Shown: positions 1 through 64,000 of the stretch, one piece after another | Position numbering within the stretch: the stretch's first letter is position 1 | How the letters are laid out: every line of letters starts with the position of its first letter | Source of the DNA: Candidatus Kaiserbacteria bacterium | Lineage (GTDB): Bacteria; Patescibacteriota; Minisyncoccia; Phycocordibacterales; UBA2100 | Assembly: GCA_016867375.1 (NCBI GenBank) | Contig: VGJQ01000002.1 | Coordinates: 368 to 64,367, forward strand | Direction: 5' to 3' | DNA: 64,000 nt | Translations under genes and position numbers: made by a program | Notes under the pieces: model-generated | The model's input: the letters and a program-made list of their open reading frames with translations, nothing else | The model's database searches: none | Told to the model about the DNA's origin: nothing

Positions 1-69
1 AGCAAGCACCTCGACGACAACGACTACTGACACCAGCACGAGCACCGCGACCGCCATATGACCACTACT

Positions 70-215
70 AAGGGCTCGTCCACACATAACGTACCCGTTA
101 TGTGTGGACTATACTTATGGTCCCGTTCATTTAGTGTTGAACTCATTTATGAACGGGACCAAAATGTCAAAAGTCAGACTTTCTACAAATGTAGAAAGTC
201 TGACTTTTGACATTC
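70..215. repeat. Composite palindromic repeat upstream of the HUH transposase gene: module A (70-160; contains inverted repeat GTCCACACATAACG..CGTTATGTGTGGAC) followed by a 48-bp nested palindrome TGTCAAAAGTCAGACTTTCTACA/TGTAGAAAGTCTGACTTTTGACA (165-212)
   Basis: Inverted repeats read directly in the sequence. Module A recurs at about 10 other sites in the window (13614, 19160 rc, 28999, 32110 rc, 33120 rc, 46944, 50335 rc, 59456, 63154). Confidence 0.8.
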
Positions 216-234
216 TTTCTGGTATACTTTTCGC

Positions 235-936
235 ATGCGGATAGAACCATACGGGATCGACTCATTTGTGCACGTAATGAAGCGTGGCGCGCGCGGACTA
301 CCCATCACGAGTGATATCGCGGATTGTTGGCGTTTTACCCGGCTCCTCTATCATATGAATGATGAATACAAATGTGACCCGTGGGAGAGAGATACTTTTG
401 GTATGGGGATTTTTGACAGGCCGAGCTCTTGGCCTGAACGTAGTCCTTTGGTAAAAGTACTCGCGTGGGTCCTGATGCCCAATCATTTCCATTTGGTATT
501 GAAAGAGATTCGTGAAGGAGGCGTATCAAAGTACATGCAGAAGATAGGTGGCAGTATGACGACTCACCATAATGCAAAACATGAAGAGAAGGGGAGTATA
601 TTTCAGGGTGCATTCAAGTCGCGGACGCTGGATGATGACTTCTACCTGAAACATGTCGCATCATACGTGATGGTGAAAAATGTTTTTGAGCTATATCCAG
701 GTGGATATGATCGTGCTGTTGCTGAGTTTGATAAGGCTTGGAAGTGGGCGGTAGAAGAATATCCGTTTTCGAGCCTTGCGGATTATGCGACCATGCGCAA
801 CTCGCCGATCCTAGAGAAAGACATCTTCGGTGAGTTGTTCCCGTCACCCGCTACGTTTAAAGCGCACTCAAAAGAAATGATAATGAACAGGACGGTGGAG
901 TCTCATACGGGGCTCTACAAAGCTGCGCTTGAGTAA
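235..936 (+). CDS. IS200/IS605-family HUH tyrosine transposase, REP-associated (RAYT/TnpA_REP-like)
   Basis: HUH motif LMPNHFHLVL, a downstream segment typical of Y1 transposases (IFQGAFKSRTLDDDFYLKHVASYVMVKN) and family-typical size of 233 aa. The gene is bracketed on both sides by palindromic repeats, as for REP/RAYT loci. Confidence 0.7.
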   Translation: MRIEPYGIDSFVHVMKRGARGLPITSDIADCWRFTRLLYHMNDEYKCDPWERDTFGMGIFDRPSSWPERSPLVKVLAWVLMPNHFHLVLKEIREGGVSKYMQKIGGSMTTHHNAKHEEKGSIFQGAFKSRTLDDDFYLKHVASYVMVKNVFELYPGGYDRAVAEFDKAWKWAVEEYPFSSLADYATMRNSPILEKDIFGELFPSPATFKAHSKEMIMNRTVESHTGLYKAALE

Positions 937-942
937 TGCAAA

Positions 943-1035
943 ATGTCAAAAGTCTGACTTTCTACATGGGACTCTGTCAAAAGTCAGACTTTTGACATTT
1001 TTCAGTGTCCTAGAGGCGTCGCCTCTAGGATTTTG
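943..1035. repeat. Downstream flank of the RAYT gene: half-palindrome ATGTCAAAAGTCTGACTTTCTACAT (943-967), perfect palindrome TGTCAAAAGTCAGACTTTTGACA (975-997), and hairpin CCTAGAGGCG-TC-GCCTCTAGG + TTTTGG (1009-1035), a likely terminator
   Basis: Palindromes read directly; same GTCAGAC-core hairpin family as 165-212. Confidence 0.75.
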
Positions 1036-1100
1036 GCTTTTGGAGCAGTATCTCCTCAGTTAGTCTTTCTGTGGACGACGAAGTAGGGCATACTAGGGGG

Positions 1101-2465
1101 ATGAATTATCGAGTCGTCGGCGGCAAGGCATTGAAAGGCGAAGTCACTACCAATATCTCCAAGAATGCTGCGGTCGGCCTCCTTTGCGCTTCTCTATTAA
1201 ATAGAGGCACGACGACGCTCAAGCGCATGCCGCGTATCGAGGAGCTCAAGCGCCTCATCGAAGTAATGGAATCCATCGGCGTCGGTGTGAAATGGCAAGA
1301 TAATGGCCCCGTAAAAGACGGAGAACCGTCTCACGGGGCAGGCGATATGATCATCACGCCGCCTCAGCAGATCGACCTCTCTGGCATCAATCGCGCATCG
1401 GCCGAGCGGACGCGCTCTATTGCGATGTTTATCCCCGCGCTCGTGCATCGGCTTTCCTCGAACGAGCTCGGAACAAGCGGCAGCTTCGAGCTTCCGGCTC
1501 CCGGCGGATGCGATCTGGGCAAGCGCAGCCTCGGTGCGCATATCGATGCGCTCGCGCGTCTTGGTATCTATATCACTGCATCGGCAGACAAGAAGTCGTA
1601 CCATATAGAGGCTGCTGATCTGCGTCCAGCGGAGATCGTCATGTATGAGGCATCTGATACCGGAGTGGAAAATGTCCTCATGGCCGCCGCGCTCATACCG
1701 GGCGTGACCACGATCAAATTCGCAAGCGCCAACTACATGGTGCAAGACCTCTGCGTGTTCTTGGAAAGCTGTGGCGTGCGTATCGAAGGGATCGGCACCT
1801 CGACGCTCGTTGTGCATGGCGTCGATCGGATCGAAGGCGATATCACAGGCTATCCGAGCGAAGATCCGATCGAATCGATGTTTTTTATTTCACTTGCGGC
1901 GACGACGCGTTCGGAGATTGTCGTCAAGCGCTGCCCGATCGACTTTCTCGAACTTGAGCTCTATACGCTCGCGCAGATGGGACTCCGCTATAAGCGTTCG
2001 GCTCCGTATGTGGCAGAAAACGGCCGTACCGTGCTCGTCGATCTCACGATGAAGCCGTCTGATCTTGTAGCGCCGCCGGAAAAGATCGCACCTCGCCCGT
2101 ATCCCGGCATCAATATCGACAATCTGCCATTTTTTGTGCCCGTAGCGACACAGGCGACGGGGCGGACGCTCATCCACGATTGGGTATATGAGGGACGTGC
2201 TGTCCACTATATGGAGATGAAAAAGCTCGGTGCGGATATGGTGCTGGCTGATCCGCATCGCGTGTTTGTCACCGGCCCGACGCCGCTGAAAGCAGCTATC
2301 ATCGAGGCGCCGCCAGCCTTGCGGCCCGCGACGATTCTCCTCATTGGTATGCTTGCGGCGCAGGGGGAGTCCGAGCTCAAGAATGTGTATCCGATCAGTC
2401 GCGGATACGAGAATCTGCACGAGCGACTGCGGGCGATCGGGGCCTCCATCGAAGCGGTGGAATAA
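1101..2465 (+). CDS. murA: UDP-N-acetylglucosamine 1-carboxyvinyltransferase MurA
   Basis: N-terminus MNYRVVGGKALKGEV..NISKNAAVGLL is typical MurA and is collinear over ~450 aa. GGGGG Shine-Dalgarno-like stretch before ATG 1101; the ORF could also begin at 1071. Confidence 0.85.
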   Translation: MNYRVVGGKALKGEVTTNISKNAAVGLLCASLLNRGTTTLKRMPRIEELKRLIEVMESIGVGVKWQDNGPVKDGEPSHGAGDMIITPPQQIDLSGINRASAERTRSIAMFIPALVHRLSSNELGTSGSFELPAPGGCDLGKRSLGAHIDALARLGIYITASADKKSYHIEAADLRPAEIVMYEASDTGVENVLMAAALIPGVTTIKFASANYMVQDLCVFLESCGVRIEGIGTSTLVVHGVDRIEGDITGYPSEDPIESMFFISLAATTRSEIVVKRCPIDFLELELYTLAQMGLRYKRSAPYVAENGRTVLVDLTMKPSDLVAPPEKIAPRPYPGINIDNLPFFVPVATQATGRTLIHDWVYEGRAVHYMEMKKLGADMVLADPHRVFVTGPTPLKAAIIEAPPALRPATILLIGMLAAQGESELKNVYPISRGYENLHERLRAIGASIEAVE

Positions 2466-2542
2466 AAGGTCCACTAAGTATAGAATAGCCCCTATCGGGC
2501 ATGTGGCGGAATTGGTCTGTTCAGTATTTTCCTGTCTTGAGT

Positions 2543-2624
2543 GGGCGTGTGGCGAAATTGGTACACGCGTACGTCTCAGAAGCGTATCCCGCAAGGGTTG
2601 GGAGTTCGAGTCTCCCCACGCCCA
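2543..2624 (+). tRNA. tRNA-Leu (anticodon CAG) with long variable arm
   Basis: Acceptor stem GGGCGTG/CACGCCC, anticodon stem TACGT/GCGTA with loop CTCAGAA, variable hairpin CCCGCAAGGG, T-arm GGGAG-TTCGAGT-CTCCC, discriminator A. Confidence 0.75.
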
Positions 2625-2676
2625 CTCAGAACAGGATGGCGTACGTCGGAGATGCGTATGGGAAAACCAGTGGGAG

Positions 2677-3759
2677 CTATTTGTGTGCCGAGAGTACCTT
2701 GTGTATGCGCACTGAGAATTGGGTGCCTTTGCCTTCTTCGGATTTGACCATCACCTCGGCGCCGTGTTCGTTGAAGATATTTTTGGCGACGTAGAGTCCG
2801 AGACCCGAGCCATCGGGACGCATCTTCATCGCGACTTTGCCGCGGTGCATCTTGCCAAAGAGATTGGCCAGGTCTTCTTGTGACATGCCGATGCCCGTAT
2901 CCTTGATGGTGATATCGACAAACTCATCGACTTGTGTGATTGAGATAGATACCGTGCCGCCCGAGGGTGTGTATTCGATCGCGTTGGAGAGTACGTTGGA
3001 AAGTGCGATCGAGATGCGATCGGCGTCTGCAAGTACCGGCGGGATATCTGGCGCACTTTCGAATACCAATTTGACTCCGCGGCTGTCAGCGTGGCTTCGC
3101 GTTGATTCGACGAGCTTTTCTACGATGGGCTTCAGATCGGCTTCTGCAAATACGTATCCGAAACGGCCCTCACCGATGCGTGCGGCATTAATGATATCTT
3201 GGACGGTCCCCGATATGCGCGCAACAGCACCAGTCACCTCGGTGGGGACCTGTACAGTCTCAAGCGACCATTTGAGCTGGGTGAGCGCGGTGCGCAGCTG
3301 GTGTTCGATGAGTGTGATGGTGTCGCTTTTGTGTTGGAGTAGCTCGCGTTCGTGTTCGCCTGCTTGCCAGATGGCTGAGATAGCTGCGCTCATTGATTGC
3401 GCCATGTTGCCTATTTCATCGGATGATTGTACCGGCGGGGGAGACACACGTTCGTAATTTACATCACGCGACTGTTTGAACCATGTAAGGAGTGTATGCA
3501 CGGGATGTATAAACAAAAAATGTGTGACTGCGAGGAGATATAAAGACCAGATGGTCAGGAGAATGAGTGCTCGGGAGAGATCTGCGTGCGTCTGAAAGAA
3601 TGGTACAAAAAACAGCAGTGTGCTGAGAATTCCGATGCCAAGGAGCATAAAAAGGAGAAGCTTGACGGAGAGGGGGAAGAGTCTGCGGGGACGCGTCACG
3701 GTTTGCGATGTGGATGGGGGAGTCGAGATACGGACGCCCTGCTCAATCTGGTCTGCCAT
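2677..3759 (-). CDS. Sensor histidine kinase (two N-terminal TM helices, HisKA + HATPase_c); no response regulator adjacent
   Basis: H-box region and C-terminal ATPase motifs (GGTVSISITQVDEFVDITIKDTGIGM, GSGLGLYVAK). Hydrophobic N-terminus. Confidence 0.8.
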   Translation of the reverse strand: MADQIEQGVRISTPPSTSQTVTRPRRLFPLSVKLLLFMLLGIGILSTLLFFVPFFQTHADLSRALILLTIWSLYLLAVTHFLFIHPVHTLLTWFKQSRDVNYERVSPPPVQSSDEIGNMAQSMSAAISAIWQAGEHERELLQHKSDTITLIEHQLRTALTQLKWSLETVQVPTEVTGAVARISGTVQDIINAARIGEGRFGYVFAEADLKPIVEKLVESTRSHADSRGVKLVFESAPDIPPVLADADRISIALSNVLSNAIEYTPSGGTVSISITQVDEFVDITIKDTGIGMSQEDLANLFGKMHRGKVAMKMRPDGSGLGLYVAKNIFNEHGAEVMVKSEEGKGTQFSVRIHKVLSAHK

Positions 3760-3824
3760 ATATTGTCAATTCTACCATTCTCCGCGTACTATCCGTGGGT
3801 ATAAGGACGGGGTATATTGTGCAT

Positions 3825-5168
3825 ATGGAAGGTTATCGAAGCTTTTTTGAGGGCAAGAAAGTCACCGTCATGGGGCTCGGTCTCTTGGGTCGTGCGGCGG
3901 GCGATGCGGCATTCATCGCGAGCTGTGGTGCGCAAGTCCTCGTCACTGATATGAAGACGCGCGAAGCGCTCGCTGCATCGGTGGTGCGGCTTGAGCAGTA
4001 TCCGAATATTTCTTTCCGCCTCGGCGAGCATAGGGAGGAGGATTTCACTTCATGCGACATGGTGATCAAGGCTGCCGGTGTGCGGCTTGATTCGCCCTAC
4101 ATCGCGGCGGCGCGCGCGGCTGGGGTACCGGTGTACATGTCGACGGCGCTTTTTGCGAAATGCGCCTCTGATGTCGGAGCGCAGATCGTCGGTATCACCG
4201 GCACGCGCGGCAAATCGACCGTGACAAATATGATATATCATGTCCTAACTCACACGAAGCTGCTTCGTGTATTTTTGGGTGGCAACGTGCGCGGGGTCTC
4301 GACGCTCGCGATGCTGCCGGAGGTGAAAGCGGGCGACGTCGCAGTGCTTGAGCTCGACTCGTGGCAGCTGCAGGGATTTGGTGATTTGCAGATCAGTCCG
4401 CATGTCGCAGTATTTACGAATCTTCTGCCCGATCATCAAAATTACTATAAGGACATGGATGAGTATTTTGCCGACAAGGCGAATATTTTTCGGAATCAGA
4501 AGGTGGGAGATACGTTGGTAGTAGGCGAGCAGGTCGCGGGGCGCGTGCGGGCGGCACAACCGCCTTTAGAGGCGGTTGTGCCGCCCGCACTCCCGGATGA
4601 CTGGCACCTGTGCATGCCAGGCATGCACAACCGCGAAAATGCCGCGCTTGCTAAAGCAGCGCTTGAAGCGCTCGGTATTCCCGAGACGACTATCCAAGAA
4701 AGCCTTGAATCATTTACCGGAGTCGAAGGCCGCCTCCAATTCGTCCGCGAGATCAGGGGTGTCAAAATCTACAACGACAACAATGCCACGACGCCCGATG
4801 CGACGATTGCCGCACTGCGCGCGCTGACAGCCCCTCGACTAAGCTCGGGACATAATCAAGATAAAAATATTATTTTGATTATGGGTGGGGCTGACAAAGG
4901 GCTTGATATGAACAATCTGCTCTATGAAATCGCGGGGAGCTGCAAGCGTGTAATCCTGCTCGCAGGTACCGGCAGCAGTCGCATCGCACCTCTGATGCAA
5001 GATGTGTCTGTCTATGATGATTTTGAGCAGGCAGTCCACGAGGCGGTGGGTAGTGCACAGGGAGGCGACACCATCCTATTTAGCCCGGCCTTTGCCTCAT
5101 TTGGTATGTTCAAAAACGAATACGATCGCAATGATCGGTTTTTGTCCCTCGTGGAACATATAGTATGA
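3825..5168 (+). CDS. murD: UDP-N-acetylmuramoylalanine--D-glutamate ligase MurD
   Basis: KVTVMGLGLLGRA N-terminal Rossmann segment, P-loop GITGTRGKST, Mur ligase middle and C domains. ATG at 3825 is the first in-frame start after the upstream stop; the track ORF begins at 3708. Confidence 0.85.
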   Translation: MEGYRSFFEGKKVTVMGLGLLGRAAGDAAFIASCGAQVLVTDMKTREALAASVVRLEQYPNISFRLGEHREEDFTSCDMVIKAAGVRLDSPYIAAARAAGVPVYMSTALFAKCASDVGAQIVGITGTRGKSTVTNMIYHVLTHTKLLRVFLGGNVRGVSTLAMLPEVKAGDVAVLELDSWQLQGFGDLQISPHVAVFTNLLPDHQNYYKDMDEYFADKANIFRNQKVGDTLVVGEQVAGRVRAAQPPLEAVVPPALPDDWHLCMPGMHNRENAALAKAALEALGIPETTIQESLESFTGVEGRLQFVREIRGVKIYNDNNATTPDATIAALRALTAPRLSSGHNQDKNIILIMGGADKGLDMNNLLYEIAGSCKRVILLAGTGSSRIAPLMQDVSVYDDFEQAVHEAVGSAQGGDTILFSPAFASFGMFKNEYDRNDRFLSLVEHIV

Positions 5169-5198
5169 TCACACAAGAGATGTACCGGGAGTATTCGA

Positions 5199-5396
5199 AT
5201 GTCAGGACAAGAATCCAAATCAAATAATGCTTCACTGGACGATCTTGAGCGTATCCTTAATGCGCCGTTTTCATATACAGAGAAAGAACTTGCTGAAGCA
5301 CGGGCGGCGCTTGAGCGCATACGCGCATATAAGCCGGTTCCGGCGGAAGAGTGGGCGGAACGTTTGGCCAAAGATCTCGCCAAGTTCACCGATTAG
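5199..5396 (+). CDS. Small hypothetical protein (65 aa, acidic, helical)
   Basis: Intact ORF followed by a hairpin terminator; no recognisable domain. Confidence 0.45.
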   Translation: MSGQESKSNNASLDDLERILNAPFSYTEKELAEARAALERIRAYKPVPAEEWAERLAKDLAKFTD

Positions 5397-5410
5397 ACAA
5401 CGAGCCCCCA

Positions 5411-5445
5411 ACGAGCCCCGAACGTTTGGGGCTCGTTTCTTTACG
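5411..5445 (+). terminator. Rho-independent-like terminator (ACGAGCCCC-N8-GGGGCTCGT, then T-rich tract)
   Basis: 9-bp GC-rich stem followed by TTTCTTT. Confidence 0.55.
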
Positions 5446-5597
5446 AGTTTTGGTTCACGCACTGAAGGGAGAGGTGCGACAGCTCACCAACCTTAATTTT
5501 TTGTGTCGCACTCGGCATCGCTGTATCCACCGAAGTTGGTGCAGTGGAGCTAGCCGATACTCTCCCTTCAATACGCGAATAAAGAGCGAGGGAAGAT

Positions 5598-5672
5598 TAC
5601 AAAAAGCCGCCTCCGAAGAGGCGGCCCTTTGCCTTCTCAGGTTGAGCCGAGAAACGGAATTGCCATCCCAGT
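5598..5672 (-). ncRNA. Candidate small RNA transcription unit on the minus strand: promoter (-35 TTGACA at 5707-5702, 17-nt spacer, -10 TAACAT at 5684-5679) to terminator (GCCGCCTC-TTCG-GAGGCGGC + TTTTTGT, 5625-5594)
   Basis: Promoter-like hexamers with correct spacing and a strong terminator are seen on the minus strand of the 400-bp murD/murC spacer. No ORF; predicted transcript ~75 nt. Confidence 0.3.
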
Positions 5673-5742
5673 AAAGAAATGTTAGCGCCCCTATCAATTT
5701 TTGTCAAGGTTTATTAAAATGTGGATAATCCGCTGCGGGTTG

Positions 5743-5810
5743 TGGAGGTGACGGGATTCGAACCCGCGAGAATTGGGATGGCAATTCCATTCCCGGACCA
5801 ACCCACCCCC
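5743..5810 (-). ncRNA. tRNA-like element (degenerate tRNA or pseudo-tRNA): 7-bp acceptor stem GGGGGTG/CACCTCC, canonical T-arm GCGGG-TTCGAAT-CCCGT, discriminator A, but no foldable D-arm and an 8-nt anticodon-like loop
   Basis: Plus strand reads TGGAGGTGACGGGATTCGAACCCGC, the reverse complement of a tRNA 3' end. The 68-nt unit does not fit a canonical cloverleaf. Confidence 0.3.
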
Positions 5811-5852
5811 ACAACGGCGAGAGTATATCGTGAAGAACTTATAAGACAGACC

Positions 5853-7211
5853 ATGGATTACAAAAAAGTATATTTTATAGGTATCGGTGGGATCGGCATG
5901 TCTGGACTCGCGCAACTTCTGGTGCAGCAGGGCAAACAGGTGAGCGGCTCCGATAGGGAAGAATCGCCGACGACGGAGATGCTCGCGCGCAAAGGTATCA
6001 GTGTGACGATCGGGCAAACTGCGGACAATGTCGCACTGGATACAGACCTCGTGATCTACAGCGATGCGGTGTATGCCGACAATCCAGAGCGCATGCGCGC
6101 GGCGGACATGGGCATACCGCAATATTCATATTTCGAGGCACTCGGTGAAGTGTCGCGTAGTATGCGCACGATCGCCGTGGCGGGCACGCACGGCAAGACG
6201 ACCACCACTGGCATGCTCGCCAAGATGTTGTCGGATGCGGCGGTCGAGCCGACCGCAATCATCGGATCGATCGTACGCGATTTCGAATCCAACTACCTGC
6301 CCGGCAGACCCGATCTCTTTGTGGTAGAAGCATGCGAGTATAGGGATCACATCCTCAAACTCTCGCCCGAAATACTCGTCATCACCAATGTCGAGCTCGA
6401 TCACACCGACTATTTTCCCGACCTCGCCGCGCTCCAAGAGACGTTTCGCATTGCGGCAGAAAAAGTCCCCTCCTTCGCTCAAGCTTCGGAGGGCGGGCCT
6501 GCACAGGGCGGTGTCATTGTGACGAACCCAAGTGATCCCAATATCGCCCCCATTCTTCAAAATGTTACGGCAAAGGTGATCGATTACACTCAGGTACACA
6601 CACCGACGCTGCAGCTCATCGGCGAGTTTAATCGCGAGAATGCACAGGCGGCCAAGGCTGCGGCCTTGGCCGCATTTCCCGACCTCGACGAGCGCACGAT
6701 CGACGAATCACTCTCGTCATATCGAGGCGCATGGCGCCGATTTGAATACCGCGGCAAGACGCCGTCAGGTGCACTCGTCTACGACGACTACGCACATCAT
6801 CCGACCGCGATCATGAAGACGATCGAAGCAGCGCGCGCACGTTTTCCCGGCAAAAAGATAGTGGTCGCATTTCACCCTCACCTCTACAGCCGCACGAAGT
6901 CACTCATACATGAGTTTGCGGCAGCGCTTGCGACAGCCGATTTCGCTATCGTCGCACCCATCTACGCCGCGCGTGAAGCACTTGATCCGACTGTATCCAA
7001 CCATATTCTCGCAAAGCTCATCAATAGTACGATGCGGCAGGGGTACAAGTCAGACTTGTGCCTTGGCACAAGTCTGACTTGTGCCCCTGCAATCGCGATC
7101 GACTCATTCGACGAGATCCGCGATCGACTCCTGCAGGAAGGCGAAGACGCACTCATTATCACTATGGGCGCAGGGGATATTTATAAAGTAGCGCAGCAAA
7201 TCGCTGATTAG
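5853..7211 (+). CDS. murC: UDP-N-acetylmuramate--L-alanine ligase MurC
   Basis: N-terminus MDYKKVYFIGIGGIGMSGLAQLL and P-loop GTHGKTTTTGM. Carries an in-frame palindromic insert at 7046-7083. The track ORF starts at 5721 and runs through the tRNA-like element; ATG 5853 is preferred. Confidence 0.85.
   Translation: MDYKKVYFIGIGGIGMSGLAQLLVQQGKQVSGSDREESPTTEMLARKGISVTIGQTADNVALDTDLVIYSDAVYADNPERMRAADMGIPQYSYFEALGEVSRSMRTIAVAGTHGKTTTTGMLAKMLSDAAVEPTAIIGSIVRDFESNYLPGRPDLFVVEACEYRDHILKLSPEILVITNVELDHTDYFPDLAALQETFRIAAEKVPSFAQASEGGPAQGGVIVTNPSDPNIAPILQNVTAKVIDYTQVHTPTLQLIGEFNRENAQAAKAAALAAFPDLDERTIDESLSSYRGAWRRFEYRGKTPSGALVYDDYAHHPTAIMKTIEAARARFPGKKIVVAFHPHLYSRTKSLIHEFAAALATADFAIVAPIYAAREALDPTVSNHILAKLINSTMRQGYKSDLCLGTSLTCAPAIAIDSFDEIRDRLLQEGEDALIITMGAGDIYKVAQQIAD
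7046..7083. repeat. Nested perfect palindrome ACAAGTCAGACTTGTGCC-TT-GGCACAAGTCTGACTTGT (18-bp arms) embedded in frame in murC
   Basis: Read directly; same GTCAGAC hairpin family as the RAYT flanks. Encodes KSDLCLGTSLTC near the MurC C-terminus. Confidence 0.8.
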
Positions 7212-7214
7212 AAT

Positions 7215-7427
7215 ATGCAATCAGAAACGCATGTACGCACGCTTACCAAGACCATCGTCTGGCGCATCATCGCGACCTGTATTTCAATCGGTATTATATA
7301 TTCATTCACTGGCGCACTAGAGCAATCGGTGGAGATATCGCTTGTCGGGGCATTGATCGGTATGGCCACCTACTACCTACACGAACGATTTTGGAACAAA
7401 GTGCAGTGGGGGAGGGTGGAGAAATAA
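7215..7427 (+). CDS. DUF2061-like small membrane protein (70 aa)
   Basis: KTIVWRII..two TM..HERFWN pattern characteristic of DUF2061. Confidence 0.6.
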   Translation: MQSETHVRTLTKTIVWRIIATCISIGIIYSFTGALEQSVEISLVGALIGMATYYLHERFWNKVQWGRVEK

Positions 7428-7433
7428 AAAGAA

Positions 7434-7463
7434 GCGGCCATCGGAATGTCCGATGGCCGCTTT
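7434..7463. terminator. Bidirectional hairpin terminator GCGGCCATCGG-AATGT-CCGATGGCCGC between convergent genes
   Basis: 11-bp perfect stem with T-rich flanks on both strands. Confidence 0.65.
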
Positions 7464-7476
7464 GATTCAAGCCCGC

Positions 7477-7749
7477 TTACCCAGCGAAAAGTGGAAAATG
7501 ATTCATTTCTCCAATGAGGAGGGTAAGCCCTAGAAGCGCCACTCCGCCAATGAAGACGTACATTCCCGCAAGCGATCGTTCCTTGATGCGTCGATACTCC
7601 GTGTATCCCCAGGATCTTATCTCGGGATATGTCCTGCCGAGATACCCTAAGTAAGCGTCCGCAAAGAGGGAATCGACAATTAAGATGATTCCGATCAATG
7701 TGGTGAAGCCGGTGATCAGACTTGCGATCACAAAAATCATGAAGCCCAT
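7477..7749 (-). CDS. Hypothetical small membrane protein (90 aa, 3 predicted TM helices)
   Basis: Hydrophobic ORF convergent with 7215..7427 and sharing its terminator. Confidence 0.5.
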   Translation of the reverse strand: MGFMIFVIASLITGFTTLIGIILIVDSLFADAYLGYLGRTYPEIRSWGYTEYRRIKERSLAGMYVFIGGVALLGLTLLIGEMNHFPLFAG

Positions 7750-7822
7750 GTCGTGTCTCCTGTAGTATGGGGCGAATGCCCGCAGATTGACCTAGGGGTG
7801 ATTAAATACTATAGTCTTATCA

Positions 7823-8572
7823 ATGTCAAGCGGAATATTGAGCATCGTCGCGACCCCCATAGGCAATCTCGAAGACATCACGCTTCGGGCACTGCGCACG
7901 CTACGCGAGGCCGATGTTGTCTTTGCCGAGGATACGCGGGTGGCTGCTAAGCTCTTGGCCCACCACGAGATCAAGGTACCGGTCCATCGGTGTGATGCAG
8001 AGGTGGAGGCCAAGGTCGCCACAGAGGTGGGCCTCCGGCTCGAGCGTGGCGAGCGTGTCGTATACATCTCCGATGCGGGGACGCCAGGGCTTTCGGACCC
8101 GGGCTCGCGGCTCGTGGCGCACGTGCGTAGTGCAATGGGCACCATTGCACCAACAGGCGGAAGCGCAAAAAGTGTTTCCTCTGCGCCGCCCCCATTTACA
8201 ATCGAAGCCATCCCGGGCCCCTCGGCACTGACCGCACTCATTTCAATCGCCGGTATCAATGAACCATCGTTCACCTTTCTCGGATTCTTGCCACATAAGA
8301 AAGGTCGTCAGACCGCACTCAAAAAGATCGCCGCATTGGTTCGATCAGACTCACCACAGGCAGGACATCCGGTCGTGCTCTATGAATCGCCGCATCGCAT
8401 CATCAAGCTCCTCAAAGAGCTATCACAATTCACGCCGGACAAGCACGTCGTCATCGGTCGCGAGCTGACGAAAATGCACGAGGAAGTCATATCCGGCACC
8501 CCAGCGGAAGCGATCTATTCGCTCGAGTCTCGCAATGCCGTACGCGGTGAATTCGTCGTCATCGTGTTCTAA
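7823..8572 (+). CDS. rsmI: 16S rRNA (cytidine1402-2'-O)-methyltransferase RsmI
   Basis: N-terminus LSIVATPIGNLEDITLRALRTL and a tetrapyrrole-methylase fold motif (PGPSA). The stop codon lies inside a palindrome. Confidence 0.8.
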   Translation: MSSGILSIVATPIGNLEDITLRALRTLREADVVFAEDTRVAAKLLAHHEIKVPVHRCDAEVEAKVATEVGLRLERGERVVYISDAGTPGLSDPGSRLVAHVRSAMGTIAPTGGSAKSVSSAPPPFTIEAIPGPSALTALISIAGINEPSFTFLGFLPHKKGRQTALKKIAALVRSDSPQAGHPVVLYESPHRIIKLLKELSQFTPDKHVVIGRELTKMHEEVISGTPAEAIYSLESRNAVRGEFVVIVF

Positions 8573-8593
8573 GGCTAAGCCTTAGAACACCTA
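8567..8593. repeat. Perfect palindrome GTGTTCTAAGG-CTAAG-CCTTAGAACAC overlapping the rsmI stop codon; a related copy lies at 32270-32292
   Basis: Read directly. Confidence 0.7.
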
Positions 8594-8866
8594 TTGCATT
8601 TCTTCTCTATTGGCTATACCCTAATCACTATCCATATGACTCTTGATGCAGTAATAATGCTCGTCGGCGCCATCGTCGCTATCCTGCCTTTCCTAGGTTT
8701 CCCGAGTAGCTGGGATTCCGTCTTGTACTTTATCCTCGGCGTGATCGTCATCGCGCTTGGGATCGTCGTCCGTCGCCGCAGCGCACATACGACGTCCGAT
8801 GCCAAACGTGTGTCTGCCAAAGACACCTACGTCGAGGCTGTCCCGTCCTCACGCGATATCACATAA
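8594..8866 (+). CDS. Hypothetical small membrane protein (90 aa)
   Basis: Two hydrophobic helices then a charged tail; upstream of the TraD-like gene. Confidence 0.45.
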   Translation: MHFFSIGYTLITIHMTLDAVIMLVGAIVAILPFLGFPSSWDSVLYFILGVIVIALGIVVRRRSAHTTSDAKRVSAKDTYVEAVPSSRDIT

Positions 8867-8976
8867 GGGTTCACCCACACACAACGCACCCGCTGTGCGT
8901 GGCGGCCACCTATAGGCTCGTTCATTTTGTGTTGTGTTGGTGGAAAAAATCTCGCTTTGCGGGGTATACTAGTAGT

Positions 8977-11166
8977 ATGTCGTCCGACCAGAAAAACGAC
9001 GATCGCCGGATCACCTATTTCGCCGCCACGCACACGCGCGGCAAGCGAGAGATGTTTGGTATCCGTGCGATTGATCGCGGCAAGCACATGTACGTGATCG
9101 GCAAGACGGGTATGGGCAAATCGACCATGCTCGAAAACATGGCGATCCAAGACATCCAAAATGGCGAAGGGATTGCCTATATCGACCCACATGGTTCGAC
9201 GGCCGACAAGCTTCTCGATTTCGTCCCATACGATCGCATCAAAGATGTCGTCTACTTCGCGCCGTTTGACGTCGATCATCCGCTCGGATTCAACGTGATG
9301 GAAGACGTCGGCTACGACAAGCGGCATCTCGTGGTTTCCGGCCTCATGGGGGCACTCAAGCGCATCTGGGTCGATGCGTGGAGTGCGCGCATGGAATACA
9401 TCCTGCAGAATACGCTCCTGGCGCTTCTCGAATACCCCGGCTCCAATCTTCTCGACGTCAATCGCATGCTTACCAACAAAACGTTCCGTACCGTAGTGGT
9501 CGAGAAGATCACCGACCCGATCGTGCGTGCATTTTGGACGGAAGAGTTTGCCAACTTCACCGACACCTATACGCGCGAGGCGACGCCAGCTATTCAAAAC
9601 AAAATCGGCCAGTTCACCGCTAATCCGCTCATACGCAACATCGTCGGCCAGTCGCACTCATCGTTTGATCTGCGCAAGATCATGGATGAGAAAAAGATAT
9701 TCATCGTAAATCTCTCAAAAGGCCGCATGGGCGAATCCAATGCATCGCTCTTGGGCTCGATGCTCACAGTCAAGATCTATCTCGCGGCGATGAGCCGCGC
9801 CGACGAGCCGCCCGCGCGCATGGCGCGGCTGCCGCGCTGTTATTTCTACGTGGACGAATTCCAGTCGATGATGAACGAAGCCTTCGCCGACATCCTCTCC
9901 GAATCGCGCAAATACAAGCTCGCGCTCACGCTCGCCAATCAGTACATCGAACAGATGGAAGAAAATGTCCGCGACGCCGTCTTCGGCAACGTCGGCACCT
10001 TGATCACATTTCGCGTGGGGCCGTTTGACGCCGAGACCCTAAAGACGGTATTTGAGCCGACCTTTACCGCCGAAGATTTGGTGGGCCTCGGTATCGGCGA
10101 AATATACCTCACACTCATGATCGACGGTGTGGGATCGGCGCCGTTTTCTGCGCAGACGATCCCGCCGATCGAAGCGCCCAACATCTCGTACCGCGAAGAT
10201 GTGATCACCCATTCACGCGAACACTACGGACGTCCGCGGCCCGAAGTCGAAAAAGCGATCACTGAGCGCCAGCGCGAGTTCATCCCGCCGCCACCCGAGC
10301 CCAAGAAAAAGCGCGAGTACGGCCGGCCAGGCGGTGGAAGCGGCATGATGGGCGGTGGCGGTGGCGGCGGAGGAGGCCCGTTTGGGCAGCCGCGCTCCAA
10401 CAATTTCAACAATACGCATACGCAGCAACAGGGCGGCCATGGTGCACCAGTGCGCGATGGCGGAGGATTTGCACCGCGTCCATCGATTCTCCCGCCACAT
10501 GTCGCGGCACAGGTACAGACACAGACACAGACACAGACGCAAGCCGAACCTTCTGCGCGAGAGAGTGTACAACAAACATCGTCCCCGTCTCCTGCGCGAG
10601 AGCATGTGCCACCGCTGGTACACGCGCGTACGTCGTCGCCTGTCGCTCCTGTGCGCCCGTACGCCGAGCAGTCGCGCGGACACTTCGTCCCTGCTGCGCG
10701 CAAAGACCCGAGCGATCCGCGCGATGCGCTTCGTGCTGCAATCAGTACCGCACGGAAAGCCGAAGAAGAGCATAACCGCCCAAAACCTGCCGAACGTTCT
10801 CCTCTCGACATCTTGCATGAGCGGAAGAAGACGCATGACACTCCCTCAAAGCATGAGGTTCCCCCAAAGCCTGAACGCGACGAGCGCCGATTTTCCCATG
10901 ATGTACGCGATAATCGCCCGTATCAGCATACGAATGATCAGCCGCCACGCGCGCATTATGCGAATGTACCGAAACCTTCGTATGGAGAGAGGGCCGACAG
11001 TGCTGGCATGGCGACGCCTACACACTCACAGGGATCATCTCCCGGCCCACGTCCGCAAGCGCGCCAAGAGACACCTCAAAAAGACTATAGTGATGGCACG
11101 GGTGAGATATCTCATGAGGTGCTCAGGAGTGTACTACGGCAGGATGATCGTGAGGGAGGGATGTGA
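8977..11166 (+). CDS. TraD/TrwB/VirD4-family P-loop ATPase (type IV coupling-protein-like, TrwB_AAD_bind-type) with a ~300-aa low-complexity Gly/Gln/Pro-rich C-terminal tail
   Basis: HMYVIGKTGMGKST Walker A, IAYIDPHGS, FYVDEFQSM Walker-B-like. Paralogous to 50440-53205. Start could be 8899. Confidence 0.75.
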   Translation: MSSDQKNDDRRITYFAATHTRGKREMFGIRAIDRGKHMYVIGKTGMGKSTMLENMAIQDIQNGEGIAYIDPHGSTADKLLDFVPYDRIKDVVYFAPFDVDHPLGFNVMEDVGYDKRHLVVSGLMGALKRIWVDAWSARMEYILQNTLLALLEYPGSNLLDVNRMLTNKTFRTVVVEKITDPIVRAFWTEEFANFTDTYTREATPAIQNKIGQFTANPLIRNIVGQSHSSFDLRKIMDEKKIFIVNLSKGRMGESNASLLGSMLTVKIYLAAMSRADEPPARMARLPRCYFYVDEFQSMMNEAFADILSESRKYKLALTLANQYIEQMEENVRDAVFGNVGTLITFRVGPFDAETLKTVFEPTFTAEDLVGLGIGEIYLTLMIDGVGSAPFSAQTIPPIEAPNISYREDVITHSREHYGRPRPEVEKAITERQREFIPPPPEPKKKREYGRPGGGSGMMGGGGGGGGGPFGQPRSNNFNNTHTQQQGGHGAPVRDGGGFAPRPSILPPHVAAQVQTQTQTQTQAEPSARESVQQTSSPSPAREHVPPLVHARTSSPVAPVRPYAEQSRGHFVPAARKDPSDPRDALRAAISTARKAEEEHNRPKPAERSPLDILHERKKTHDTPSKHEVPPKPERDERRFSHDVRDNRPYQHTNDQPPRAHYANVPKPSYGERADSAGMATPTHSQGSSPGPRPQARQETPQKDYSDGTGEISHEVLRSVLRQDDREGGM
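10516..10539. repeat. (CAGACA)4 hexanucleotide microsatellite inside the TraD-like tail (encodes QTQTQTQT)
   Basis: Read directly; in-frame unit of two codons. Confidence 0.8.
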
Positions 11167-11222
11167 GAGGGTGCGGCGCGGGCGCATTGATGCGCCCGCG
11201 CCGCATATGCTATGGTAGCCTC

Positions 11223-11924
11223 ATGACACGGGGTCTCATACTCACCATACTGGGGTGTTTCTTGCCGCTTATGGTATCGGCGCAGATCACCATCACCGAT
11301 ATCGTCTATGATCCGCCGGGTGCTGATACGGGGCGCGAATGGGTCGGTATCACCAATACGGGTACCTCGTCGGTACGCGTGTCCGATTTCAAAGTGCGTA
11401 CTCGCAGCGGTGTCAATCACAAGATCACGCCTTTGTCGGGAGTCGACACGATCGCTCCCGGCGAGCGTGCGGCGATCGTCCAGGATGCGACGCTTTTTTC
11501 CGCAGACAACGCCTCTTTCTCGGGGACACTCTTTCGTGCGTCGTTTACGCTCACCAACAAAGGCGGCACAGTCGAGATCGCAGACAAGACAGGCGCTATC
11601 GTCGCGACCAAATCATATCAGGTGCCGCCTCCTGCGCCGCGCCCGACAGCGCAAAAATCTGCGCGGCCGAAAGCGGCTGCGCAGACGATAGAAGAGATAT
11701 CGACCGCTCTTCCAGCAGACGAAAATGAGGAGACGCGAGAAAGAAAGCTACACGAAAAACCTCAATCTGCGGCGTTTACGGCGAGTGCGGTTTCCGCATC
11801 ATCGACCGTGCTATGGCTTGCCGCTGTCGTGGCGATCGCAGGATTCGCATTTCTCGCCGTGTTTGCCGCGCGCCGCGTGGCAAAAGGGGAGTGGGAGATC
11901 GTAGAAGAAAAAGAAGGGGATTGA
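11223..11924 (+). CDS. Lamin-tail-domain (LTD) surface protein with signal peptide, Pro-rich linker and C-terminal TM anchor
   Basis: ITDIVYDPPGADTGREWVGITNTGTSSVRVSDF..GGTVEI matches the LTD beta-sandwich signature. N-terminal signal and C-terminal hydrophobic helix. Confidence 0.65.
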   Translation: MTRGLILTILGCFLPLMVSAQITITDIVYDPPGADTGREWVGITNTGTSSVRVSDFKVRTRSGVNHKITPLSGVDTIAPGERAAIVQDATLFSADNASFSGTLFRASFTLTNKGGTVEIADKTGAIVATKSYQVPPPAPRPTAQKSARPKAAAQTIEEISTALPADENEETRERKLHEKPQSAAFTASAVSASSTVLWLAAVVAIAGFAFLAVFAARRVAKGEWEIVEEKEGD

Positions 11925-11978
11925 TGTATGTAAGAGCTGTGCACACCACGGGGTCTTTGCGGCATATATAATGTACCT

Positions 11979-13532
11979 ATGCACTCAGGAGAAGACTCGC
12001 GGCCAATTGTCGAGCAGCTGCGCGCAGAGGGGATGGACGATACGGTCATTCGGGCGCGTATGGAGCTTGAAGGATGGGATGAAGCAGATATCAAAGCTGC
12101 CTTTCAAGCGCTGCCCACGCCAGATCATCACGCGGCAAAGACATCGACACATCACCATCGGCGGACCAGGCGTCGCCGACACACTGTGACAGCTGCCATC
12201 GCCGCGATCGCGTTTTTCGGCGTCGGCATGTTTGGCGGTTTTACCTTCCATACGCCGCCGGTCTACTCGATATCCCTTCCACCGCTTTCAGGAGCGACGT
12301 CCACGGTACCCGAGCTTACCTATGGCGCTTTACCTGCGCTCGTCGATCCTGAATACTATGCAGACGTGAAAAATGCGCTCATCGTCGGACGCGCCGATTT
12401 CATCACTGCCGATCTGACCCACATGCAGCTGGATGTCTACCAGGCGGGGCTGGTCGCGCATACGGCGCCGATCATCGCCAAAGGCAAAGTCGGTTCGTGG
12501 TGGGAGACGCCGGTCGGGATTTACAAGATCGAGACGAAAGAAAAAGATCACTACTCGACCTTTAGTAAAGTGCATATGCCATGGAGCATGCAATTCCAAG
12601 GCAATTTCTTCATCCATGGCTTGCCTTATTACAGCGATGGGACGCCAGTCTCATCATCGTACTCGGGAGGCTGTATCCGTCTTTCGACTGAAGACACCGA
12701 AGAGGTCTTTCATCTCGCGTATGTCGGGATGCCGGTCATCGTCTACAAAGAATCCGATGAAGTGTCTACCTTCTCGTATCGATTCAGGACGCCACGCGTG
12801 GCTGCGACCGAATACCTCGTCGCCGATGTCAACAATGGCTCAGTGCTTGCGAGCAAAAATGCGAGCTCACTGGTGCCGATCGCTTCGATCACGAAGCTTG
12901 TCACCGCACTTACGGCGACCGAATACATAAACCTCGATCGTGATGTCATGGTGCAGTCGAACGCGCTCGTGTACACGGCGAATCCACGATTGCGCCCCGG
13001 GGACCATAAGCGCGCATACGATCTGCTCTATTTGTTGCTGCAAGAATCATCCAACGAAGCCGCTGAAGTGATCGCTTCGGTGATGGGGCGCGATGAGTTT
13101 GTCGCTTTCATGAACGCAAAAGCGCGTGCGATCGGGCTCACACGCACGACATTCGCCGATCCTTCCGGTGCCAAGAGCGACATGTCGACTCCGGAAGACC
13201 TCTTTACGCTCCTGCGCTACGTTCATGCCAATCGGCGCTTCGTCTTTGGCATTACCGCAGGGACGCTCAAAGATAGCGCATACGGGAATCATTCGTTTGC
13301 AAACATTTCCAACTACAACATCATCAAGAGTCTCCCCGCGTCATACACCTTTGTCGGCGGGAAGGTCGGCCAGACCAATGAGGCGGGAGAGACGTACGCA
13401 GGCGTCTTCTCGGTGCCTATCGGAGGTGTGAGACGCGACATTGCGGTGGTCGTGCTCGGCTCGACCGACGCTTCCAGCGATGTCGTGTCGCTTCTGAAAT
13501 TTGTCTCCTCATCATACGCAGCGGATCAGTAG
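11979..13532 (+). CDS. Bifunctional peptidoglycan enzyme: L,D-transpeptidase (YkuD) domain fused to a serine D-Ala-D-Ala carboxypeptidase (peptidase S11/PBP5-like) domain, with an N-terminal TM anchor
   Basis: YkuD motif HGLPYYSDG..SGGCIRL. S11 motifs SITKL (SxxK), SSNEAAE (SxN) and KVGQT (KTG). Confidence 0.7.
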   Translation: MHSGEDSRPIVEQLRAEGMDDTVIRARMELEGWDEADIKAAFQALPTPDHHAAKTSTHHHRRTRRRRHTVTAAIAAIAFFGVGMFGGFTFHTPPVYSISLPPLSGATSTVPELTYGALPALVDPEYYADVKNALIVGRADFITADLTHMQLDVYQAGLVAHTAPIIAKGKVGSWWETPVGIYKIETKEKDHYSTFSKVHMPWSMQFQGNFFIHGLPYYSDGTPVSSSYSGGCIRLSTEDTEEVFHLAYVGMPVIVYKESDEVSTFSYRFRTPRVAATEYLVADVNNGSVLASKNASSLVPIASITKLVTALTATEYINLDRDVMVQSNALVYTANPRLRPGDHKRAYDLLYLLLQESSNEAAEVIASVMGRDEFVAFMNAKARAIGLTRTTFADPSGAKSDMSTPEDLFTLLRYVHANRRFVFGITAGTLKDSAYGNHSFANISNYNIIKSLPASYTFVGGKVGQTNEAGETYAGVFSVPIGGVRRDIAVVVLGSTDASSDVVSLLKFVSSSYAADQ

Positions 13533-13613
13533 CATGCATGGACAGCCTATAACCCCTTGGGTACGAGGGTCTTTCAGATCGTACCTCTCAGACATACTCA
13601 AGTGTCCACAGCT

Positions 13614-13796
13614 AAGGGCTCGTCCACAAATAACGTACCCATTATTTGTGGACTACACTTATGGGCCCGTTCATTTGGTGTTGAACTTATAAGTGCACAC
13701 TTGCATACATGACCAAAAGTCATGTATGCAGAAGTGAGCCTTATGAACGGGACCTAATATGCTATCTCTACGCTATAGCGCAGAGATAGCATACGT
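13614..13796. repeat. Composite repeat: module A (13614-13688), module C inverted (13691-13744; palindrome TGCATACATGAC-CAAAAG-TCATGTATGCA), then module D palindrome ATGCTATCTCTACGC-TATA-GCGCAGAGATAGCAT (13760-13796)
   Basis: Near-identical modules recur elsewhere (19099, 26484, 27385, 32056, 50251, 58234, 58947). Confidence 0.8.
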
Positions 13797-13850
13797 CATC
13801 AGCATACATATTCTCTTGCGCTGTCCTACCATATCCGCTACTCTGACACT

Positions 13851-14735
13851 ATGGCAGACAAAAAGACAGTCATTGTGACAGGTGGCGCAGGGCTCATCGG
13901 ACCCTATCTGATCGAGCTCTTGCTGCAGAAGGGGTACCGCGTCGTCTCACTCGACAATTACTTCATCGGTACTGAAGCCAACCATATCGAAGGTGCCGAA
14001 TACCACAAAGGCCACACCAAAGATATCGAAGCGATCCTTGGGCACGAGAATCCAGAGATTATCTTCCATCTTGCCGAGTATTCACGCATTAGGCAGAGCT
14101 TCGCTGAGCCCGCATTTGTCTGGGATCTCAATGTGGCAGGCACCTTTGCGGTGCTCGAATACTGGCGCAAGCGTAAGTGCCGCCTGCAATACGCTGCGTC
14201 GAGCACCAAATTCTCGATAGGTGATGTCGGTCGCGATGCCTCGCCCTATGCGTGGATGAAAGCGATCAATGCCGACCTCGTCACCAACTATGGCACATGG
14301 TACGACCTCCCGTATACGATCACCTACTTCTACAATAATTACGGCCGCCGCGAACTCTCGACGGGCGAGTATGCCTCCGTCATCGGCAATTTCAAAACAC
14401 ATTTTCTCAATGGCGAGCCGTTACCCGTGATCGCTCCCGGCACGCAGATGCGCAATTTCACCTTCGCCGGAGACACAGCGCGCGGACTCCTTGAGGCGGG
14501 TGAGCGAGGGCAGGGTGATGGGTATGGCTTTGCCAGCAAAGAATCATTCTCTATTCTTGAGCTCGCGAAGATGTTTGGCGACAATATCGAAATGCAGCCC
14601 GCAGTCCCCGGTGATCGCAAAGCGACGACCGTCGAGACCGAAAAGGCCGAAAAAGAATTCGGCTGGCATGCCGAACGCCACCTCAAAGACTATATAGAAG
14701 ACATCAAAGCCGGCCGCGATTTATCGCGGTGGTAA
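13851..14735 (+). CDS. NAD-dependent epimerase/dehydratase (extended SDR; UDP-sugar 4-epimerase / dTDP-glucose 4,6-dehydratase-like)
   Basis: TGGAGLIG Rossmann motif and catalytic Y..K region (YAWMK). Confidence 0.7.
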   Translation: MADKKTVIVTGGAGLIGPYLIELLLQKGYRVVSLDNYFIGTEANHIEGAEYHKGHTKDIEAILGHENPEIIFHLAEYSRIRQSFAEPAFVWDLNVAGTFAVLEYWRKRKCRLQYAASSTKFSIGDVGRDASPYAWMKAINADLVTNYGTWYDLPYTITYFYNNYGRRELSTGEYASVIGNFKTHFLNGEPLPVIAPGTQMRNFTFAGDTARGLLEAGERGQGDGYGFASKESFSILELAKMFGDNIEMQPAVPGDRKATTVETEKAEKEFGWHAERHLKDYIEDIKAGRDLSRW

Positions 14736-14763
14736 TCTCTCGAAAGGAGTGTGTACATTAACA

Positions 14764-14795
14764 TCTAAAAGCGCCGCGGGAGCAAAACCCGCGGC
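14764..14795. repeat. Hairpin GCGCCGCGGG-AGCAAAA-CCCGCGGCGC; a near-identical copy at 15397-15428 brackets the downstream TA pair
   Basis: 23-nt core GCCGCGGGAGCAAAACCCGCGGC is identical in both copies. Confidence 0.7.
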
Positions 14796-14833
14796 GCTTG
14801 CAAAATACAGAATTTCTGTAATACTGTATTTTT

Positions 14834-15100
14834 ATGAGCACAACGATCAAGGTACAAGAGCGTGGGGTCATTACTTTGCCGAAGCGTTTGCGGGACAAAG
14901 TAGGCATCACGCCCGGTGCAATGTTCGACGTCGAAGAACACGGCGGTACTATTGTCATGAAGCCCGTCTCGCATATTGCACCCGAGATATTACAGGATCT
15001 CAAAAGCGCACTAGAGGATTTGCGCGCAGGAAATTTTATCACATTTTCAACAATTGAAGAGTTCCATAAGAAGCGCCAGGCTAAATGGGGTAAAAAGTAG
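14834..15100 (+). CDS. AbrB/MazE/SpoVT-type (swapped-hairpin) antitoxin
   Basis: VQERGVITLPKRLRDKVGITPG looped-hinge helix motif, 88 aa, 5 nt upstream of a RelE-like ORF. Confidence 0.65.
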   Translation: MSTTIKVQERGVITLPKRLRDKVGITPGAMFDVEEHGGTIVMKPVSHIAPEILQDLKSALEDLRAGNFITFSTIEEFHKKRQAKWGKK

Positions 15101-15105
15101 GGGAT

Positions 15106-15351
15106 ATGCGGATTGGTTTCTCCAAAACTGCCAATGATGATTATAAAAGTCTTTCACCAGCTTTGCGTAAGGCGGCAGATAAACAATTTGTCTATCTCGC
15201 TAAAGATATTCGCCACCCGTCGCTCCATGCGAAGAAATATGATGAGTCGATGGGTATCTGGCAGGCGCGCATCAGTCAATCGTGGCGTTTCTATTTTCTC
15301 ATTCATCGCGACCTGTATTATATAATCAGCATACGGAATCATCCGAAATGA
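15106..15351 (+). CDS. relE: RelE/ParE-family type II toxin
   Basis: GIWQARISQSWRFYFLIHRDLYYIISIRNH matches the RelE C-terminal core (LRVGdYRiiY..vvyil.ighR). Confidence 0.65.
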   Translation: MRIGFSKTANDDYKSLSPALRKAADKQFVYLAKDIRHPSLHAKKYDESMGIWQARISQSWRFYFLIHRDLYYIISIRNHPK

Positions 15352-15396
15352 CCATAAAAGGCCCATGTTTCGCAATGGAGAATAAAATCACTTCGG

Positions 15397-15428
15397 TGCC
15401 GCGGGAGCAAAACCCGCGGCACTTTTCT
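15397..15428. repeat. Hairpin GTGCCGCGGG-AGCAAAA-CCCGCGGCAC + T-tract (second copy of 14764-14795), probable terminator
   Basis: Read directly. Confidence 0.7.
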
Positions 15429-15456
15429 TTTTACCCGCCTTTGCTAGGATAGGGAC

Positions 15457-15834
15457 ATGAAAAAGCAAGGAGATGGTTTTGACCGGATTGAAAAGAAGAT
15501 TGATGCACTTATCGAGTTTTCTGTGTTCGTTAAGAAAAAACTCACAGCGCATGACAAGCGATTTGATTCACACGACAACCAGTTCGAGAAAGTAGTTGAA
15601 ATTATTGAACGTGATTTTGGTGCCGTTGCAGAAGATATTTCGGGACTCGCAACCATAGAGCATGCAATAGTAATTGGTTCGCAGGTGGCAGGTATCGAAC
15701 GCGAACTGCGCGACATCAAACGTGATCTCGTATGTATGGCTGATTCGACGCACAAACACGACAAAGACTTGGCAGAAGCGTTCCGGCGCATTGCAAAATT
15801 GGAGAAACGTCTCGACGCCTTCGCCGGCAAATAG
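15457..15834 (+). CDS. Hypothetical coiled-coil protein (125 aa)
   Basis: Charged, heptad-like composition; no recognisable domain. Confidence 0.45.
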   Translation: MKKQGDGFDRIEKKIDALIEFSVFVKKKLTAHDKRFDSHDNQFEKVVEIIERDFGAVAEDISGLATIEHAIVIGSQVAGIERELRDIKRDLVCMADSTHKHDKDLAEAFRRIAKLEKRLDAFAGK

Positions 15835-15839
15835 TAGGC

Positions 15840-17063
15840 ATGAAACGCATTCTTATTTTTTCGCTCACGTATCATCCTTACATCGGCGGAGCGGAGGTGG
15901 CGATCAAGGAGATCACGGATCGGATCGATTCGTCCCGCTATCAGTTTGATATGATCACCTTGCGTTTCGACCGCAATCTGCCGGCGGTCGAGCGTGTGGG
16001 AAATGTTACCGTGCATCGCATCGGCTTCACTGCCGATGCACCCAAGATTTCCGACCGCCGCATGCCCCTGCAATGCAAGATCGCCAAGATTCTTTTCCCA
16101 TTCACGTCGTTTGTGAAAGCGGTATCGCTTCATCGGGAGCATGCATACGACATGATCTGGGCGATGATGGCCAATTATGCTGCGTTCGGCGCGCTCGCTT
16201 TCAAATACACACATCCACGCGTGCCGTATCTGCTTGAGCTGCAGGATGGCAATTCGCTCGCGCAGGTCAAAGAGCGTCAACCGGTCCTGCGCCTTCTGTG
16301 GCCGCTCTACCGTCGGCTCTACCTGAAGGCCGATGTGATCAAAGCGATCTCACGATTCATCGAGCGGCTCACGCGCGAGGTGGGCTACGCGGGCCCGGTC
16401 GTCGTCATCCCGAATGCGGTGGATACAACGAAGTTTTCCGCACCCGTCCCGCAGGAAAAGCTCGACGAACTGAAAAATCGTTTCGATAAAAAGAAAGGCG
16501 ACACCTTTCTTTTTACTGCATCGCGCCTCGTGCTCTCGCGCGGTGTCGAGGATGTGATACGCGCCTTGCCGCATCTGCCCGTGTATGTGAAGTTTCTCAT
16601 TGCCGGTGATGGACAAGATCGGGAGAAGCTCGAGTCGATCGCGCGCGAGGCGGGCGTGTACGACCGTGTGATATTTGCCGGACATGTCGGACACGACGAG
16701 CTGCCCGCGTATTTCAAAGTGTCGGATATCTTTGTACGTCCGTCGATCATCGAAGGATTTGGCAATGCGTTCGTCGAGGCGTTTGCCGCCGGCATCCCCG
16801 TGGTGGCGACAGAGGTGGGCGGTATCCCGGATTTCCTTTTCGATCCGATCGAAAATCCTGATCACGCGCCGACGGGGATTTTTTGCAAAGTGCGCGATCC
16901 CGAATCGGTCGCGAGTGCGGTACGCCGGTATCTCGATGATCCGGCTCTTGCGCAGCAGATGGTCACAAACGCGCGCGCGCTTGCGATCGAGAAATACGAC
17001 TGGCATACGATTGCAGCGGATATGGAACGGGAGGTATTTGGACCGTTTGGGTCCCGTTCATAA
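15840..17063 (+). CDS. Glycosyltransferase family 4 (GT-B, Glycos_transf_1)
   Basis: C-terminal EGFGNAFVEAFAAGIPVVATEVGGIPD motif typical of GT4 enzymes. Confidence 0.8.
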   Translation: MKRILIFSLTYHPYIGGAEVAIKEITDRIDSSRYQFDMITLRFDRNLPAVERVGNVTVHRIGFTADAPKISDRRMPLQCKIAKILFPFTSFVKAVSLHREHAYDMIWAMMANYAAFGALAFKYTHPRVPYLLELQDGNSLAQVKERQPVLRLLWPLYRRLYLKADVIKAISRFIERLTREVGYAGPVVVIPNAVDTTKFSAPVPQEKLDELKNRFDKKKGDTFLFTASRLVLSRGVEDVIRALPHLPVYVKFLIAGDGQDREKLESIAREAGVYDRVIFAGHVGHDELPAYFKVSDIFVRPSIIEGFGNAFVEAFAAGIPVVATEVGGIPDFLFDPIENPDHAPTGIFCKVRDPESVASAVRRYLDDPALAQQMVTNARALAIEKYDWHTIAADMEREVFGPFGSRS

Positions 17064-17126
17064 TCATTGCCTCTTTCTCACTTTATGATTTAATGACGCC
17101 CAGAAGCAGAAGCATGGGAGGTTGGC

Positions 17127-17258
17127 ATGATGTACATTCTCGGTGTGGTTGCGTTTCTTTTGATCGCGTGCTTCCTCTATCCCGTCACCTATGAGTGGTT
17201 TGGTGAGCGGGAGTCGGATCGTCGGACGGGGGCGTCGTGGCGGAAGAATCTGGAGTGA
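17127..17258 (+). CDS. Possible small membrane peptide (43 aa, single TM)
   Basis: GGGAGG SD-like 7 nt upstream, hydrophobic core, followed by a strong terminator. Too short for the ORF track, so low confidence. Confidence 0.3.
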   Translation: MMYILGVVAFLLIACFLYPVTYEWFGERESDRRTGASWRKNLE

Positions 17259-17272
17259 TCTTGGTCTCTAAT

Positions 17273-17305
17273 GCGGCCGGTCATATGACCGGCCGCCCCT
17301 TTTTC
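17273..17305 (+). terminator. Rho-independent terminator GCGGCCGGTCATATGACCGGCCGC + CCCTTTTTCC
   Basis: Perfect 11-bp stem with a T-tract. Confidence 0.7.
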
Positions 17306-17343
17306 CTAGAAAATGATAAAATGGCAGGGTCAGTGATTCCGAT

Positions 17344-26599: not shown

Positions 26600-27082
26600 T
26601 TAGGCCGATTTCACCTTTTCCTTGCTGACCTTGAACCAGCCGAAGATGGTTCGGAAGAATTCCGGATCCTGGCGCCACAGGTAGTAAGCGATCAACATGA
26701 TCAGAGCGAGATCCACGAGTGGTTTCATCCAAACGAAGATGCCGAATCCGAAAGCCATGGTAAGCACACCGACCGTTCGCATATGCTTCCATACAGCGAA
26801 ATTCCATTCGCCGAGGAAGTCGAAGAAGTCCGGCGCAAAGGTCGCCAAGACGATACCTGCGCCGATGACGGCAGGGAAGAGTCCGGTGCGGAACTCAAGC
26901 ACTATCATCGCGAGCACGTAGATCGCTGGCAGGAGCCAGGGCGGATTCATCCGCGTGACCCATTCCGTGTTGCGGAAAGGGTTGGTCATGCCGACCCAGG
27001 TGACCGGATCGAAAGTCTGCGGCCATTTAAAGCCGACGAACATGACAGCTCCCAGAAAGAGCGCGATTTCGACGAGAAACAT
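26600..27082 (-). CDS. Hypothetical integral membrane protein (161 aa, 5 TM helices)
   Basis: GGAGAGG SD 5 nt upstream of ATG 27082; the track ORF extends to 27244. Confidence 0.55.
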   Translation of the reverse strand: MFLVEIALFLGAVMFVGFKWPQTFDPVTWVGMTNPFRNTEWVTRMNPPWLLPAIYVLAMIVLEFRTGLFPAVIGAGIVLATFAPDFFDFLGEWNFAVWKHMRTVGVLTMAFGFGIFVWMKPLVDLALIMLIAYYLWRQDPEFFRTIFGWFKVSKEKVKSA

Positions 27083-27384
27083 AGTTCCTCTCCTGTTAAG
27101 AATGTTAAGAACGCATTGCCAGAGTCCGGATGGGTATGGCAGGTGGTAGGGGTATGGGTGATGCCCAGCGGACCGACGATATGTATAACGCGTGGTCGCG
27201 TGGAAGTCAATACTCGACATTTGGATGCGCACAAGATTGCGCAAGATTCACTAGTACAGGTATATGTTCATTGTAGCGCAGAGATCGTTTTGTGCGCCAC
27301 CAGGTATGGAGAGACTCTTATGAATTGACAATCAAGCACAACAAGATACCCTGGAAGAGTAGTCACTGTCGACTACGTGTTCCT

Positions 27385-27445
27385 AAGGCTCACTTCTGTA
27401 CAAATGACTTCTAGTCATTTGTACAAGTGTGCACTTACTTATGGG
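27385..27445. repeat. Module C variant (AAGGCTCACTTCTGTACAAATGAC-TTCTA-GTCATTTGTACAAGTGTGCACTTA)
   Basis: Same architecture as module C, with a diverged inner palindrome. Confidence 0.65.
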
Positions 27446-27463
27446 AAGAGTTGGAGTAAAAAG

Positions 27464-28018
27464 ATGCGGAGTAGATTCCTGGCACTCGTGTGCATACTCA
27501 GTCTCGCGGTCATCACGTGGCCCGGAGGCGCTGCGGCGCAGTACTTTGGCCCGTACGGGCCTTACGGTCCCTATGGTCCGTATGATCACGGACCTCCTCA
27601 GGGATACGGACACCATGGTCCGCCGGCGGGTTTTCGCGAGCCTCCTTCGTGTCGCGTCCAGAATGGCGTCGACTATGGTGGTAGGTGGGAAGCTTGCACC
27701 GCGGCGGTCGAAAGAGCAAATCGGAACAATCGTTTGGATCGTGTTAACTATGAATGCGATTCATTTTGCACACTGAGACTTGGTGGACGTAATGTGTGCG
27801 TGACGCCGGATGCGCGCTTCGGGTTTCATGGCATATCCTATGGCGGCCCGTATAGCCAGAATATTAACCCGCGAGGGAATGCGATGTTCTTGCGTCGCTT
27901 GCCCTGGCAGATCCAAGCGTGGGTGCTGAGTCATGATGCGCTCGCTTCCAAAAGGATGACGTATATGTCTGGCAGTGAGGCAATCGCACTCGGCATCCGC
28001 CAGTGTCCGGGTAGCTGA
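27464..28018 (+). CDS. Secreted hypothetical protein with (GPY)4 repeat and a Cys-containing C-terminal domain
   Basis: Signal peptide MRSRFLALVCILSLAVITWPGGAAA, then YGPYGPYGPYGPYDHGPPQGYGHHGPP. GGAG SD present. Confidence 0.55.
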   Translation: MRSRFLALVCILSLAVITWPGGAAAQYFGPYGPYGPYGPYDHGPPQGYGHHGPPAGFREPPSCRVQNGVDYGGRWEACTAAVERANRNNRLDRVNYECDSFCTLRLGGRNVCVTPDARFGFHGISYGGPYSQNINPRGNAMFLRRLPWQIQAWVLSHDALASKRMTYMSGSEAIALGIRQCPGS

Positions 28019-28037
28019 TCTTTCCATATCATGACGA

Positions 28038-28072
28038 AAAAAGCCGGCTCATACGCATGAGCCGGCTTTTTC
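28038..28072 (+). terminator. Rho-independent terminator AAGCCGGCTCAT-ACGC-ATGAGCCGGCTT + TTTTCT
   Basis: 12-bp stem with a T-tract. Confidence 0.7.
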
Positions 28073-28198
28073 TACGGGGAGCCGAATACCCCGCAGCTCT
28101 GCTGTGGAGTAGGAGACGAGTAGATGAAAAGCATCGGTGGGCACTTCCGCAAATCGACATCCATATATACACGATAGGGCAACGCGTGTTCTTCTGCT

Positions 28199-28915
28199 AT
28201 GATGCCCCGCATGAAGCGACAGCGCGATTTTTGGAACAAAGAATACAAAGACCCGGAGCACCTGGCACTCTCTACCGCTGTCTCGGAAGACCTGGAAAAA
28301 TTCACCCGGTTTTTGGAGCGCGCCGAAGGCAAACTCCACCTCAATCCGATCGCGCTTGCGGTCGATCTGGGATGTGGCAATGGGCGCAATCTGATCTATC
28401 TCGCAGAGCGCTACGGCATGCGCGGTATCGGGTACGACATCTCCGATGAGGCGATCAAGCAGGCACAGCAGCTTTCCGAAGGATTGCCGATCCACTACGA
28501 GGCGCGCAGTATCGACGGCGATTTCTCCGGCATCAAAGACGGCTCAGTCTCGCTCGTGCTCGACATGATGAGTTCGCACTTCCTCAAGCGTGCGGCGCGC
28601 GAGCATTTGCGCGATGAGATCGTGCGTATCCTGCGCCCGGGCGGATGGCTCTTTTTCAAATCGTTCCTCGGCGAAGGCGATCTCAATGCGCAGCGCATGC
28701 TCAAAGACTATCCAGCAGGGGAGGGTGAGGACAACGCATATATCCATCCCAGGCTTGGCGTCTACGAATACGTCTGGCGCGATGCCGACGCAATACGGGA
28801 ATTCTTTGAACCGTATTTTGAGGTACACAAGGTCGACAAATCGCATCGCCATCTTACCAAGCACGGCGAGCCCAATAAGCGCCGCACTGTGGCGGTGTAT
28901 TTGCAGAAGCAATAG
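28199..28915 (+). CDS. Class I SAM-dependent methyltransferase
   Basis: Motif I LDLGCGNGRN and motif post-I/II ILRPGGWLFF. Confidence 0.7.
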   Translation: MMPRMKRQRDFWNKEYKDPEHLALSTAVSEDLEKFTRFLERAEGKLHLNPIALAVDLGCGNGRNLIYLAERYGMRGIGYDISDEAIKQAQQLSEGLPIHYEARSIDGDFSGIKDGSVSLVLDMMSSHFLKRAAREHLRDEIVRILRPGGWLFFKSFLGEGDLNAQRMLKDYPAGEGEDNAYIHPRLGVYEYVWRDADAIREFFEPYFEVHKVDKSHRHLTKHGEPNKRRTVAVYLQKQ

Positions 28916-28927
28916 AGGCCTACCTAC

Positions 28928-29273
28928 CCACCTACACTTATCTGTGCCTATAGGCACGGATAAGTGTAGGTGGTGGATGCATTGTTGTTTGGTCGTGTAA
29001 GGGTTCGTCCACAAATTAACGAATCCGTTATGTGTGGACTACACGTATGGGCCCGCTCATTTTGTGTTGAACTTACTTATGAACGAGCCCTTAGGGCTCG
29101 TCCGTAAATAAATCGACCCTCTCTGAGCTCATTGCATCGCCGACTACAACCACTCCTCAATCGCAAAAAGCTCATCGTACCTCGGGTACGCCTCGCTTTT
29201 TGCTCAATCGTCGCGGCCGTATTCGACGCGCACTGAGTCATATAGGGTCAATTTATTTACGGAAGAGCCCTAA
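28928..29273. mobile_element. MITE-like composite. 48-bp perfect palindrome CCACCTACACTTATCTGTGCCTATAGGCACGGATAAGTGTAGGTGG (28928-28975), module A (28999-29092), then a ~115-bp core bounded by ~26-bp terminal inverted repeats GGGCTCGTCCGTAAATAAATCGACCC / GGGTCAATTTATTTACGGAAGAGCCC (29093-29118, 29245-29270)
   Basis: Inverted repeats read directly; non-coding; left boundary of a repeat-bounded island. Confidence 0.65.
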
Positions 29274-29345
29274 CTGTCGGGATGCGCCGTTTGAACGCGC
29301 GGCTTGAACGGTGCGAAGAATCTTTGCGTGGTGTATCATTTCCCC

Positions 29346-30653
29346 ATGGACCGAATGGAAAAGTGGCAGAAGCCGGTACGTGCGCCGGAGACAGGTGGTG
29401 GATCTTCTGATGAGGACCATGAAGAAAGTGACTTCGACCGTCTTAATCGAATAGATCAGGAGGCATTTGACTTCGATCTTCAGCGAGAAACCGAGTTTCT
29501 GAACAAGGTTGAGTGGGCTGATTCTGTGACCCAAAAACAACTTGCCTTACAAGCGATTGCTGATGGAAACGGATGGATGGTGCGGAACAATCCGTTTGAG
29601 TTTAATGCTGCATGTCGCGACAAAGAAATGCTCCTGGCAGTCATTAACGATAGTAATGGTTTATGGGATCAAGACTGGGTATACTGCAAAAGGGCTCATG
29701 AGTCTGATTTGGATAATGATGTCGCACATGCCATCGTACGCGCCGCGCAAGCGGGACCGACTTCATTCCCAAAAATACTGTCGGGAAGCGGTGAGTTTCA
29801 TGGTCTCGATAGTCAAATCGCGCACTATTTGATTGAAGATGGATGGCGAGAGGCAGTGATCAAACATCTCGATAACTTTACTCATCTCGGTAAGGAGACA
29901 TTTTTAACATTGTGGAGAAGTGTGGAAGAATGGATAGAGCATGCTGTGGAGCATGGCAATGCCATACCACCCACTATTGGCGATCGCGTCGATCTTTTAC
30001 GGAATCTCGATAGATTTGATGGGCTCGACAAAAAAGTGCTTGAGAAGATTTTACAGAGCCCGGGTAGCTTCAACGTCTTTGCCAACCTTACATATTTCCC
30101 CAGCGTAACGCATGACGAAATCGCGGAGATGCTCGTAGCACATGGATATTCGAACCAGCTCGCTGCTCATATACATCTTCTTACCGTTTCAGATAAAAAA
30201 GCTCTTTTGAAAAGCTTTATGGACAGCGGCAATGGTGCCGCTATCGTCGGTAATATCGAGAAGTGGAAAGATGTGGTATCCATCGAGCAGGCGACTGATT
30301 GGTTTCATAAAAAGATGGCACAAGTGCTTGAGAAAGAACACACTATTGAAAACACCGAACATTGGGTGGATGAAGACATTGATGAGTATGATGAATTTGA
30401 TGCGTTCCGATACGACGGGGCAATGGAAAATTTACAAAAACTTGTGCAACGAACGTGTGCCATAAATGACGCTTATAACGGGAAAATTGACCCTGTATTA
30501 GGTCGCCTGATGAAAGAGTACGAAACGTGGCCGGGATCCGACATATATCAGGCATATCAAGCACTTCTCACGGAAGGACGTGTTCCACAGCATATATCCG
30601 AGCTCGGCGTGATGCATGGTGGAGAAGTCGGACTCAATCAACTTACCGAGTGA
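29346..30653 (+). CDS. Hypothetical protein (435 aa, acidic, helical, no signal peptide or TM)
   Basis: Long intact ORF (the track starts at TTG 29304). Its stop abuts the start of the next large ORF, so the two are likely co-transcribed and translationally coupled. Confidence 0.55.
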   Translation: MDRMEKWQKPVRAPETGGGSSDEDHEESDFDRLNRIDQEAFDFDLQRETEFLNKVEWADSVTQKQLALQAIADGNGWMVRNNPFEFNAACRDKEMLLAVINDSNGLWDQDWVYCKRAHESDLDNDVAHAIVRAAQAGPTSFPKILSGSGEFHGLDSQIAHYLIEDGWREAVIKHLDNFTHLGKETFLTLWRSVEEWIEHAVEHGNAIPPTIGDRVDLLRNLDRFDGLDKKVLEKILQSPGSFNVFANLTYFPSVTHDEIAEMLVAHGYSNQLAAHIHLLTVSDKKALLKSFMDSGNGAAIVGNIEKWKDVVSIEQATDWFHKKMAQVLEKEHTIENTEHWVDEDIDEYDEFDAFRYDGAMENLQKLVQRTCAINDAYNGKIDPVLGRLMKEYETWPGSDIYQAYQALLTEGRVPQHISELGVMHGGEVGLNQLTE

Positions 30654-32045
30654 TTGCGAGATGTTCGCGGGAAGATCATTCGCGAACAATACGACCCTCA
30701 CATGATCGTGCAGAATCCTTTTGTAAAACACCTCGCCATTGATCTGGTGCGCTATGAACATAGTGATTTTGCTAAAGGAAGTGCGAGGCAGTTTGAGAGT
30801 CAGGTGCTTGAATATATCGGTTTGAAGGACCATATTAAAGGTGGCTTTAAGCCGTTGAACGAAACATACACACCAAGCGATGTGCTCAATATCGCAAAAG
30901 TCGACAAAACGCGCGAAGCGGAGTTCAAGCACACGAAGGATTTTTTCAGCCGGTGGGGGCGCGTTCTCGCGGCGCTTGAGCAGGCGCAATACCTGCTGCA
31001 CAACAAAGGCTCGCGCGGCCTCGGAGAGTTGCGCGAAAGCATCGAGCGGCATGTCGGTGCATACATCGGACGCTTGCGCACCGAGATGCATCAGCCGCCA
31101 AAACGAGTGAACGCCAGAGACAAACCGCTTCCACCGCTTACGTCGCAGCAAATGGAGCAGCGGGTACGGCATATGGAGCAAACGATCGAGCGCCTGCAAA
31201 GCGTCCTTGATCACCGGCCATCGTTGCAAGAGCAATTCAATATATTGCGGTCGATTAAAGGGGAGTTTGATGATGAATTGATGCAACTGATGTTCTTCTT
31301 GGGTTTTCGGTACAACCGTGGCTATGTCAGCGAGCCTCTTCCCTCCTATTCTCTCGAGAATCCGACTCTCGATGAAATCACGTGGGTGATGAACTTCGTC
31401 GATCACATCGTGGGCCAAGAGACACTCTCGAAATACTTTACCGACAAAAAGGCGGCAAAGTCATTTCGCGATCTTATCGATCTTTCGGCGCTCGAGCAGG
31501 GTGTCGCGCGGATGCAAAATGCGCTCGGTACCGCGGGCGCCATGCATATGCAATTCTTGCCCAATCGCGGCTTGCTCGCCGAATTCTCCGGACAAATTGC
31601 CGACGCCTGTTGGGCGACGACGCATGGCATCGGCCTGCTGGAGAAATTCCCCCACATCACGACGCTCCTCATGGTCCAAAATCCCGAGACGGTGCACGAG
31701 CGGCTCGCGGGGGCCGCGCTCCTGATAGAGACTGTCAGCGCGAATGATGAGCCGCTCCTAGTGATCCGTGGTTTGAATCCAATCCAAAATGTCATCAACC
31801 AGCTCGATGTAAAAGACTTTTATCAGCACACAATCACATACCTCAAGACGATAGCGCAGAAGCAGGGTAGGAAGCTCGCCATCGTTATCGACGACCATTC
31901 CGGCGGAGCAGCGACTAATCGACCCGTTCTTTTCACGTATCTCGATCAACTCAAATCATCTCTGCAAAAGGTACGCCTCAAATCAGCACAGGACACGACC
32001 TTCAATGACTACAGTATCGTGAATGATTGTTACCTTGTGGCTTGA
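30654..32045 (+). CDS. Hypothetical protein (463 aa; 448 aa if it starts at ATG 30699)
   Basis: Long intact ORF co-oriented with 29346..30653; no recognisable catalytic motif. Confidence 0.55.
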   Translation: MRDVRGKIIREQYDPHMIVQNPFVKHLAIDLVRYEHSDFAKGSARQFESQVLEYIGLKDHIKGGFKPLNETYTPSDVLNIAKVDKTREAEFKHTKDFFSRWGRVLAALEQAQYLLHNKGSRGLGELRESIERHVGAYIGRLRTEMHQPPKRVNARDKPLPPLTSQQMEQRVRHMEQTIERLQSVLDHRPSLQEQFNILRSIKGEFDDELMQLMFFLGFRYNRGYVSEPLPSYSLENPTLDEITWVMNFVDHIVGQETLSKYFTDKKAAKSFRDLIDLSALEQGVARMQNALGTAGAMHMQFLPNRGLLAEFSGQIADACWATTHGIGLLEKFPHITTLLMVQNPETVHERLAGAALLIETVSANDEPLLVIRGLNPIQNVINQLDVKDFYQHTITYLKTIAQKQGRKLAIVIDDHSGGAATNRPVLFTYLDQLKSSLQKVRLKSAQDTTFNDYSIVNDCYLVA

Positions 32046-32055
32046 AGAAGTTTTT

Positions 32056-32336
32056 AGGTCCCGTTCATAAGGCTCACTTCTGCATACATGACTTTTGGTC
32101 ATGTATGCAAGTGTGCACTTATAATTTCAACACAAAATGAACGGGCCCATAAGTGTAGTCCACAAATAACGAGTACGTTAATTTGTGGACGAGTCCTTAA
32201 AGTACTTGTTTATGATTCGCGGCCGCGAATCATAAACAAGTACTTTTATCCGGACAATATATTTTGGGATGTTCTAAGGCTTAACCTTAGAACAGATATG
32301 CTATCTTTGCGCTATAGCGTGGAGATAGCATACAGA
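32056..32336. repeat. Composite repeat: module C + module B (32056-32200), 46-bp perfect palindrome AAGTACTTGTTTATGATTCGCGG|CCGCGAATCATAAACAAGTACTT (32199-32246), palindrome GTTCTAAGG-CTTAA-CCTTAGAAC (32270-32292), module D (32297-32336)
   Basis: Read directly; right boundary of the two-gene island. Confidence 0.8.
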
Positions 32337-32414
32337 TATTGAAGCGGGACTTCGTTTGCTTTGAGCATATCCCAAATCGATGAATACTACTCATGACCTC
32401 CGATGTATCAATAG

Positions 32415-33116
32415 ATGTCCTATAGATCTCTTATTCATACGTGGTTTTGCGAACATGCTAAGGACCCGTCCATAAGGGCGGCCTTTTCCTCGATGGTGTT
32501 GCGGGTGCGCGCGGAGTGCAATGGGCACCATTGCACTACCGTGTATGATTGCATCGTTTCGGGGGAATATTACAATGTGCAGACGATGGCCTACTATTAT
32601 TCGCCGTTTCGGAAGGTATATGCAAAACCGTCTGAAGGGTGCCCTTTTTGTACAAGCGCCACGTTTGCAGAGCAGATCATCACTTCAGGGCACGGTATGG
32701 CAGTCGAGAATGAGCATTATCGATGGATCATTAATGCATATCCAAAATTTGAAGGCCATACCATGGTGGTGCCTAAGCGTCATGTGACTACTCTTGGCGA
32801 TGAGAGTGCTGAAGAAATTGTCGCTCGGGAAGAGCTCATTGTGTTGGCGTCAAACACACTTCGGAAGCTGTATCCAGGGTCGGGAATTGAAGTATTTATA
32901 CAAACAGGAGAGGGTTCAGAAAGTAGCGTAGCCCATTTGCACTGGCATGTAGTGCCTTCACTTCCCGAGGATCATCTGCGCGGCTTTGACAAACTCGGTC
33001 ATTTCTTTACGATTGAGCAAGACAAGGAAAAGGTAATCGTCTTTCCGGTGCCGATTCGATTGGCACAAAGCGATCTCCTCAACGCCTTGAGAGATGTTCT
33101 TAGGTCCCGTTCATAA
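32415..33116 (+). CDS. HIT-superfamily (GalT/Ap4A-phosphorylase-like) nucleotidyl hydrolase or transferase
   Basis: Histidine-triad-like HLHWHVVP and a CPFC zinc-knuckle-like motif. The 3' end and stop codon lie inside a module B repeat. Confidence 0.55.
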   Translation: MSYRSLIHTWFCEHAKDPSIRAAFSSMVLRVRAECNGHHCTTVYDCIVSGEYYNVQTMAYYYSPFRKVYAKPSEGCPFCTSATFAEQIITSGHGMAVENEHYRWIINAYPKFEGHTMVVPKRHVTTLGDESAEEIVAREELIVLASNTLRKLYPGSGIEVFIQTGEGSESSVAHLHWHVVPSLPEDHLRGFDKLGHFFTIEQDKEKVIVFPVPIRLAQSDLLNALRDVLRSRS

Positions 33117-33194
33117 ATAATTTCAACACCAAATGAACGGGTCCATAAGTGTAGTCCACAAATAACGAGTACGTTATTTGTGGACGAGCCCTTA
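33099..33194. repeat. Module B copy overlapping the last ~6 codons and stop of the HIT-family gene
   Basis: GGTCCCGTTCAT..GTTATTTGTGGACGAGCCCTTA. Confidence 0.75.
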
Positions 33195-33219
33195 CACAAA
33201 CCACATAAGGAACGTACAG

Positions 33220-33500
33220 ATGAAAGCAATCATAATGGCTGGTGGTCGTGGAACGCGACTGGGTCTTTTAACGCATGACAACGTGAATAAACACATGTTG
33301 CCGGTCTACGATCGTCCCATGATCGAATATGTCATACAGACCTTGGTAAAAGGTGGACTCACTGACATTCGCGTCTCTCTGAATTAGAGCAATCCTCAGA
33401 TTTTGATGGCACAGCTCGAAGATGGTGCGCGTCTCGGATGCGACATCCACTACATGTATCATCGCGGCGCGTTTGCGGGGCCTGCCAGACACTTTCTCCA
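33220..33500 (+). pseudogene. Glucose-1-phosphate thymidylyl/uridylyltransferase (RfbA/nucleotidyl-transferase) remnant: 56 intact N-terminal codons, stop, then a frameshifted ~30 codons of residual similarity, then unrelated sequence
   Basis: MKAIIMAGGRGTRLGLLTHDNVNKHMLPVYDRPMIEYVIQTLVKGGLTDIRV aligns with the RfbA N-terminus (MKGIILAGGSGTRLYPLT..KQLLPVYDKPMIYY). A stop at 33385 and loss of homology afterwards. Confidence 0.55.
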
Positions 33501-33794
33501 TTGTGATAGGATAGTAGTGCTTTGTCAATACATCAAGAGCAATGTGTTGTTTTTGATGTGTGAGCACAAACATACAAGTCTGACTTGTTCAAAACAAAGT
33601 TATACACAAGCGTGTATCGATGCGGCTTTTTATGCGATAAAATTGACATGGTTTTTATTTTTTATTAAACGGCAATCGTTTACCTGTCGAGGCGCGAGAC
33701 GTCTCTCGAAGTATGGCCCATATACGGAAAAGCAACCGCTTTTCCCGGCAAAACCATGCTCTCGAGAACAAGTCATGCATAATTACTGAACATC

Positions 33795-36700
33795 ATGCGA
33801 AACATAATACGTTTCTTTGGCGCGTTGGGTATTTTATCAGTGTTTCTTTTTACGGGGCTCCACATCGCCTCCGCCGCGATCACGTCGAATACGGCCGCTG
33901 ATCTCACCATCACGGGGCAGACGATCAAAGCCTCGTCGACGCCGCTTGCGGTCATCGGGTTGAACGTCGCTGTAAATGCGGGTGAAAAACTCGCCTCGAC
34001 CTCGATCATGATCGCCGGCTCGAACGGCTTCGCGGTCGCGACCGACCTCGCCCCCCTCGGCACGGCGACATCGTCGGGTATCGCGCTCTACCGCGACACC
34101 AACGGCAACGGCCGCTTCGATGCGGCGGCGGATACCGTCGTCCCGCTTGCAAGCGCACCTGTCTTCACAGGCGCCACGACCACACTTTCGCTCACCGGGG
34201 CGGGCGAAACGCCCATCTCGAACGCGGGCGGCAACAACTACTTCCTCGTCGTGCAAACCGCTGGCGCAGCGGTGAATGGGCACGCGTTCACCGTGAGCAT
34301 CTATCCTGGCAACATTCAGTACAGCTCGGCCACTCCCGCTGGCTCGCCGACGGCCCTCACCACGAATACCATTACCGTCGACACGACGGCGCCCGCGCTC
34401 AATGCGGGCATGACGGGCCCCATGAACGGCTCGACCGGTGTACCCATCTCGACCTTTATCCACATGGGCTTCAATGAAAACCTCGACCAGACGACCCTTA
34501 ATTCATCCAACATCACTCTCACCGCGGGCGGCTCGCCCGTGGGCATCGCGGTACGACCCTTCCCCGACGGCTTCGATGTGGTCGTCTCCAACCCGCCCTC
34601 CTATGCGGCAAGTTCGCGCTTCGCCAAAGCCTCGACCGTCTCCACGGGCTTCTTCGGCGTCAACGGCACCAACACCATCTTCCCGCAGGGCACTTATACC
34701 GCGCCTGTGGTGGGCGATATCGTCTTCACCCAGTTCGACACCTTCGCGCCCGATATCGGCATCGTGACCAACAACACGCTTACCTCGGGCACCTTCGGCG
34801 TGAACGGTTTTGCGCTCTTCCGCCCTGCACAGATCACCAAATTCGCCGTGCCGAATTCGATCGGCGCTGTAACCGCGGCGACGGGTGTGGGCATAGGCGA
34901 TCTCATAGTCGTCAATACGAGCGCTAACCCGACCGACGTCAAGTACAACTGGCACGTCGTTACGACGGCGGACGCCGTCAATGGCGCGAGCTTGCGCCTC
35001 GACGGTTCGGGCGCCGCGCCCACGTACCAGAGCGGCTCATCGTTTAGCCGCCTTTTGCCCGCCGCGACTTCGACAGTCAATGGCTCGGGCGTCTTGAATG
35101 CCTCGACGACGTTTGCCGTGGGTGATCTTGTCTTCGCCCATCTTTCTGCAGGCGGGGATAATCTCAACCGGTACGCGTGGCATCTCGTGACCGCCGTTAC
35201 GGGCGCGGGCATTCTCGGCCCGCAGGGCGGTGGCGGCACCATTTCGCTCGACGGCGGTACGCCCACCTTTGCCAATAACTCGGTCGTCGCCAAGTTGACG
35301 ACCGCGGGCAACGGCGCCGTCGATACAGGCACTCCAGACGCTACAAGCTTCTCCTTCGGCGACATCATGTTCTCCAAAGTGACGGCAAACGCGGGCAACA
35401 CCGGTTCGTACGCCTTCCACATGATCTCAAACGGCGCCACCGGCGCGACCTCGACCGCGTTGCGCCTCGACAACAGCGCGTCCAATCTCCTACCCTCGAC
35501 CGCGTACGTCGCGACCGCAAGCACGGGAGTCAAGGATGCGGCGGGCAACGCTCTTGCATCACCCGTCACGCTCTCCTTCACCACCGGCTCGACCGGCGGC
35601 ACCAACACGACGCCCCCCGCAGTCATGAACACCCAGCCGCAGCAGGGCAACCAGCAATTCGCCCCCAATGGCAAAATTGCGTTGACCTTCAGCGTGACGA
35701 TGCTCGCCGACGGCGGCGCCAATGCCGTCAATAACGCGGCGGTCGTCGTGCTCTCGACGTCGGTCAATGGCGCACCGGGTTCCGCGGTGACGGCTACGCG
35801 CAGCTATGACGCGACAACCAACACGCTCACCGTCACGCCGAGCGCCAATCTTGCCACGAATACCGAGTATGTCGTTCAGGTGACGACCGCCGCGCGCACG
35901 ACGACCGGCGTTTCGATGCCCGGCGAGTATCGCCTGTACTTCCGCACGGCTTCGGCGGTCGACAACACGGCCCCGACCGTCCCCGGCGTCAACCCCGCCG
36001 CAGGTTCGACCGGCATTTCGCTCTCGCAAGTCTTTACCGCCGGATTCTCCAAAGACATGGATCCGGCGACCGTCTCGACGAGCACCGTCAAGCTCCTTAC
36101 GCAAGTCGGCGGTACGGCCGTCGCAGGCAACGTCTCGTACAACCCCATGAGCCGCTCGGCCAATTTCGTGCCGTCGGTCGTGCTCAACACCTCGACCGGG
36201 TACCGCTTCCAGATCGGCGCGGGCCTCACCGGGCCGGCGGATCTTGCCGGCAATCGTCTCGCCGCGACGTCAACTTCGTTTGCGACGACGACGGCATCGG
36301 CCGATGCGGTATCACCGATCGTCTCCTTCGCGAGCGCCGACAACTTCGGCATCGCCGTCACTTTCTCCGAGACGATGAAAACCGGCAGCGGCCCCAATGC
36401 GGCCGACAACATTGCCAACTACACGCTCGAAAGTCCGACGGGCACTTCGATCTCGCTCGGCGGAAAGACGGTCGTCTATGACGCCGGCACCAGGACGGCG
36501 CGTATCTCGGGCCTTTCGCTCCAAAACGGCAACACCTTCAAGGTGACGATCGCCACGCCCGTGCAAGATCTTGCGGGCAACGGCATCTCGACCGCCGGAA
36601 CACCCGCAGGCAATCTCTCTTTCGGCACCGTACAAAGCTCCTCAATGACGGGCGGCCAGCTTGGCCCCGGCACCGGCACGATGGATCAATCGCAGCAGGG

Positions 36701-39700
36701 TATGAATCCGATTCGCGTGAGTCCGATGAGCCGTAGCGCGGGGGTTATATCGCAGTACAACGTAACGTTTCCCGCCGCGACCTCGATTCCGCTTGGCGGT
36801 CAGATTGTGCTCACCTTCCCCTCCGGTTTCGACGTGACAAATGCCGCGATGGTCGCCACCTCCTCGAACGCCTCATTCTGCAACACCGACGTCAACGGCC
36901 CCATGAGCGGTTCGCCGTACATCTTGAGCGTGTCGAACGACGCCAATGCCGGCACCATCACGCTCAATACCGCCGGCGCCGCATCCGGCGCAAACGCGTT
37001 CGTTTGCCTCGACATCGCGGGCATCGTGAATTCGACCGTGCCGTCCACTGCCGGGTACGTCGTTGACCTCAAAACGCGCGACACCGCCGGCAATAACCGC
37101 GCGATTCTCGAAACAAAGAGCGCGGCGCCGTTCTTCCTCGGCGTTGCGGGCACACGCACGCTCACCGTCAATGTCTTCAACGACGGCAACGCAAACAGCA
37201 CGATCAACGCCAATGAAGGCATCGGTAACGTAAAGGTATTTCTGTTCTCGCCAGCGTCCGGAGGACAAATGGCGACGACATCCGCATCGGGTGTTGCGAC
37301 GTTTACCTCGCTCGCCGACGGCGATTACATGCTCGGCCTCGATCCAGGCTCACTCGCGACTGCCTCCTCGACCGTCACCTACAATTCCGCGCCTCAAAAC
37401 TTCACCGTCTCGGCCACCACGCTTGTCAAAAACATCATCGTCTCGGGCGCGGGCAGCACCGTAACGATCTCCGGCACGATCACCGGCCCGTCGGGCACGT
37501 CGATCGACATCTTCGCTTCAAGCCCCAACGGTTTCTCCAAGAAAACGATGACTCTGACCGCCGGCCCCGATGCGTACTCGATCCCCGTTCAGACCAACAG
37601 CACGTACAACATCGGCGTCGGTCCGGCAATGCCCGACACCGCCTTCATCCCGGGCGCTCCGCCACCGCCACCGCCGACGTTCACCTTCATGCCGCCGCCG
37701 TCCTTGATGGTCACGGTCGCTACCACCTCGGTTTCGGGCAAGAACTTCACCCTCTCGAGCGCCTCGAAGACGATCACCGGATCGGTCTTGGATTCCGCGG
37801 GCAACGCCGTATCGAACGCCGGCGTCTTCGCGCGCCCCGTCTCCAATTCGACCGGCGCGGGCGGCGCATCGGGATCGGATCTCGGCTTCGGCACCGGCGG
37901 CATGACCAACACCTCGGGCGCGTTCACGCTCAATGTGGTGCCGGGCACGTACCTCGTCGGCGTGTTCAAGCCGGGTATGCCCAACGTGCCGGATCAGCAA
38001 ATCACCGTGCCGTCGAGCGGCGCCAACACGCCTTCCTCGCTTACCTTCAAGCTCGGCGTCGGCTCGTCGCTCACCATATCGGGTACCGTCAAGGATGACA
38101 GCGGCAATGCGGTACCATATTCCGGCGTTTCCGGCCGCAAAATCACCTCGACATCCGATACGACGCCGATCGGCGGCGGGCAGGGCAACTTCGTCGGCGG
38201 GCCGGCCGACGCCAACGGCGCTTACACGCTCTACGTCACCAACGGTGTCTGGCAAATCGAGGCCTATGCACCGGGCTTCGGGAAGCTCGGCTCCAAGACC
38301 ATTACCGTAGCAGGCTCCTCGCTCTCCGGCCAAGACTTCTCGGCCCAAACGCTTTCGATTGGCACGATTACCGGCTCGACGACCGTGGCATCGGCCGGCG
38401 TGCAGGGTGTGATCGTCCGCGCCGAGGGCGCCAACGGCGCCAACATGGCCGTCTCGGATGCGACCGGCTCGTATAGCCTCAAGGTCCCGGCCGGCACCTA
38501 CACGCTCACGTGCGTCTTCCCGGGACAGGGCGATTCGACCCCGACGACCGGTGTTGCCGTCACGGCCAACAACACTACGAGCGGCCAAGATTGTGCGCTT
38601 GCCGCGCCGATCACCGTCACCGTCAGGCTCACCGACGGCACCAATCCGATCACCAACGCCTTCGTCGACGCGCGCACCTCGACCGGCCGTGGCAATGGCA
38701 CCGGCGACAACGCCACGAGCAGTATCTACGGCGTCTACACGCTCACGCTCGCGCCGGGCACGTACACTATCCGCGCGGGCAGTCCCGCATTCGGCCCCAT
38801 CGGCTCGACCGCCGGGGTCTCCTCGACGCAAACCATCACCTACACAACGCCTAAACTCTACAGCGTAACGGGCACCGTCTCGGCCTCGGGTGTGGGTGCG
38901 ATTAACACATGGGTATCGCTCACGGGAACGCCCACAGGCCAGACCAACATCATTACGACCGGTTCGCAAACGGGCGCGGGCGGCGCCTTCGCGATCTCCG
39001 TGCCGGCGGGGAGTTACCAGATCCGCGCGGACAAACCGGGTTTCATCTCATCGACGCCTTCGACTGTCACCGTCACCGGCGATACCGCGGCGGGGACGCT
39101 CGCGCTCACGACCGCATCCCTCACGATCTCGGGCCAGGTCACGTTGTCGGGTAGCGGCGTCTCGGGCGCATTCGTCGACGCGACGAACGGCTCGGGTGGC
39201 TTTGCAGTAGCGCAAACTGACGCTTCCGGTAACTATTCGCTCGCCGTTTCTTCGGGTACATGGACGGTAACCGCGCGCTCGATAGGGTATTCAGGTGCGA
39301 CAACCGCCTCGGTGGTCGGCGGATCCGCCTCGGGGCAAAACATTGCGCTTTCGGCGATCAGCGGCTTCACGGTCAGGCCCGAGCGCCAGGAAAACGTCAC
39401 GCCGACCATGGGCGGCCTCCTCACTAATTCCGACATCGGCAACGCCTTCAAACTCAACATTCCGGCGAACGCCTTGGGCACCGGTTCAAACGCGGGTACG
39501 GTCAAGACGCAGAACAATACCGCGCTTCCCAATATCGTCAACGGCACCGTGCTCGCTAAAAGCGGCGTTTCGATCAGTGCGGTCGATGCGTCCGGCCAGC
39601 CGGTGAAAAACCTCAACGATAGCGTTACGATTACCGTACCTTACAACGAAAGCGATATTCCGAGCGGCCGATCAGAGAGTGATTTGCAACTCGGCGTGTG

Positions 39701-40751
39701 GAATGATGCGACGGCTGCGTACGACATCCTCCCGACCACGGTCGATGCGGTGAACAATACTTTGACCGCGACCGTGTCCCACTTCTCGGATTTCGCGCCG
39801 ATAGTCCCTGCACAATCGACGACTCCCGGCGTGACGCCCGCAAGCACCCCCGTTGGCAATGGTGCGCCGGTGGGCGGCGGAGGCGGAGGCGGAGGCGGTT
39901 CCACAGGCCCCGCGCCGCGTGCGCAGATCATCTATCCGGATGGTCGTATCGTGTACCTCGATCAGATGAACGGTTCGGAAGCGAAGGTGACCGCTGCTGC
40001 GGCGCCTGCCCAATTCACGAACGCTCCGAAGTCTCTCTCCGACATTCATATCGGCACCACTGTTTCCGGTCGCTTCGTTGCTGCGCTCAAACAAGGTTCA
40101 CGCGGCAAGGACGTTTCGCGCCTGCAAAAGCTCCTTGGCGTCGAAGAAACGGGTTACTTCGGTCTCAAGACCGTAAAAGCCGTGCAAGAATTTCAGCTCA
40201 CTTACGGTGTCGTAAAGAAAAACGGCTCTGGTTACGGGTTGCTCGGCCCCAAGACACGCGCCAAACTCGAAGAAGTATTTTCTTCGAGAGCGATATCGGC
40301 GCAAGCGAGTGCACAAGGACAAACGTCGAGCGGCAACGCTTCGGCTGTTGCAGCCGTCCCGTTCACGCGCACACTCACGGTGGGGATGACAGGCGACGAC
40401 GTGAAGCTTCTCCAGATCATCCTCAACGGCGATCCCGATACGCGGCTTGCCGCATCGGGCGACGGCAGCCCCGGTATGGAGACAAACAAGATTGGCCGCC
40501 TCACCATAAGAGCCATTGAGAAGTTCCAGATCAAACATGGGCTTGTCAAGAAAGGTGCGAGCGGTTTCGGCAATCTCGGCCCCAAGACACGCGCCAAGTT
40601 GAACGAAATCCTCACGGCGCCGGTCGTGGTGACGGAAACAGTCGTCGCGACTTCCTCGCCATCCGTCCCTTCGGTCGCTACGACGACGGCAGCGTCGGCT
40701 GGCGCAACGGTGACGGCAACGACGACCGTCGCCACCAGCACCGCGCAATAG
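33795..40751 (+). CDS. Giant cell-surface protein (2318 aa): signal peptide, many Ig-like and carboxypeptidase-regulatory-like beta-sandwich repeats, Gly9 and Pro6 linkers, two C-terminal peptidoglycan-binding (PGBD-type) repeats
   Basis: Single uninterrupted ORF. N-terminus MRNIIRFFGALGILSVFLFTGLHIASA. Recurrent ..TGSV.D..G..V..A.V......G.Y.L.V..G.Y.. modules. Two copies of LKQGSRGKDVSRLQKLLG..GYFG..T..AV..FQ...GL...G..G.LGPKTRAKL at the C-terminus. Confidence 0.8.
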   Translation: MRNIIRFFGALGILSVFLFTGLHIASAAITSNTAADLTITGQTIKASSTPLAVIGLNVAVNAGEKLASTSIMIAGSNGFAVATDLAPLGTATSSGIALYRDTNGNGRFDAAADTVVPLASAPVFTGATTTLSLTGAGETPISNAGGNNYFLVVQTAGAAVNGHAFTVSIYPGNIQYSSATPAGSPTALTTNTITVDTTAPALNAGMTGPMNGSTGVPISTFIHMGFNENLDQTTLNSSNITLTAGGSPVGIAVRPFPDGFDVVVSNPPSYAASSRFAKASTVSTGFFGVNGTNTIFPQGTYTAPVVGDIVFTQFDTFAPDIGIVTNNTLTSGTFGVNGFALFRPAQITKFAVPNSIGAVTAATGVGIGDLIVVNTSANPTDVKYNWHVVTTADAVNGASLRLDGSGAAPTYQSGSSFSRLLPAATSTVNGSGVLNASTTFAVGDLVFAHLSAGGDNLNRYAWHLVTAVTGAGILGPQGGGGTISLDGGTPTFANNSVVAKLTTAGNGAVDTGTPDATSFSFGDIMFSKVTANAGNTGSYAFHMISNGATGATSTALRLDNSASNLLPSTAYVATASTGVKDAAGNALASPVTLSFTTGSTGGTNTTPPAVMNTQPQQGNQQFAPNGKIALTFSVTMLADGGANAVNNAAVVVLSTSVNGAPGSAVTATRSYDATTNTLTVTPSANLATNTEYVVQVTTAARTTTGVSMPGEYRLYFRTASAVDNTAPTVPGVNPAAGSTGISLSQVFTAGFSKDMDPATVSTSTVKLLTQVGGTAVAGNVSYNPMSRSANFVPSVVLNTSTGYRFQIGAGLTGPADLAGNRLAATSTSFATTTASADAVSPIVSFASADNFGIAVTFSETMKTGSGPNAADNIANYTLESPTGTSISLGGKTVVYDAGTRTARISGLSLQNGNTFKVTIATPVQDLAGNGISTAGTPAGNLSFGTVQSSSMTGGQLGPGTGTMDQSQQGMNPIRVSPMSRSAGVISQYNVTFPAATSIPLGGQIVLTFPSGFDVTNAAMVATSSNASFCNTDVNGPMSGSPYILSVSNDANAGTITLNTAGAASGANAFVCLDIAGIVNSTVPSTAGYVVDLKTRDTAGNNRAILETKSAAPFFLGVAGTRTLTVNVFNDGNANSTINANEGIGNVKVFLFSPASGGQMATTSASGVATFTSLADGDYMLGLDPGSLATASSTVTYNSAPQNFTVSATTLVKNIIVSGAGSTVTISGTITGPSGTSIDIFASSPNGFSKKTMTLTAGPDAYSIPVQTNSTYNIGVGPAMPDTAFIPGAPPPPPPTFTFMPPPSLMVTVATTSVSGKNFTLSSASKTITGSVLDSAGNAVSNAGVFARPVSNSTGAGGASGSDLGFGTGGMTNTSGAFTLNVVPGTYLVGVFKPGMPNVPDQQITVPSSGANTPSSLTFKLGVGSSLTISGTVKDDSGNAVPYSGVSGRKITSTSDTTPIGGGQGNFVGGPADANGAYTLYVTNGVWQIEAYAPGFGKLGSKTITVAGSSLSGQDFSAQTLSIGTITGSTTVASAGVQGVIVRAEGANGANMAVSDATGSYSLKVPAGTYTLTCVFPGQGDSTPTTGVAVTANNTTSGQDCALAAPITVTVRLTDGTNPITNAFVDARTSTGRGNGTGDNATSSIYGVYTLTLAPGTYTIRAGSPAFGPIGSTAGVSSTQTITYTTPKLYSVTGTVSASGVGAINTWVSLTGTPTGQTNIITTGSQTGAGGAFAISVPAGSYQIRADKPGFISSTPSTVTVTGDTAAGTLALTTASLTISGQVTLSGSGVSGAFVDATNGSGGFAVAQTDASGNYSLAVSSGTWTVTARSIGYSGATTASVVGGSASGQNIALSAISGFTVRPERQENVTPTMGGLLTNSDIGNAFKLNIPANALGTGSNAGTVKTQNNTALPNIVNGTVLAKSGVSISAVDASGQPVKNLNDSVTITVPYNESDIPSGRSESDLQLGVWNDATAAYDILPTTVDAVNNTLTATVSHFSDFAPIVPAQSTTPGVTPASTPVGNGAPVGGGGGGGGGSTGPAPRAQIIYPDGRIVYLDQMNGSEAKVTAAAAPAQFTNAPKSLSDIHIGTTVSGRFVAALKQGSRGKDVSRLQKLLGVEETGYFGLKTVKAVQEFQLTYGVVKKNGSGYGLLGPKTRAKLEEVFSSRAISAQASAQGQTSSGNASAVAAVPFTRTLTVGMTGDDVKLLQIILNGDPDTRLAASGDGSPGMETNKIGRLTIRAIEKFQIKHGLVKKGASGFGNLGPKTRAKLNEILTAPVVVTETVVATSSPSVPSVATTTAASAGATVTATTTVATSTAQ

Positions 40752-40902
40752 AGGGGTGTTGCCGCAAAAACAACCGAGTAAAGCACCTACGCAAGCCTGG
40801 CTCGCATGTATACCTACTCTCGGTCGAGCGACTCTCGGTCGTGGTGCGTTAAGCTTCCAACAGATGGTCGGTGCCCGTCTTGCCCATGGAAGCAGACACC
40901 GA

Positions 40903-40938
40903 ATAGGCGGCCGCTGACTAAAAAAGTCAGCGGCCGCC
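40903..40938 (+). terminator. Strong hairpin GGCGGCCGCTGAC-TAAAAAAG-TCAGCGGCCGCC downstream of the giant gene
   Basis: 13-bp perfect stem; no clean T-tract, so terminator function is uncertain. Confidence 0.45.
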
Positions 40939-40948
40939 ACTCTCTTGT

Positions 40949-40978
40949 TGACTTTCACGGGCGTTTCGCATATATTTA
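40949..40978 (+). promoter_or_regulatory. Candidate sigma70-type promoter for the rpsZ-secY ribosomal cluster (-35 TTGACT, 17-nt spacer, -10 TATATT), followed by a ~180-nt leader
   Basis: Hexamer match and spacing read directly. Confidence 0.4.
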
Positions 40979-41158
40979 CTCCTGCCTCGTAGGGGCTTCG
41001 TTTTTGGCTGATCTTGGGTCTCTCTTGGCCCAGATATCGCAAGAATCAAGCCACACAGGGGAATCCCATAACCAGGTACCGAAAGGTCTGGTGCAGGGTC
41101 TCCGAAACTCCTCTAGGCAACCCCTCGACATGGCTCGGGGTACAATTCTTCGCATTTT

Positions 41159-41344
41159 ATGGCTAAAACATCAATGAAAGTGAAGGCACTTCGCACCCCG
41201 AAATTCAAGTCGCGGGTCGTTCGTCGCTGCTTCAAGTGTGGCCGCCCGCGTGGTTTTATGCGTGATTTCAATCTCTGCCGCATTTGCTTCCGCGAAGAAT
41301 CTCTCGAGGGCAATATCCCTGGCATTAAGAAATCGAGCTGGTAG
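41159..41344 (+). CDS. rpsN: 30S ribosomal protein S14 type Z (zinc-ribbon form, 61 aa)
   Basis: [23 protein letters not shown] (CxxC..CxxC). Confidence 0.9.
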
Positions 41345-41371
41345 TCCAAAATATCTCACTATAAAAATCCT

Positions 41372-41767
41372 ATGGTTACAGATCCTGTCGCAGACTTCAT
41401 AAATCGTCTCACCAACGCTGGCGCGGTGGGCCACAAGACCGTTTCGCTCCCGTTTTCACTCTTTAAGGCTGCAATCGCCGAGAAGCTCAAAGAAGCTGGC
41501 TATGTCGCCGCGATCGAGAAAAAGGGCAAGAAAGTCCGCAAGACTCTCGATATTACCCTCAAATACGACGAGGCAGGCAAGCCGGTGATCCATGGCGTCA
41601 AGCGCATTTCCAAGCCAGGCCGTCGCCTGTATCGAAGCGTCAATGAAATCATTCCCGTCCGCTACGGACACGGCGCACTCGTGCTCTCTACTCCCAAAGG
41701 CATCATGACGGACAAAGAGGCCCGTAAGGCTAATGTCGGCGGCGAGGCCCTGTTTGAAATCTGGTAA
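41372..41767 (+). CDS. rpsH: 30S ribosomal protein S8
   Basis: MVTDPVADFINRLTNA N-terminus and ..GGEALFEIW C-terminus. Confidence 0.9.
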   Translation: MVTDPVADFINRLTNAGAVGHKTVSLPFSLFKAAIAEKLKEAGYVAAIEKKGKKVRKTLDITLKYDEAGKPVIHGVKRISKPGRRLYRSVNEIIPVRYGHGALVLSTPKGIMTDKEARKANVGGEALFEIW

Positions 41768-41969
41768 GGTTTGTCCCACGAAATGAGCGCATTCCGTGCG
41801 TTCATTTCGTGGCTGACAAACCTTACCCAGCACCTTTTCAAGTACGAATCAATGGTAACTTGGCAGGGTCTCGGGAAAAAGGTATGTTTAGTCACCACAG
41901 TACCAATAGCGTGAAAGGTGCTGGGTGTAAGAGCTTCTAAGCTCGTTACACTCGCTAATAATCTCTAAC

Positions 41970-42506
41970 ATGAGTCGACTTGGCAAAAAATCAATCCATA
42001 TTCCGTCGGGGACTGAGGTCGCCGTCTCGGGGCACGAAATCACCGTCAAGGGCAAAAACGGTACCCTCAAGAAGTCGATCCATCCGGCGGTCTCTATCAT
42101 GGTCGCAGATGGCGCTGTCTCGGTCTCTCCGGCGACCTCGAGCCGCCTTTCCAAGGCCCTCTGGGGTACGTATGCGGCCCACGTAGGCAATATGCTCAAA
42201 GGTGCCTCTACCGCCTTTTCAAAGAAGCTCGAAGTGCAGGGCATCGGTTACAAGGTCGAGCTCTCCGGTAAGACGCTCAACCTCTCGGTCGGATTTTCGC
42301 ATCCGGTCAAGGTCGAGATACCTGAAGGCATCTCGGTGACAGTCGAGAAGAATACGATCACGATTTCAGGAGCTGATAAGGATGCGGTCGGACAGTTTGC
42401 CGCCAATGTCCGCGCTATTAAGAAGCCAGAACCATACAAGGGCAAGGGCATCCGGTATGAAGGCGAGGTCGTACGCATGAAGGAAGGTAAGAAAGCGGGA
42501 GCATAA
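41970..42506 (+). CDS. rplF: 50S ribosomal protein L6
   Basis: [17 protein letters not shown]..; spc-operon order. Confidence 0.9.
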
Positions 42507-42517
42507 TCCACATTTTT

Positions 42518-42862
42518 ATGGCACTTACAAAAACACAACAGAGACAGCGTCGTCACAATCGCGTCCGCGCGAAGGTCGTCGGCACCGCAGATCGCCCGCG
42601 CTTGTCGGTCTTCAAGTCCAATACACGCCTCGTCGCGCAGATCATCGACGATACCAAGATGGTGACGATCGCCGCTATCTCTTCAGACAAGGAGAAGGGC
42701 AAGACCCCGCGCGAGCGCGCGGAAGCATCGGCAGTGACGCTCGCAAAGGCAGCACGGGGGAAGGGTATCAAGGCAGTGGTGTTTGATCGCGGCGGATTCC
42801 AGTACAAGGGTACTATCCAGGTATTTGCCGATGCGGTCCGCGCTGCGGGATTAGATTTCTAA
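42518..42862 (+). CDS. rplR: 50S ribosomal protein L18
   Basis: [18 protein letters not shown]..; operon position. Confidence 0.85.
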
Positions 42863-42874
42863 TATATTCATAGT

Positions 42875-43447
42875 ATGGCAACCGAACACACAACGGAAAA
42901 GGAGGAAGCAAAGGTCGTCGAGAATGGTCGCGCTGATCATCGCGGTCCGCGCGGTCGCGGTGGAGATCGAGGGGGTCGTGGCGGCAGGGGTCCGCGCGAT
43001 GATCGCGCTCCCCGCAGCGAGTATTCGCAAAAGCTCATCGGCATCCGTCGTGTCGCACGCGTCATGGCAGGCGGTCGCCGCTTCAATTTCAGCGTATGCA
43101 TAGTGATCGGCGACAAGAAAGGCTCAGTCGGTGTCGGCTTGGGTAAAGCGGCAGACACAGCGCTTGCGATCGAGAAGGCTACCCGCGATGCCAAGACCAA
43201 TATGATCAAGATCTCCCTCACCAAAAATCGCTCAATCAAGCACGACGTATCATCCAAATATTGCGCATCGGTCGTCGGTATCCGCCCCAGCCCTGGCCGT
43301 GGTCTCGTCGCGGGCTCGTCCGTCCGTACCGTGCTCGAGCTCGCCGGCGTATCCGATGTCACCGCCAAGCTCCTCTCTCGCAGCAAGAATCCGATTAACA
43401 ACGCGCGTGCAGCTGTCGATGCGCTGCGCCAGGTAATAGAAAAATAA
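42875..43447 (+). CDS. rpsE: 30S ribosomal protein S5 with RGG-rich N-terminal extension
   Basis: IRRVARVMAGGRRFNFSVCIVIGDKKGSVGVGLGKA core, N-terminal GRGGDRGGRGGRGP. Confidence 0.9.
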   Translation: MATEHTTEKEEAKVVENGRADHRGPRGRGGDRGGRGGRGPRDDRAPRSEYSQKLIGIRRVARVMAGGRRFNFSVCIVIGDKKGSVGVGLGKAADTALAIEKATRDAKTNMIKISLTKNRSIKHDVSSKYCASVVGIRPSPGRGLVAGSSVRTVLELAGVSDVTAKLLSRSKNPINNARAAVDALRQVIEK

Positions 43448-43473
43448 CGAGCACAGCAAGTATATTTTTCATT

Positions 43474-43578
43474 ATCCAGCACCACTTTTGACTTTCAGTT
43501 GAAAATATGAAAAACTATCTTCTCATGTTACAGACAGGTATCACCATATCGCACTCGCACTCAAAAGTGGTGCTGGAT
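43474..43578. repeat. Perfect 18-bp inverted repeat ATCCAGCACCACTTTTGA / TCAAAAGTGGTGCTGGAT separated by 69 nt, in the rpsE-rplO spacer where rpmD (L30) normally resides
   Basis: Read directly; no L30 ORF is present. Confidence 0.75.
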
Positions 43579-43617
43579 GGTGATTTTTATTGTCGCTTCG
43601 CTCTGTAAAAATCTACC

Positions 43618-44067
43618 ATGGCAAACCTTAATTCTCTCAAACGGGTAGGCGCGACGAAGAAGATGCGTGTCGGACGCGGTGGCAAGCGCGGCAAGACTTC
43701 TGGTCGCGGTACCAAGGGTCAGAGCGCGCGTGCAGGCAACAAAAAGCGCCCGGAATTGCGCGATATCATCAAGCGTCTCCCAAAGCGCCGCGGATATGGC
43801 AAGAATCGCGCCAAGGGTGTGATCGGCTCATACATAAAGCCGCTCGCGATTCCAGTCGGTCGCCTCGAAAATCTCTTCGACACAGGTGCGGAGGTAAATC
43901 CGCAGACGCTCGCGATGCGCGGCATCGTCAAAGGCAAGGGGAGCCGCGTCCCGCAGATCAAGATCGTCGCAGGCGGCGATTTCTCCAAGAAATTGTCATT
44001 TAGCAAGGTCGGTGTCTCCGCTGCTGCCAAGACGGTGATTGAAAAGGCAGGGGGCAGTGTAGTATAA
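43618..44067 (+). CDS. rplO: 50S ribosomal protein L15
   Basis: MANLNSLKRVGATKKMRVGRGGKRGKTSGRG.. Confidence 0.9.
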   Translation: MANLNSLKRVGATKKMRVGRGGKRGKTSGRGTKGQSARAGNKKRPELRDIIKRLPKRRGYGKNRAKGVIGSYIKPLAIPVGRLENLFDTGAEVNPQTLAMRGIVKGKGSRVPQIKIVAGGDFSKKLSFSKVGVSAAAKTVIEKAGGSVV

Positions 44068-44070
44068 ATA

Positions 44071-44101
44071 TGCAGTTTACAGTTTACAGTTTACAGTTTA
44101 C
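44071..44101. repeat. (CAGTTTA)4.4 tandem heptanucleotide repeat followed by three degenerate CCACTGTC repeats, between rplO and secY
   Basis: cagtttacagtttacagtttacagtttacag read directly. Confidence 0.85.
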
Positions 44102-44162
44102 AGAAACTCGCGGTCGAGCCGGTTTCCACTGTCCTCTGTCCACTGTCTACTGTTAACTTCTT

Positions 44163-45437
44163 ATGTTCGAGACTTTCATTCGCAAACTCAAGCTTGTCTT
44201 TGAAGACAAGACGATCCGGACGCGTATCCTCTTCGTGCTCGGGGCGCTTATTGTATTTCGCTTGCTCGCCGCGATCCCTGTGCCGGGTATCAATGCCGCC
44301 GAACTCCAGGCATTTCTCACCAACAATCAATTCCTCGGACTTCTCAACGTCTTCTCGGGAGGCGGTTTTTCCAATCTTTCGATCGTCATGCTCGGCGTCG
44401 GTCCATATATCACTGCGTCTATCGTGATGCAGCTTTTGACCGTGCTCGTACCCAAGCTCAAGGAGATGTATCAGGAAGAGGGGGATGCTGGCCGAGCTCG
44501 TTTTATGCAGTATTCTCGCTACCTCACGCTTCCGCTCGCGCTCATCCAGGGTTTTGGTTTCATCTTGCTTCTTCAGCAGAATGGCATTTTGCCGGAACTC
44601 ACGATCCTCGGCTTTGTCACCAATATGATGGTCACTGCTGCCGGCTCGATCCTTCTTATGTGGATCGGAGAGCTCATCTCAGAATACGGCGTCGGCAATG
44701 GTGTATCGCTCATCATCTTTGCCGGCATCGTCGCTGCGATCCCGACGAGCGCCGCGCAGTTCTTCTACTCGTTTGACCCTGCACAGCTTCCCGCATACGT
44801 CGGATTCTTCGCGGTCGGTATCGCCATCATGGCGGGTGTCGTCTTCATCACCGAGGCCGAGCGCCCGATCCCTGTCACGTATGCGCGCCGCGTGCGCGGT
44901 ATGAAGGTCATGGGCGGCGTATCCACGTATCTCCCGCTTCGCGTGAATCAGGCGGGAGTCATGCCCATCATCTTTGCGCTCTCTATCCTGCTTTTCCCTC
45001 AGATGATCGCGACCTTCCTCTCCAAGAGCTCGATCCTCTGGCTTGCCGAAGCTGCGCGCGCCGTCGTCGTCGCACTCAACAATCAGTGGCTCTATGGCGC
45101 GCTCTATTTCGTCCTCGTATTTATCTTCACGTATTTCTACACAGCGATCACCTTTGAGCCGCATCAGCTTGCGAAGAATCTGCAGAAGAACGGCGCTTTC
45201 ATCCCCGGCGTGCGCCCAGGCCAGAATACTTCAGAATATCTCGCCAACATCATCACGCGCATCACGCTCGTCGGCGCCCTCTTCCTCGGGTTTCTCGCCG
45301 TCTTGCCGATCATCCTTCAGGGCATTACGGGTATCACTGCGATCACAATCGGCGGCACCGCACTCCTCATCGTCGTCTCCGTAGTCCTCGACCTCGTCAA
45401 AAAGGTCGACGCGCAGACCTCGATTCGGGAGTATTGA
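44163..45437 (+). CDS. secY: Preprotein translocase subunit SecY
   Basis: Ten TM helices, conserved LNVFSGGGFSNLSIVMLGVGPYITASI plug and TM2 region. Confidence 0.9.
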   Translation: MFETFIRKLKLVFEDKTIRTRILFVLGALIVFRLLAAIPVPGINAAELQAFLTNNQFLGLLNVFSGGGFSNLSIVMLGVGPYITASIVMQLLTVLVPKLKEMYQEEGDAGRARFMQYSRYLTLPLALIQGFGFILLLQQNGILPELTILGFVTNMMVTAAGSILLMWIGELISEYGVGNGVSLIIFAGIVAAIPTSAAQFFYSFDPAQLPAYVGFFAVGIAIMAGVVFITEAERPIPVTYARRVRGMKVMGGVSTYLPLRVNQAGVMPIIFALSILLFPQMIATFLSKSSILWLAEAARAVVVALNNQWLYGALYFVLVFIFTYFYTAITFEPHQLAKNLQKNGAFIPGVRPGQNTSEYLANIITRITLVGALFLGFLAVLPIILQGITGITAITIGGTALLIVVSVVLDLVKKVDAQTSIREY

Positions 45438-45506
45438 CAAGAATACATAGTATGTGATATACTTTATTTTAGAGTACAAACTGCAGTACTCGGATTGGAG
45501 GGTGCG

Positions 45507-45905
45507 ATGGCTACTCGTGAGAAGGTACTTGAATTCCTATCAGCTATTCAGGCTGAGCAAAATGCGCTGAAGATCATCCGATCGATCTCGGACCAAAACG
45601 TCGAGTTGTCTGACTTGGACGAGAAAGGTCTCGAGGTGGTTGGGCGGGCTTATACGGCGGCTATTGAGAAAATGTTGCCGAATCTTCTGGATATCACCGC
45701 TGGCGTATACGCGAAGCATTATACCGACGACGAGATCAGCCAACTCACGACCTTCTATACCTCGCCTCTTGCGCAAAGACAAACCTCTCTAGCGAAAGAG
45801 ATCAACGAGGCCGTCGGCGAATATCTTGAGGGGGCAAAGGAAGATATTGTGAAGATTATTAAAGGAGCCATCGACGACGTCGATGGCATAAAGAAGTCCG
45901 ACTGA
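45507..45905 (+). CDS. Hypothetical cytoplasmic protein (132 aa)
   Basis: GGAGGG SD 8 nt before ATG 45507 (track start 45495 is TTG). Confidence 0.5.
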   Translation: MATREKVLEFLSAIQAEQNALKIIRSISDQNVELSDLDEKGLEVVGRAYTAAIEKMLPNLLDITAGVYAKHYTDDEISQLTTFYTSPLAQRQTSLAKEINEAVGEYLEGAKEDIVKIIKGAIDDVDGIKKSD

Positions 45906-45934
45906 TGTTGTCCCGCGCCACCGTGTATACGGCC

Positions 45935-45969
45935 GGCGCGGGATTCTTTTTATTTTTTTTGGTATAGTG
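45935..45969 (+). promoter_or_regulatory. First copy of a 33-bp direct repeat GCGGGATTCTTTTTATTTTTTTGGTATAGT containing an extended -10 (TGgTATAGT); second copy at 47630-47664
   Basis: Direct repeats bracket the hicBA/phd-relE island; -10-like hexamer TATAGT at 45964-45969. Confidence 0.5.
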
Positions 45970-46041
45970 TCGCAGGTCGGGCTTATGACACTAGCGAGGA
46001 ATTCATTTTGTATATGGGTAGATTCGGGGTATACTACAAAT

Positions 46042-46326
46042 ATGAAAAAGCGCGCCAAGAAGATCAAGACGGAGGTACAGACCGATTACGGATTGTTCGC
46101 GGTTGTGCTTGAGAGCGAACCCGATATGGGTGGGTACATGATAACGGTGCCGAAAGTACCACCTGTAATTACGTGTGGAAGAAACATAACACATGCCAAA
46201 GAAATGGCTCGCGAGGCGATCGAATTAACGCTTGAGACGCAAACACTCCATGCTGCAGAGCAGGCAGGTCGGATCAAGTTCACAAAGAAAGCGTCATTGC
46301 CGGCTCATGGTGTTGCTTTTGCATGA
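46042..46326 (+). CDS. hicB: HicB-family antitoxin
   Basis: GGYMITVPKVPPVITCGRNITHAKEMAREAIELTLE matches the HicB N-terminal RNase-H-like domain. TATACT sits 6 nt upstream of the ATG, so the mRNA is possibly leaderless. Track ORF starts at 45967 (GTG). Confidence 0.65.
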   Translation: MKKRAKKIKTEVQTDYGLFAVVLESEPDMGGYMITVPKVPPVITCGRNITHAKEMAREAIELTLETQTLHAAEQAGRIKFTKKASLPAHGVAFA

Positions 46327-46544
46327 GCACATTGCCGATACTTTCGGCGCGAGAAACGATGCGCCGACTCATACGGCTCGGATTTCGCGTTGAAGGATAT
46401 CGGGGAAGTCATGCGATATTGGTGCACGATCGAACAGGACGGGAAACCACCGTACCGATGCATCCAGGCGACCTTGGCCGGAAGTTGCTCTCCGGCATCA
46501 TCAAACAATCCGGCGTGAATCTTCAGGATTTTCTGAGTGCGTAA
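46323..46544 (+). CDS. hicA: HicA-family toxin (mRNA interferase)
   Basis: RLIRLGFRVEGYRGSHAILVHDRTGRETTVPMHPGDLGRKLLSGIIKQSGV has the HicA dsRBD-like fold signature (GSH..vp.H). 4-nt overlap with hicB. Confidence 0.7.
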   Translation: MSTLPILSARETMRRLIRLGFRVEGYRGSHAILVHDRTGRETTVPMHPGDLGRKLLSGIIKQSGVNLQDFLSA

Positions 46545-46670
46545 GATAGAGAGTGGTCGATATAATCACGATTGGCGGCACGGCGCTTCCCATCGCATCT
46601 GCGTAGTCCTCGACCTCGTCAAAAAGATCGACGCGCAGACGAGTATAAGGGTTCATTTTGAATACAGTAA

Positions 46671-46913
46671 ATGATGAGGTATAATGTAAATGTGAATATT
46701 ATAACCATTCCACAAAGAATCATATCGAACGACGATCTCGTTATCATCCCTCGCAAGGAGTACGAGGCGCTCAAGGCGCGGCCGGTTGTCGCTGAGTTTG
46801 CGCCATCATCGGCGCAGGTGCGCACACTCTCCCGTGCACGCAAGCATTTCAAAGAGGGCAAAACCATTTCCTATGATGAAATCGTCAAGCGAGTGGCGGC
46901 TCGCGGTCGATAA
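46671..46913 (+). CDS. Phd/YefM-type antitoxin
   Basis: IITIPQRIISNDDLVIIPRKEYEALKA matches the Phd/YefM N-terminal pattern (..pvvItrrgkpvaVlls.eeYeaL). A relE-like remnant lies downstream. Confidence 0.55.
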   Translation: MMRYNVNVNIITIPQRIISNDDLVIIPRKEYEALKARPVVAEFAPSSAQVRTLSRARKHFKEGKTISYDEIVKRVAARGR

Positions 46914-46943
46914 CAGTGTCGACAAAATGCTCGGTCGCATCCC

Positions 46944-47035
46944 GCATAAGGGCTCGTCCACACATAATGTACCCATTATTTGTGGACTACACTTATGGGC
47001 CCGTTCATTTGGTGTTGAACTTCGGGACCTAAGGA
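46944..47035. repeat. Module A repeat inserted between the phd-like antitoxin and the truncated relE
   Basis: AAGGGCTCGTCCACACATAATGTACCCATTATTTGTGGACTACACTTATGGGCCCGTTCATTTGGTGTTGAAC. Confidence 0.8.
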
Positions 47036-47048
47036 TGCGGAAGCCCTG

Positions 47049-47231
47049 TTGGATGTCGTTGCGTCCCTCGTCATCAATCCATTCTTGGGTGATATTCAGA
47101 AGATGAAAGGCAAAGACAACGTTTGGCGCAGACGTATCGGCGCATATCGTATATTCTTCGAGATTTACCCATTGGTACGAATTGTGCATGTGTATCACAT
47201 CGAACGCCGCACATCGTCGACATATCGATAG
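47049..47231 (+). pseudogene. relE: RelE/ParE-family toxin lacking its N-terminal ~25 codons (5' truncation coincident with the module A insertion)
   Basis: ..NPFLGDIQKMKGKDNVWRRRIGAYRIFFEIYPLVRIVHVYHIERRTSSTY aligns with the RelE C-terminal two-thirds. There is no in-frame ATG; an upstream in-frame stop lies at 47016, inside the repeat. Confidence 0.55.
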
Positions 47232-47305
47232 TATTCGGGAGTATTGACGTGCAGGCAATACCCAATTACTATCTGCCTCAGACGTAATCAGGAAAGGGTA
47301 AGGAT

Positions 47306-47587
47306 ATGGCTATGAAGGCTCGCTACGCTCTGTTTCTCATACTACTGCTCCCGCTTGCGAGCAGCGCTGCTTTCTACATAAAGCCGGACGATCGGAAGTG
47401 GCCCGAAAAGCCATCGATCTACCTCGTGGAGGCGAAGATTATCATCATGGAGTATGTCGAAGAAATGTCGCAACTGTATAAAACACATATGGGGCAGGAA
47501 TTGTCAGCTCAACAGAAGGCTGAGATAAGGGACGAGACGCTTACCCACATGATCGCACAAGGGAGCTACCGGTTTATAGCACCATAA
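47306..47587 (+). CDS. Small secreted hypothetical protein (93 aa)
   Basis: Signal peptide MAMKARYALFLILLLPLASSAA; followed by a terminator. Confidence 0.5.
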   Translation: MAMKARYALFLILLLPLASSAAFYIKPDDRKWPEKPSIYLVEAKIIIMEYVEEMSQLYKTHMGQELSAQQKAEIRDETLTHMIAQGSYRFIAP

Positions 47588-47593
47588 TCTGAA

Positions 47594-47621
47594 AATCCAG
47601 AGCGTCGCTCTGGATTTTTTC
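47594..47621 (+). terminator. Rho-independent terminator ATCCAGAG-CGTCG-CTCTGGAT + TTTTTT
   Basis: Read directly. Confidence 0.7.
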
Positions 47622-47629
47622 TTGTGGCG

Positions 47630-47664
47630 TAAAGCGGGATTCTTTTTTATTTTTTTGGTATAGT
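47630..47664 (+). promoter_or_regulatory. Second copy of the 33-bp direct repeat. -10 TATAGT at 47659-47664 lies only 7 nt before the gmk ATG, so gmk is probably leaderless
   Basis: Identity with 45935-45969 read directly. Confidence 0.5.
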
Positions 47665-47671
47665 AGGTGCC

Positions 47672-48259
47672 ATGCAGCTCAAACAAGTCGTGGTGATTGC
47701 AGGACCTTCCGGTAGCGGGAAAAATGCGGTGATCGACGAGATCATCAAGATATGTCCGCGCTGCGAACGGCTCGTCACGGCGACCACGCGCGCTCCACGG
47801 GTAGGGGAGATCAACGGTGTCGATTATCATTTCCTCAAACGCGATGAGTTTGACCGGGCGCTTGCAAGCGGAGATATCCTCGAACATCGCTATGTCAGCT
47901 CGCTCGACACGCATTATGGTGTATACAAGCCCGATCTTGAGAGTCGCCTGACGCTCGGTCAGGTCGTGTTCGCGCATCTCGATATTATCGGTGCACGTTA
48001 CCTCAAGGAGCATTACAATGCGACGACGATTTTCATCATGCCGGATTCACTTGAAATATTGGAGAGTCGTGTGCGCGGACGCAACCACGATATGCCGGAG
48101 GAAGAAGTGCAGAAGCGCATGGCGATTGCACGCACCGAAGTCACCGAACATGCTCCAAAATACGACTACCGTGTATTGAATATAAACGGCAAGCTTGATC
48201 AGACGATAGCGCAGGTCGTGGAGATATTAAAAAAGGAAGGATACGACCTGTCGCCATGA
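47672..48259 (+). CDS. gmk: Guanylate kinase
   Basis: P-loop GPSGSGKNA, TTRAPR guanylate-kinase motif, ..GVDYHFL. Confidence 0.8.
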   Translation: MQLKQVVVIAGPSGSGKNAVIDEIIKICPRCERLVTATTRAPRVGEINGVDYHFLKRDEFDRALASGDILEHRYVSSLDTHYGVYKPDLESRLTLGQVVFAHLDIIGARYLKEHYNATTIFIMPDSLEILESRVRGRNHDMPEEEVQKRMAIARTEVTEHAPKYDYRVLNINGKLDQTIAQVVEILKKEGYDLSP

Positions 48260-48840
48260 CGCCCGTCTCCCTACTTTTTTTCGGTTCGCAGGGCTCTGGT
48301 AAGGGGACACAGGTCACCAAGGTCATCGAGTATCTCGCATCCAAATCCGATCGCAAGGTGATCCGTATCGATATGGGTGCGGAATTGCGTGCCATGGTCG
48401 GTGAAGGTGGTCATACCGGACCCTTGGTCAATGCCGTGATTAGCGCGGGCAAGCGCATGCCGGATTTCATGCCAATCTATCTCTCCACTAAAAAGTTCAT
48501 CGAACAGTTCACAGGGACAGAGCACATCATTGCCGACGGTCTCGCGCGTGGTGACGATCAGACGCGTGGCTTTGACGACATGATGCAATTTTACGGACGC
48601 GGCGATTATCAGGTCATCCATCTCGTGCTTTCCGAAGAGGTCGCTGTCCAGAGACTCCTTGCGCGCGGCCGTCCGGACGATACCGAAGAGGCAATCCGTG
48701 CTCGCCTCATCTGGAACAAGCAGATCGTCGAGCCGCAGATTGAGCTTTTGCGCACCCGTGGCAGGCTCGTACATCAGATCAACGGTGAGCAAGATCCCGA
48801 CCTAGTGCATCGCGACATCCTCTTCGCCCTCAAGTGGTAA
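48256..48840 (+). CDS. adk: Adenylate kinase (short, no zinc lid)
   Basis: P-loop GSQGSGKGTQ and GRPDDTEE (RxDD) motifs; 4-nt overlap with gmk. Confidence 0.75.
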   Translation: MTPVSLLFFGSQGSGKGTQVTKVIEYLASKSDRKVIRIDMGAELRAMVGEGGHTGPLVNAVISAGKRMPDFMPIYLSTKKFIEQFTGTEHIIADGLARGDDQTRGFDDMMQFYGRGDYQVIHLVLSEEVAVQRLLARGRPDDTEEAIRARLIWNKQIVEPQIELLRTRGRLVHQINGEQDPDLVHRDILFALKW

Positions 48841-48848
48841 GGGTATTA

Positions 48849-48888
48849 AAAGGCGACGCCTTTTAGGCAAAAAGGCGTCGCCTTTTTC
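48849..48888 (+). terminator. Rho-independent terminator AAAAGGCGACGCC-TTTTAGGCAAAA-AGGCGTCGCCTTTTT
   Basis: Read directly. Confidence 0.65.
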
Positions 48889-48940
48889 TCGCCTTTTGCT
48901 CGACTATGTGTCTGGTGCCCGGGATGGTACAGTGGTCCCT

Positions 48941-49711
48941 ATGATTGCAAAGACCGCAGAAGACCTACAGACGCTACGCGAGGGTGGCCGGCGGCTTGCG
49001 CGGCACGTGAGCACACTGATCGAGATGGTGCAGCCTGGAGTCGATGTGAGAGATATCGAAAGCCTGGCGCGCGATATGGTGGCCCAAGACGGCGATGAGC
49101 TCGCTTTTTTTGGCTACCCGTCGGGCAAGCGTGGTGAGAGATATCCCACCGCAATCTGTCTCTCCATCAACGATGCGATCGTCCATGGCATTCAGAGCCA
49201 GACCGATTATGTGATTCAGGAAGGCGATGTGGTGTCGATTGATTTCGGTATCAAGCACAAAGGCCTCTATACCGATCATGCCAAGACCGTGATCGCGGGG
49301 TCTCCGCTCAATGCCGCGGACGAACGGCTCGTACGCGGCACCTACGAGGCGCTTGCGGTCGGTATCGCAGCGGCGCGCGAAGGCGGCAGGACGGGAGATA
49401 TCGGTGCGGCAGTGGAGGCGATTGCCCAGAAATACGGCTTTGGCTTCCCGCGCGATCTTGCTGGACATGGTGTGGGCAGGGCACTCCACGAAGAACCGCA
49501 TGTGCCCAATTATGGCACCAAGGGCACCGGTGCCTTACTCGAACACCATCTCGTGATCGCGATCGAACCGATGATGACCTTGGGTACCGGCAATCTCTAT
49601 GTCGACAAAGACAATTTTACCTATCGCACCAAAGACGGTTCCCGTGCCGCACACGCCGAGCATACAGTGATCATCACCCCCGAAGGCGCCGAGATTTTAA
49701 CGAAGGAATGA
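48941..49711 (+). CDS. map: Methionine aminopeptidase type I
   Basis: MIAKTAEDLQTLREGGRRLA aligns with the MAP N-terminus. Metal ligands D..D..H..E..E are in conserved blocks (DVVSIDFG, GHGVGRALHEEP). Track ORF starts at 48896. Confidence 0.85.
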   Translation: MIAKTAEDLQTLREGGRRLARHVSTLIEMVQPGVDVRDIESLARDMVAQDGDELAFFGYPSGKRGERYPTAICLSINDAIVHGIQSQTDYVIQEGDVVSIDFGIKHKGLYTDHAKTVIAGSPLNAADERLVRGTYEALAVGIAAAREGGRTGDIGAAVEAIAQKYGFGFPRDLAGHGVGRALHEEPHVPNYGTKGTGALLEHHLVIAIEPMMTLGTGNLYVDKDNFTYRTKDGSRAAHAEHTVIITPEGAEILTKE

Positions 49712-49972
49712 TTAATCGTAGATATCGTGATCGCCGATTTCGTAGAAATGAACGATTTCTTTTGTTGTACCAAAATCGAAAATGATCCGATACTCATTAT
49801 TGACCGAAAAGGCGAGAAAGCCATCGAGAGATCCGGATAATTTGTGCGTCTTCAAGCGTTGATCAAAAGGATCCGCCTGGAATATTTGCACCCTTTTCTC
49901 CGTAAGTAATTTGATGGATAGAGGCAATTTCTTGTATTGCCGCATGAACTTTGAGAGATACTGTATTTCCAT
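49712..49972 (-). CDS. RelE/YafQ-family type II toxin
   Basis: ..THKLSGSLDGFLAFSVNNEYRIIFDF..IVHFYEIGDHDIY resembles the YafQ/RelE core (dHpLqG...ahv.pdwlliY...l.l.rtGtH). Convergent and abutting the map stop. Confidence 0.6.
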   Translation of the reverse strand: MEIQYLSKFMRQYKKLPLSIKLLTEKRVQIFQADPFDQRLKTHKLSGSLDGFLAFSVNNEYRIIFDFGTTKEIVHFYEIGDHDIYD

Positions 49973-49988
49973 GACCCCTTGATACTTG

Positions 49989-50204
49989 CTATCGCCAGTC
50001 TTGTAATGATTTTAAGACCTTGCCCTTGCCTTGGTCAAATTGGCGGCGTTGTGCGTATAAGCTGCGCGCCAGTTGTGCTCGTTTATACTCTCGAATGAGC
50101 GTACGGATAAACTCGCTCGTCGAGGCAAATCCTTCGCGCCTTACCTCGCGCTTGAGCTCATCGGCCATTTCCTTTGGTAACGATATGTTTACGATTGTTC
50201 GCAT
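49989..50204 (-). CDS. Ribbon-helix-helix (CopG/RelB-like) antitoxin
   Basis: MRTIVNISLPKEMADELKREVRREGFASTSEFIRTLIREY; 16 nt upstream of the toxin on the same strand. Confidence 0.6.
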   Translation of the reverse strand: MRTIVNISLPKEMADELKREVRREGFASTSEFIRTLIREYKRAQLARSLYAQRRQFDQGKGKVLKSLQDWR

Positions 50205-50250
50205 GTAATACATTGTATTACACCCTGTTTGAAATGCAAGTGAAGTTAAT

Positions 50251-50412
50251 TTAGGTCCCATTCATAAATTAAGGCTCACTTTTGCTATGCAAGTGTGCAC
50301 TTATGGGCCGATGTATATTCTTATACATCGGCCCGAAGTTCAACACAAAATGAACGGGCCCATACGTGTAGTCCACAAATAATGTACCCGTTATGTGTGG
50401 ACGAGCCCTTAA
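50251..50412. repeat. Composite repeat: module C deletion variant (50262-50310), perfect palindrome GGGCCGATGTATA-TTCT-TATACATCGGCCC (50302-50331), module B (50335-50412)
   Basis: Read directly. Confidence 0.8.
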
Positions 50413-50439
50413 TCATTTACTGAATGCTATACTTTCAGT

Positions 50440-53205
50440 ATGGAAACGCGCGGGATGGAGCGGACATCTTTTACCTCGTCGGAAAAATTTAAATCTCCCC
50501 AAGAGGAGCTTGCCTATCTGCGCGAGCGTGTGCGCGAAAGAGAGCGAGAGCTTGATATCTCGAGCAATCGCCACGAGAGCGATCGTATCGCGCGTCGCGA
50601 GGTCAAAGCGTATGGCGAAGTCCCGGCATCACGCGTCTTGCATGAGCATTTCGTCATACCCGAACACGAAGCAGTCCGCGAGATGATCAAGCTCGAGCCT
50701 GAGACACACGACAAACAGATCGATGGTCTGCTCGACATGGTCGCGCGCAGCGGCATCCGCAATGCGCTTTCGGTCGCATCGCGCATGAAGAATCCCCACC
50801 TCGAAGATGATCTCCATCGCGCGATCGTGCAGTATGTGGCAGAAGGTTTGCCCGACAAAGGTATGGGCGCTCCCGAAAAGGTCCGCAAAGGCCTCACTAT
50901 GGTGCTTTTCGAAGTGCATCCCCAGGCGCACGGCGAAGGGGATCAGAGCAAACAGCCGCACAAGCTCGAGCAACTGCTCTCGTCATCCGAACAGCTCTAT
51001 GCCGGCATCATCTCGCTCGTCGGTGAGGGAGAATCATTCTCGCTCGAGATTGCCGTAGGGCAGGGTACGGAAGAGGCGTCGCTGTATCTGGCTGTACCGC
51101 GCTCAAAGCGGGACCTCGCGGAGCGTCTGATCGCGTCGGTCTTTCCCAATGCGCGTATCACCGAAAATCGCGGAGATTACAACATCTTCAATTATGACGG
51201 CGAACACGCGGCTGCCTATGGAAAGCTCTCCCAGCACCCGGCACTGCCCTTGAAGACGTATGAATCGTTCGAGCACGATCCCCTCAATGTGCTCCTCGTA
51301 GCCTTTGCCCGGATCAAGAAACATGGCGAAGGGGCGGCGTTGCAGATCGTACTCTCCAGCGAAGGCGATCGCTACAACAAACACTACCGCAAAATGCTCC
51401 GCGAGCTCGAGAAGGGAAAGTCTTTGGGTGAGGCGCTGCGTGTGCCCGAGACTATTTTTGGTGAAGTGGTGCATGATCTGGCGAGCTCGATGTTTACGAA
51501 CGATGCGGACAAGGAGAAGGAGAAAGAGCGCGAAATGCGCCGTGTGACCGATTCGGTATCGGCGGAATCTTTGGGTCGCAAGATCAAGACCCGTATCGTG
51601 CCCGCGACGATCCGTATCGTCACCTCCGCACCGACCGCCGAGCGCGCGCATGAGATGCTTACGAATCTCGAGAGTGCATTCGGACAGTTTGACGATGCCA
51701 AGGGCAATACAATGACCTTCAAAAGCGTATCCTCGTGGTATATGCGCGATTTTCTGCGCGCATTTACCTTCCGCGAATTTGACGACTCTGTCATGATGCC
51801 GCTCTCGCTTTCCGAGATCACCTCTGTCTTTCATTTCACCGCCGAGCAGGTGACGACCTCGCGCGAGCTCAAAAAATCCTATGCCAAACAGACTCCCGCA
51901 CCGGTCGAAATGCCTGAAGACGGTATCGTCATCGGTGTCAATCGCTATGGTGGGCAGGAGACGCCAGTGCGTTTTGGTGTCGCCGACCGCTTGCGCCATG
52001 CGTACGTGATCGGTCAGACAGGTACCGGTAAGACGGGTCTCCTCAAAAATATGATCATTCAGGATATGCGCAATGGTGAAGGTGTGGCCTACATCGATCC
52101 GCATGGCAACGATATCGAAGAGCTCCTCGCTGCCGTGCCGCCCGAACGGTACGACGACGTGATCTACTTTGATCCGGCATACACAGCGCGTCCGATGGGA
52201 CTCAACATGCTCGAATACGATATCAGTCGTCCCGAAATGAAGACGTTTGTCATCGATGAAGTGTACGGCATTTTCCGTAAGCTCTATTCGGATGTGCCCG
52301 AGGCGTTTGGTCCGATGTTTGAGCAGTACTACCGCAATGCTGTACAGCTCGTGCTCGAAGATCCCGATACGGGCAACACCTTCGTCGAAGTCGCGCGTAT
52401 ATTTGCCGACTCATATTTCCGCGACATGAAGCTCGCACACTGCAAGAATCCGATCGTCGTGCAGTTTTGGCGCAAGATCGCCGAGCAGGCACAAGGAGAT
52501 CCGTCGCTTGAAAACATCGCTCCGTACATTGTCGGCAAGTTCGATGTGTTCCTGACCAATGACATCATGCGACCGATTGTTGCGCAGGAGCATTCTGCCT
52601 TCGACTTCCGTGAGATTATGGACGATCGCAAGATCTTCCTCGCCAATCTCTCCAAAGGCCGCTTGGGCGATCGTAACACCAGCCTGCTAGGCCTTGTGCT
52701 TGTGTCCAAGTTCCTCCAAGCGGCGTTTTCACGCGTGGATACGCGCGGGGATTTGCCGCCGTTTTACTTCTATATTGACGAATTCCAAAACTTCGCGACA
52801 CCCTCGATCTCGACGATCCTTTCTGAAGCGCGCAAATACAAGCTCTCACTGACGATCGCTCACCAATTCATCGCACAGCTCGACGAAGGCATCCGCGACG
52901 CCGTGATCGGCAACGTCGGTACGAAGGCAGCTTTTCGTGTCGGTACCACCGATGCCGAATTCCTCGCCAAACAATTCGAGCCGGCCTTTGCTGCCTCAGA
53001 CCTCGAAAATCTTCCCAATCGTAATGCCGTGCTCGCTCTCTTGGTCAATGGCAGACCCGCGCGCCCCTTCACAGTCGAGACGATCGAGCTACCAAAAGTC
53101 GACTTCACCAAGGTCGATGCACTTAAGAAGCTTTCATACGATCGATTTGGTAGTGATAGGGGAGAAGTGGAAGCCGACATCCAGCGCAAATTTGACCAAC
53201 TCTAG
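50440..53205 (+). CDS. TraD/TrwB/VirD4-family P-loop ATPase paralog (921 aa) with a ~500-aa N-terminal domain of unknown function
   Basis: Core HAYVIGQTGTGKTGLLKNMIIQDMRNGEGVAYIDPHGN.., FYFYIDEFQNF and LTIAHQFIAQLDEG are collinear with 8977-11166. The N-terminal half has no recognisable motif. Confidence 0.75.
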   Translation: METRGMERTSFTSSEKFKSPQEELAYLRERVRERERELDISSNRHESDRIARREVKAYGEVPASRVLHEHFVIPEHEAVREMIKLEPETHDKQIDGLLDMVARSGIRNALSVASRMKNPHLEDDLHRAIVQYVAEGLPDKGMGAPEKVRKGLTMVLFEVHPQAHGEGDQSKQPHKLEQLLSSSEQLYAGIISLVGEGESFSLEIAVGQGTEEASLYLAVPRSKRDLAERLIASVFPNARITENRGDYNIFNYDGEHAAAYGKLSQHPALPLKTYESFEHDPLNVLLVAFARIKKHGEGAALQIVLSSEGDRYNKHYRKMLRELEKGKSLGEALRVPETIFGEVVHDLASSMFTNDADKEKEKEREMRRVTDSVSAESLGRKIKTRIVPATIRIVTSAPTAERAHEMLTNLESAFGQFDDAKGNTMTFKSVSSWYMRDFLRAFTFREFDDSVMMPLSLSEITSVFHFTAEQVTTSRELKKSYAKQTPAPVEMPEDGIVIGVNRYGGQETPVRFGVADRLRHAYVIGQTGTGKTGLLKNMIIQDMRNGEGVAYIDPHGNDIEELLAAVPPERYDDVIYFDPAYTARPMGLNMLEYDISRPEMKTFVIDEVYGIFRKLYSDVPEAFGPMFEQYYRNAVQLVLEDPDTGNTFVEVARIFADSYFRDMKLAHCKNPIVVQFWRKIAEQAQGDPSLENIAPYIVGKFDVFLTNDIMRPIVAQEHSAFDFREIMDDRKIFLANLSKGRLGDRNTSLLGLVLVSKFLQAAFSRVDTRGDLPPFYFYIDEFQNFATPSISTILSEARKYKLSLTIAHQFIAQLDEGIRDAVIGNVGTKAAFRVGTTDAEFLAKQFEPAFAASDLENLPNRNAVLALLVNGRPARPFTVETIELPKVDFTKVDALKKLSYDRFGSDRGEVEADIQRKFDQL

Positions 53206-53207
53206 CG

Positions 53208-53231
53208 CGTATACAGGTCTGACCTGTGTAC
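53208..53231. repeat. Palindrome GTATACAGGTC-T-GACCTGTGTAC (GTC-N-GAC hairpin family); a second copy at 53722-53746 brackets the small membrane-protein cassette
   Basis: Read directly. Confidence 0.75.
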
Positions 53232-53271
53232 GTGCGGGAATGGGTGCAAATATGGGGTGCAAATATGGGGA

Positions 53272-53328
53272 TTGACATGATGTACTTTTGATTGTTACAA
53301 TGACATCAGGTTGCCGATCTGGTTGGCA
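53272..53328 (+). promoter_or_regulatory. Near-consensus sigma70 promoter (-35 TTGACA 53272-77, 18-nt spacer, -10 TACAAT 53296-53301) plus operator-like inverted repeat TTGCC-N9-GGCAA (53310-53328); preceded by tandem GGTGCAAATATGG x2 (53247-53272)
   Basis: Hexamers and spacing read directly; GAAGGAGT SD before ATG 53350. Confidence 0.55.
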
Positions 53329-53349
53329 ATATAATGAAGGAGTAGGTCC

Positions 53350-53670
53350 ATGTTGGCACTGTTTGGGCTTTTTATCATCGTCGGCGCACTCTTTGCTTAT
53401 ATCGCAGGGCGTACGCGCTGTCTGTCTCGCGGCCCGAGTATACTCTGCGAAGCTTTTGCATGGGTTGCGACAGGGACAGGGTCACTTGGCTATACATTAC
53501 GCTTCGGCGTTAAGAATGGGCCAATGCCTAACCCCGGCTCAACCGACTACTTTCTCCATACGGTCCATATAGGACTTATCATCTGGCTTACGATGATAGT
53601 CATTGGCGTAGTGGTCCTCATAAGCAAAGAATGTGGACGGAAGGGAAAGCCGCTTATGTTCAAGTTCTGA
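53350..53670 (+). CDS. Small integral membrane protein (106 aa, 3 TM helices)
   Basis: Strong SD (AAGGAG), own promoter, hydrophobic sequence. Confidence 0.6.
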   Translation: MLALFGLFIIVGALFAYIAGRTRCLSRGPSILCEAFAWVATGTGSLGYTLRFGVKNGPMPNPGSTDYFLHTVHIGLIIWLTMIVIGVVVLISKECGRKGKPLMFKF

Positions 53671-53721
53671 ATCGAAGACGAAAGGGTGTCTCACAAGGCG
53701 CCCTTTTTCTATTTCACACAG

Positions 53722-53746
53722 ATACACAGGTCTGACCTGTGTACTT
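53722..53746. repeat. Palindrome GATACACAGGTC-T-GACCTGTGTAC (second copy)
   Basis: Read directly. Confidence 0.75.
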
Positions 53747-53792
53747 GGGGGCGCGGATGCTTTCGGCCAGCATTTGAGCCACGTATTGGCGA

Positions 53793-53851
53793 TTGACTTT
53801 ATTTTTAGAGGTGCTATAATTATACTATGAATCAGTCAATGTGACTGATTC
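53793..53851 (+). promoter_or_regulatory. Near-consensus promoter (-35 TTGACT 53793-98, 16-nt spacer, extended -10 TGcTATAAT 53812-20) followed by a perfect 10-bp inverted repeat GAATCAGTCA-ATG-TGACTGATTC (53829-53851, operator-like)
   Basis: Read directly. Confidence 0.55.
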
Positions 53852-53875
53852 TAAATGGTGAGGGAGAAACCACAA

Positions 53876-54013
53876 TGAATCGCATCGTCCCCATTTTGTT
53901 CTTTTTTGCCATGCTCGTGTTTGCCGCCGTCACGACGACGGCCGACGGCCTCGACGGCCCGAGCGATACTCTGCCGAGTTATCCGTGGGGAAACTTCGTC
54001 CCCCCCGGGTGAG
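53876..54013 (+). CDS. Small secreted peptide precursor (45 aa; signal peptide then a ~20-aa Pro/Gly/Asp-rich mature region)
   Basis: MNRIVPILFFFAMLVFAAVTTTA|DGLDGPSDTLPSYPWGNFVPPG. GAGGGAG SD, own promoter/operator, terminator immediately downstream. Below the ORF-track size cutoff. Confidence 0.4.
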
Positions 54014-54022
54014 GCAAACCAA

Positions 54023-54052
54023 AAAGCGCGTCCCCGGGACGCGTTTTGCTTT
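54023..54052 (+). terminator. Rho-independent terminator (CGCGTCC-CCGG-GGACGCG, then TTTTGCTTTT)
   Basis: Read directly. Confidence 0.6.
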
Positions 54053-54108
54053 TGTATGAGTCCGTTATCCGTTGTATTATGGCTGAAAATTGCTATAGTA
54101 TCGCGCAT

Positions 54109-54633
54109 ATGGCACATGTAAAAAACGAGCGTACATTTATTATTGTGAAGCCTGACGGGGTACAGCGCGGCCTTGTCGGCGAGATTATTACGCGATTCGA
54201 GCGCGTGGGCCTCAAGATCGTCGGCACAAAGATGATCGATCCATCCGTCGAGCATTATCACCATCATTACGAAACCATCGGCAAGATGGTATCGCGTCGC
54301 GGCCAAAAGGTGTTTGACGTGACCCTTGAGATGATGAAGGTTGGTCCCGTGATCGCTTTTGTACTCGAAGGTATTGAGGCGGTGTCTTTGGTGCGCAAGA
54401 TGGTGGGTGCCACGGAGCCCAAATCGGCGCTCCCTGGGACGATTCGCGGTGACTATGCGCATATGAGTTTTGCGCATGCTGACGCTCAAAACATGGGTGC
54501 AAACAACCTCATTCATGCCTCGGGAGATCCTACAGAGGCGGCTGCAGAGATCGCGCACTGGTTTGCCGAGACAGAACTCTTTGACTACGAGACGACGCAC
54601 GACAAATTTACCCAGAAAACAAAAGGGAAATAG
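54109..54633 (+). CDS. ndk: Nucleoside diphosphate kinase with a ~35-aa C-terminal extension
   Basis: ERTFIIVKPDGVQRGLVGEIITRFE and the active-site His region NLIHASGD. Alternative starts at 54079 and 54046. Confidence 0.85.
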   Translation: MAHVKNERTFIIVKPDGVQRGLVGEIITRFERVGLKIVGTKMIDPSVEHYHHHYETIGKMVSRRGQKVFDVTLEMMKVGPVIAFVLEGIEAVSLVRKMVGATEPKSALPGTIRGDYAHMSFAHADAQNMGANNLIHASGDPTEAAAEIAHWFAETELFDYETTHDKFTQKTKGK

Positions 54634-54734
54634 TCTAATTCGATATAAGAAGCGGGCCGCCCTGTGAGATAGCGAGCTATCGAGCTCTAGCTCACGGGGC
54701 GGCTCGTTTCGTTTGTTCTGATATACTGCACTAC

Positions 54735-55040
54735 ATGAGCTACCAATACATTCATCAATCCCATTACGGTCATGCGGGTGGTGTGCACACCGCAAAGCCC
54801 ATCATGGCGATGGACAAGCACGGCAATTTTTTCGACATGAAAGATGGGAAGCCCTCCGTATTGCCTATCTATCAGACGCGCGGCGGTAAGGTATTTGCCA
54901 CCGAATATCACCCGAGCGGTGTTTCAAATCATGCGATGTTTGAGATAAAGGGCGACAAGATCCACACGACCGCCGCTCATCCGTCGCACAATGCGTCATC
55001 GCATACCTTTGTGATTAAGCCCGGCGAGATGTACACCTGA
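54735..55040 (+). CDS. Hypothetical His-rich small protein (101 aa)
   Basis: Intact ORF with a downstream terminator; no known domain. Confidence 0.45.
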   Translation: MSYQYIHQSHYGHAGGVHTAKPIMAMDKHGNFFDMKDGKPSVLPIYQTRGGKVFATEYHPSGVSNHAMFEIKGDKIHTTAAHPSHNASSHTFVIKPGEMYT

Positions 55041-55177
55041 AAAGTCGGGTGTATACTATATACAGCGGTCGAAAACCTCTTGGGACATTTTTGGGAGACC
55101 TACATCGCTTATTGCATTGCGCTCTAATGCTGCGGTCACCCACCTGGATTACCCAGGTGCCCTCGACCGCATTTCAA

Positions 55178-55207
55178 AAAAGACCCTGCCTAGGCGGGGT
55201 CTTTTTG
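55178..55207 (+). terminator. Rho-independent terminator AGACCC-TGCCTAGGC-GGGGTCT + TTTTGT
   Basis: Read directly. Confidence 0.6.
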
Positions 55208-55231
55208 TGCATGAAATGCTAGAATACAAAG

Positions 55232-56650
55232 ATGAAAGATGCGTCGCACAAAGCCTCGATCACATTTTATGGTGGCGCGGGTGTCGTGACGGGAGCCAAT
55301 TTCCTCTTGGATGCGGGAGATGTAAAGATCCTCATCGATTGCGGTGCGGTCGAACGTGAAATAGCTCATCATGCGATCGATTCCGGGTCGGCACGAATGA
55401 TGATCCCTGTCTGCGACTCAATCAACACACAGCCGTTTGCATACGATCCAGCGGGTATCGACGCGCTCATCGTCACGCATGCACATGCCGATCATATTGG
55501 GCGCATCCCAAAGCTCGTCCATGATGGCTTCACGGGGCCGATCTACTCGACGCCCGCTACGCGCGATCTCGCTGCACTCATGTTTGATGACGCAATTCGT
55601 GTAATGGAGGGCGAAAATGAGCGTCATGGCTGTGACATGGTGTACCAGAAAGAGGATGCAGCGGCGGCACTCGCGCTCTGGCAGCCACACGAATACCACG
55701 AGCCGTTTGAGATAAGATCGGCCACGGTCGAATTTTTCGATGCGGGGCACATCCTCGGTGCGGCGATGGTCAGATGCACACGCAATGGCCGCAGTATTCT
55801 CTTCACTGGTGACTTGGGTAATTCTCCCGAGCCGCTACTCAATGACACCGAGATTCCTGATGGTATCAATTATGTCCTCATGGAGAGTGTCTACGGCGAT
55901 CGTGTGCATGAAGGGCGAGACCAGAGGGCAGAGATATTGCGTGGGGTGATCGAGGATGTGCGTCGGCGCGGCGGTGCACTCCTCATTCCTTCGTTTTCGA
56001 TTGAGCGTACACAAATCCTGCTCTACGAGATTGAGCGGATGCTCGAAGATGGGTCCATGGCGCCCATCCCCGTGTATCTCGATGCACCGCTTGCTATCCG
56101 GGTCACGGAGGTATTCCGGCGCTACATGCGCCTTTTGAAGCCGGAAGTACAAGCGCGCTTCGAGAGTGGCAATGACCCGTTCCAATTCCCCGGACTCACG
56201 CTGACAGAAGATATCTCCGAATCGCGCACCATTCACACCGCTCCAAATCCAAAAGTGATCATCGCTGGCGCGGGCATGTCTGCAGGCGGTCGTATCCGCT
56301 CGCACGAAACGCACTATTTGTCGGATGCAAATGCGACCGTGCTCTTCGTCGGGTATCAGGCGCCGGGATCTCTTGGACGGCGTATCCAAGATGGCAACAA
56401 ACACGTGACGATTGACGGCAAAAAGGTCCGCGTGCGCGCACGCATCGCCGCGCTCACCGGATACTCTGGTCATCGTGACCGTGATGGACTCATGGATTTC
56501 ATTGAGCAGCTCGGACCATCGGTCGAACGTGTCTTCGTGGCGATGGGGGAGCCACGCTCGGAGATGTTTCTCTCACAGCGCATTCGCGATTTTCTCGGTA
56601 TCGACGCACATGCGCCGGAGCAAGGTCAGAAGATCGAAATAGATTGGTAA
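55232..56650 (+). CDS. MBL-fold beta-CASP family RNA-metabolising hydrolase (CPSF73/RNase-J-like)
   Basis: HAHADH zinc motif, beta-CASP motifs including TGYSGHRD, 472 aa. Confidence 0.75.
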   Translation: MKDASHKASITFYGGAGVVTGANFLLDAGDVKILIDCGAVEREIAHHAIDSGSARMMIPVCDSINTQPFAYDPAGIDALIVTHAHADHIGRIPKLVHDGFTGPIYSTPATRDLAALMFDDAIRVMEGENERHGCDMVYQKEDAAAALALWQPHEYHEPFEIRSATVEFFDAGHILGAAMVRCTRNGRSILFTGDLGNSPEPLLNDTEIPDGINYVLMESVYGDRVHEGRDQRAEILRGVIEDVRRRGGALLIPSFSIERTQILLYEIERMLEDGSMAPIPVYLDAPLAIRVTEVFRRYMRLLKPEVQARFESGNDPFQFPGLTLTEDISESRTIHTAPNPKVIIAGAGMSAGGRIRSHETHYLSDANATVLFVGYQAPGSLGRRIQDGNKHVTIDGKKVRVRARIAALTGYSGHRDRDGLMDFIEQLGPSVERVFVAMGEPRSEMFLSQRIRDFLGIDAHAPEQGQKIEIDW

Positions 56651-56701
56651 CTATCACATAGCGTGCGGCACCTACTGCTATTTGAATGATATAATAAAAA
56701 A

Positions 56702-57385
56702 ATGGTAAAGCGCATCACACACCCCAATCACACGGCAGTTCCTAAAAAGCTCTGTCGTGTCCCCGATGGGTACGGCATCATCAAGATCGGTGTGTCGGGT
56801 TCTGCCGAGCTCGCGCATCTCGGCCTCGATGTCTTTGAGCGTGCCAAGGATGTCGGTCGGGAGATTGCGCGTCAGGGCGCCATTATCACCTCGGGGGCGA
56901 CGACCGGATTCCCGATGTACAGCGCGATGGGTGCCAAGGACGAGTGCGGGCTCTCGATCGGATTTTCCCCCGCGTCGACCGAAGACGAGCACGTCAATAC
57001 GTACAAGCTCCCGCTCGAATTCATGGATATGATCGTGTACACCGGTTTTGGATATTCGGGCCGCGATCTGCTCTTCGTCCGATCATCCGATGCGATGATC
57101 ATCGGCCCGGGACGCATCGGCACCCTCAACGAATTCTCCGTGGCATTCGAAGATCATAAGCCATTGGGAATCCTTGAAGGCAACTGGGATACCGACGAGC
57201 TCATCCAGCTGGTGATCGACGCGGCACATCGACCCAATCCCAATATCATTTTCGATTCCGACGCCAAGGCGCTCGTGGAGCGGCTGATCGAAATGGTGAA
57301 AAAGCGCCAGGAAAAAGGCGCTCCTGTCTACAACAACCGCGATGGTTGGTCCGCCACCGGCAAAAACGCGCAGGTGATTTTGTAG
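56702..57385 (+). CDS. LOG-family (TIGR00725-type Rossmann) protein
   Basis: GVSGSAE..AIITSGATTG and PGRIGTLNEF (PGGxGTxxE-like) motifs. Confidence 0.65.
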   Translation: MVKRITHPNHTAVPKKLCRVPDGYGIIKIGVSGSAELAHLGLDVFERAKDVGREIARQGAIITSGATTGFPMYSAMGAKDECGLSIGFSPASTEDEHVNTYKLPLEFMDMIVYTGFGYSGRDLLFVRSSDAMIIGPGRIGTLNEFSVAFEDHKPLGILEGNWDTDELIQLVIDAAHRPNPNIIFDSDAKALVERLIEMVKKRQEKGAPVYNNRDGWSATGKNAQVIL

Positions 57386-57439
57386 GGCGCTTGTGGTCTT
57401 GCGCGTATCACAGTAGTATCGACTCAGAGTATAAAGAAA

Positions 57440-58114
57440 GTGAGGAATACAGTGCGAGTAGTTCCGCGACTGATCTTTGATCTCGATGGAACGATTGCGG
57501 ATACGCAAGGGCCGATATCGCGACGCGAATCACTCTTTTTCTTACGGCACGGGATACATATTTCGCCCCATAAGATCACGAGAAAGTATTCGGGTGTTTC
57601 TTCTACGGATATGATCCCGGACGTATTTCGGGCTTACAGCAAGACGTTCGATGATCTGGATGCTCTCTGTGCAGAGCGGTGGCAGTTTGTATCCACCATC
57701 CCCGATGAGGAAATCGTCCCTGTGCCTGGTACGGTTGAAGCGATTCATCACTGGTATAAGTTAACGGGTCCACTCGCTATTGCGTCCGCTTCACGGCTTG
57801 AATTCATTGAACGTGTGACGAGGGTACTTCGAATACGCGAACACTTCGGGGTCATTGCGAGCTCGCATGAAGTAGTGCGCGGCAAACCTGCACCTGATGT
57901 CTTTCTCTTGGCGGCAAAACGTCTCGGTTTCAGTCCATCAGAATGCATCGTGATCGAAGACGGTGTGGCGGGGATGCTCGCCGCACAGGCCGCTCACATG
58001 AAATGCATTGCGCTCGTGCGGGGAGGGGGTGGAGACTATCCCGCCGACCTCGTCGTAGATGACCTGCGCAAAGTGACTGATACTGATCTCACCAAGCTTC
58101 TCCAGAGAAGCTAA
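57440..58114 (+). CDS. HAD-superfamily hydrolase, subfamily IA (beta-phosphoglucomutase-like)
   Basis: Motif I LIFDLDGTIADT; motif III/IV region GKPAPDVF..DGVAG. Confidence 0.75.
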   Translation: MRNTVRVVPRLIFDLDGTIADTQGPISRRESLFFLRHGIHISPHKITRKYSGVSSTDMIPDVFRAYSKTFDDLDALCAERWQFVSTIPDEEIVPVPGTVEAIHHWYKLTGPLAIASASRLEFIERVTRVLRIREHFGVIASSHEVVRGKPAPDVFLLAAKRLGFSPSECIVIEDGVAGMLAAQAAHMKCIALVRGGGGDYPADLVVDDLRKVTDTDLTKLLQRS

Positions 58115-58233
58115 ACAAAAACCGCGACTCTTCGAGAGTCGCGGTTTCTCATTTGGCATACCTATAGCAGATATCCGAGCAGATAGTGGAAAATCCATAC
58201 CCGTAACCCGCACCATATCGCAAGACATATTCA

Positions 58234-58270
58234 TATGCTATTGTGTTGCTATAGCGTAGTCATAGCATAT
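58234..58270. repeat. Module D palindrome variant ATATGCTATTGTGTTGC-TATAGC-GTAGTCATAGCATAT
   Basis: Paired with 58947-58984 around the PaaX-like gene. Confidence 0.7.
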
Positions 58271-58341
58271 ACTGGAGTGACAGGGATGTGGGTGTTATGT
58301 GCGGGTGTTATGTGCGTACTTTCTTACACATTTGAAATTTT

Positions 58342-58911
58342 ATGGGACACATAGAAATGCGGGGAAGAAGGCGGGCGCGTAAGCGCAATTTTCAGCATGC
58401 ACTTCTCTCGACTATCGCGGTCGCGGGTGTCCTGGCTCTTGCCGCTGTACCGTCAAATCTGCCGATTGCTTTGCATAAGCTCGGTATGTTGCCCACAGGG
58501 CCGAAAGATATAGGGACGGTGAATCGTGCGCGGAATCGCCTTCTCAAGAAAGGGTTGCTCATGCGTACAAAGGACGGCTTCTTGCGCCTTACACCAACGG
58601 GTGAGCGAGCATTGCGTACATTCGAACTTCAGGGCTCTCTCAAGAAACCGCGGCGATGGGATGGCCGGTGGCGTGTGCTCATTTTTGATATTCCCGAAAA
58701 ACGCAAACCGATGCGCCAAAAACTGCGCACCATGCTTCGCTCATCTGGTTTTTACCTTTTGCAAGATAGTGTATGGGTGTATCCGTATGACTGTGAAGAT
58801 TTTGTTGCACTCCTCAAATCAGATCTCAAGATTGGTAGCAGCCTGCTCTATATGATTGTCGATGAAATGGAAGGGGATAAGTCGCTGCGTCAGCATTTTG
58901 AGTTGTCATGA
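58342..58911 (+). CDS. PaaX-family-like transcriptional regulator (winged-helix N-terminus, WDGRW-type C-terminal domain)
   Basis: ..RLTPTGERAL.. then RRWDGRWRVLIFDIPEKRKPMRQKLRTMLRSSGFYLLQDSVWVYP resembles the PaaX C-terminal region (WDGRW..vpE..R..R..Lr..L...GFg.l..g.Wvsp). Confidence 0.5.
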   Translation: MGHIEMRGRRRARKRNFQHALLSTIAVAGVLALAAVPSNLPIALHKLGMLPTGPKDIGTVNRARNRLLKKGLLMRTKDGFLRLTPTGERALRTFELQGSLKKPRRWDGRWRVLIFDIPEKRKPMRQKLRTMLRSSGFYLLQDSVWVYPYDCEDFVALLKSDLKIGSSLLYMIVDEMEGDKSLRQHFELS

Positions 58912-58946
58912 TTTCCCATACCCATCCACAACTTCGCAAAATTTCG

Positions 58947-58984
58947 ATATGCTATTGTTGCGCTATAGCATAGAGATAGCATAT
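58947..58984. repeat. Module D palindrome ATATGCTATTGTTGCGC-TATAGC-ATAGAGATAGCATAT
   Basis: Read directly. Confidence 0.7.
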
Positions 58985-59148
58985 TTGTGTGGGATGGATT
59001 TGATATTCCAGGATTTTTGAAACTCCGTTGCATCGGACCAGGAAGAGAAATGACCAGAAAGAGGCCAGGAAGAGAAATTGCGGATATTTTTTGAGTGTGA
59101 TATTTTTCAATCAGACACAGTACACCGTCTCACACAAGGAGTAGCTCA

Positions 59149-59457
59149 ATGTGCCCGTATCCGCCGTTTTTACATGCTTCAGAACTTGATGACGAGTCGG
59201 ATCTTGTTGATCTTGATCCGGACACTGCTGCACAAGCAAGGGATTTGCGTATGCATTGCAAGAAGATGATCCTAAAAGTGCGTGAGTATTATGTAGCAGT
59301 CCAGACACAATTGGAGAGTGAGCATTGGGGCGAGTGGATAATCTTCCACGTCCCGACAGGGAAGTATGTCGTTGGACAAAATGTGGAGGAAGTAGAGGCG
59401 CGTTTTGCAAGCGAGGTTTCTACTACGGATTCCTATGGATTTAGGATCGGTGGTTAA
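59149..59457 (+). CDS. Hypothetical protein (102 aa)
   Basis: Intact ORF; its stop overlaps a partial module A copy (59456-59498). Confidence 0.45.
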   Translation: MCPYPPFLHASELDDESDLVDLDPDTAAQARDLRMHCKKMILKVREYYVAVQTQLESEHWGEWIIFHVPTGKYVVGQNVEEVEARFASEVSTTDSYGFRIGG

Positions 59458-59527
59458 GGGCTCGTCCATTTTGTGAGCCGTATGTATGAACGGGATCCAA
59501 ATCGCCGAAGACACAACAACTCAATAA

Positions 59528-59551
59528 AAAGACCCCTTTGCGGGGTCTTTT
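59528..59551. terminator. Bidirectional terminator AAAAGACCCC-TTTGC-GGGGTCTTTT
   Basis: Perfect stem with A/T runs on both sides. Confidence 0.75.
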
Positions 59552-59556
59552 GTTTT

Positions 59557-59901
59557 CTATTTGATGGTCTCGATGAGGCGGGTGAAGGCCTCGGGGTGGT
59601 CTTTGGCGAGTGCGGCGAGGGCCTTGCGGTCGAGGGCGATGTCGGCTTTCTTGAGGGTATCGATGAAGCGTGAGTAGGAGAGGCCAGCAGGGCGGACGGC
59701 AGCATTGATGCGGATCGTCCAGACGTTGCGGGCGAGGCGCTTTTTGGTCTTGCGGTCACGGAATGCATTGCGACCCGCATGGGAGATGGCCTCCTTGGCA
59801 GTGCGCTCTTTCGTGGAGCGGCCGAAGCGGTAGCCCTTGGTCTGGGCCAAGATATTGCGGCGGCGCTTAAGCTTTGTGGTACCTCGTTTGACGCGTGACA
59901 T
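59557..59901 (-). CDS. rplT: 50S ribosomal protein L20
   Basis: MSRVKRGTTKLKRRRNILAQTKGYRFGRST.. Confidence 0.9.
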   Translation of the reverse strand: MSRVKRGTTKLKRRRNILAQTKGYRFGRSTKERTAKEAISHAGRNAFRDRKTKKRLARNVWTIRINAAVRPAGLSYSRFIDTLKKADIALDRKALAALAKDHPEAFTRLIETIK

Positions 59902-59939
59902 AAAGGATAGATAAGAAAATTAAAACAAAAAACAATACA

Positions 59940-60122
59940 TCAGCTCGGGAGGAATCGGCTCCGGTCTTTAACTGACATATTGATACTCACTGCGCGGCTA
60001 TGGCGCATGCGGCTGCTGCCGGACTGTTTGGCATTGAAATGGTTCTGTCCCGGGACGCGGGCAAGGATTTTGCCGTTGCGGGTGACGCGGAGCCGCTTGC
60101 TGTATGATTTATTGGTTTTCAT
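59940..60122 (-). CDS. rpmI: 50S ribosomal protein L35
   Basis: 60-aa basic protein MKTNKSYSKRLRVTRNGKILAR..; infC-rpmI-rplT order. Confidence 0.85.
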   Translation of the reverse strand: MKTNKSYSKRLRVTRNGKILARVPGQNHFNAKQSGSSRMRHSRAVSINMSVKDRSRFLPS

Positions 60123-60753
60123 ATGTTTGTTCTTCCTCGGCGCTTATTTCCGGGGTTTCTTGAGGCCTCTCTTTCGGGGTGGCAGGGGCTTTTGGTGCTC
60201 CTGCTTTCTTGGAAGAATCACGCTCAAGGACGACCGAGAGGCCCTTGGGGCTCTTCTTGATCTCATCGGCGATTTTATACGATTCTGGGATTATTGCAAG
60301 GAATCGCTCGAGACGGTCCTTGAGGAACTCGAATTCCATGTATTTGTAGCGCCCCCAGAGGAAGAGGTCGACTTTGACCCGGTGCCCCTCCCGGAGCCAG
60401 AGGGCGGCTTTGGAGGCTTTGATGTGCATATCGCGCTCAGAGGTGCCTATCTTGACCTGAGTGACCTTGGTCTCGGTCACGATGGCTTTTGATTTGACCT
60501 CCTTGTCTTTTTTCTTTTGTTCGTACTTAAACTTGCCGTAATCGGTGATTTTGGCGACCGGTGGGACGGCATTGGGGGAGATCTCGATGAGGTCGAAGCC
60601 CATTTCTACCGCCTTGGCGAGCGCTTCGCGTATGGGGAGGACGCCAAAATTCTCCCCATCGGGGCCGATGACGCGTACTTCGCGTGCGCGGATGCTTTCG
60701 TTCATCCGAATCTGTTCTTTTTCCGCCTGTGATGTGTATTTTGTGAATCCCAT
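60109..60753 (-). CDS. infC: Translation initiation factor IF-3 with Lys/Glu-rich C-terminal extension
   Basis: ..NESIRAREVRVIGPDGENFGVLPIREALAKAVEMGFDLIEISPNA.. is the canonical IF3 N-domain. The true start is uncertain (IF3 genes often use atypical start codons); 14-nt overlap with rpmI. Confidence 0.8.
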   Translation of the reverse strand: MGFTKYTSQAEKEQIRMNESIRAREVRVIGPDGENFGVLPIREALAKAVEMGFDLIEISPNAVPPVAKITDYGKFKYEQKKKDKEVKSKAIVTETKVTQVKIGTSERDMHIKASKAALWLREGHRVKVDLFLWGRYKYMEFEFLKDRLERFLAIIPESYKIADEIKKSPKGLSVVLERDSSKKAGAPKAPATPKERPQETPEISAEEEQTYENQ

Positions 60754-60804
60754 TTCGAGCGTTTACTGTAACACAGCTATGGCAAAAGATACAGGTCCGT
60801 GAGC

Positions 60805-62664
60805 TTAGTATCGTACGCTCGGAGAAGTGAATACATTCATGAGCGCGATACGGAGGTTCATCCAGATCCTCTGCATGAACGACATATTCGGGGTGAAGTA
60901 GTAGGAATTGTTGAGTCCCACAGGACTCACAAACGTGCTTCCGGGGGTGTATCTGGTCGGTACACTATACCCATTGCCGTATGGGTAGACATTGGCTGCA
61001 TGCCCGTTGTTCGTCGCGATGGTATTGAATCCGGGAATCGGCGAAAAGCCGTTTCCAACGATGGGTGCGGGTTTCTGTGTCGTGACCATAGGAGCGCCCG
61101 AAGAGAGTTGGCGGAGCTGTGCGAGTATCTGTGCGGGGATACTGGTGGCAGAGGTGCTTGCAGTCGATGAGGCAGCTACGGGCATACATGCATCTCCAGA
61201 AGTAGCGCATCCATACATGCAGACCTGATTGATCTGCACTGCGCAGACGTTGTTTTGGTAATACACGATGCTGTTTTGGCAGATGGAGCGCGGTGTGCAC
61301 TGAGGAGTCGTCGATCCGGTGTCGTCGGTGCCAGGTCTCCCAGTGTTTCCGGTCTGTATGGATGGTCTGCCTGACATTGGTTGCCCACCTGGTTGCTTCA
61401 TACCTCCTTGCATAGGGATGTTTGGCATCGGCATACCGTTTTGATTTTGGGAGAATGGTATGCATTGGGTATTCATGCGGATGTAGCCGATGGGGCATTG
61501 CTGACTGTATTGCTGTTGATTGCAGCTTATGGTCTGTACCGGATTGAGGCTGATGACTGCGTATGGTGAAAACCCATTGCATTGTGTCGGTGCACATTGG
61601 CCGTTGACATATACATAGCCGACCTGGCAGTAGGACTGGCCGGGGATGCCGATGCTCGTCGGGAATGGTTGTGAGGTCGAGGATGGAACGCAGGTTTTGT
61701 AGGCAGTCCCAGCATCAAAATCTTGCACAGCCATGGGGATATATCCGGTCGGGCAGATGCCTGAGGCGTTGGGAAGTACGACTTCATCGGGCACGAGGTG
61801 GCACTGACCGTTGACGAGCATATAATCGCCTTCACATGTCTGAGCTCCGGTATTGGGGTCTCGCTTGGGTGGGAGCGGCACGTGAGGCGTTTGTGTCGAC
61901 CCGGGAGCGTGTGCGGACCCTGCACCCCTGCAGGCAGATTGAGGTTGCATATGCACTGCGTCGGTGATGGGTAGTGTAAAGATCAAATTCATCGAAGAAG
62001 CGAGCTGATGAAGCTCTCTTTGTCTGCCATTTTGCGATTTGATGTCGAGGGCGATTCCGGCGACATGTGGACAGTGGGAGAACGTCGTGCAGCCTTTGCT
62101 GCGTCCACAGACGACGGAATTGCTCCGATCCAAACATGATGCTCGCTGATGCGCGACGGTACGAAGTGCGGCTGTGATGCAAGGGTTTAGCCCCCGCTGC
62201 CGAGCTTCGTTGAGAAACTGTGAGGCACATTGGAGAAACTTGGGATCCATGCCCTGAGATGGGTTGGATACACTGAAATACACGTGGTTTCGTTTGAGGG
62301 TGGCGGGGTCGAGTGATGCGTCGTATCCGACTTTATACCCAGGGCAGACGAAATTCGCCAGATTTTTTTGGGATTGTAATGCGCCACTATCGAGTCCGGT
62401 ACCACTCAATAATCCTTGATTTAGGCACGTGCCGACTGTGATAATCCCGCCGTTGAGTTCGCGCATGGCGACCACGTCTTCGGCGGTCGCTTTTCGGACA
62501 GTCCCTGGTGGGCATTCGGCGATGTCGGCGGCGTGGGCTTTTGGGACGACAGTTGGCGTCAGGGTCAGGAGGAGGGTGAATAATGAGATGACAATAAGAG
62601 ATGGAATGCGCAACATACTCAATAGTGTAACACTGTGATGGGTCCGTATTGGATTGCTATTCAC
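60805..62664 (-). CDS. Secreted Cys-rich protein with an N-terminal peptidase-M15 (VanY/D-Ala-D-Ala carboxypeptidase-like) domain, followed by repeated Cys-bounded modules
   Basis: Signal peptide ..MLRIPSLIVISLFTLLLTLTPTVVPKAHA. HVAGIALD fits the M15 H-x-x-G-x-A-x-D zinc-binding motif. Repeated C..GY(I/V).(M/V)N.QC units. Alternative start at 62616. Confidence 0.5.
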   Translation of the reverse strand: MNSNPIRTHHSVTLLSMLRIPSLIVISLFTLLLTLTPTVVPKAHAADIAECPPGTVRKATAEDVVAMRELNGGIITVGTCLNQGLLSGTGLDSGALQSQKNLANFVCPGYKVGYDASLDPATLKRNHVYFSVSNPSQGMDPKFLQCASQFLNEARQRGLNPCITAALRTVAHQRASCLDRSNSVVCGRSKGCTTFSHCPHVAGIALDIKSQNGRQRELHQLASSMNLIFTLPITDAVHMQPQSACRGAGSAHAPGSTQTPHVPLPPKRDPNTGAQTCEGDYMLVNGQCHLVPDEVVLPNASGICPTGYIPMAVQDFDAGTAYKTCVPSSTSQPFPTSIGIPGQSYCQVGYVYVNGQCAPTQCNGFSPYAVISLNPVQTISCNQQQYSQQCPIGYIRMNTQCIPFSQNQNGMPMPNIPMQGGMKQPGGQPMSGRPSIQTGNTGRPGTDDTGSTTPQCTPRSICQNSIVYYQNNVCAVQINQVCMYGCATSGDACMPVAASSTASTSATSIPAQILAQLRQLSSGAPMVTTQKPAPIVGNGFSPIPGFNTIATNNGHAANVYPYGNGYSVPTRYTPGSTFVSPVGLNNSYYFTPNMSFMQRIWMNLRIALMNVFTSPSVRY

Positions 62665-62737
62665 ATCGCGCAGTCATTGCTTTTTCATATTTTAGTGGCA
62701 TAATGCATCTAGACGTTGCACGCCATAGGAGAGGGAT

Positions 62738-63154
62738 ATGAGGAAGCTTATGCTCGGATTGGTCGCTTGTCTCGCTCTTGCGGGTGTGGCGGCCGCTCAA
62801 AGTCAGCTAACAGAAGGAATGACGGAATTGCGCGCCAGCATAAAACACCTGGCGCTCGCTCGGACGACAAACGATCGGGGAGAATTGACGGACCGCATGT
62901 GGAGGATGGTTATCCATCGTGGTGTCGAGATACAGTTTCAAGAACTCGGCTATCAGGGATGTGCATTCGTGCATATGGAAAAGACCGGATATGTCCCTGT
63001 GTGCGTGAACTATCGGGAAGATATATACGCGCGGCTGGTGTCGGGCGAGGTGGAAAAGATCGATGAAGCGATCACCCTCATCGAGATCAGGGCGATGCAG
63101 ATGGGACTGATCCCGTATGAGGAGTCCGACGTAAACGAACAAGAGGAACTGTAA
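62738..63154 (+). CDS. Small secreted hypothetical protein (138 aa)
   Basis: Signal peptide MRKLMLGLVACLALAGVAAAQ; the stop abuts a partial module A copy (63154-63195). Confidence 0.5.
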   Translation: MRKLMLGLVACLALAGVAAAQSQLTEGMTELRASIKHLALARTTNDRGELTDRMWRMVIHRGVEIQFQELGYQGCAFVHMEKTGYVPVCVNYREDIYARLVSGEVEKIDEAITLIEIRAMQMGLIPYEESDVNEQEEL

Positions 63155-63192
63155 GGGCTCGTCCGCACATAACGTACCCTATGTATGATAGA

Positions 63193-63258
63193 GCCCGCAT
63201 CCGTTGCGGGCTTTCTTTTTAATAACCCCCGCGAGCAATGTGCTCGCGGGGGTTTTCT
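63193..63258. terminator. Two tandem hairpin terminators (GCCCGCATCCGTTGCGGGC + TTTCTTTTT, then CCCCCGCGAGCAATGTGCTCGCGGGGG + TTTTCT), serving convergent genes
   Basis: Read directly. Confidence 0.7.
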
Positions 63259-64000
63259 ATTCAAGGATCGATCGTATCTGCTGATCTACGTCTACGATAG
63301 TCGCTCGCGGATCATGGGACTCTGCGATTGATATATTGATCATGAATCGTCGGTCGGCAGCGTAGATGGTGGATGTGAGATCGCCGCCTTGCGGGCCCAC
63401 GCCAGGGATCAGGAACGGTATGTCTGGGACGGTGTCGCGGACATGTTCGATCACATCGGGATAGGTGGCACCCACGACCAAGCCACAATTTCTGTGGGTG
63501 TTGTGGTGTGTGCCAAGATGAGCGGCAAGTTTCTGATAGAGCGGCACACCATTCTGGTCGCATTCATCCTGGAATTCTCCGCTCTCGGGATTCGAGGTCT
63601 TGCAGAGGACGAAGATTCCTTTGTCCGCATATGCAAAGAATGGTTCGAGTGCCCCGAGACCAGGATACGCGCTCACGGTGAGCGCATCGAAGCGCAGATA
63701 GTCGAACGCGAATCGCGCATAGTGCGTATTGGTCTTCCCGATATCGCCGAATTTGCCATCCAGGATCATCGGCACATCGTCTGCGACGCAGGTGATATGG
63801 GCGGTCGAGTTGCGAAGCAGCGAGAAACAATGGTGTCCGAATGTAAGAAAGGGTGCGAAATTGAACTTGTACGCACAGACGAGGTCGCGAGTTTTGTCGA
63901 TCAGACTCGTGATGTGCTCGAAACAACGCTCTTTTCCGTCGTCGCCGGGGAACATATCGACGTTGATATCGACGCCCGCGCAGACGTGTTTTCCCTCATT
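63257..64000 (-). CDS. pyrF: Orotidine-5'-phosphate decarboxylase (partial; N-terminus lies beyond the window end)
   Basis: ILDGKFGDIGKT (DxKxxDIxxT) motif and ..FLIPGVGPQGG C-terminal motif. Confidence 0.75.
   Translation of the reverse strand, partial: NEGKHVCAGVDINVDMFPGDDGKERCFEHITSLIDKTRDLVCAYKFNFAPFLTFGHHCFSLLRNSTAHITCVADDVPMILDGKFGDIGKTNTHYARFAFDYLRFDALTVSAYPGLGALEPFFAYADKGIFVLCKTSNPESGEFQDECDQNGVPLYQKLAAHLGTHHNTHRNCGLVVGATYPDVIEHVRDTVPDIPFLIPGVGPQGGDLTSTIYAADRRFMINISIAESHDPRATIVDVDQQIRSILE

Follow-up and report, generated by a model that had tools for sequence, protein, structure and literature searches.

The locus at the start of this stretch of DNA (64 kb in all, hereafter the window) raises the question of whether a transposase gene and the many palindromic repeats found around it and across the window belong to a single mobile system. 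RAYTs are textbook domesticated bacterial transposases that live with their own short mobile hairpins, and to my knowledge they have been characterised almost solely in Proteobacteria, Cyanobacteria and Bacteroidetes. The original prediction placed a RAYT gene here, nested in palindromes, and took all recurring modules (A/B, C, D and GTC-N-GAC) for one modular REP/BIME-like system spread by this enzyme. The analysis presented here indicates that two unrelated repeat systems probably overlap: a RAYT-like Y1 unit with its cognate hairpins (positions 165-1041), and ISAzo13-type MITEs, which include module A and a further element at position 29091.

The gene at the centre of the question is the following.

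Positions 235-936, + strand: Y1/HUH transposase gene, RAYT-like, encoding 233 aa

The predicted MPNHFHLVL motif is present in this ORF, at residues 81-89, and its identity as a Y1/HUH protein was borne out by a search against the Pfam family Y1_Tnp (PF01797), which it matches with 28.5 bits, above the curated cut-off of 23. It also matches NCBIfam REP_Tyr_transpos with 38.9 bits, under the cut-off of 80. The HUH residues are H84 and H86, Y144 and N149 are invariant, and H84, H86 and Y144 show little or no variation across 106 aligned sequences. A sequence search of the PDB returned marginal matches to ISDra2 alone (E ~0.1), and a fold search was required. In the AlphaFold model (pLDDT 91.5), Y144 is located on a helix spanning residues 135-151, and the top structural match is 4ER8 (E 5e-6), the E. 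coli TnpA-REP in complex with a REP hairpin, followed by the TnpA proteins of ISDra2 and IS608; the Foldseek probability is 1.00 for 4ER8, 2XM3 and 2A6M. The tyrosine motif of the family, Y[IV][ML]VKN[VP] (i.e. Y-x4-N-[VP]), is one residue longer than Y-x3-NP, and the protein possesses a C-terminal helical extension of ∼80 aa. Judged by its sequence and modelled fold, the ORF encodes a genuine single-strand DNA transposase of the Y1/HUH type, similar to RAYTs.

Palindromes are found on both flanks of the ORF, as had been proposed, together with putative expression signals.

Positions 165-212, + strand: upstream cognate hairpin doublet, 48 nt, with arms 165-187 and 190-212
Positions 200-228, + strand: promoter-like site, with a -35-like CTGACT, a 17-nt spacer and TG-n-TATACT (extended -10)
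Positions 944-997, + strand: downstream cognate hairpins, comprising one arm (944-966) and a perfect 23-nt palindrome (975-997)
Positions 1007-1041, + strand: intrinsic-terminator-like hairpin and T tract, ending the unit ahead of murA

Each arm of the upstream doublet reads TGTnnnAAGTC-W-GACTTnnnACA, and as DNA the doublet is predicted to form a 24-bp hairpin of -25.1 kcal/mol (z -10.4). The downstream hairpins, in which the perfect palindrome reads TGTCAAAAGTCAGACTTTTGACA, reach -21.7 kcal/mol (z -9.9). T-rich tracts follow the hairpins on both sides of the gene, which fit a terminator-like scan. The -35-like hexamer falls within an arm of the upstream doublet, and the -10 stops 6 nt short of the ATG, suggesting that the gene is probably transcribed as a leaderless mRNA, from an extended -10 promoter with its -35 inside the hairpin. 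Homologous loci have similar TGnTAnAAT boxes 3' of the hairpin, ahead of the ATG. Positions 165-1041 can be viewed as a putative REPtron-like unit, in which a RAYT-type Y1 gene lies between its cognate hairpins.

This pairing of gene and hairpin extends well beyond the window. An identical palindrome is present on either side of the Y1 gene in ∼70 of 80 homologous loci, all from Patescibacteria, so that the proposed nesting of the RAYT in cognate palindromes applies across these homologues. The stems vary among genomes yet keep their complementarity, and the apex GTC-W-GAC is kept. Pairing holds in 91.2% of cells over 134 hairpins, whereas shuffles give 64% and slid controls 33-36%, and the covariation score of 0.657 (versus 0.159) was reached by none of 500 shuffles. 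GTCNGAC cores are ∼20-fold enriched in the flanks of the Y1 gene, where 75% of them are prolonged into palindromes by 4 bp or more, compared to 12% of those elsewhere. The consensus is TGTnnnRGTC-W-GACYnnnACA, and the 5' GT[AG]G tag is absent at its foot; as an example of a stem variant, ACAAGTCWGACTTGT flanks the gene in three loci (L018, L021 and L026). The orientation of the central W was considered as a mark of upstream versus downstream hairpins, and rejected, as direct and inverted combinations are mixed.

Hairpins with this apex are also dispersed in the window, at four sites.

Positions 7037-7090, + strand: hairpin doublet within murC (arms 7045/7065), in frame, 42 nt, adding 14 residues (YKSDLCLGTSLTCA)
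Positions 33574-33588, + strand: single dispersed hairpin, ACAAGTCTGACTTGT
Positions 53205-53235, + strand: dispersed hairpin, ..ACAGGTCTGACCTGT.., GTC-N-GAC hairpin at 53213, directly 3' of the stop codon of the gene at 50440-53205 (z -5.3)
Positions 53723-53743, + strand: dispersed hairpin, TACACAGGTCTGACCTGTGTA

These GTC-N-GAC hairpins are indeed members of the family that flanks the RAYT. The insertion reported in murC is also real, and a fresh one: the doublet forms a 25-bp hairpin (-29.5 kcal/mol), and is missing from the MurC homologues of L033 and L044. The hairpin at 33574-33588 is weak alone (z -1.5), and its membership rests on sequence identity to the murC arms. The last two hairpins bracket a small membrane-protein ORF (53350-53670). 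In 1.23 Mb of Y1-bearing loci, I found 28 extended palindromes away from the gene, and none in 0.54 Mb of loci lacking a Y1 match. The average density is ∼1 per 44 kb, about 10-fold rarer than classical REPs; dispersed copies of the cognate hairpin are real, but few. Their stems in the window are ACAAGTC and ACAGGTC, versus AAAAGTC beside the gene, and they may answer to a Y1 paralog encoded outside the window.

Module A, an abundant repeat among those listed by the original prediction, is a different entity. It measures ∼92 nt, and not 75 bp as described, and its copies are as follows.

Positions 69-160, + strand: module A MITE, TIR match, adjoining the Y1 unit and no part of it
Positions 13613-13757, + strand: module A MITE with module B (13687-13751) in its second hairpin loop
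Positions 19095-19238, - strand: module A MITE with nested module B (19101-19162), giving a NUDIX gene its stop codon
Positions 28998-29093, + strand: module A MITE, TIR match
Positions 29091-29273, + strand: 183-nt MITE with module A termini, 23-nt TIRs (22/23 matched)
Positions 32054-32199, - strand: module A MITE with nested module B (32060-32125)
Positions 33100-33194, - strand: 'empty' module A MITE, lacking module B, giving a HIT gene its last five codons and stop
Positions 46947-47032, + strand: 86-nt module A MITE, splitting a toxin gene of the parE/relE family
Positions 50251-50411, - strand: module A MITE with a deleted module B and one more hairpin module, TIR match
Positions 59455, 63152 and 8864: further module A copies, respectively mini, truncated and decayed

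The termini of module A are 23-nt TIRs, T[AT]AGGGCTCGTCCnnAAATAA, common to ISAzo13-family elements; a search for this end with up to 7 mismatches identified 15 sites in the window, versus 1.25 in shuffles. The exact 28-nt module A pattern had no match in the genome and metagenome contig collections, and the shorter TIR pattern alone was informative. It is present in >111 metagenome loci, 28 of which hold TIR-bounded, transposase-encoding elements of ∼1.3-1.4 kb (∼1358 nt). The ORF of one of these (L156) matches the Pfam family DDE_Tnp_ISAZ013 (PF07592) with an E-value of 1.4e-138. Dozens of metagenome MITEs (85-233 nt) share this TIR, with flanks C|TTA..TTA|G or C|TAA..TAA|G, and a 93-nt example (in L166, an unrelated metagenome contig) shares 76% identity with module A across 90 nt. 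In the window the copies lie between TAA...TAA, comparable to the TTA/TAA around the metagenome elements, suggesting a putative 3-bp TWA target duplication. A preference for TAA/TTA sites would explain why some copies abut stop codons. These termini and flanks identify both module A and the element at 29091 as MITEs of a DDE insertion sequence from the ISAzo13 family, unrelated to the Y1 gene. A tblastn search of the 64-kb window yielded no ISAzo13-type transposase and all copies in it are non-autonomous; the MITEs would be moved in trans by a transposase encoded outside the window. The predicted truncation of a relE gene follows the same pattern: once 46947-47032 is excised, an ORF of 90 aa reappears, with a match to Pfam ParE_toxin (28.8 bits), so the insertion is genuine, but the inserted element is a DDE-type MITE rather than a RAYT repeat.

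The two remaining modules are located at the following sites.

Positions 13687, 19101, 27379, 32060 and 50270: module B
Positions 13756, 26483, 32295, 58232 and 58946: module C
Positions 13756-13793: module C, 38-nt palindrome directly after the 13613 MITE

Comparison of filled and empty copies of module A is consistent with module B being a clean 50-nt insertion between ATAA|ATAA; an insertion with TA/TAA duplication was considered, and rejected because this comparison is duplication-free. Modules B and C are separate palindromic families, assigned here to neither system, and module C may be an operator. A gene for a PaaX-like protein is located at 58342-58911. All but one of the recurrences initially listed are true members of their families, the exception being position 28928, a single-copy palindrome. 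The repeats are also not assembly artefacts, as independent Logan assemblies (L001, L002 and L088) break inside them, and they are multi-copy there too. The Logan contigs of the same strain stop within repeats, and no empty alleles of the insertion sites were recovered.

With these assignments, the notion of one modular system spread by the RAYT becomes hardly credible. Its appeal is apparent, in that a module A copy lies immediately 5' of the Y1 gene, the modules are hairpin-rich, mostly intergenic and arranged in mosaics, and module B sits in the loops of module A, with no target duplication when filled and empty copies are compared, as with Y1-type insertion. For module A, however, this model is largely refuted by the ISAzo13 TIRs, the TWA flanks and the full-length relatives encoding a DDE transposase. 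The copy beside the Y1 gene is on a single side of it, and with ∼10 module A copies per 64 kb, chance explains its position. The GTCWGAC apex conserved in the RAYT-flanking hairpins, and shared by the GTC-N-GAC hairpins, is missing from modules A, B and C, and BLAST searches for all three found no match in 80 other Y1 loci, nor was the module A TIR found in these (1.26 Mb); the claim that A, B and C are REP/BIME substrates of the RAYT is not supported. The repeats were also described as active, and the insertions are real, but there are two agents, the hairpin doublet in murC and the DDE-type MITE in relE/parE.

Two other readings concern the Y1 unit itself. The IS200/IS605 architecture is that of a Y1 gene between similar subterminal hairpins, and the unit of hairpin, gene and hairpin could be an autonomous IS200-like insertion sequence, still moving as a whole, with the solitary hairpins as remnants or PATE-like derivatives. 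The downstream neighbour is murA in the window versus gapA in the closest relative (L008), as would be expected of a mobile unit (gapA, rpiB and rpe were sought in the window as a test of hairpin-mediated rearrangement, and are absent from it), and hairpins 53205 and 53723 surround a passenger-like ORF. I nonetheless consider this reading unlikely. Two Y1 copies are present in 11 of 69 genomes, all species-representative MAGs, and in these two-locus genomes the paralogs are 45-69% identical, with no near-identical pair in any. Purifying selection on the gene is strong (dN 0.10, dS saturated), and the gene neighbourhood is kept within subclades, in synteny blocks with gapA (11 loci) or grpE/dnaK (5-7 loci), though the proteins are just 45-60% identical. 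Divergent paralogs in a subclade-conserved neighbourhood suggest a family that behaves like RAYTs, and not like an active insertion sequence. The TnpA of IS200 is also ∼150 aa long, with a Y-x3-Q motif and multiple copies 99% identical (PMC6006769), as opposed to the 233 aa and different tyrosine motif found here. Alternatively, since the hairpins are terminator-like and the upstream one overlaps the -35, their role could be purely regulatory or insulating, as an autoregulation operator and/or bidirectional terminators, with the dispersed copies as binding sites or terminators, not mobilised by the Y1 protein. The scarcity of copies away from the gene would fit. I regard this as very unlikely, however: the in-frame 42-nt doublet in murC, absent in homologues, is an insertion event; the stems are free to vary yet remain complementary, a pairing that an operator in double-stranded DNA does not need; and the control loci without a Y1 gene have no extended palindromes.

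The reading of a RAYT-like unit with its own hairpins, next to unrelated MITEs, is therefore retained here. The Y1 unit resembles REP/RAYT systems (E. coli YafM/TnpA-REP, 4ER8; class 2 TnpA-Y1) in its Y1/HUH fold, the cognate hairpins around the gene with a variant per paralog, the low copy number (one or two per genome, the copies being divergent), its probable vertical inheritance and synteny, and REPIN-like hairpin doublets, one inserted in frame in a gene, as is known for REPs (PMC6006769). It differs from them in that the GT[AG]G tag is replaced by a conserved GTC-W-GAC apex and TGT/ACA foot, in its Y-x4-N-[VP] motif instead of Y-x3-NP, in the longer protein, the few dispersed copies and the Patescibacteria hosts. 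Going by described features, a candidate counterpart is TnpA-Y1 subclass 2.1, or RAYT Group 1, with a median length of 238 aa, NH[YF]H, 'FQ' replacing the W motif and a C-terminal extension (PMC5581495, PMC6006769), and a flanking 16-mer in 12 occurrences, i.e. low repeat abundance (PMC5581495); the Patescibacteria family is alike in length, HUH motif, 'FQ', C-terminal extension and low abundance. Subclass 2.1 reportedly has no REP-like hairpins, some members lying between inverted repeats (TIRYT) (PMC6006769), whereas this family has clear hairpins on both sides. With IS200/IS605 (IS608, ISDra2) and PATEs it shares the Y1 enzyme, subterminal hairpins at both ends, the lack of TIRs and the hairpin-only derivatives, and differs by its divergent paralogs at syntenic positions. 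The 23-nt TIR and TWA flanks of the ∼1358-nt ISAzo13-family elements recur in module A and the 183-nt element; the copies in the window are all non-autonomous, and module A has a second, internal repeat-like arm, often with module B nested.

By analogy to TnpA-REP and the TnpA of IS608/ISDra2, the Y1 enzyme would bind its hairpin extruded on single-stranded DNA, reading the invariant apex and the TGT/ACA foot, and Tyr144 with the HUH-bound metal would cut and rejoin the strand beside the hairpin. As a result, hairpin singlets and doublets would spread at a low rate, with the gene itself staying put.

A broader proposal, to which I give an even chance, is that of a vertically inherited RAYT-type system spanning Paceibacteria with a new kind of REP, where the protein reads the GTC-W-GAC apex and TGT/ACA foot and not a 5' GTAG guide, paralogs co-evolve with their own stem variants, essential genes receive in-frame doublet insertions, and passengers such as 53350-53670 can become enclosed by a pair of hairpins. 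A literature term search found no account of RAYT/REP in Patescibacteria or CPR (K07491 is named once, in an archaeon), nor does the same type of search find Patescibacteria mentioned in the RAYT/TnpA-Y1 surveys of 2017-2018. If true, ultra-small CPR genomes would have their first defined REP/RAYT-like system, and its enzymes would constitute a new TnpA-Y1 subclass.

These observations carry a warning, in that dense hairpin-rich repeats beside a RAYT are not necessarily its substrates; most of those found here are MITEs of a DDE insertion sequence, which fragment assemblies and disrupt genes. The Y1 gene and its hairpins, for their part, extend the RAYT-like lifestyle to Patescibacteria, whose genomes are ∼1 Mb and tightly packed, and a conserved, syntenic family with an apex-based recognition logic offers a compact system in which to address why RAYTs persist, and how Y1 enzymes read hairpins.

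The original prediction placed a Y1/HUH-type transposase gene between palindromic flanks, and the sequence bears out both parts.

The Y1 gene and its flanks
235–936, + strand: Y1 gene, 233 amino acids, containing MPNHFHLVL
165–212: upstream palindrome, 48 nt, two inverted arms, TGTCAAAAGTCAGACTTTCTACA and its complement
944–966: arm of the downstream hairpins
975–997: perfect palindrome TGTCAAAAGTCAGACTTTTGACA, followed by a terminator-like hairpin

The product matches Pfam Y1_Tnp at 28.5 bits (cut-off 23). A homologue search returned 670 matches of ∼232 amino acids, 55–85% identical; those carrying a source name are all Patescibacteria (Kaiser-, Taylor-, Nomura-, Adler-, Wolfe- and Yanofskybacteria). 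An exhaustive profile search with the family gave 148 cluster representatives at E<=1e-30, and some members are already annotated automatically as ‘transposase’ or ‘RayT’. H84, H86, Q124, Y144 and N149 are invariant or nearly so in the family alignment. AlphaFold models the protein confidently (pLDDT 91.5), and the top match of this model among solved structures is 4ER8, the E. coli TnpA-REP with a REP hairpin (E 5e-6), followed by ISDra2 TnpA and IS608 TnpA; sequence search alone barely reaches the TnpA structures.

As DNA, the flanks fold at −25.1 (upstream) and −21.7 kcal/mol (downstream), with z about −10. I compared them across 80 Y1 loci from 69 species-representative genomes, and in about 70 of the 80 the longest word common to both flanks is a palindrome. 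It typically reads TGTnnnRGTC-W-GACYnnnACA; in more distant clades the core changes, for example to GACACnnnGTGTC or GCCTGGC. Between the upstream hairpin and the ATG are 10–45 nt that include an extended −10 box, and the downstream hairpin follows the stop codon or overlaps it. A count of GTCNGAC cores that did not require pairing gave 137 in the 35 kb of gene flanks and 238 in the 1.23 Mb outside them, a roughly 20-fold enrichment. A perfect palindrome reaching >=4 bp beyond the core is present at 75% of the cores in flanks and at 12% of the others. When 134 distinct flank sites are aligned without gaps, 91.2% of cells are paired (64% in shuffles, 33–36% with slid partners), 420 cells against 125 are changed on both sides, and the covariation score is 0.657 against 0.159, which none of 500 shuffles reached. 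Throughout the family, hairpins accompany the Y1 gene. In the window the −10 box ends 6 nt 5′ of the ATG; I infer that the Y1 mRNA would be leaderless, and autoregulation of the gene is possible.

Whether the family behaves as a RAYT or as an insertion sequence can be judged from its copies. IS200 copies within one genome are near-identical (∼99%; PMC6006769), whereas Y1 paralogs, found as two loci in 11 of the 69 genomes, are 45–69% identical, each with its own hairpin stem variant. Comparison of the Y1 gene with its closest relative, in locus L008 (85% amino acid identity), gives a dN of 0.10 and a saturated dS. Neighbourhoods are kept within subclades: 11 loci have gapA-rpiB-rpe downstream, and 5–7 have grpE on the upstream and dnaK on the downstream side. 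Taken together, this suggests RAYT-like rather than IS-like behaviour. In seven loci of one subclade (L056, L057, L060, L065, L068, L073 and L087, at about 10001–10700 in each) the gene and hairpins lie directly 5′ of dnaK; grpE is upstream in five of these, which places the Y1 gene inside the heat-shock cluster.

The unit works like a REPtron, a RAYT gene bracketed by cognate REP palindromes, and the NHFH and FQG motifs and length of the family resemble those of subclass 2.1, which is RAYT Group 1 (Quentin et al., 2018). It is REPtron-like, failing three canonical features: the hairpins lack the GTAG tag of canonical REPs, the tyrosine motif is Y-x4-N-[VP] instead of the Y-x3-NP of Quentin et al. 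(2018), and the protein scores 38.9 bits with NCBIfam REP_Tyr_transpos, under the model cut-off of 80. No description of this unit was found in the searchable literature.

Hairpins also occur away from the gene. The 1.23 Mb of Y1-bearing loci hold 28 extended GTCNGAC palindromes at such positions, where shuffling predicts about 2, and none were found in 0.54 Mb of metagenome loci without a Y1 match. Their mean density, about 1 per 44 kb, is far below that of classical REPs and closer to that of RAYT Groups 1 and 4 (Bertels et al.). The window has four dispersed GTC-N-GAC sites (7045/7065, 33574, 53213 and 53723), all listed in the original prediction.

Dispersed hairpins in the window
7037–7090: hairpin doublet in murC, 14 codons, in frame
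53205–53235 and 53723–53743: hairpins bracketing a small membrane-protein ORF with its own promoter and terminator

The suspected insertion into murC is confirmed as an in-frame one, since exactly these 14 codons are missing from the two closest MurC homologues among the sequences compared (L033, 62.5% identical; L044, 65.6%); in-frame insertion into genes has been reported for REPs. Homology of the enzyme and this insertion suggest that the hairpins are moved by the Y1 enzyme. The region 53205–53743 may be a hairpin-flanked passenger cassette. Its two GTCTGAC hairpins are nearly identical and in direct orientation around an ORF of 106 amino acids (53350–53670), a layout matching that around the Y1 gene. 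The window's dispersed stems are ACAAGTC and ACAGGTC, and those beside the Y1 gene AAAAGTC; the ACAAGTC class flanks a Y1 paralog upstream of rpmE in L018, L021 and L026. A second Y1 paralog therefore likely lies outside the window. The single hairpin at 33574 and an N-terminal NTP_transferase fragment (33220–33387) lie directly upstream of a giant ORF (33795–40751, 2318 amino acids; GC ∼0.63, against ∼0.53 in the rest of the window).

The remaining repeats are of other kinds.

Other repeats in the window
29091–29273: 183-nt element, 23-nt terminal inverted repeats matching each other at 22/23
46947–47032: module A copy, 86 nt, splitting a toxin gene
13756–13793, 26483–26520, 32295–32332, 58232–58269, 58946–58983: five copies of module C, a 38-nt palindrome

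Module A, with about 10 copies in both orientations, has ends matching the terminal repeats of the 183-nt element at 16–18 of 23 positions. A metagenome scan for AGGGCTCGTCCNNAAATAA returned >111 loci; among the matches listed, CT[AT] precedes nearly all, 28 are repeat-bounded elements of ∼1.3–1.4 kb encoding an ISAzo13-type transposase (the ORF of L156 matches PF07592 at E 1.4e-138), and dozens are MITEs (miniature non-autonomous copies) of 85–233 nt. Their flanks, C|TTA...TTA|G or C|TAA...TAA|G, indicate a 3-bp TWA duplication, and module A copies are likewise bounded by TAA. The 93-nt MITE of L166 is 76% identical to module A over 90 nt. Many ISAzo13-type MITEs from unrelated metagenomes (GC 0.31–0.52; L089, L118, L120, L132, L142, L148, L163, L165–L167, L174, L191, L194, L199) share a hairpin immediately internal to the left terminal repeat, CC[RY][AT]AAATAA-loop-TTATTT[AT][RY]GG; as module A has the same feature, it is conserved across the MITE lineage.

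The 80 Y1 loci contain no module A-type repeat end and gave no BLAST match to modules A, B or C, and the exact 28-nt module A pattern is absent from the closest Y1-bearing genome, a member of the scanned collection. Judged by these comparisons, module A is not part of the Y1/hairpin system. Since the repeat that dominates is a DDE-type MITE, the modular, multi-family REP system first envisaged is unsupported. The recurrences then listed are real repeat-family members except for the one at 28928, which is a single-copy palindrome. The repeat said to truncate a relE is the module A copy at 46947–47032, whose excision restores a 90-amino acid ORF matching ParE_toxin. Module A copies also supply the stop or last codons of NUDIX, HIT and GT4 genes, which fits a TAA/TTA target preference. 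The disrupted parE/relE belongs to a toxin-antitoxin cluster (45967–47258) with a HicA toxin gene (46323–46544; Pfam HicA_toxin), its putative HicB partner upstream (45967–46326) and, nearby, an antitoxin-like ORF (46671–46913).

Module B (five copies, about 50 nt, almost wholly hairpin) is nested in three cases within the loop of module A's second hairpin, inserted cleanly between ATAA|ATAA without duplication. Module C lies 58–166 nt 5′ of ORF starts. A PaaX-like regulator gene (58342–58911) has a copy on each side, and module C may be the operator of this regulator and not a mobile element. Two tRNA-like pieces at 19294–19660 were called by neither ARAGORN nor Rfam: a tRNA(CAU)-like gene in halves (5′ 19374–19408, 3′ 19622–19657), whose ∼213-nt spacer has no Rfam match, and a second copy of the 5′ half (19294–19345), whose D-loop carries an inserted 32-nt palindrome.

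Independent Logan contigs of the same strain (L001, L002 and L088; SRR7985589 and SRR16108666) start or end inside module A or B hairpins, which speaks against the repeats being an artefact of the present assembly. The module A/B MITEs thus fragment CPR assemblies.

Follow-up and report, generated by a model that had tools for sequence, protein, structure and literature searches.

A REPIN-like palindrome inserted in frame in murC belongs to a repeat family that brackets RAYT-like genes in Patescibacteria

The murC gene in the 64-kb stretch of DNA analyzed here (the window, from whose first base all positions are counted) carries a palindromic insertion of 48 bp, or 16 codons, and the palindrome is therefore no chance feature of the native gene. 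The palindrome belongs to a family of hairpin-forming repeats that is widely distributed among bacterial genomes, lies mostly inside genes in Patescibacteria, and brackets genes of a transposase family. We consider it probable that the murC palindrome is a nonautonomous element of the REP/REPIN type, moved by a RAYT-like HUH/Y1 enzyme that acts on hairpins of single-stranded DNA (ssDNA). The identity of the mover, the single-strand mechanism, and the timing of the insertion we infer by analogy to E. coli TnpA-REP and the IS200/IS605 family (PMC3479197, PMC6006769).

Results

The palindrome in murC is an in-frame insertion of 16 codons

As a sequence-only reading of this DNA had pointed out, a palindrome lies inside the MurC reading frame and leaves it unbroken, the open reading frame (ORF) on the plus strand staying open from 5853 to 7211 (Table 1). 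It encodes the MurC of an uncultured Candidatus Kaiserbacteria bacterium (a metagenome-assembled genome), and a 100% identical protein (P0001) lies on a 64.7-kb contig. The perfect part of the palindrome, described in that reading as 38 bp with 18-bp arms (ACAAGTCAGACTTGTGCC-TT-GGCACAAGTCTGACTTGT), is indeed present and has its exact place at 7045 to 7082. A repeat finder placed the full arms at 7037 to 7062 and 7065 to 7090 (96% complementary, with 2 nt between them); the sequence around the palindrome reads ...CGGCAGGGGTACAAGTCAGACTTGTGCCTTGGCACAAGTCTGACTTGTGCCCCTGCAATC....

MurC residues were numbered from the Met at 5853, which was aligned with the starts of orthologues. An alignment with 18 orthologues (67 to 86% identity) revealed two lineage-specific insertions in MurC, one of 11 and one of 16 residues. 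The 16-residue segment, which lies at the palindrome, was found in none of the 18 orthologues, the closest (86% identity) included, and the solved MurC structure 9IR5 has a 16-residue gap at the same position. In line with this, the closest orthologue (L001) can be aligned at the DNA level to either side of the palindrome and is 48 nt shorter there; it is also without 33 nt at the site of the first insertion. Since the 16 residues are missing from every one of the 18 orthologues and from the solved MurC, the 48-bp excess is an in-frame insertion. The earlier reading had asked whether residues ~395 to 410 are inserted and had counted about 13 extra residues; the alignments place the insertion at residues ~397 to 412, and the segment is 16 residues (48 bp) long. 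The 11-residue insertion matched no repeat, either in the window or among the loci fetched.

The stretch GGGG...CCCC at 7040 to 7087 (23 + 2 + 23) is exactly 48 nt long. Because the nearest insert-free MurC is only 86% identical, the boundaries of the insert are uncertain by a few bases. No direct target-site duplication was found at either end of GGGG...CCCC (preceded by ATGCGGCA and followed by TGCAATCG) or outside positions 7037 and 7090, and the murC palindrome does not have the make-up of a MITE, which combines terminal inverted repeats with a direct target-site duplication. Neither an empty/filled polymorphism nor a transposition event was observed, the nearest insert-free MurC being the one of 86% identity. 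Judged from the arms themselves, recent activity of the palindrome is plausible, because they have only one mismatch across 26 positions.

MurC looks intact, because the sequence downstream of the 16-residue insertion is highly conserved. Structure modeling, which had been suggested as a further check, assigned the insert to a C-terminal-domain loop. In the AlphaFold model of the protein (mean pLDDT, 86.3; TM score, 0.86 to H. influenzae MurC, 1P31), the loop spans residues 398 to 412, between a helix (383 to 397) and a strand (413 to 415), and is modeled with low confidence (mean pLDDT of residues 401 to 410, 51). The length of the loop region differs by one residue among orthologues. An example of a peptide across the insert is ...QGYK / SDLCLGTSLTCAPAIAIDSFDEIR, and the loop encoded by the palindrome is GYKSDLCLGTSLTCAP.

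The palindrome is a doublet of inverted units with an 11-nt core

Each arm of the murC palindrome holds a palindrome of its own, ACAAGTC-N-GACTTGT, which gives the whole a nested structure. It is a doublet of two inverted units (7040 to 7062 and 7065 to 7087) about the 2-nt center TT, with one core in each unit (AAGTCAGACTT at 7047 to 7057 and AAGTCTGACTT at 7070 to 7080). The units are 21 to 23 nt long (e.g., GGCACAAGTC-T-GACTTGTGCC) and are thus short and hairpin forming, as REP units are; the two inverted units form one long hairpin, as in a REPIN. As ssDNA, the region folds at -32.4 kcal/mol, compared with a mean of -9.5 kcal/mol for shuffled sequences (z = -10.6), and none of 200 shuffles folded as well.

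The 11-mer AAGTCNGACTT has seven exact copies in the window against 0.02 expected (~350-fold), and 10 copies were found with one mismatch against 1.35 expected. The shorter motif GTC-N-GAC, initially proposed as the signature of the family, had to be given up: with 25 occurrences against 17.9 expected in the window, it is without enrichment, and the true signature is AAGTC-N-GACTT. In total, the window contains nine units in 64 kb, arranged as three doublets and three singles (Table 1). The seven exact cores are divided among murC (two), the doublets at 163 to 214 and 937 to 1004 (four), and a single unit at 33574 (one), which is intergenic and lies upstream of a 2318-aa surface-protein ORF. 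The remaining two single units are variants with a compensatory change in the stem from A-T to G-C (ACAGGTCTGACCTGT). One forms a hairpin right behind the stop codon of the ORF at 50440 to 53205, and the other lies 3' of a small membrane-protein ORF at 53350 to 53670.

Table 1. Positions of murC, its insertions, the RAYT-like gene, and the repeat units in the 64-kb window
Feature	Position	Strand	Remarks
Doublet upstream of RAYT-like gene	163..214	.	25-nt perfect arms
RAYT-like HUH/Y1 single-strand DNA transposase gene	235..936	+	233 aa
Doublet downstream of RAYT-like gene	937..1004	.	30-nt arms, 90% complementary, 8 nt between
murC (UDP-N-acetylmuramate--L-alanine ligase)	5853..7211	+	intact, 452 aa
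murC 11-aa insert	~6477-6509		SFAQASEGGPAQG region; absent from 18 orthologues
REPIN-like doublet in murC	7037..7090	.	54 bases, 26-nt arms, one mismatch
murC 16-aa insert	at palindrome, ~G397-P412		absent from orthologues
Single unit ACAAGTCTGACTTGT	33574..33588	.	15-mer identical to murC's
Variant unit ACAGGTCTGACCTGT	53205..53236 (unit 53213-53227)	.	14-pair hairpin
Second variant unit ACAGGTCTGACCTGT	53723..53743 (unit 53726-53740)	.	downstream of membrane-protein ORF

The copies that flank the RAYT-like gene (TGTAG-AAAGTC..GACTTT-TGACA) and the copy in murC (GGCAC-AAGTC..GACTT-GTGCC) have only the 11-nt core in common. TGTAG abuts the stem in both of the flanking doublets, the units of the upstream one being TGTAG-AAAGTC-N-GACTTT-TGACA, whereas the murC copy has GTAC and GCAC. 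Within the 64 kb, the murC sequence type is represented by this one doublet only. A search of Rfam at gathering thresholds returned nothing at the palindromes and only two tRNAs in the window.

A divergent RAYT-like gene lies between two doublets

The ORF at 235 to 936 sits exactly between the doublets at 163 to 214 and 937 to 1004. The right arm of the upstream doublet shares bases with a promoter-like site (CTGACT, a 17-nt spacer, and TATACT), and the downstream doublet begins at the first base past the stop codon. The encoded protein matches the Pfam family Y1_Tnp (PF01797, IS200-like transposase) with 28.5 bits, above the cut-off of 23, and its sole NCBIfam match is REP_Tyr_transpos, the curated RAYT model NF047646 (E = 7e-10), on which it scores 38.9 bits, below the cut-off of 80. 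The motifs NHFHL (H84, H86) and Y144-x-x-V-K-N are invariant across 20 aligned homologues, and the protein has, on sequence, the Y1_Tnp domain, HUH motif, and catalytic tyrosine of a RAYT. Approximately 670 homologues of roughly 230 aa were found; those with a source name are from Patescibacteria, and one is called RayT by JGI.

A structure model of the protein (pLDDT, 88) had as its top Foldseek match 4ER8_A (E = 3.7e-6; TM score, 0.62 on the target), which is a complex of E. coli TnpA-REP, the REP-associated tyrosine transposase, with a REP hairpin, and the TnpA proteins of ISDra2 and IS608 were the next-best folds. The nearest fold is thus that of a solved RAYT, a link that comes from fold comparison only: a single-sequence search against the PDB returned nothing, and a family-profile search returned marginal matches to ISDra2 TnpA (E, ~0.2). 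The protein is ~70 residues longer than E. coli TnpA-REP. One copy of the gene is present in the window, and two copies lie within 20 kb in another genome (L125). This divergent RAYT-like gene is the likely mobilizer of the palindromes.

Palindromes flank RAYT-family genes in other genomes

Eleven RAYT-family genes were examined, namely that of the window and those of loci L006, L014, L048, L122, L123, L125, and L153 to L156. A palindrome lies within ~110 nt upstream of all 11, and most have one directly downstream as well; a RAYT gene flanked by REP/REPIN copies in this way is what has been termed a REPtron. The AAGTC-N-GACTT core or a near match to it is present in the flanking palindromes of 9 of the 11 genes. 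Units of the murC type lie beside the genes in L125 and L154 (CACAAGTC-N-GACTTGTG), and ACAAGTC-N-GACTTGT, likewise of the murC type, lies beside those in L048 and L014. The two exceptions, L122 and L123, have other long flanking hairpins, built round GAATCAGA; the L122 protein is 85% identical to that of the window. A hairpin that changes with a diverged RAYT, as in L122 and L123, is the pattern expected under coevolution of enzyme and hairpin.

In several relatives (L122 to L125 and L156), the RAYT-family gene adjoins gap-rpiB-rpe, a synteny that fits the vertically inherited, housekeeping-like behavior described for RAYTs (PMC5581495). In the MFLL Kaiserbacteria genome, a RAYT-adjacent copy of the palindrome (L009) and a dispersed copy (L078) are the same over 38 nt.

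Core doublets are widespread and mostly intragenic in Patescibacteria

A collection with one genome per species was scanned for two cores 8 to 24 nt apart. Such doublets were found at at least 120 loci, compared with ~9 by chance, a figure that is our own rough estimate (596 Gb x 17 spacings / 4^20). Judged by record title, at least 67 of the loci are from Patescibacteria, at least 9 are from records named "bacterium", and at least 44 are from other phyla; part of the loci outside Patescibacteria consist of direct or tandem repeats, which perhaps do not belong to the family. A metagenome scan with GCACAAGTCNGACTTGTGC gave 27 loci. The window's own contig was not among the matches of either scan, and copy counts for its genome refer to the 64 kb only.

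Among the matches listed, the loci with Patescibacteria names contain 70 doublets, 73% of which fall within open frames of 150 aa or more, compared with 82% of random 35-nt windows from these loci; for the other phyla, also among the matches listed, 33% of doublets lie in such frames, compared with 80% of random windows. The extragenic location typical of REPs is therefore seen neither for the murC copy nor for the 73% of Patescibacteria doublets in frames. A palindrome inside an essential gene had been thought unusual; in Patescibacteria, this share of intragenic doublets makes it nothing out of the ordinary for this family, and intragenic REPs have moreover been published already (PMC3733652).

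Pfam confirmed the hosts of doublets in ten frames: TsaD, UvrA (twice; L003 and L100), FtsK, topoisomerase I (TopA), SMC, PNPase, a MurF-type ligase, GatB, and MurC. The TsaD gene holds two doublets, and the other MurC host has its doublet at a different site from that in the murC of the window. In pairwise alignments, the doublet-encoded peptides are gaps in the homologue, so that these repeats are inserted in frame in many unrelated genes, as Rickettsia palindromic elements (RPEs) are. The core has a stop codon in one frame only, and only when N is T; recurrent core peptides are KSDF/KSDL, EVGL/EVRL, and SxTS. An identical 35-nt core-spacer-core sequence is present at no fewer than five loci of the JBBUBU genome, counted among the loci fetched.

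The hairpin is conserved through compensatory change

Across 318 units, complementarity at positions 1 to 5 beside the core is 79, 65, 60, 50, and 46%, respectively, with all four pair types represented, and no tag (GTAG/CGTC) is common to these units. The two central bases are complementary in 75% of doublets, as expected for inverted units. The outer arms are complementary over at least 4 nt in 41 of 128 doublets, compared with 0.55% in controls. In the five JBBUBU copies, the outer arms differ between copies and are complementary within each, and two loci from the same genome (L005 and L096) differ by paired compensatory substitutions. The hairpin is thus conserved through compensatory change.

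The outer arms were also considered as inverted target duplications, which would imply an unusual insertion mechanism. This idea was dropped, because the arms within one genome are homologous and carry compensatory changes (L005 versus L096), and ordinary REPIN-like divergence explains them. Insert lengths taken from protein alignments are ambiguous in this respect: the 93 nt in UvrA of L003 fit the insertion of both arms, and the 48 nt in TsaD of L119 fit that of one arm.

Discussion

If the murC palindrome is a REP/REPIN-type element moved by a RAYT-like enzyme, as we consider probable, the element would consist of two inverted hairpin units round the palindromic 11-mer AAGTC-N-GACTT, which jointly form one long hairpin. 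On ssDNA, the RAYT-like enzyme would bind this hairpin and use its catalytic tyrosine to nick and join it. By analogy with IS200/IS605 and E. coli TnpA-REP, this would most likely take place at the replication fork, and copies would spread without target-site duplication. Intragenic copies would survive only if their length is a multiple of three, if they carry no stop codon in the frame used, and if they have landed in a surface loop. In MurC, the element would have landed in a permissive loop, and the enzyme would stay functional with the extra loop.

A different mover seems unlikely to us. The palindrome could be a MITE mobilized by a DDE transposase encoded elsewhere in the genome, or recombination or template switching could spread the units, in which case the RAYT-like gene would be a mere frequent neighbor or target; some IS elements do target REP hairpins, and the murC and RAYT-flanking copies in the window share 11 nt only. 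Such a mover is hard to reconcile with the lack of a target-site duplication at either plausible boundary and with palindromes that flank 11 of 11 RAYT-family genes. In addition, the flanking hairpin shifts with RAYT divergence (L122 and L123), as would be expected of cognate pairs of enzyme and substrate, and the protein's fold is closest to that of a RAYT in complex with a REP hairpin. It is more improbable still that AAGTC-N-GACTT is a protein-binding word selected by the host, for example for DNA uptake, as a nucleoid or replication-protein site, or as an operator. The core is conserved across phyla while its flanks vary, several units adjoin DnaA boxes in groundwater contigs, and a doublet overlaps what looks like the promoter of the RAYT-like gene, all of which would suit a binding word. 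The uptake sequences of Neisseria and Haemophilus likewise occur in inverted pairs and inside genome-maintenance genes. However, the motif enters genes as an insertion of 30 to 90 nt and not by point substitutions, its density is low (seven cores in 64 kb), and neither an uptake word nor an operator would be expected to bracket a gene of a transposase family so systematically.

An artifact of assembly or amplification, such as a fold-back chimera that created a false palindrome, is very unlikely. The exact MurC is found on one contig only, which such an artifact would explain, but the insert is exactly 16 codons long with an open frame, it carries the family core and is not a copy of neighboring murC DNA, and equivalent in-frame doublets are present in many independent assemblies from different groups and assemblers. 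Hardly any credence can be given to a native MurC sequence that is palindromic by chance, that is, a lineage-specific loop that arose by ordinary indels. Length does vary by one residue among orthologues in this region, and MurC has another unique insertion, of 11 residues, without a repeat match. Yet the segment is missing from 18 of 18 orthologues and from the solved MurC, the palindrome with its 26-nt arms folds with a z score of -10.6, far beyond chance, and it holds two copies of an 11-mer whose frequency in the window is 350 times that expected and which recurs, again as doublets of this form, in over 100 further assemblies.

REP/REPIN repeats with RAYTs (TnpA-REP), together forming REPtrons, are well described in Enterobacteria and Pseudomonas (PMC2817692, PMC3116915, PMC5581495, PMC3479197). 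The repeats described here resemble them in their short palindromic units, often inverted pairs that form one long hairpin, in the doublets that flank an HUH/Y1 transposase-like gene, and in the compensatory changes that keep the hairpin; the conserved synteny of the gene with gap-rpiB-rpe in relatives is also expected for a vertically inherited RAYT. In contrast to REP/REPIN, which are species specific and extragenic, the 11-nt core here is conserved across classes and even phyla, and the Patescibacteria copies are mostly intragenic and in frame. Furthermore, the GTAG tag is not general, and the protein of ~230 aa falls under the NCBIfam cut-off for RAYTs. Intragenic GTAG/CGTC REPs have been reported, as singles and dimers, inside known genes, uvrA included (Di Nocera et al. 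2013, PMC3733652). Like those, the repeats here add short peptide segments to proteins and have repeatedly struck uvrA (here L003 and L100); theirs are the smaller, intragenic part of families that are mainly intergenic and are recognized by GTAG or CGTC tags, whereas here the tag is absent or variable and the intragenic share is near that of random placement. The HUH/Y1 fold is shared with the TnpA proteins of IS200/IS605 (IS608 and ISDra2, the second-best structural matches), and the recognition of ssDNA hairpins and insertion without target duplication are a model borrowed from that family. Those TnpA genes lie inside the element that is moved and are multicopy, whereas the gene here looks single copy and syntenic, and short hairpins are the dispersed part.

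RPEs, the classic case of in-frame palindromes, have entered numerous genes of a small-genome bacterium, unrelated to one another and often essential, where they are tolerated as extra surface segments. RPE-1 is ~100 to 150 bp long, and we know of no dedicated transposase for it. The repeats described here are likewise palindromic, have been inserted in frame in such genes of a bacterium with a small genome, and seem to be tolerated in the same way; compared by description only, the element here is shorter, at 35 to 90 bp (48 to 54 bp in murC), and is linked to a RAYT-like gene. RPEs have been called "selfish DNA in protein-coding genes", as they are cited in PMC3733652 and PMC1779305.

REP/REPIN/RAYT systems, intragenic REPs, and in-frame RPEs are therefore already known. 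New here are the near-invariant 11-nt core, the lack of a general GTAG tag, the longer and divergent RAYT-like protein, and the mostly intragenic placement in Patescibacteria. No report linking RAYT or REP with Patescibacteria was found in the literature searched, which is not proof of absence, and the motif was quoted in that literature only within unrelated primer sequences. Streamlined genomes are generally held to contain few repeats, and the name REP itself denotes an extragenic element. Against this background, a REPIN-like family and its RAYT-like gene occur in Candidate Phyla Radiation bacteria, where the repeats sit mainly inside essential genes that remain unbroken. We also entertain, as a possible though doubtful extension, an ancient and still active partnership between a domesticated RAYT-like enzyme and hairpin elements in Patescibacteria and certain other phyla. 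The 11-nt core would be nearly universal in it, and the elements, adapted to intragenic life, would be a general source of lineage-specific loops in essential proteins. Adaptation to intragenic life may have its basis in a core that is nearly stop-free and in a placement that is nearly random relative to coding. If this extension is true, the repeats would be "repetitive intragenic palindromes" instead of extragenic ones, in ultrasmall bacteria.

If the pattern holds genome-wide, the repeats would account for part of the unexplained insertions in proteins of Patescibacteria, and they would provide natural presence/absence markers for strain tracking. They would also be a caution to annotators and structure predictors about repeat-encoded loops. 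For the movement of REPINs by RAYTs, which is experimentally unsettled, the AAGTC-N-GACTT hairpin and its enzyme would offer a pair defined in silico. A single insert in murC thus leads to a family-wide pattern that is directly testable in public genomes and in vitro. As RNA, the murC palindrome folds at -54 kcal/mol, and one may ask how translation and RNase III deal with a perfect 26-bp RNA stem of this stability in an essential mRNA.

Surroundings of the RAYT-like gene

A promoter-like site for the RAYT-like gene (CTGACT, a 17-nt spacer and TG-TATACT) shares sequence with the right arm of the doublet 5' of the gene. With this arrangement, binding of the hairpin by the RAYT-like enzyme would permit autoregulation of the gene. 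Among the loci fetched from other genomes, five (L122 to L125 and L156) carry GAPDH-rpiB-rpe directly adjoining the RAYT-like gene, and L125 contains two genes of the RAYT-like family, at most 9 kb apart.

Additional repeats in the window

The doublet 5' of the RAYT-like gene is directly adjoined by one copy of a second, unrelated repeat of ~95 nt, which is dispersed in eight copies with 85-97% identity. Two hairpins, GTCCACAAATAACG..CGTTATTTGTGGAC and GGGCCCGTTCAT..ATGAACGGGACC, are conserved in this repeat, and three of the eight copies hold a nested palindromic insert of ~50 nt. An Rfam search of the window returned no match to the ~95-nt repeat. A third repeat, the 36-nt palindrome TATGCTATCTCTACGCTA|TAGCGCAGAGATAGCATA, is present in four copies, two of which adjoin copies of the ~95-nt repeat.

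Positions of repeats and other features
Feature	Sequence	Position
~95-nt repeat, copy 1	window	59-163
~95-nt repeat, copy 2	window	13603-13757
~95-nt repeat, copy 3	window	19095-19238
~95-nt repeat, copy 4	window	28995-29094
~95-nt repeat, copy 5	window	32054-32201
~95-nt repeat, copy 6	window	33099-33197
~95-nt repeat, copy 7	window	46947-47026
~95-nt repeat, copy 8	window	50332-50412
36-nt palindrome	window	13758-13793
36-nt palindrome	window	26485-26520
36-nt palindrome	window	32297-32332
36-nt palindrome	window	58948-58983
Promoter-like site	window	200-228
11-residue murC insertion	window	~6477-6509
Putative TraD/VirD4-like ORF	window	8899-11166
Putative TraD/VirD4-like ORF	window	50440-53205
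Doublet in Tgt gene	L028	~251-287
Doublet in Tgt gene	L066	~3638-3674
Single unit near DnaA-box-like word	L128	2523
Single unit near DnaA-box-like word	L133	1019
Single unit near DnaA-box-like word	L147	979
Single unit near DnaA-box-like word	L148	2146

Insertions and units at other sites

A second in-frame, lineage-specific insertion in murC, of 11 residues, lies within SFAQASEGGPAQG. It was missing from all 18 orthologues, is likewise a loop of low confidence in the structural model, and matched no repeat of the window or of the fetched loci. Doublets were found in two tRNA-guanine transglycosylase (Tgt) genes, at the point where the homologue in L103 has the CxCxxC zinc-binding motif; either the insertion site is conserved or these genes have had the motif replaced.

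Contigs from groundwater (Hainich) contain single GCACAAGTC-N-GACTTGTGC units within ~10-20 nt of the DnaA-box-like words TTATCCACA or TGTGGATAA; these units may represent copies at replication origins. Separately, the window contains two large paralogous ORFs, assigned by eye as putative TraD/VirD4-like ATPases, which share 70-79% DNA similarity (9888-9998 versus 52811-52922).

Follow-up and report, generated by a model that had tools for sequence, protein, structure and literature searches.

A predicted wall-binding giant surface protein encoded upstream of rpsZ in a Kaiserbacteria genome, and a candidate leader RNA between the two genes

The locus

The window, by which we mean the whole 64-kb stretch of DNA that was analysed, contains a very large gene followed on the same strand by the distal part of the spc operon. 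The features at this locus are collected in Table 1. The open reading frame and its translation bore out the 2318-aa protein reported in a preliminary description of this DNA. In its mature form the protein is 227.6 kDa with a pI of 5.7, and its composition is rich in T/G/A/S/V/N, with only 4 Cys.

Table 1. Features of the locus, with positions in the window and, where they apply, residues of the giant protein
Feature	Position	Strand	Basis or remark
SAM-dependent methyltransferase	28199..28915	+	Pfam Methyltransf_25/11
Upstream part of putative ~12-kb insertion	28916..33794	+	Pfam
Acidic cytoplasmic protein 1	29304-30653	+	Without Pfam match
Acidic cytoplasmic protein 2	30654-32045	+	Without Pfam match
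HIT-domain protein	32415-33116	+	Pfam
Truncated NTP_transferase pseudogene	33178-33384	+	Pfam
Giant gene	33795..40751	+	2318-aa precursor, ATG start; ORF and translation
Signal peptide	33795..33875	+	aa 1-27; predicted cleavage after ASA
N-terminal (distal) domain	33876..34379	+	aa 28-195; DxNxNGxxD loop; most variable folded part
Ig-like half of ectodomain	34380..37154	+	aa 196-1120; Pfam fragments, internal repeats, AlphaFold
Stalk half of ectodomain	37155..39809	+	aa 1121-2005; Pfam, AlphaFold, Foldseek
Disordered Gly/Pro/Thr/Ala linker	39810..40076	+	aa 2006-2094, ~85 residues; pLDDT 26-41
Two PG_binding_1 three-helix modules	40077..40622	+	aa 2095-2163, 2198-2276; Pfam, AlphaFold, pI
Disordered Thr/Ala/Val/Ser tail	40623..40748	+	aa 2277-2318; pLDDT ~30
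Terminator-like hairpin	40906..40938	+	14 bp, 11 G-C; would end giant-gene transcript
Predicted promoter of rpsZ-secY unit	40948..40976	+	TTGACT-17-TATATT
Predicted structured 5' leader RNA of rpsZ	40978..41158	+	Folded part roughly 160 nt
Leader closing stem	40983-40993 / 41110-41119	+	Predicted
Leader long helix	40994-41006 / 41040-41052	+	Predicted; cap is variable hairpin 41011-41035
Leader arm	41058-41067 / 41096-41103	+	Predicted; encloses GNRA hairpin 41071-41092
Leader optional hairpin	41123-41140	+	Predicted
Distal spc unit	41159..45437	+	Pfam
rpsZ	41159-41344	+	61 aa, CxxC...CxxC; Pfam
rpsH (S8)	41372-41767	+	Pfam
rplF (L6)	41970-42506	+	Pfam
rplR (L18)	42518-42862	+	Pfam
rpsE (S5)	42875-43447	+	Pfam
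rplO (L15)	43618-44067	+	Pfam
secY	44163-45437	+	Pfam

Domain organisation of the giant protein

Searched as a whole against Pfam, the protein gave five stretches of Big_5 (130 bits) and six of CarboxypepD_reg (96 bits). The beta-sandwich repeats described earlier are thus real, but they number about 20, by Pfam searches of fragments together with AlphaFold models, and not dozens. The N-terminal domain is without a Pfam match. Big_5 accounts for three strong domains and one weak, Big_5-like one in the Ig-like half, which also has three xYxWH repeats of ~80 aa and a beta domain containing Cys; AlphaFold modelled this half as all-beta (pLDDT 78), and its Foldseek matches, all at low TM, were Ig chains, the BIg domains of LdtMt2 and the S-layer proteins EA1, SbsC and Sap.

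The stalk half comprises an SdrD_B-like domain (a weak Pfam match), the Pro6 run and about six CarboxypepD_reg/transthyretin-like domains, and it closes with a beta domain. It was modelled at a pLDDT of about 80-90, and its Foldseek matches were the B. anthracis TIE protein, the pilins PitA, BcpA and SpaA, and an adhesin extender. Comparison of the internal repeats showed the stalk domains to be mutually 30-40% identical and found no near-identical tandem repeats in the ectodomain; no ligand-binding domain was recognisable in the protein. Both homopolymeric runs noted previously were located, Pro6 at aa 1289-1294 and Gly9 at aa 2027-2035 inside the linker, and as a whole the earlier observation was partly confirmed.

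Predicted export and wall binding

The N-terminus reads MRNIIRFFGALGILSVFLFTGLHIASA, followed by A, and is signal-peptide-like. The signal peptide proposed before was called by eye from the n-h-c pattern of the sequence, which includes a hydrophobic segment at aa 3-21 and upholds the proposal; AlphaFold modelled a helix here, which gives way to a break of low confidence. From this signal peptide we infer that Sec would export the protein. On inspection of the sequence, a lipobox Cys, an LPXTG motif and a C-terminal TM segment were all absent.

The two C-terminal PGBD repeats of the preliminary description were recovered as a PG_binding_1 pair scoring 39.6 bits on a C-terminal fragment (Pfam; cut-off 23); singly they are weak, no single stretch passing the cut-off in the whole-protein search. 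The copies are 40-54% identical to one another and were modelled by AlphaFold as three-helix bundles at a pLDDT of about 90, and the region has weak PDB matches, every one of them a PGBD protein (1lbu, 5tv7 and 5nm7). The region is basic, with a pI of ~10 against 4-6 for the ectodomain. Peptidoglycan genes also lie within the window, namely a MurA-like gene, MurC, MurD, an Ldt/DD-carboxypeptidase fusion and FtsEX.

Given these domains, the two basic modules would hold the protein non-covalently on the organism's own peptidoglycan, and the ~85-residue disordered linker would thread the wall as a presumed wall-spanning spacer. The term "peptidoglycan-anchored" is better put as non-covalently PG-binding, the sortase motif being absent. 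The sequence supports the view that this CPR bacterium secretes a surface protein of many domains that binds the wall.

Homologues and related surface proteins

The giant protein is one of a small family found in Parcubacteria, across which the ~1800-aa ectodomain is fixed, at 55-70% identity and almost indel-free. The N-terminal domain, in contrast, has a mean identity of 41% among homologues, and the module also occurs inside other proteins of 2000-4000 aa; identity is 23% in the linker and 10% in the C-terminal tail, which is not conserved (60% gaps). Homologues with the same ectodomain terminate in SH3_3 x2, SLH x3 or PG_binding_1 x2, and remote homologues carry SLH domains, one being named an S-layer homology protein. 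The family thus appears to combine a fixed ectodomain architecture with interchangeable wall anchors (PGBD, SH3b, SLH). The copy-number variation typical of fibrillar adhesins was not found in the ectodomain among the homologues; such conservation seems unusual for an adhesin, and a structural or lattice role would fit at least as well.

In overall order the protein resembles Gram-positive fibrillar adhesins of the MSCRAMM type (SdrD, Cna) and the pilins BcpA, SpaA and PitA, with a signal peptide, a distal region, a CnaB/transthyretin/SdrD_B-like stalk, a flexible wall-spanning segment and a C-terminal anchor, a likeness that rests on the Foldseek matches and the weak SdrD_B match. Unlike these proteins it has a non-covalent PG_binding_1 anchor in place of an LPXTG/sortase signal and no recognised ligand-binding A domain, and its stalk domains are old, divergent and fixed in number across homologues. 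With the Bacillales S-layer proteins (SbsB/SbsC, Sap, EA1), which are among the Foldseek matches, it shares a secreted, acidic, Ig-like chain and a non-covalent wall-binding module, of the SLH x3 kind in remote members of its family. However, its own anchor is C-terminal and of the PGBD type, it is two to three times larger, and it has no sequence homology and low TM-scores to solved S-layer proteins.

Within the same phylum, a six-Ig-domain family of 1131-1274 aa has been predicted to be the Patescibacteria S-layer protein, with a Kaiserbacteria member, A0A0G1WWP5, of 1173 aa (bioRxiv 10.1101/2024.05.28.596244). Like the giant protein, its members are secreted multi-Ig-like envelope proteins, but they are half the size and are listed as a family of their own. 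Methanogen-parasitising Paceibacteria highly express secreted PGBD and Ig-like proteins for which a role in host attachment was proposed (mBio 2024, PMC10936435). These are Parcubacteria-group surface proteins combining peptidoglycan-binding and Ig-like modules, but they differ and are much smaller, and the likeness is one of module types. Among surface proteins of this known kind the giant protein is unexceptional.

Possible role of the giant protein

The reading that we favour, with somewhat better than even confidence, is that this is a genuine, separately transcribed gene for a wall-bound fibre or scaffold protein, whose adjacency to rpsZ is incidental, the operon being split there. The ~20 beta-sandwich domains would form an elongated ectodomain, with the transthyretin/CnaB-like stalk nearest the wall and the Big_5 Ig-like domains beyond, and would present the variable N-terminal domain outward. 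Most likely the protein would serve as a fibre anchored to the wall or as a scaffold of the envelope. That it touches other surfaces, for instance those of a host cell, is a hypothesis, and the host-adhesion role suggested earlier seems plausible. As a whole, that earlier interpretation is partly supported.

The alternative of most weight, although we consider it unlikely, is that the protein is an S-layer subunit, sole or second, self-assembling into a two-dimensional lattice held by the PGBD modules instead of forming an individual fibre. The signal peptide, the acidic Thr/Ser/Ala/Gly-rich chain with almost no Cys and the basic wall-binding module are consistent with such a subunit, as are the SLH domains and the S-layer name among remote homologues, the presence of EA1, SbsC and Sap among the Foldseek matches, a monocistronic gene with a strong terminator, and an indel-free ectodomain, which suits assembly contacts better than a spacer. 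The S-layer reading of the preliminary description is nonetheless weakened by the prediction of the different six-Ig family for Patescibacteria, Kaiserbacteria included, which metatranscriptomics in related species backs. Furthermore, the matches to EA1, SbsC and Sap reach TM values of 0.11-0.19 and are generic to Ig chains, the codon bias of a very highly expressed gene is not consistent across homologues, and a lattice subunit of 228 kDa would be a large one.

The favoured reading, of a genuine gene for a wall-bound protein, also has to be weighed against an assembly chimera, in which a contig end with the giant gene was joined to a ribosomal contig; this we regard as very improbable. The window comes from a metagenome-assembled genome, the insertion is mosaic in composition, and the giant gene has a G+C of 0.64 against 0.53 in its neighbours and a GC3 (0.77) that is also higher, but much of the G+C excess is due to amino-acid composition (GC2 0.57). 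Moreover, a single Logan contig of run SRR7985589 carries rpsZ through secY together with the spacer and the giant gene and is identical to the window over that stretch, while another contig of this run carries CTP synthase through the methyltransferase; the two cover both insertion flanks, with 29052-34160 outside their coverage. Since the methyltransferase and the leader are adjacent in relatives, their presence on one contig fits an insertion and not a chimera. The CPR placement was corroborated, as NCBI FJY93_00660, which is 100% identical to the giant protein, is listed under Candidatus Kaiserbacteria and the SecY relatives are Patescibacteria MAGs in 62 of 62 cases.

Slightly more improbable still is the idea that the protein is secreted as an enzyme or as a carrier of a polymorphic toxin, the beta-sandwich domains serving only to display a catalytic or toxic module: weaker database matches sharing Big_5 do include RHS/YD-repeat proteins, but these span only 5-16% of the query, Pfam found no catalytic, RHS or toxin domain in any part of the protein, and the entire chain was modelled as beta-sandwiches and anchor.

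The rpsZ-secY unit and a proposed history of the junction

Pfam confirmed the gene order rpsZ-rpsH-rplF-rplR-rpsE-rplO-secY. L30 (rpmD) is absent between S5 and L15, where the 170-nt spacer has only a 33-aa non-L30 ORF, and the L30-less order is identical in all 60 relatives examined. The L30 loss claimed for this locus therefore stands, and does not differ from the published CPR pattern (bioRxiv 10.1101/2022.01.07.475337); the absence of rpmD would be the ordinary, already known CPR condition.

None of L14, L24, L5, S17, L16, S10 and L2 was found within the window. The methyltransferase is 59-63% identical to the gene in the L5-rpsZ gap of six close relatives (L004, L005, L006, L008, L015 and L059), and as its orthologue marks the old operon junction; the genes at 28916..33794 have no counterparts in the relatives' loci. 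The L5-S14 gap in relatives is 0.2-4.7 kb with varied cargo, and the 222-nt gap of L013 has room for little beyond promoter and leader. From these comparisons the L5/S14 junction appears to be an insertion hot spot in this clade. As the rpsZ-secY unit is served by an invariant promoter and a structured leader RNA of its own, the clade's spc operon would be cut after rplE and restart at rpsZ, and the junction would for the same reason tolerate insertions. In this genome an insertion of about 12 kb that contains the giant gene would separate the leader from the methyltransferase, the usual cargo, and the rplN-rplX-rplE side would have been rearranged away.

The giant gene had been said to lie where rplN-rplX-rplE would be, and indeed none of the three is in the window, but the two closest homologues with long contigs, at 65% and 72% identity, are not near ribosomal genes and sit amid unrelated ones. 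Its position beside rpsZ would be accidental and without functional meaning, since at this point the ribosomal operon would be broken and begin anew with a promoter and leader of its own.

Predicted terminator, promoter and leader RNA before rpsZ

The first description, "directly upstream of rpsZ", leaves out a 407-nt spacer in which the predicted terminator, promoter and structured leader lie. The giant-gene homologues L002 and L003 likewise end in strong hairpins, and the TTGACT and -10 boxes show little or no variation across the close relatives (20 of 20). Functional or transcriptional coupling, with the giant gene replacing rplN-rplX-rplE as the first spc gene, is the least probable explanation of all: it has the shared strand and short distance in its favour, but the G+C-rich terminator hairpin, the invariance of promoter and leader in 20 relatives without the giant gene at this place, and the location of homologues elsewhere in their genomes speak against it, so that comparative data already contradict it.

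A search of Rfam with a threshold as loose as E<=10 gave nothing for the leader, and covariance model R1 scored 57-126 bits in the window and in 20 relatives and matched nowhere else. In the leader alignment 92.8% of cells were paired against 79.3% in shuffles, compensatory changes were present at 15 of 18 pairs, and the covariation score was reached by none of 500 shuffles; covariation in the closing stem was weak. About 18 of 21 independent folds gave the same three-way junction, and the closing stem is predicted to occupy the stretch 10-25 nt before the rpsZ start codon. The leader RNA appears to be a previously undescribed and modestly novel by-product of the analysis.

Autoregulatory leaders of ribosomal proteins are known from S8 control of the E. 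coli spc operon and from the L10, L20, S15 and S4 leaders of Rfam. The candidate leader resembles these as a conserved structured 5' UTR directly upstream of a ribosomal-protein operon, but differs in matching no Rfam family and in being restricted to one Kaiserbacteria-like clade, and, compared with S8 control in E. coli, it precedes rpsZ and not rplE.

The giant protein and its family

The open reading frame at 33795-40751 (+ strand) runs from an ATG start without interruption for 2318 residues, and opens with MRNIIR, a hydrophobic core and then ASA followed by A, the classical signal peptide pattern; the length and the signal peptide claimed in the preliminary description therefore stand, as do its Pro6 and Gly9 runs, the latter at aa 2027-2035. 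The mature protein (227.6 kDa, pI 5.7) is rich in Thr, Gly, Ala, Ser, Val and Asn and contains only four Cys. Inspection of the sequence revealed no lipobox Cys, and neither an LPXTG-like motif nor a hydrophobic segment at the C-terminus, which places the protein outside the sortase-anchored LPXTG class.

The domain map (see the table) was drawn from Pfam searches of the whole protein and of ten overlapping fragments, from internal repeat detection, and from two AlphaFold models (pLDDT 78 and 76) that drew on 42 homologues. The preliminary description had called for domain annotation and structure prediction, and these returned Big_5 (five matches), CarboxypepD_reg (six matches) and PG_binding_1, and models in which the repeats are all-beta, establishing a chain of stalk-type beta-sandwiches. 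The "dozens" of repeats first described are real as repeats, but by Pfam, repeat detection and AlphaFold they number about 20.

Features of the giant protein (aa) and of the rpsZ leader RNA (window nt)
Feature	Position	pLDDT
Signal peptide	aa 1-27	
N-terminal beta domain, without family match	aa 28-195	
Weak Big_5-like domain	aa 196-300	
Three ~80-aa repeats, xYxWH motif	aa 361-545	
Three strong Big_5 domains	aa 605-945	
Cys-containing beta domain	aa 946-1120	
SdrD_B-like domain	aa 1127-1186	
Pro6	aa 1289-1294	
About six CarboxypepD_reg/transthyretin-like domains	aa 1326-1870	
Last beta domain	aa 1871-2005	
Disordered linker including Gly9	aa 2006-2094	26-41
Two three-helix modules, PG_binding_1 match	aa 2095-2163, 2198-2276	~90
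Disordered Thr/Ala tail	aa 2277-2318	
Leader, closing stem	40983-40993 / 41110-41119	
Leader, long helix (variable hairpin cap 41011-41035)	40994-41006 / 41040-41052	
Leader, second arm (around hairpin 41071-41092)	41058-41067 / 41096-41103	

NCBI lists the same protein, at 100% identity, under Candidatus Kaiserbacteria bacterium (hypothetical protein FJY93_00660), encoded on a contig of 64,701 nt. Over 60 homologues of full length, with 2150-2690 aa and 48-72% identity, were found in MAGs of Kaiserbacteria, Doudnabacteria and others of the Parcubacteria group, and homologues of about 30% identity in Uhr-, Gracili-, Peregrini- and Wildermuthbacteria. The N-terminal 577 residues are specific to the family, and an exhaustive profile-free search with them recovered, out of 1.84 billion representatives, no more than 31 below 1e-30; the same search located the module of aa 28-195 inside other giant proteins as well.

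Conservation across the 42 homologues is unevenly distributed. Identity over the ectodomain (aa 196-2005) is 55-70% and gaps make up 0-3%, so that the number of tandem stalk repeats does not vary between relatives; the repeats within the protein are only 30-40% identical to one another. Elsewhere identity is 41% in the N-terminal domain, 35-41% in the PGBDs, 23% in the linker and 10% in the tail. The N-terminal domain, for which neither Pfam nor a PDB sequence search gave a match, is the most variable folded part. A PDB sequence search with the N-terminal 1150 residues gave no homologue at E<=0.01, and Foldseek against the PDB matched the N-terminal half to generic Ig-domain chains, every one with a low TM-score, among them contactin, the BIg domains of LdtMt2, the S-layer proteins EA1, SbsC and Sap, and the adhesin PrgB. 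The C-terminal half matched Gram-positive stalk proteins, namely the B. anthracis TIE protein, the pilins PitA, BcpA and SpaA, and an adhesin extender.

GC3 is 0.77 in the giant gene, whose two-fold codons show a strong preference for a final C (AAC 0.68, TTC 0.82, TAC 0.73), whereas the adjoining ribosomal genes favour AAT and GAT and use TAC and TAT roughly evenly. Horizontal transfer and very high expression were considered on the strength of this bias, which is found in one homologue (locus L002) and absent from another (L003), and it was taken as evidence of neither.

The predicted wall anchor

The two C-terminal PGBD-type repeats of the preliminary description were borne out. PG_binding_1 (PF01471) has a cut-off of 23 bits, which the C-terminal fragment (39.6 bits) and the whole protein (29.4 bits) both pass, single repeats being weak, and the AlphaFold helices at model residues 985-1042 and 1081-1154 (pLDDT 87-95) form two three-helix bundles. 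The C-terminal 257 residues had only weak matches in the PDB, of which the three best relevant ones are PGBD proteins (1lbu, 5tv7 and 5nm7). This region is basic, with a pI of about 10, and every segment of the ectodomain is acidic or neutral. Given that the window also encodes MurA-like, MurD and MurC proteins, an L,D-transpeptidase/DD-carboxypeptidase fusion and FtsEX, the organism makes peptidoglycan that would be available to the anchor. In that fusion (11979-13532) a single open reading frame joins an L,D-transpeptidase (YkuD) to a D-Ala-D-Ala carboxypeptidase (Peptidase_S11).

The anchor is interchangeable among homologues while the remaining ectodomain stays collinear: three homologues from the database search end in fn3 and two PG_binding_1 modules (P0033), fn3 and two SH3_3 (P0038), or fn3 and three SLH (P0071). 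PG_binding_1, SH3_3 and SLH are all non-covalent cell-wall-binding modules, and their exchange therefore supports an orientation in which the C-terminus lies at the wall and the N-terminus points away from the cell.

Role of the giant protein

CPR bacteria presumably live attached to other cells, and to our knowledge almost none of their surface molecules has been characterised. On the evidence of its signal peptide, stalk and anchor the giant protein is very probably a wall-associated surface protein, an uncharacterised addition to an already known kind; the original claim of a peptidoglycan-bound surface protein in a CPR bacterium is thus supported by the PG_binding_1 modules and the CPR relatives, with the binding itself a prediction. 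The protein would leave the cell via Sec and then be held non-covalently on peptidoglycan as a predicted fibre or scaffold, which may project the variable N-terminal domain outward. With about 20 domains at some 3.5-4 nm apiece, we estimate that such a fibre would measure roughly 60-80 nm. In its order of distal region, stalk, wall-spanning segment and anchor it parallels the MSCRAMM-type adhesins, and of the features of fibrillar adhesins it has the stalk chain and the surface anchor. A variable repeat number is not among its features, however, and since the fixed domain number is unlike that of the usual fibrillar adhesins we have not filed it as a typical member. An adhesive or contact function can be proposed only tentatively, and the S-layer or host-attachment role suggested in the preliminary description would be a hypothesis that the evidence in part contradicts.

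The strongly conserved, indel-free ectodomain would equally suit a subunit of an S-layer or second-layer lattice, the main rival reading, as would the composition, the occurrence of relatives bearing SLH, and the combination of secretion, many domains and a wall-anchoring module. Yet no characterised S-layer protein was matched by PDB sequence search at E<=0.01, and EA1, SbsC and Sap were matched by Foldseek at TM-scores of 0.11-0.19. Moreover, a preprint using symmetry-constrained AlphaFold prediction (bioRxiv 10.1101/2024.05.28.596244) assigns the Patescibacteria S-layer to another family, of six Ig-like domains and 1131-1274 aa, which includes Kaiserbacteria A0A0G1WWP5 and has been corroborated by metatranscriptomics in related species (mBio 2024, PMC10936435); it is by this published description that we set the six-Ig family apart from the giant protein.

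For studies of the envelope (cryo-ET, proteomics, antibodies) the giant family offers a concrete candidate whose conservation is unusually high, with a modular logic in which the tip is variable, the shaft fixed and the wall anchor swappable.

Genomic position and the L5/S14 junction

The giant gene had been described as lying directly upstream of rpsZ, and the two are indeed neighbours, but this overlooked the 407-nt spacer between them (40752-41158), which holds a G+C-rich terminator hairpin of 14 bp (40906-40938), a promoter, TTGACT-17-TATATT (40948-40976), and a leader RNA. Nor is the arrangement that of a canonical spc operon, as rplN, rplX and rplE are absent from the whole window. The significance attached to a site where rplN-rplX-rplE would be expected is not supported, given that rpsZ has its own promoter and leader and that homologues of the giant gene are found elsewhere.

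Ribosomal genes were mapped on 62 loci around SecY relatives in species-representative genomes, all from Patescibacteria. In remoter Parcubacteria with rplE and rpsZ together (L035, L036, L038, L044, L046, L051 and L065, for example) the order is L16-S17-L14-L24-L5-S14-S8-L6-L18-S5-L15-SecY, with 10-100 nt from L5 to S14. The gap is 1-4.7 kb in several intermediate lineages and 0.2-2.8 kb in the close clade (SecY 73-82% identical), and its cargo varies, being a 233-aa methyltransferase in six genomes and elsewhere a PGBD protein, an inositol monophosphatase, a KAS III or unknown proteins. The PG_binding_1 protein among this cargo has 455 aa. Loci L004-L065 show the junction to be a hot spot for insertions, both in Kaiserbacteria-like genomes and in some that are Nomura-/Zambryskibacteria-like. 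The promoter directly before rpsZ is the same in all 20 close relatives, with TTGACT and the -10 box invariant, and in one of them (L013) the gap of 222 nt leaves room for little beyond promoter and leader.

A methyltransferase gene in the window (28199-28915) is orthologous to the gap methyltransferase (59-63% identity), and the ancestral local order is therefore read as L5, methyltransferase, promoter and leader, rpsZ. About 12.2 kb would then have entered between the methyltransferase gene and the leader, and the L5 side would have been lost upstream of the former. The insert comprises genes for two unknown cytoplasmic proteins and a HIT protein, a truncated NTP_transferase pseudogene and the giant gene. 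That pseudogene, of a sugar nucleotidyltransferase, lies directly before the giant gene at 33178-33384 (fragments to ~33500) and spans positions 1-50 of 245 of the Pfam model before a stop; we take the truncation to indicate that genes have decayed and been rearranged here. Two further open reading frames on either side of the giant gene, 33403-33789 and 40806-41177, were considered as degenerate L14, L24 or L5 and rejected, having no Pfam match and a non-coding composition; the first overlaps the decayed NTP_transferase gene and the second the terminator, promoter and leader.

Two homologues of the giant gene, 65% and 72% identical to it, sit amid unrelated genes, so that its adjacency to rpsZ is specific to the window genome, and a search for conserved synteny around it in relatives found none; its genomic position is very probably incidental. 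Downstream of the ribosomal cluster the relatives do keep synteny (secY, gmk, adk, map, a TraG-like ATPase, a beta-CASP nuclease and a SLOG protein). A Logan contig of run SRR7985589 carries the join from the giant gene through rpsZ to secY, and a separate contig of the same run the stretch from CTP synthase to the methyltransferase gene, which argues against an assembly chimera.

The rpsZ leader RNA

The leader, of about 140-190 nt, stands directly before rpsZ in the window and in the 20 close relatives, and Rfam gave no match to it at the gathering score or at E<=10. A covariance model of 18 hand-placed base pairs and 17 seed sequences recovered it from the window and from 20/20 close relatives, four of them outside the seed, at 57-126 bits, and found nothing at E<=1 in the remaining ~40 loci. 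In the alignment 92.8% of cells pair, compared with 79.3 +/- 1.1% in shuffles, 15 of the 18 pairs have changed on both sides, and the covariation score is 0.494 against 0.242 shuffled, a value reached in 0/500 shuffles; because the alignment was fitted to the model's own structure, these pairing and covariation counts lean towards that structure. Slid-partner controls paired at no more than 57.6%. RNAalifold predicted anew the long-range helix, the second arm and the GNRA hairpin of that arm, and independent minimum-energy folds gave the same three-way junction in about 18 of 21 leaders. The predicted closing stem pairs an invariant 5' GCCUC...GGGG with CUCC...GGC, 10-25 nt before the start codon, and covaries at one pair only (G-C to A-U in two sequences).

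A small hairpin and U-run at 40979-40995 resemble a terminator, but a stretch of purines further downstream pairs with the U-run and the 3' half of the hairpin, and in view of this folding and the covariation an attenuator reading was dropped. Between the leader core and the start codon of rpsZ an optional hairpin, CCCCUCGA...UCGGGG (41123-41140), occurs in three of the 21 leaders (the window, L005 and L054).

Judged from the alignment, the RNA is a candidate ribosomal-protein leader, the bound protein and the regulation being what we infer. As candidate feedback control by a ribosomal protein it would have no described counterpart in the phylum as far as Rfam shows. A separate promoter and leader before rpsZ give a mechanistic explanation of why the L5/S14 junction allows the operon to be split and invaded, and of why the otherwise rigid S10-spc order breaks, with a promoter specific to the clade, at one precise point. 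The insertion-prone junction with its promoter and leader is a modestly novel outcome, and this by-product may be of more use to RNA biologists than the giant protein.

One further reading joins the two subjects, and we consider it improbable: that the giant family is a fixed-length "ruler" or canopy of the envelope and the leader a new autoregulatory ribosomal-protein RNA. The ectodomain of about 20 domains would keep the wall of the episymbiont at a defined distance from its host, or form an outer layer between the two, above the six-Ig S-layer, and the family would be no ordinary adhesin; for this part the reading would draw on an ectodomain free of indels across Kaiserbacteria, Doudnabacteria and related Parcubacteria, with anchors swapped. 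The emergence of the leader, for its part, would have made the spc operon divisible and the L5/S14 junction an insertion hot spot.

L30, lineage and other genes in the window

The claim of an L30-less spc cluster proved correct: the 170-nt spacer between rpsE and rplO holds only an unrelated 33-aa open reading frame and no rpmD, and rpmD was found in none of the S5-L15 spacers of relatives, most of which, at less than about 100 nt, are too short for an L30 gene. Frequent loss of L30 in CPR is established (bioRxiv 10.1101/2022.01.07.475337), and its absence here adds nothing new. The proposed CPR origin was likewise correct, as the identical protein is named Candidatus Kaiserbacteria (NCBI lineage Patescibacteria group; Parcubacteria group; Candidatus Kaiseribacteriota) and 62/62 SecY relatives, at 57-82% identity, are from Patescibacteria MAGs.

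Two related palindromic inserts of about 100 nt widen the S8-L6 (41768-41969) and S5-L15 (43448-43617) spacers, which in most relatives measure only ~5-60 nt. Their terminal inverted repeats are ACCCAGCACC...GGTGCTGGGT and ATCCAGCACC...GGTGCTGGAT, with similar flanks, and a short version is found in the rpsZ leader of a relative (L019, 1716-1745). They look like MITE/REP-type elements or transcript-stabilising hairpins.

Between secY and gmk (45495-47587) are extra genes absent from relatives, encoding a DUF2059 protein, a HicB/HicA toxin-antitoxin pair (45967-46544) and small open reading frames. A fragment of an IS200-like Y1 transposase lies at the start of the window (235-936), and directly before the methyltransferase gene a putative open reading frame (27377-28018), for which Pfam gave no family match, encodes one hydrophobic segment, a (GPY)4 repeat and several Cys. 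The window also encodes two VirD4/TraG/TrwB-like coupling-protein ATPases. One (8899-11166) is followed by a Lamin-tail-domain protein (11163-11924); the other (50440-53205) recurs in many relatives at 70-73% identity, likewise placed downstream of map, and is thus a stable neighbour of the ribosomal cluster, not a mobile element.

Follow-up and report, generated by a model that had tools for sequence, protein, structure and literature searches.

Two copies of a native gmk control module and a diverged secY tail in a small mosaic islet between secY and gmk of a Candidatus Kaiserbacteria genome

In the 64,000-nt stretch of Candidatus Kaiserbacteria DNA that we analyzed (the window), the junction between secY and gmk holds an islet of about 2.2 kb that carries two toxin-antitoxin pairs, one of them broken, and two orphan genes. 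As an instance of genome mosaicism this islet is clear but ordinary; it belongs to a familiar kind of feature and reveals no new kind of system. The secY-gmk junction serves this clade as a hot spot where small accessory genes settle. Our preferred reading, which we consider probable, is that a single recombination placed two versions of the secY-gmk spacer in tandem with hicBA at the joint, and that a cassette and then a miniature repeat element entered later. The features of the locus are as follows, all on the forward strand (+).

44163..45437 (+), secY, intact, 424 aa, from the ORF list; 74-82% identical to secY of related Kaiserbacteria/Paceibacterota
45342..45440 (+), A1, functional secY 3' end, tail copy 1; blastn against the islet 67/77 identical (E 8e-21) plus a 16/16 block
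45434..45463 (+), promoter-like site of the DUF2059 gene; consensus match only, 11/12, its -35 TTGACA formed by the secY stop region
45507..45905 (+), DUF2059-domain gene, 132 aa, orphan at the sequence level; Pfam PF09832, 35.4 bits
45910..45944 (+), ancestral terminator hairpin; predicted fold -26.2 kcal/mol, z -4.7, its 3' half running into B1
45938..45968 (+), B1, repeat copy 1; hairpin tail, T-run, TGGTATAGT
46008..46041 (+), hicB promoter-like region; TTGTAT, 16 nt, TATACT, 6 nt to the ATG, read from the sequence
46042..46326 (+), hicB-like antitoxin gene, 94 aa; Pfam HicB_lk_antitox (PF15919), 26.0 bits, below the 27-bit cut-off
46323..46544 (+), hicA toxin gene, 73 aa, intact; Pfam HicA_toxin PF07927, 51.7 bits (cut-off 27)
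46565..46646 (+), A2a, pseudo secY 3' end, part 1; 84-87% identical to 45342-45418, with a 1-nt deletion
46647..47234 (+), antitoxin-relE cassette, 588 nt, inside the pseudo secY tail; AGTAT at both junctions (46642-46646, 47230-47234)
46692..46913 (+), antitoxin-like gene, 73 aa; GTG start 6 nt after TATAAT
46873..47231 (+), split relE/parE toxin gene (46873-46951 + 47035-47231), interrupted by the repeat element
46952..47034 (+), miniature repeat element, 83 nt, with a 12-bp hairpin; TAAGG on both sides
47235..47250 (+), A2b, end of the pseudo secY tail with its stop codon; 47233-47248 16/16 identical to 45423-45438
47306..47587 (+), orphan 93-aa ORF with a signal-peptide-like N-terminus, from the ORF list
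47591..47619 (+), second, different terminator hairpin followed by T6, from folding
47634..47664 (+), B2, repeat copy 2, the working gmk promoter, missing the ancestral hairpin's 5' half
47672..48259 (+), gmk (guanylate kinase), which opens the native gmk-adk-map block; Pfam 95.2 bits, synteny in relatives

The secY-gmk DNA is extra with respect to related genomes, as the initial annotation had proposed: the native order is secY-gmk-adk-map with a gap of 4-160 nt in 15 relatives, against 2,234 nt here. That annotation took the direct repeats as the boundaries of the island, but the extra DNA begins at the secY stop codon, and the DUF2059 gene therefore belongs to it. The four inserted segments have a GC fraction of 0.48-0.50 versus 0.52-0.58 in the flanking genes, and matches of islet DNA in relatives are limited to three pieces, namely the hairpin with B1, B2 with the 6 nt downstream of it, and the pseudo secY tail. 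What lies upstream of gmk varies in nearly every close relative, from nothing to a 56-aa ORF, an ORF of at least 70 aa (at a contig end) or a pilin cluster, and two other Paceibacterota genomes (L050 and L032) carry toxin-antitoxin pairs directly after secY. Searches of the islet found no blastn match in phage or plasmid records and no known RNA family, and exact-protein look-ups with hicB, the DUF2059 protein, secY and gmk returned the same arrangement only.

The repeat that marks the islet proved to be 31 nt long and present in two copies, B1 = GCGGGATTCTTTTTATTTTTTTTGGTATAGT (45938-45968) and B2 = GCGGGATTCTTTTTTATTTTTTTGGTATAGT (47634-47664), whose sole difference is the position of a single A within the T-run (5T-A-8T versus 6T-A-7T). 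It had been reported as a repeat of 33-35 nt; it does lie near the place reported, but the length was overestimated, and the 30-mer quoted for it matches neither copy exactly. The two copies bracket 1,665 nt that hold hicB, hicA, the antitoxin-like gene with the broken relE/parE gene, and the 93-aa ORF. A scan for the 31-mer with up to 3 mismatches gave 2 matches in the 64 kb versus 0.00 expected (100 shuffles), and the shorter TTTTTTGGTATAGT is likewise restricted to the B1 and B2 sites. We also checked whether the repeat is a promoter motif found genome-wide, a finding that would have spoken against the island; the 31-mer is confined to its two sites in the window, and a search with the pattern GCGGGATTCTTTTT-N7-11-GGTATAGT returned one unrelated chance match (L071) in a metagenome collection, none in a viral collection, and no nearer relatives.

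The 31-mer is this lineage's own control module upstream of gmk, and no mobile-element end. It comprises the 3' side of a terminator hairpin, a T-run and the extended -10 TGGTATAGT (pattern TTTGnTATAnT) 6-7 nt before the gmk ATG, and relatives whose gmk is 78-87% identical (L070, L072, L074) have the hairpin, the T-run and TGnTATAGT once, directly before gmk, with looser versions of the module before gmk in L065, L068 and L073. These single copies in the closest relatives agree with a gmk promoter inside the repeat. They also provide the synteny comparison for an empty site, though from different species only: we found no same-species relative, and hence neither a true empty site nor a donor version was seen. 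Each copy here retains one ancestral flank. B1 keeps the left flank, with a complete hairpin of -26 kcal/mol (45910..45944) that is orthologous to the hairpins before gmk in L072 (86% over 65 nt), L070 and L074; B2 keeps the right flank, AGGTGCC-ATG versus AGGGGC-ATG in L070, and together with its next 6 nt it matches the sequence before gmk in L070 at 95% over 37 nt. The proposal that the gmk promoter was duplicated during insertion thus stands as to promoter content, and a crossover site and two orthologous promoter copies both fit the repeat.

The spacing of 6-7 nt between the extended -10 and the gmk ATG makes a leaderless gmk transcript probable, and TGnTATAnT is kept at that distance in 7 orthologous gmk upstream regions. 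The earlier statement that both repeats carry TATAGT 6-8 nt before an ATG holds for gmk (7 nt before 47672) but not for B1, which has no ATG at that distance; TATACT lies 6 nt upstream of the hicB ATG (46042). Nor is the layout special to the islet, as leaderless-type start geometry is common throughout the window, where it is about five-fold enriched, which suggests that leaderless starts are common in this Kaiserbacteria genome.

The second mark of the islet, which the initial annotation overlooked, is a duplication of the secY tail, in which 45342-45440 matches 46565-46646 plus 47235-47250. The segment between the repeats is therefore no simple, self-contained island: it carries a diverged secY 3' end, which argues for a second version of this locus. 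Repeats of the two kinds interleave in the order secY tail, promoter, secY tail, promoter, and A2a finds a match in the secY 3' end of over 20 further genomes as well. The codons that changed between A1 and A2 comprise 7 synonymous cases, one of them the serine switch from TCG to AGT, and 4 non-synonymous ones, next to 1 frameshift; this is a synonymous bias with P = 0.012 against neutral decay, calculated on 11 changed codons only. Because these changes are mostly synonymous, A2 appears to have evolved within a working secY of another lineage. A search in secY for the breakpoint that an imported tail would leave, using windowed identity against L068 and others, found the 3' end more conserved in every pair alike.

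Directly after B1 lies the hicBA pair, in which the hicB stop and hicA start overlap by 4 nt. HicA covers PF07927 profile positions 2-58 of 58 and is called HicA-like by PADLOC; the Pfam match of HicB covers its N-terminal half only, its matches to solved HicB structures are weak (E 0.04), and the 94-aa protein has no recognizable DNA-binding domain. A homologous hicBA pair in L050 has the same gene order. The promoter regions of hicB and of the antitoxin gene (46652) have the 13-mer TTCATTTTGWATA in common, weakly above chance. A derivation of these two promoters from the miniature repeat element is unsupported, as a profile of 8 of its copies finds none there.

The second toxin-antitoxin pair interrupts the duplicated tail. 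When the flanks of its 588-nt cassette are joined, they restore GCG CAG ACG AGT ATT CGG GAG TAT TGA, which reads AQTSIREY-stop; the cassette has AGTAT on both sides and no terminal inverted repeats, and joining through 5-nt microhomology fits equally well. Its antitoxin had been labeled phd, a label that fails, as neither the protein nor 29 of its homologues match Phd/YefM or any other Pfam or NCBIfam family. The protein has 137 homologous clusters, mostly of 72-77 aa and aligned from residue 1, and a weak match (E 0.03) to the RelB3 antitoxin profile. The toxin gene is truncated because the 83-nt repeat element inserted into it. At present the C-terminal 60 aa alone match the profile (positions 35-87 of 89), and no single ORF holds a full-length domain; without the 83 nt, a 91-aa ORF covers ParE_toxin positions 3-86 of 89 (30.6 bits).

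The inserted element occurs in at least 9 copies in the 64-kb window, and the relE copy is 97% identical to the copy at 13613. It is short (83 nt), non-coding, multi-copy and flanked by TAAGG, and its excision restores the relE frame, all of which are marks of a miniature inverted-repeat transposable element (MITE); its ends, TAAGGGCTCG and TTAGGTCCCG, agree at about 7/10 positions. An IS200-like ORF with a Y1 transposase domain at 235-936 is the sole candidate mobilizing partner in the window.

The two remaining genes of the islet are orphans. The DUF2059 protein finds only itself among 5.8 billion proteins, and its gene is absent after secY in 62 related loci; the 93-aa ORF likewise returned only itself in a homologue search and matches no family. 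Lacking homologues of these two proteins, we do not observe the two proposed versions of the spacer separately. Both terminator hairpins were found by folding, the consensus terminator scan having missed them because of bulges in their stems. The stem of the second resembles by eye the hairpin before gmk in L073, a likeness that is not significant by blastn.

In the reading that we favor, version 1 of the spacer would comprise the secY tail, the DUF2059 gene, the hairpin and promoter B1, and version 2 the secY tail that is now the pseudo-copy, the 93-aa ORF, the different terminator and promoter B2, with the intact hicBA pair between them. The simplest route to this order would be a single crossover of a circularized fragment of the same locus from a related lineage with the resident locus (Campbell-type integration); the 31-nt module and the secY tail both fit the data as its site. 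Such a crossover would leave secY intact and gmk-adk-map with a promoter, and it would require a circle of 1.2-1.7 kb that formed without a recombinase. The 588-nt antitoxin-relE cassette may then have entered the redundant secY tail, with AGTAT on both sides, and the 83-nt miniature repeat element would have come last, splitting relE and leaving a lone antitoxin gene.

We think it unlikely that the 1.7-kb segment represents a present or former small integrative element, inserted by a site-specific recombinase with the 31-mer as its attL/attR core and carrying a secY tail gained when it once excised imprecisely from a donor. Integrase-made junctions typically have direct repeats of about 30 nt around the insertion, and the islet has such repeats (31 nt) at both ends, with sharp limits and addiction-type genes between them; yet no integrase, transposase or recombinase is encoded in the islet, and no tyrosine or serine recombinase gene was found among the larger ORFs of the 64-kb window (Pfam, PHROGs). 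Beyond its two copies, the 31-mer is absent from the window and from the viral collection, with one chance match in the metagenome scan, and phage and plasmid records give no match to the islet. Nor does the whole segment qualify as a transposon or insertion sequence, having no terminal inverted repeats and no transposase and being flanked by a 31-nt repeat that is a native promoter.

We regard as just as unlikely a duplication in place, from secY tail to promoter, or a second secY that was mostly deleted, followed by divergence, replacement of cargo and arrival of hicBA at the junction. Tandem duplication would be expected to yield the interleaved tail-promoter-tail-promoter order, but the cargo of the two units is unrelated (the DUF2059 gene versus the 93-aa ORF), and the synonymous bias between the tails, with its three-base serine codon switch, is unexpected for a dead copy decaying in place. 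No related genome has two secY copies at this locus, and at least three extra events would be needed.

We give still less credence, and consider it rather improbable, that the secY tail and the gmk module are dedicated recombination sites of a cassette-stacking system that is free of integrase or whose recombinase is encoded elsewhere. If it were so, each incoming micro-cassette would supply a replacement secY tail and a promoter copy of its own, and alternative spacer versions could accumulate with secY and gmk unharmed; this would amount to a minimal integron-like capture site in candidate phyla radiation bacteria, and the toxin-antitoxin pairs after secY in L050 and L032 would reflect the same mechanism.

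The arrangement is no assembly artefact. Contigs from two further sequencing runs (L002, SRR7985589; L001, SRR16108666) reproduce the window at 100% identity over 38163-46993 and 46993-48866, and both end inside the miniature repeat element, where the only unconfirmed junction lies. A chimera of two strain variants of the locus is scarcely credible: the source is a metagenome-assembled genome and the two units have short exact words in common, but no exact word common to the copies exceeds about 24 nt, the contigs from other runs are 100% identical across the B1-hicB, hicA-pseudo-secY, relE-pseudo-secY and B2-gmk junctions, and the relE halves that flank the sole unconfirmed junction fit into one full-length domain.

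The islet illustrates cleanly how accessory genes can come and go at a junction of core genes in very small genomes while the essential neighbors stay unbroken. Its scars point to at least three events, in which two versions of the locus were joined in tandem, a cassette was inserted, and a toxin gene was inactivated by a miniature repeat element. Comparison with relatives also adds evidence that a terminator combined with an extended -10 promoter drives gmk, which is predicted to be leaderless.

Each part of the islet has counterparts among known systems. Like hicAB type II modules, the hicBA pair combines, at the sequence level, a full-length HicA domain with a small HicB-like partner and a 4-nt gene overlap, but here the antitoxin gene comes first, and HicB is short (94 aa) and just below the Pfam cut-off. 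The restored toxin of the second pair matches the ParE/RelE fold family, and its gene overlaps the upstream gene by about 40 nt, as in relBE/parDE-type modules; unlike them, it is interrupted, and the family of its antitoxin, with proteins of about 72 aa, has no name and is not Phd/YefM. Leaderless transcripts are frequent for toxin-antitoxin genes in Mycobacterium tuberculosis (PMC3898074, PMC8485053), and gmk, hicB and the antitoxin gene share with the leaderless genes of that species a -10 box 6-7 nt before the start and no ribosome-binding site; here leaderless transcription is predicted from sequence geometry and conservation. The comparison class for the repeat element is prokaryotic MITEs and REP-like repeats (reviewed in PMC10969869): it resembles them in being short (~83-100 nt), hairpin-bearing, multi-copy and able to interrupt genes, and in having TAAGG flanks at the single site with a reconstructible original sequence, and differs in its weak terminal inverted repeats. 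As with Campbell-type (single-crossover) integration and integrative elements that enter the 3' end of a gene and rebuild it, cargo separates an intact gene from a displaced and diverged copy of its 3' end, with direct repeats flanking the insert; in contrast to these, no recombinase was found, two different repeat pairs interleave, and the target is the tail of a protein-coding gene plus a promoter, not a tRNA gene. Finally, the slot between secY and gmk, with content differing in almost every relative and inserted DNA that is lower in GC and carries toxin-antitoxin genes, resembles the chromosomal hot spots between core genes, known as genomic islets, that take up horizontally acquired genes. 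It differs from them in measuring only 2.2 kb and in having no integrase, tRNA gene or transposase at the site, and also in that its scars show the incoming DNA to have been another version of the same locus.

The window comes from a metagenome-assembled genome of Candidatus Kaiserbacteria. Related loci were retrieved with secY as the query (n = 62); among those with 74-82% identity in secY, the native gene order is L15-secY-gmk-adk-map and then a VirD4-like gene. Because the secY stop and the gmk start lie 4-160 nt apart in 15 of these genomes versus 2,234 nt in the window (45438-47671), the entire interval is extra DNA, including the DUF2059 gene that the initial annotation, which described a toxin-antitoxin island bounded by direct repeats, had placed outside. 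GC content is 48-50% in the four inserted segments compared with 52-58% in the flanking genes. The features run in the order working secY 3' end (A1), DUF2059 gene, hairpin with repeat copy B1, hicBA, pseudo-copy of the secY tail (A2, split by an antitoxin-relE cassette), 93-aa ORF, second terminator, repeat copy B2 and gmk:

45938-45968, copy B1 of the 31-nt direct repeat
46042-46326, hicB, between the repeat copies
46323-46544, hicA, between the repeat copies
46565-46646, pseudo secY tail, piece 1 (67/77 identical, E 8e-21)
between the repeat copies, antitoxin-like gene, then a broken relE/parE gene
47233-47248, pseudo secY tail, piece 2 (16/16 identical)
between the repeat copies, 93-aa ORF with a signal-peptide-like N-terminus
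47591-47619, second, different terminator, upstream of B2
47634-47664, copy B2 of the 31-nt direct repeat

The direct repeat lies close to where it was first reported, but it is a few bases shorter than claimed and its ends shift by 3-4 nt; the sole difference between B1 and B2 is the position of one A within a T-run. With up to three mismatches allowed, the 31-nt sequence has two matches in 64 kb, B1 and B2 themselves, versus none in 100 shuffles. We compared it with the upstream regions of the genomes closest in gmk (77-87% identical as protein). In one of these, L070, a strong hairpin is followed by GCGGGATTCTTTTTATTTTTTTGGTATAGT, six bases and the gmk ATG; this layout of hairpin, T-run and TATAGT recurs in L072 and L074 and, in looser form, in L065, L068 and L073, with predicted fold energies for the hairpins of -26 to -30 kcal/mol. 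The invariant alignment columns read TTTGnTATAnT, an extended -10 promoter lying 6-7 nt upstream of the gmk ATG in every aligned case. Because the gmk relatives share the hairpin and this conserved extended -10 layout, the 31-nt repeat is a module native to this lineage, in which a terminator tail and the gmk promoter are combined. This module is single-copy in these relatives, which are other species (gmk 78-87% identical), our search having found no same-species relative. B1 retains the ancestral left side, with a complete hairpin and 86% identity over 65 nt to L072, and B2 retains the right side, being 95% identical to L070 over 37 nt together with its next six bases and lacking the 5' half of the ancestral hairpin. 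The proposal that the gmk promoter was duplicated is thus supported. The refuting condition set by the initial annotation is also answered: the islet genes are missing from these relatives, where the motif is present once, and it is not found genome-wide. A weakened alternative is an element inserted by an integrase, with the 31-mer as attachment core; we found no recombinase in the islet or, by Pfam and PHROGs, among the larger ORFs of the window, no other copy of the 31-mer in the window or the viral collection, and no phage or plasmid match for the islet.

A second repeat pair, missed when the 31-nt pair was first noticed, is formed by the last ~97 nt of secY (45342-45440), which are present again inside the islet in two pieces. 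Joining the pieces restores the coding sequence ...AQTSIREY-stop, and the 588 nt that separate them are the antitoxin-relE cassette, with AGTAT at both junctions. Relative to the working tail, the pseudo-copy carries seven synonymous codon changes, TCG to AGT (both serine) among them, four non-synonymous changes and one frameshift, a synonymous excess that is unlikely under neutral decay (P = 0.012). Because of this excess, most of the divergence arose within the working secY of another lineage and not after duplication in place. The two repeat pairs interleave, so that two "secY tail, cargo, promoter" units stand in tandem, with unrelated cargo; of the islet, only the secY tail, the hairpin with B1, and B2 have DNA matches in relatives. 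The synonymous bias and the unrelated cargo both weaken duplication in place, as does the finding that no relative has two secY copies at this locus. An assembly chimera can in practice be excluded, because two contigs assembled from other sequencing runs match the window at 100% identity (38163-46993 and 46993-48866) and independently support every islet junction except one inside a repeat element, across which both relE halves fit into one complete domain. The secY end (GAGTATTGAC) also supplies a TTGACA or TTGACG -35 box to promoter-like sites at 45434-45463, after the real secY, and at 47244-47272, after the pseudo-tail, which putatively drive the DUF2059 gene and the 93-aa ORF, respectively.

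The tandem units would be explained most simply by a single event, a crossover in which the resident locus took up a circularised fragment of its counterpart in a related lineage. The observed order follows from a crossover in either the 31-nt module or the secY tail, and a windowed secY comparison did not separate these candidate sites. In this event the joint where the circle closed would correspond to hicBA plus the following 20 nt, and the outcome would leave secY intact and gmk-adk-map with a promoter. The antitoxin-relE cassette would later have entered the spare secY tail, and an 83-nt repeat element would have entered relE, probably recently, given its 97% identity to the copy at 13613. 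Without this element relE encodes a protein of 91 aa, whose ParE_toxin match spans profile positions 3-86 of 89.

Among the cargo genes, hicA is full length (51.7 bits), and hicB falls just short of the Pfam cut-off and weakly matches HicB proteins of solved structure. The gene previously called phd is no Phd/YefM member and belongs to an unnamed family of ~72 residues, whose 137 clusters when aligned place its start at the GTG at 46692 and whose profile weakly matches the RelB3 antitoxin. The N-terminal motif of this 73-aa antitoxin matches 30 separate stretches of a 2,073-aa database protein (P0123), possibly a repeat protein or else an array of repeats that was mis-called. Protein searches detected no homologues of the DUF2059 protein or the 93-aa ORF. 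A further pair, a YafQ/RelE-like toxin with a ribbon-helix-helix antitoxin (49712-50261, minus strand), adjoins repeat-family copies between map and the VirD4-like gene, where relatives L065, L068 and L077 carry small ribbon-helix-helix or HigB-like genes, and a lone MazE-like ORF lies at 14834-15100.

Leaderless-type geometry, defined as TAnnnT placed 5-8 nt before the ATG of an ORF of 60 aa or more, was counted 42 times in the window versus 8.4 ± 2.5 in shuffles, at genes including those for ribosomal proteins L6 and S5, the VirD4-like gene, hicB and gmk, and it is conserved at gmk; many sites carry a TGn extended -10. Leaderless transcription from such sites is plausible, and the geometry suggested for hicB and gmk is present, but as a whole-genome property and not one special to the islet. 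The interspersed repeat family (80-100 nt) has at least nine copies in 64 kb, a high density for so small a genome:

69-163, 8864-8935, 13613-13701, 28998-29094, 46947-47034 and 63152-63186, repeat-family copies
19153-19236, 32110-32199, 33099-33194 and 50335-50411, minus strand, repeat-family copies

Its core is TAAGGGCTCGTCCACAAATAACG..CGTTATTTGTGGAC..GGGCCCGTTCATTTGGTGTTGAAC with a 12-bp hairpin; several copies lie just upstream of leaderless-type promoters (8977, 50440), and some are found beside another hairpin unit, 68 nt long (13690, 19095, 27370, 32054). The ORF at 235-936 (233 aa), whose product matches the IS200-like Y1 transposase domain (E 1.8e-6), is bracketed by long palindromes (160-212, 939-997) near the copy at 69-163 and is a possible mobiliser of the family (REP-associated or IS200-like). 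Within 19294-19662 lies a seemingly interrupted tRNA-like gene (5' half 19374-19408, 3' half ~19626-19662) whose joined halves fold as a cloverleaf (-31 kcal/mol), with an anticodon that is probably GGT (Thr); the ~215 nt between them match no known intron families, the 5' half has another, partial copy at 19294-19345 that contains a hairpin insert, and ARAGORN and Rfam at their own thresholds made no call at 19374-19662. VirD4/TraG-like coupling-protein paralogues at 8899-11166 and 50440-53205 share DNA stretches that are 70-72% identical, and all close relatives have the second of these genes downstream of map. The ribosomal protein cluster is interrupted upstream of S8-L6-L18-S5-L15-secY by a gene (33795-40751) whose 2,318-aa product contains Big_5 and CarboxypepD_reg domains.

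The secY 3' flank is a recurrent insertion slot across the Paceibacterota group; elsewhere in it, secY is directly followed by a hicBA pair (locus L050:9245-9760), a YafQ-type pair (L032:9457-9901) or a cytidylate-kinase-like gene (L004, L005, L014). In L077-L080 (gmk 77% identical), a type IV pilin gene and a pilM/N gene, not secY, precede gmk, and the junction upstream of gmk is thus a rearrangement breakpoint as well. The initial annotation's observation was sound, and its interpretation is partly supported, for the duplicated gmk promoter but not for the island limits or "phd". What lies between secY and gmk is a small mosaic islet, at a junction of core genes that is variable; features of this kind are known, and the history of this one is unusually easy to read.
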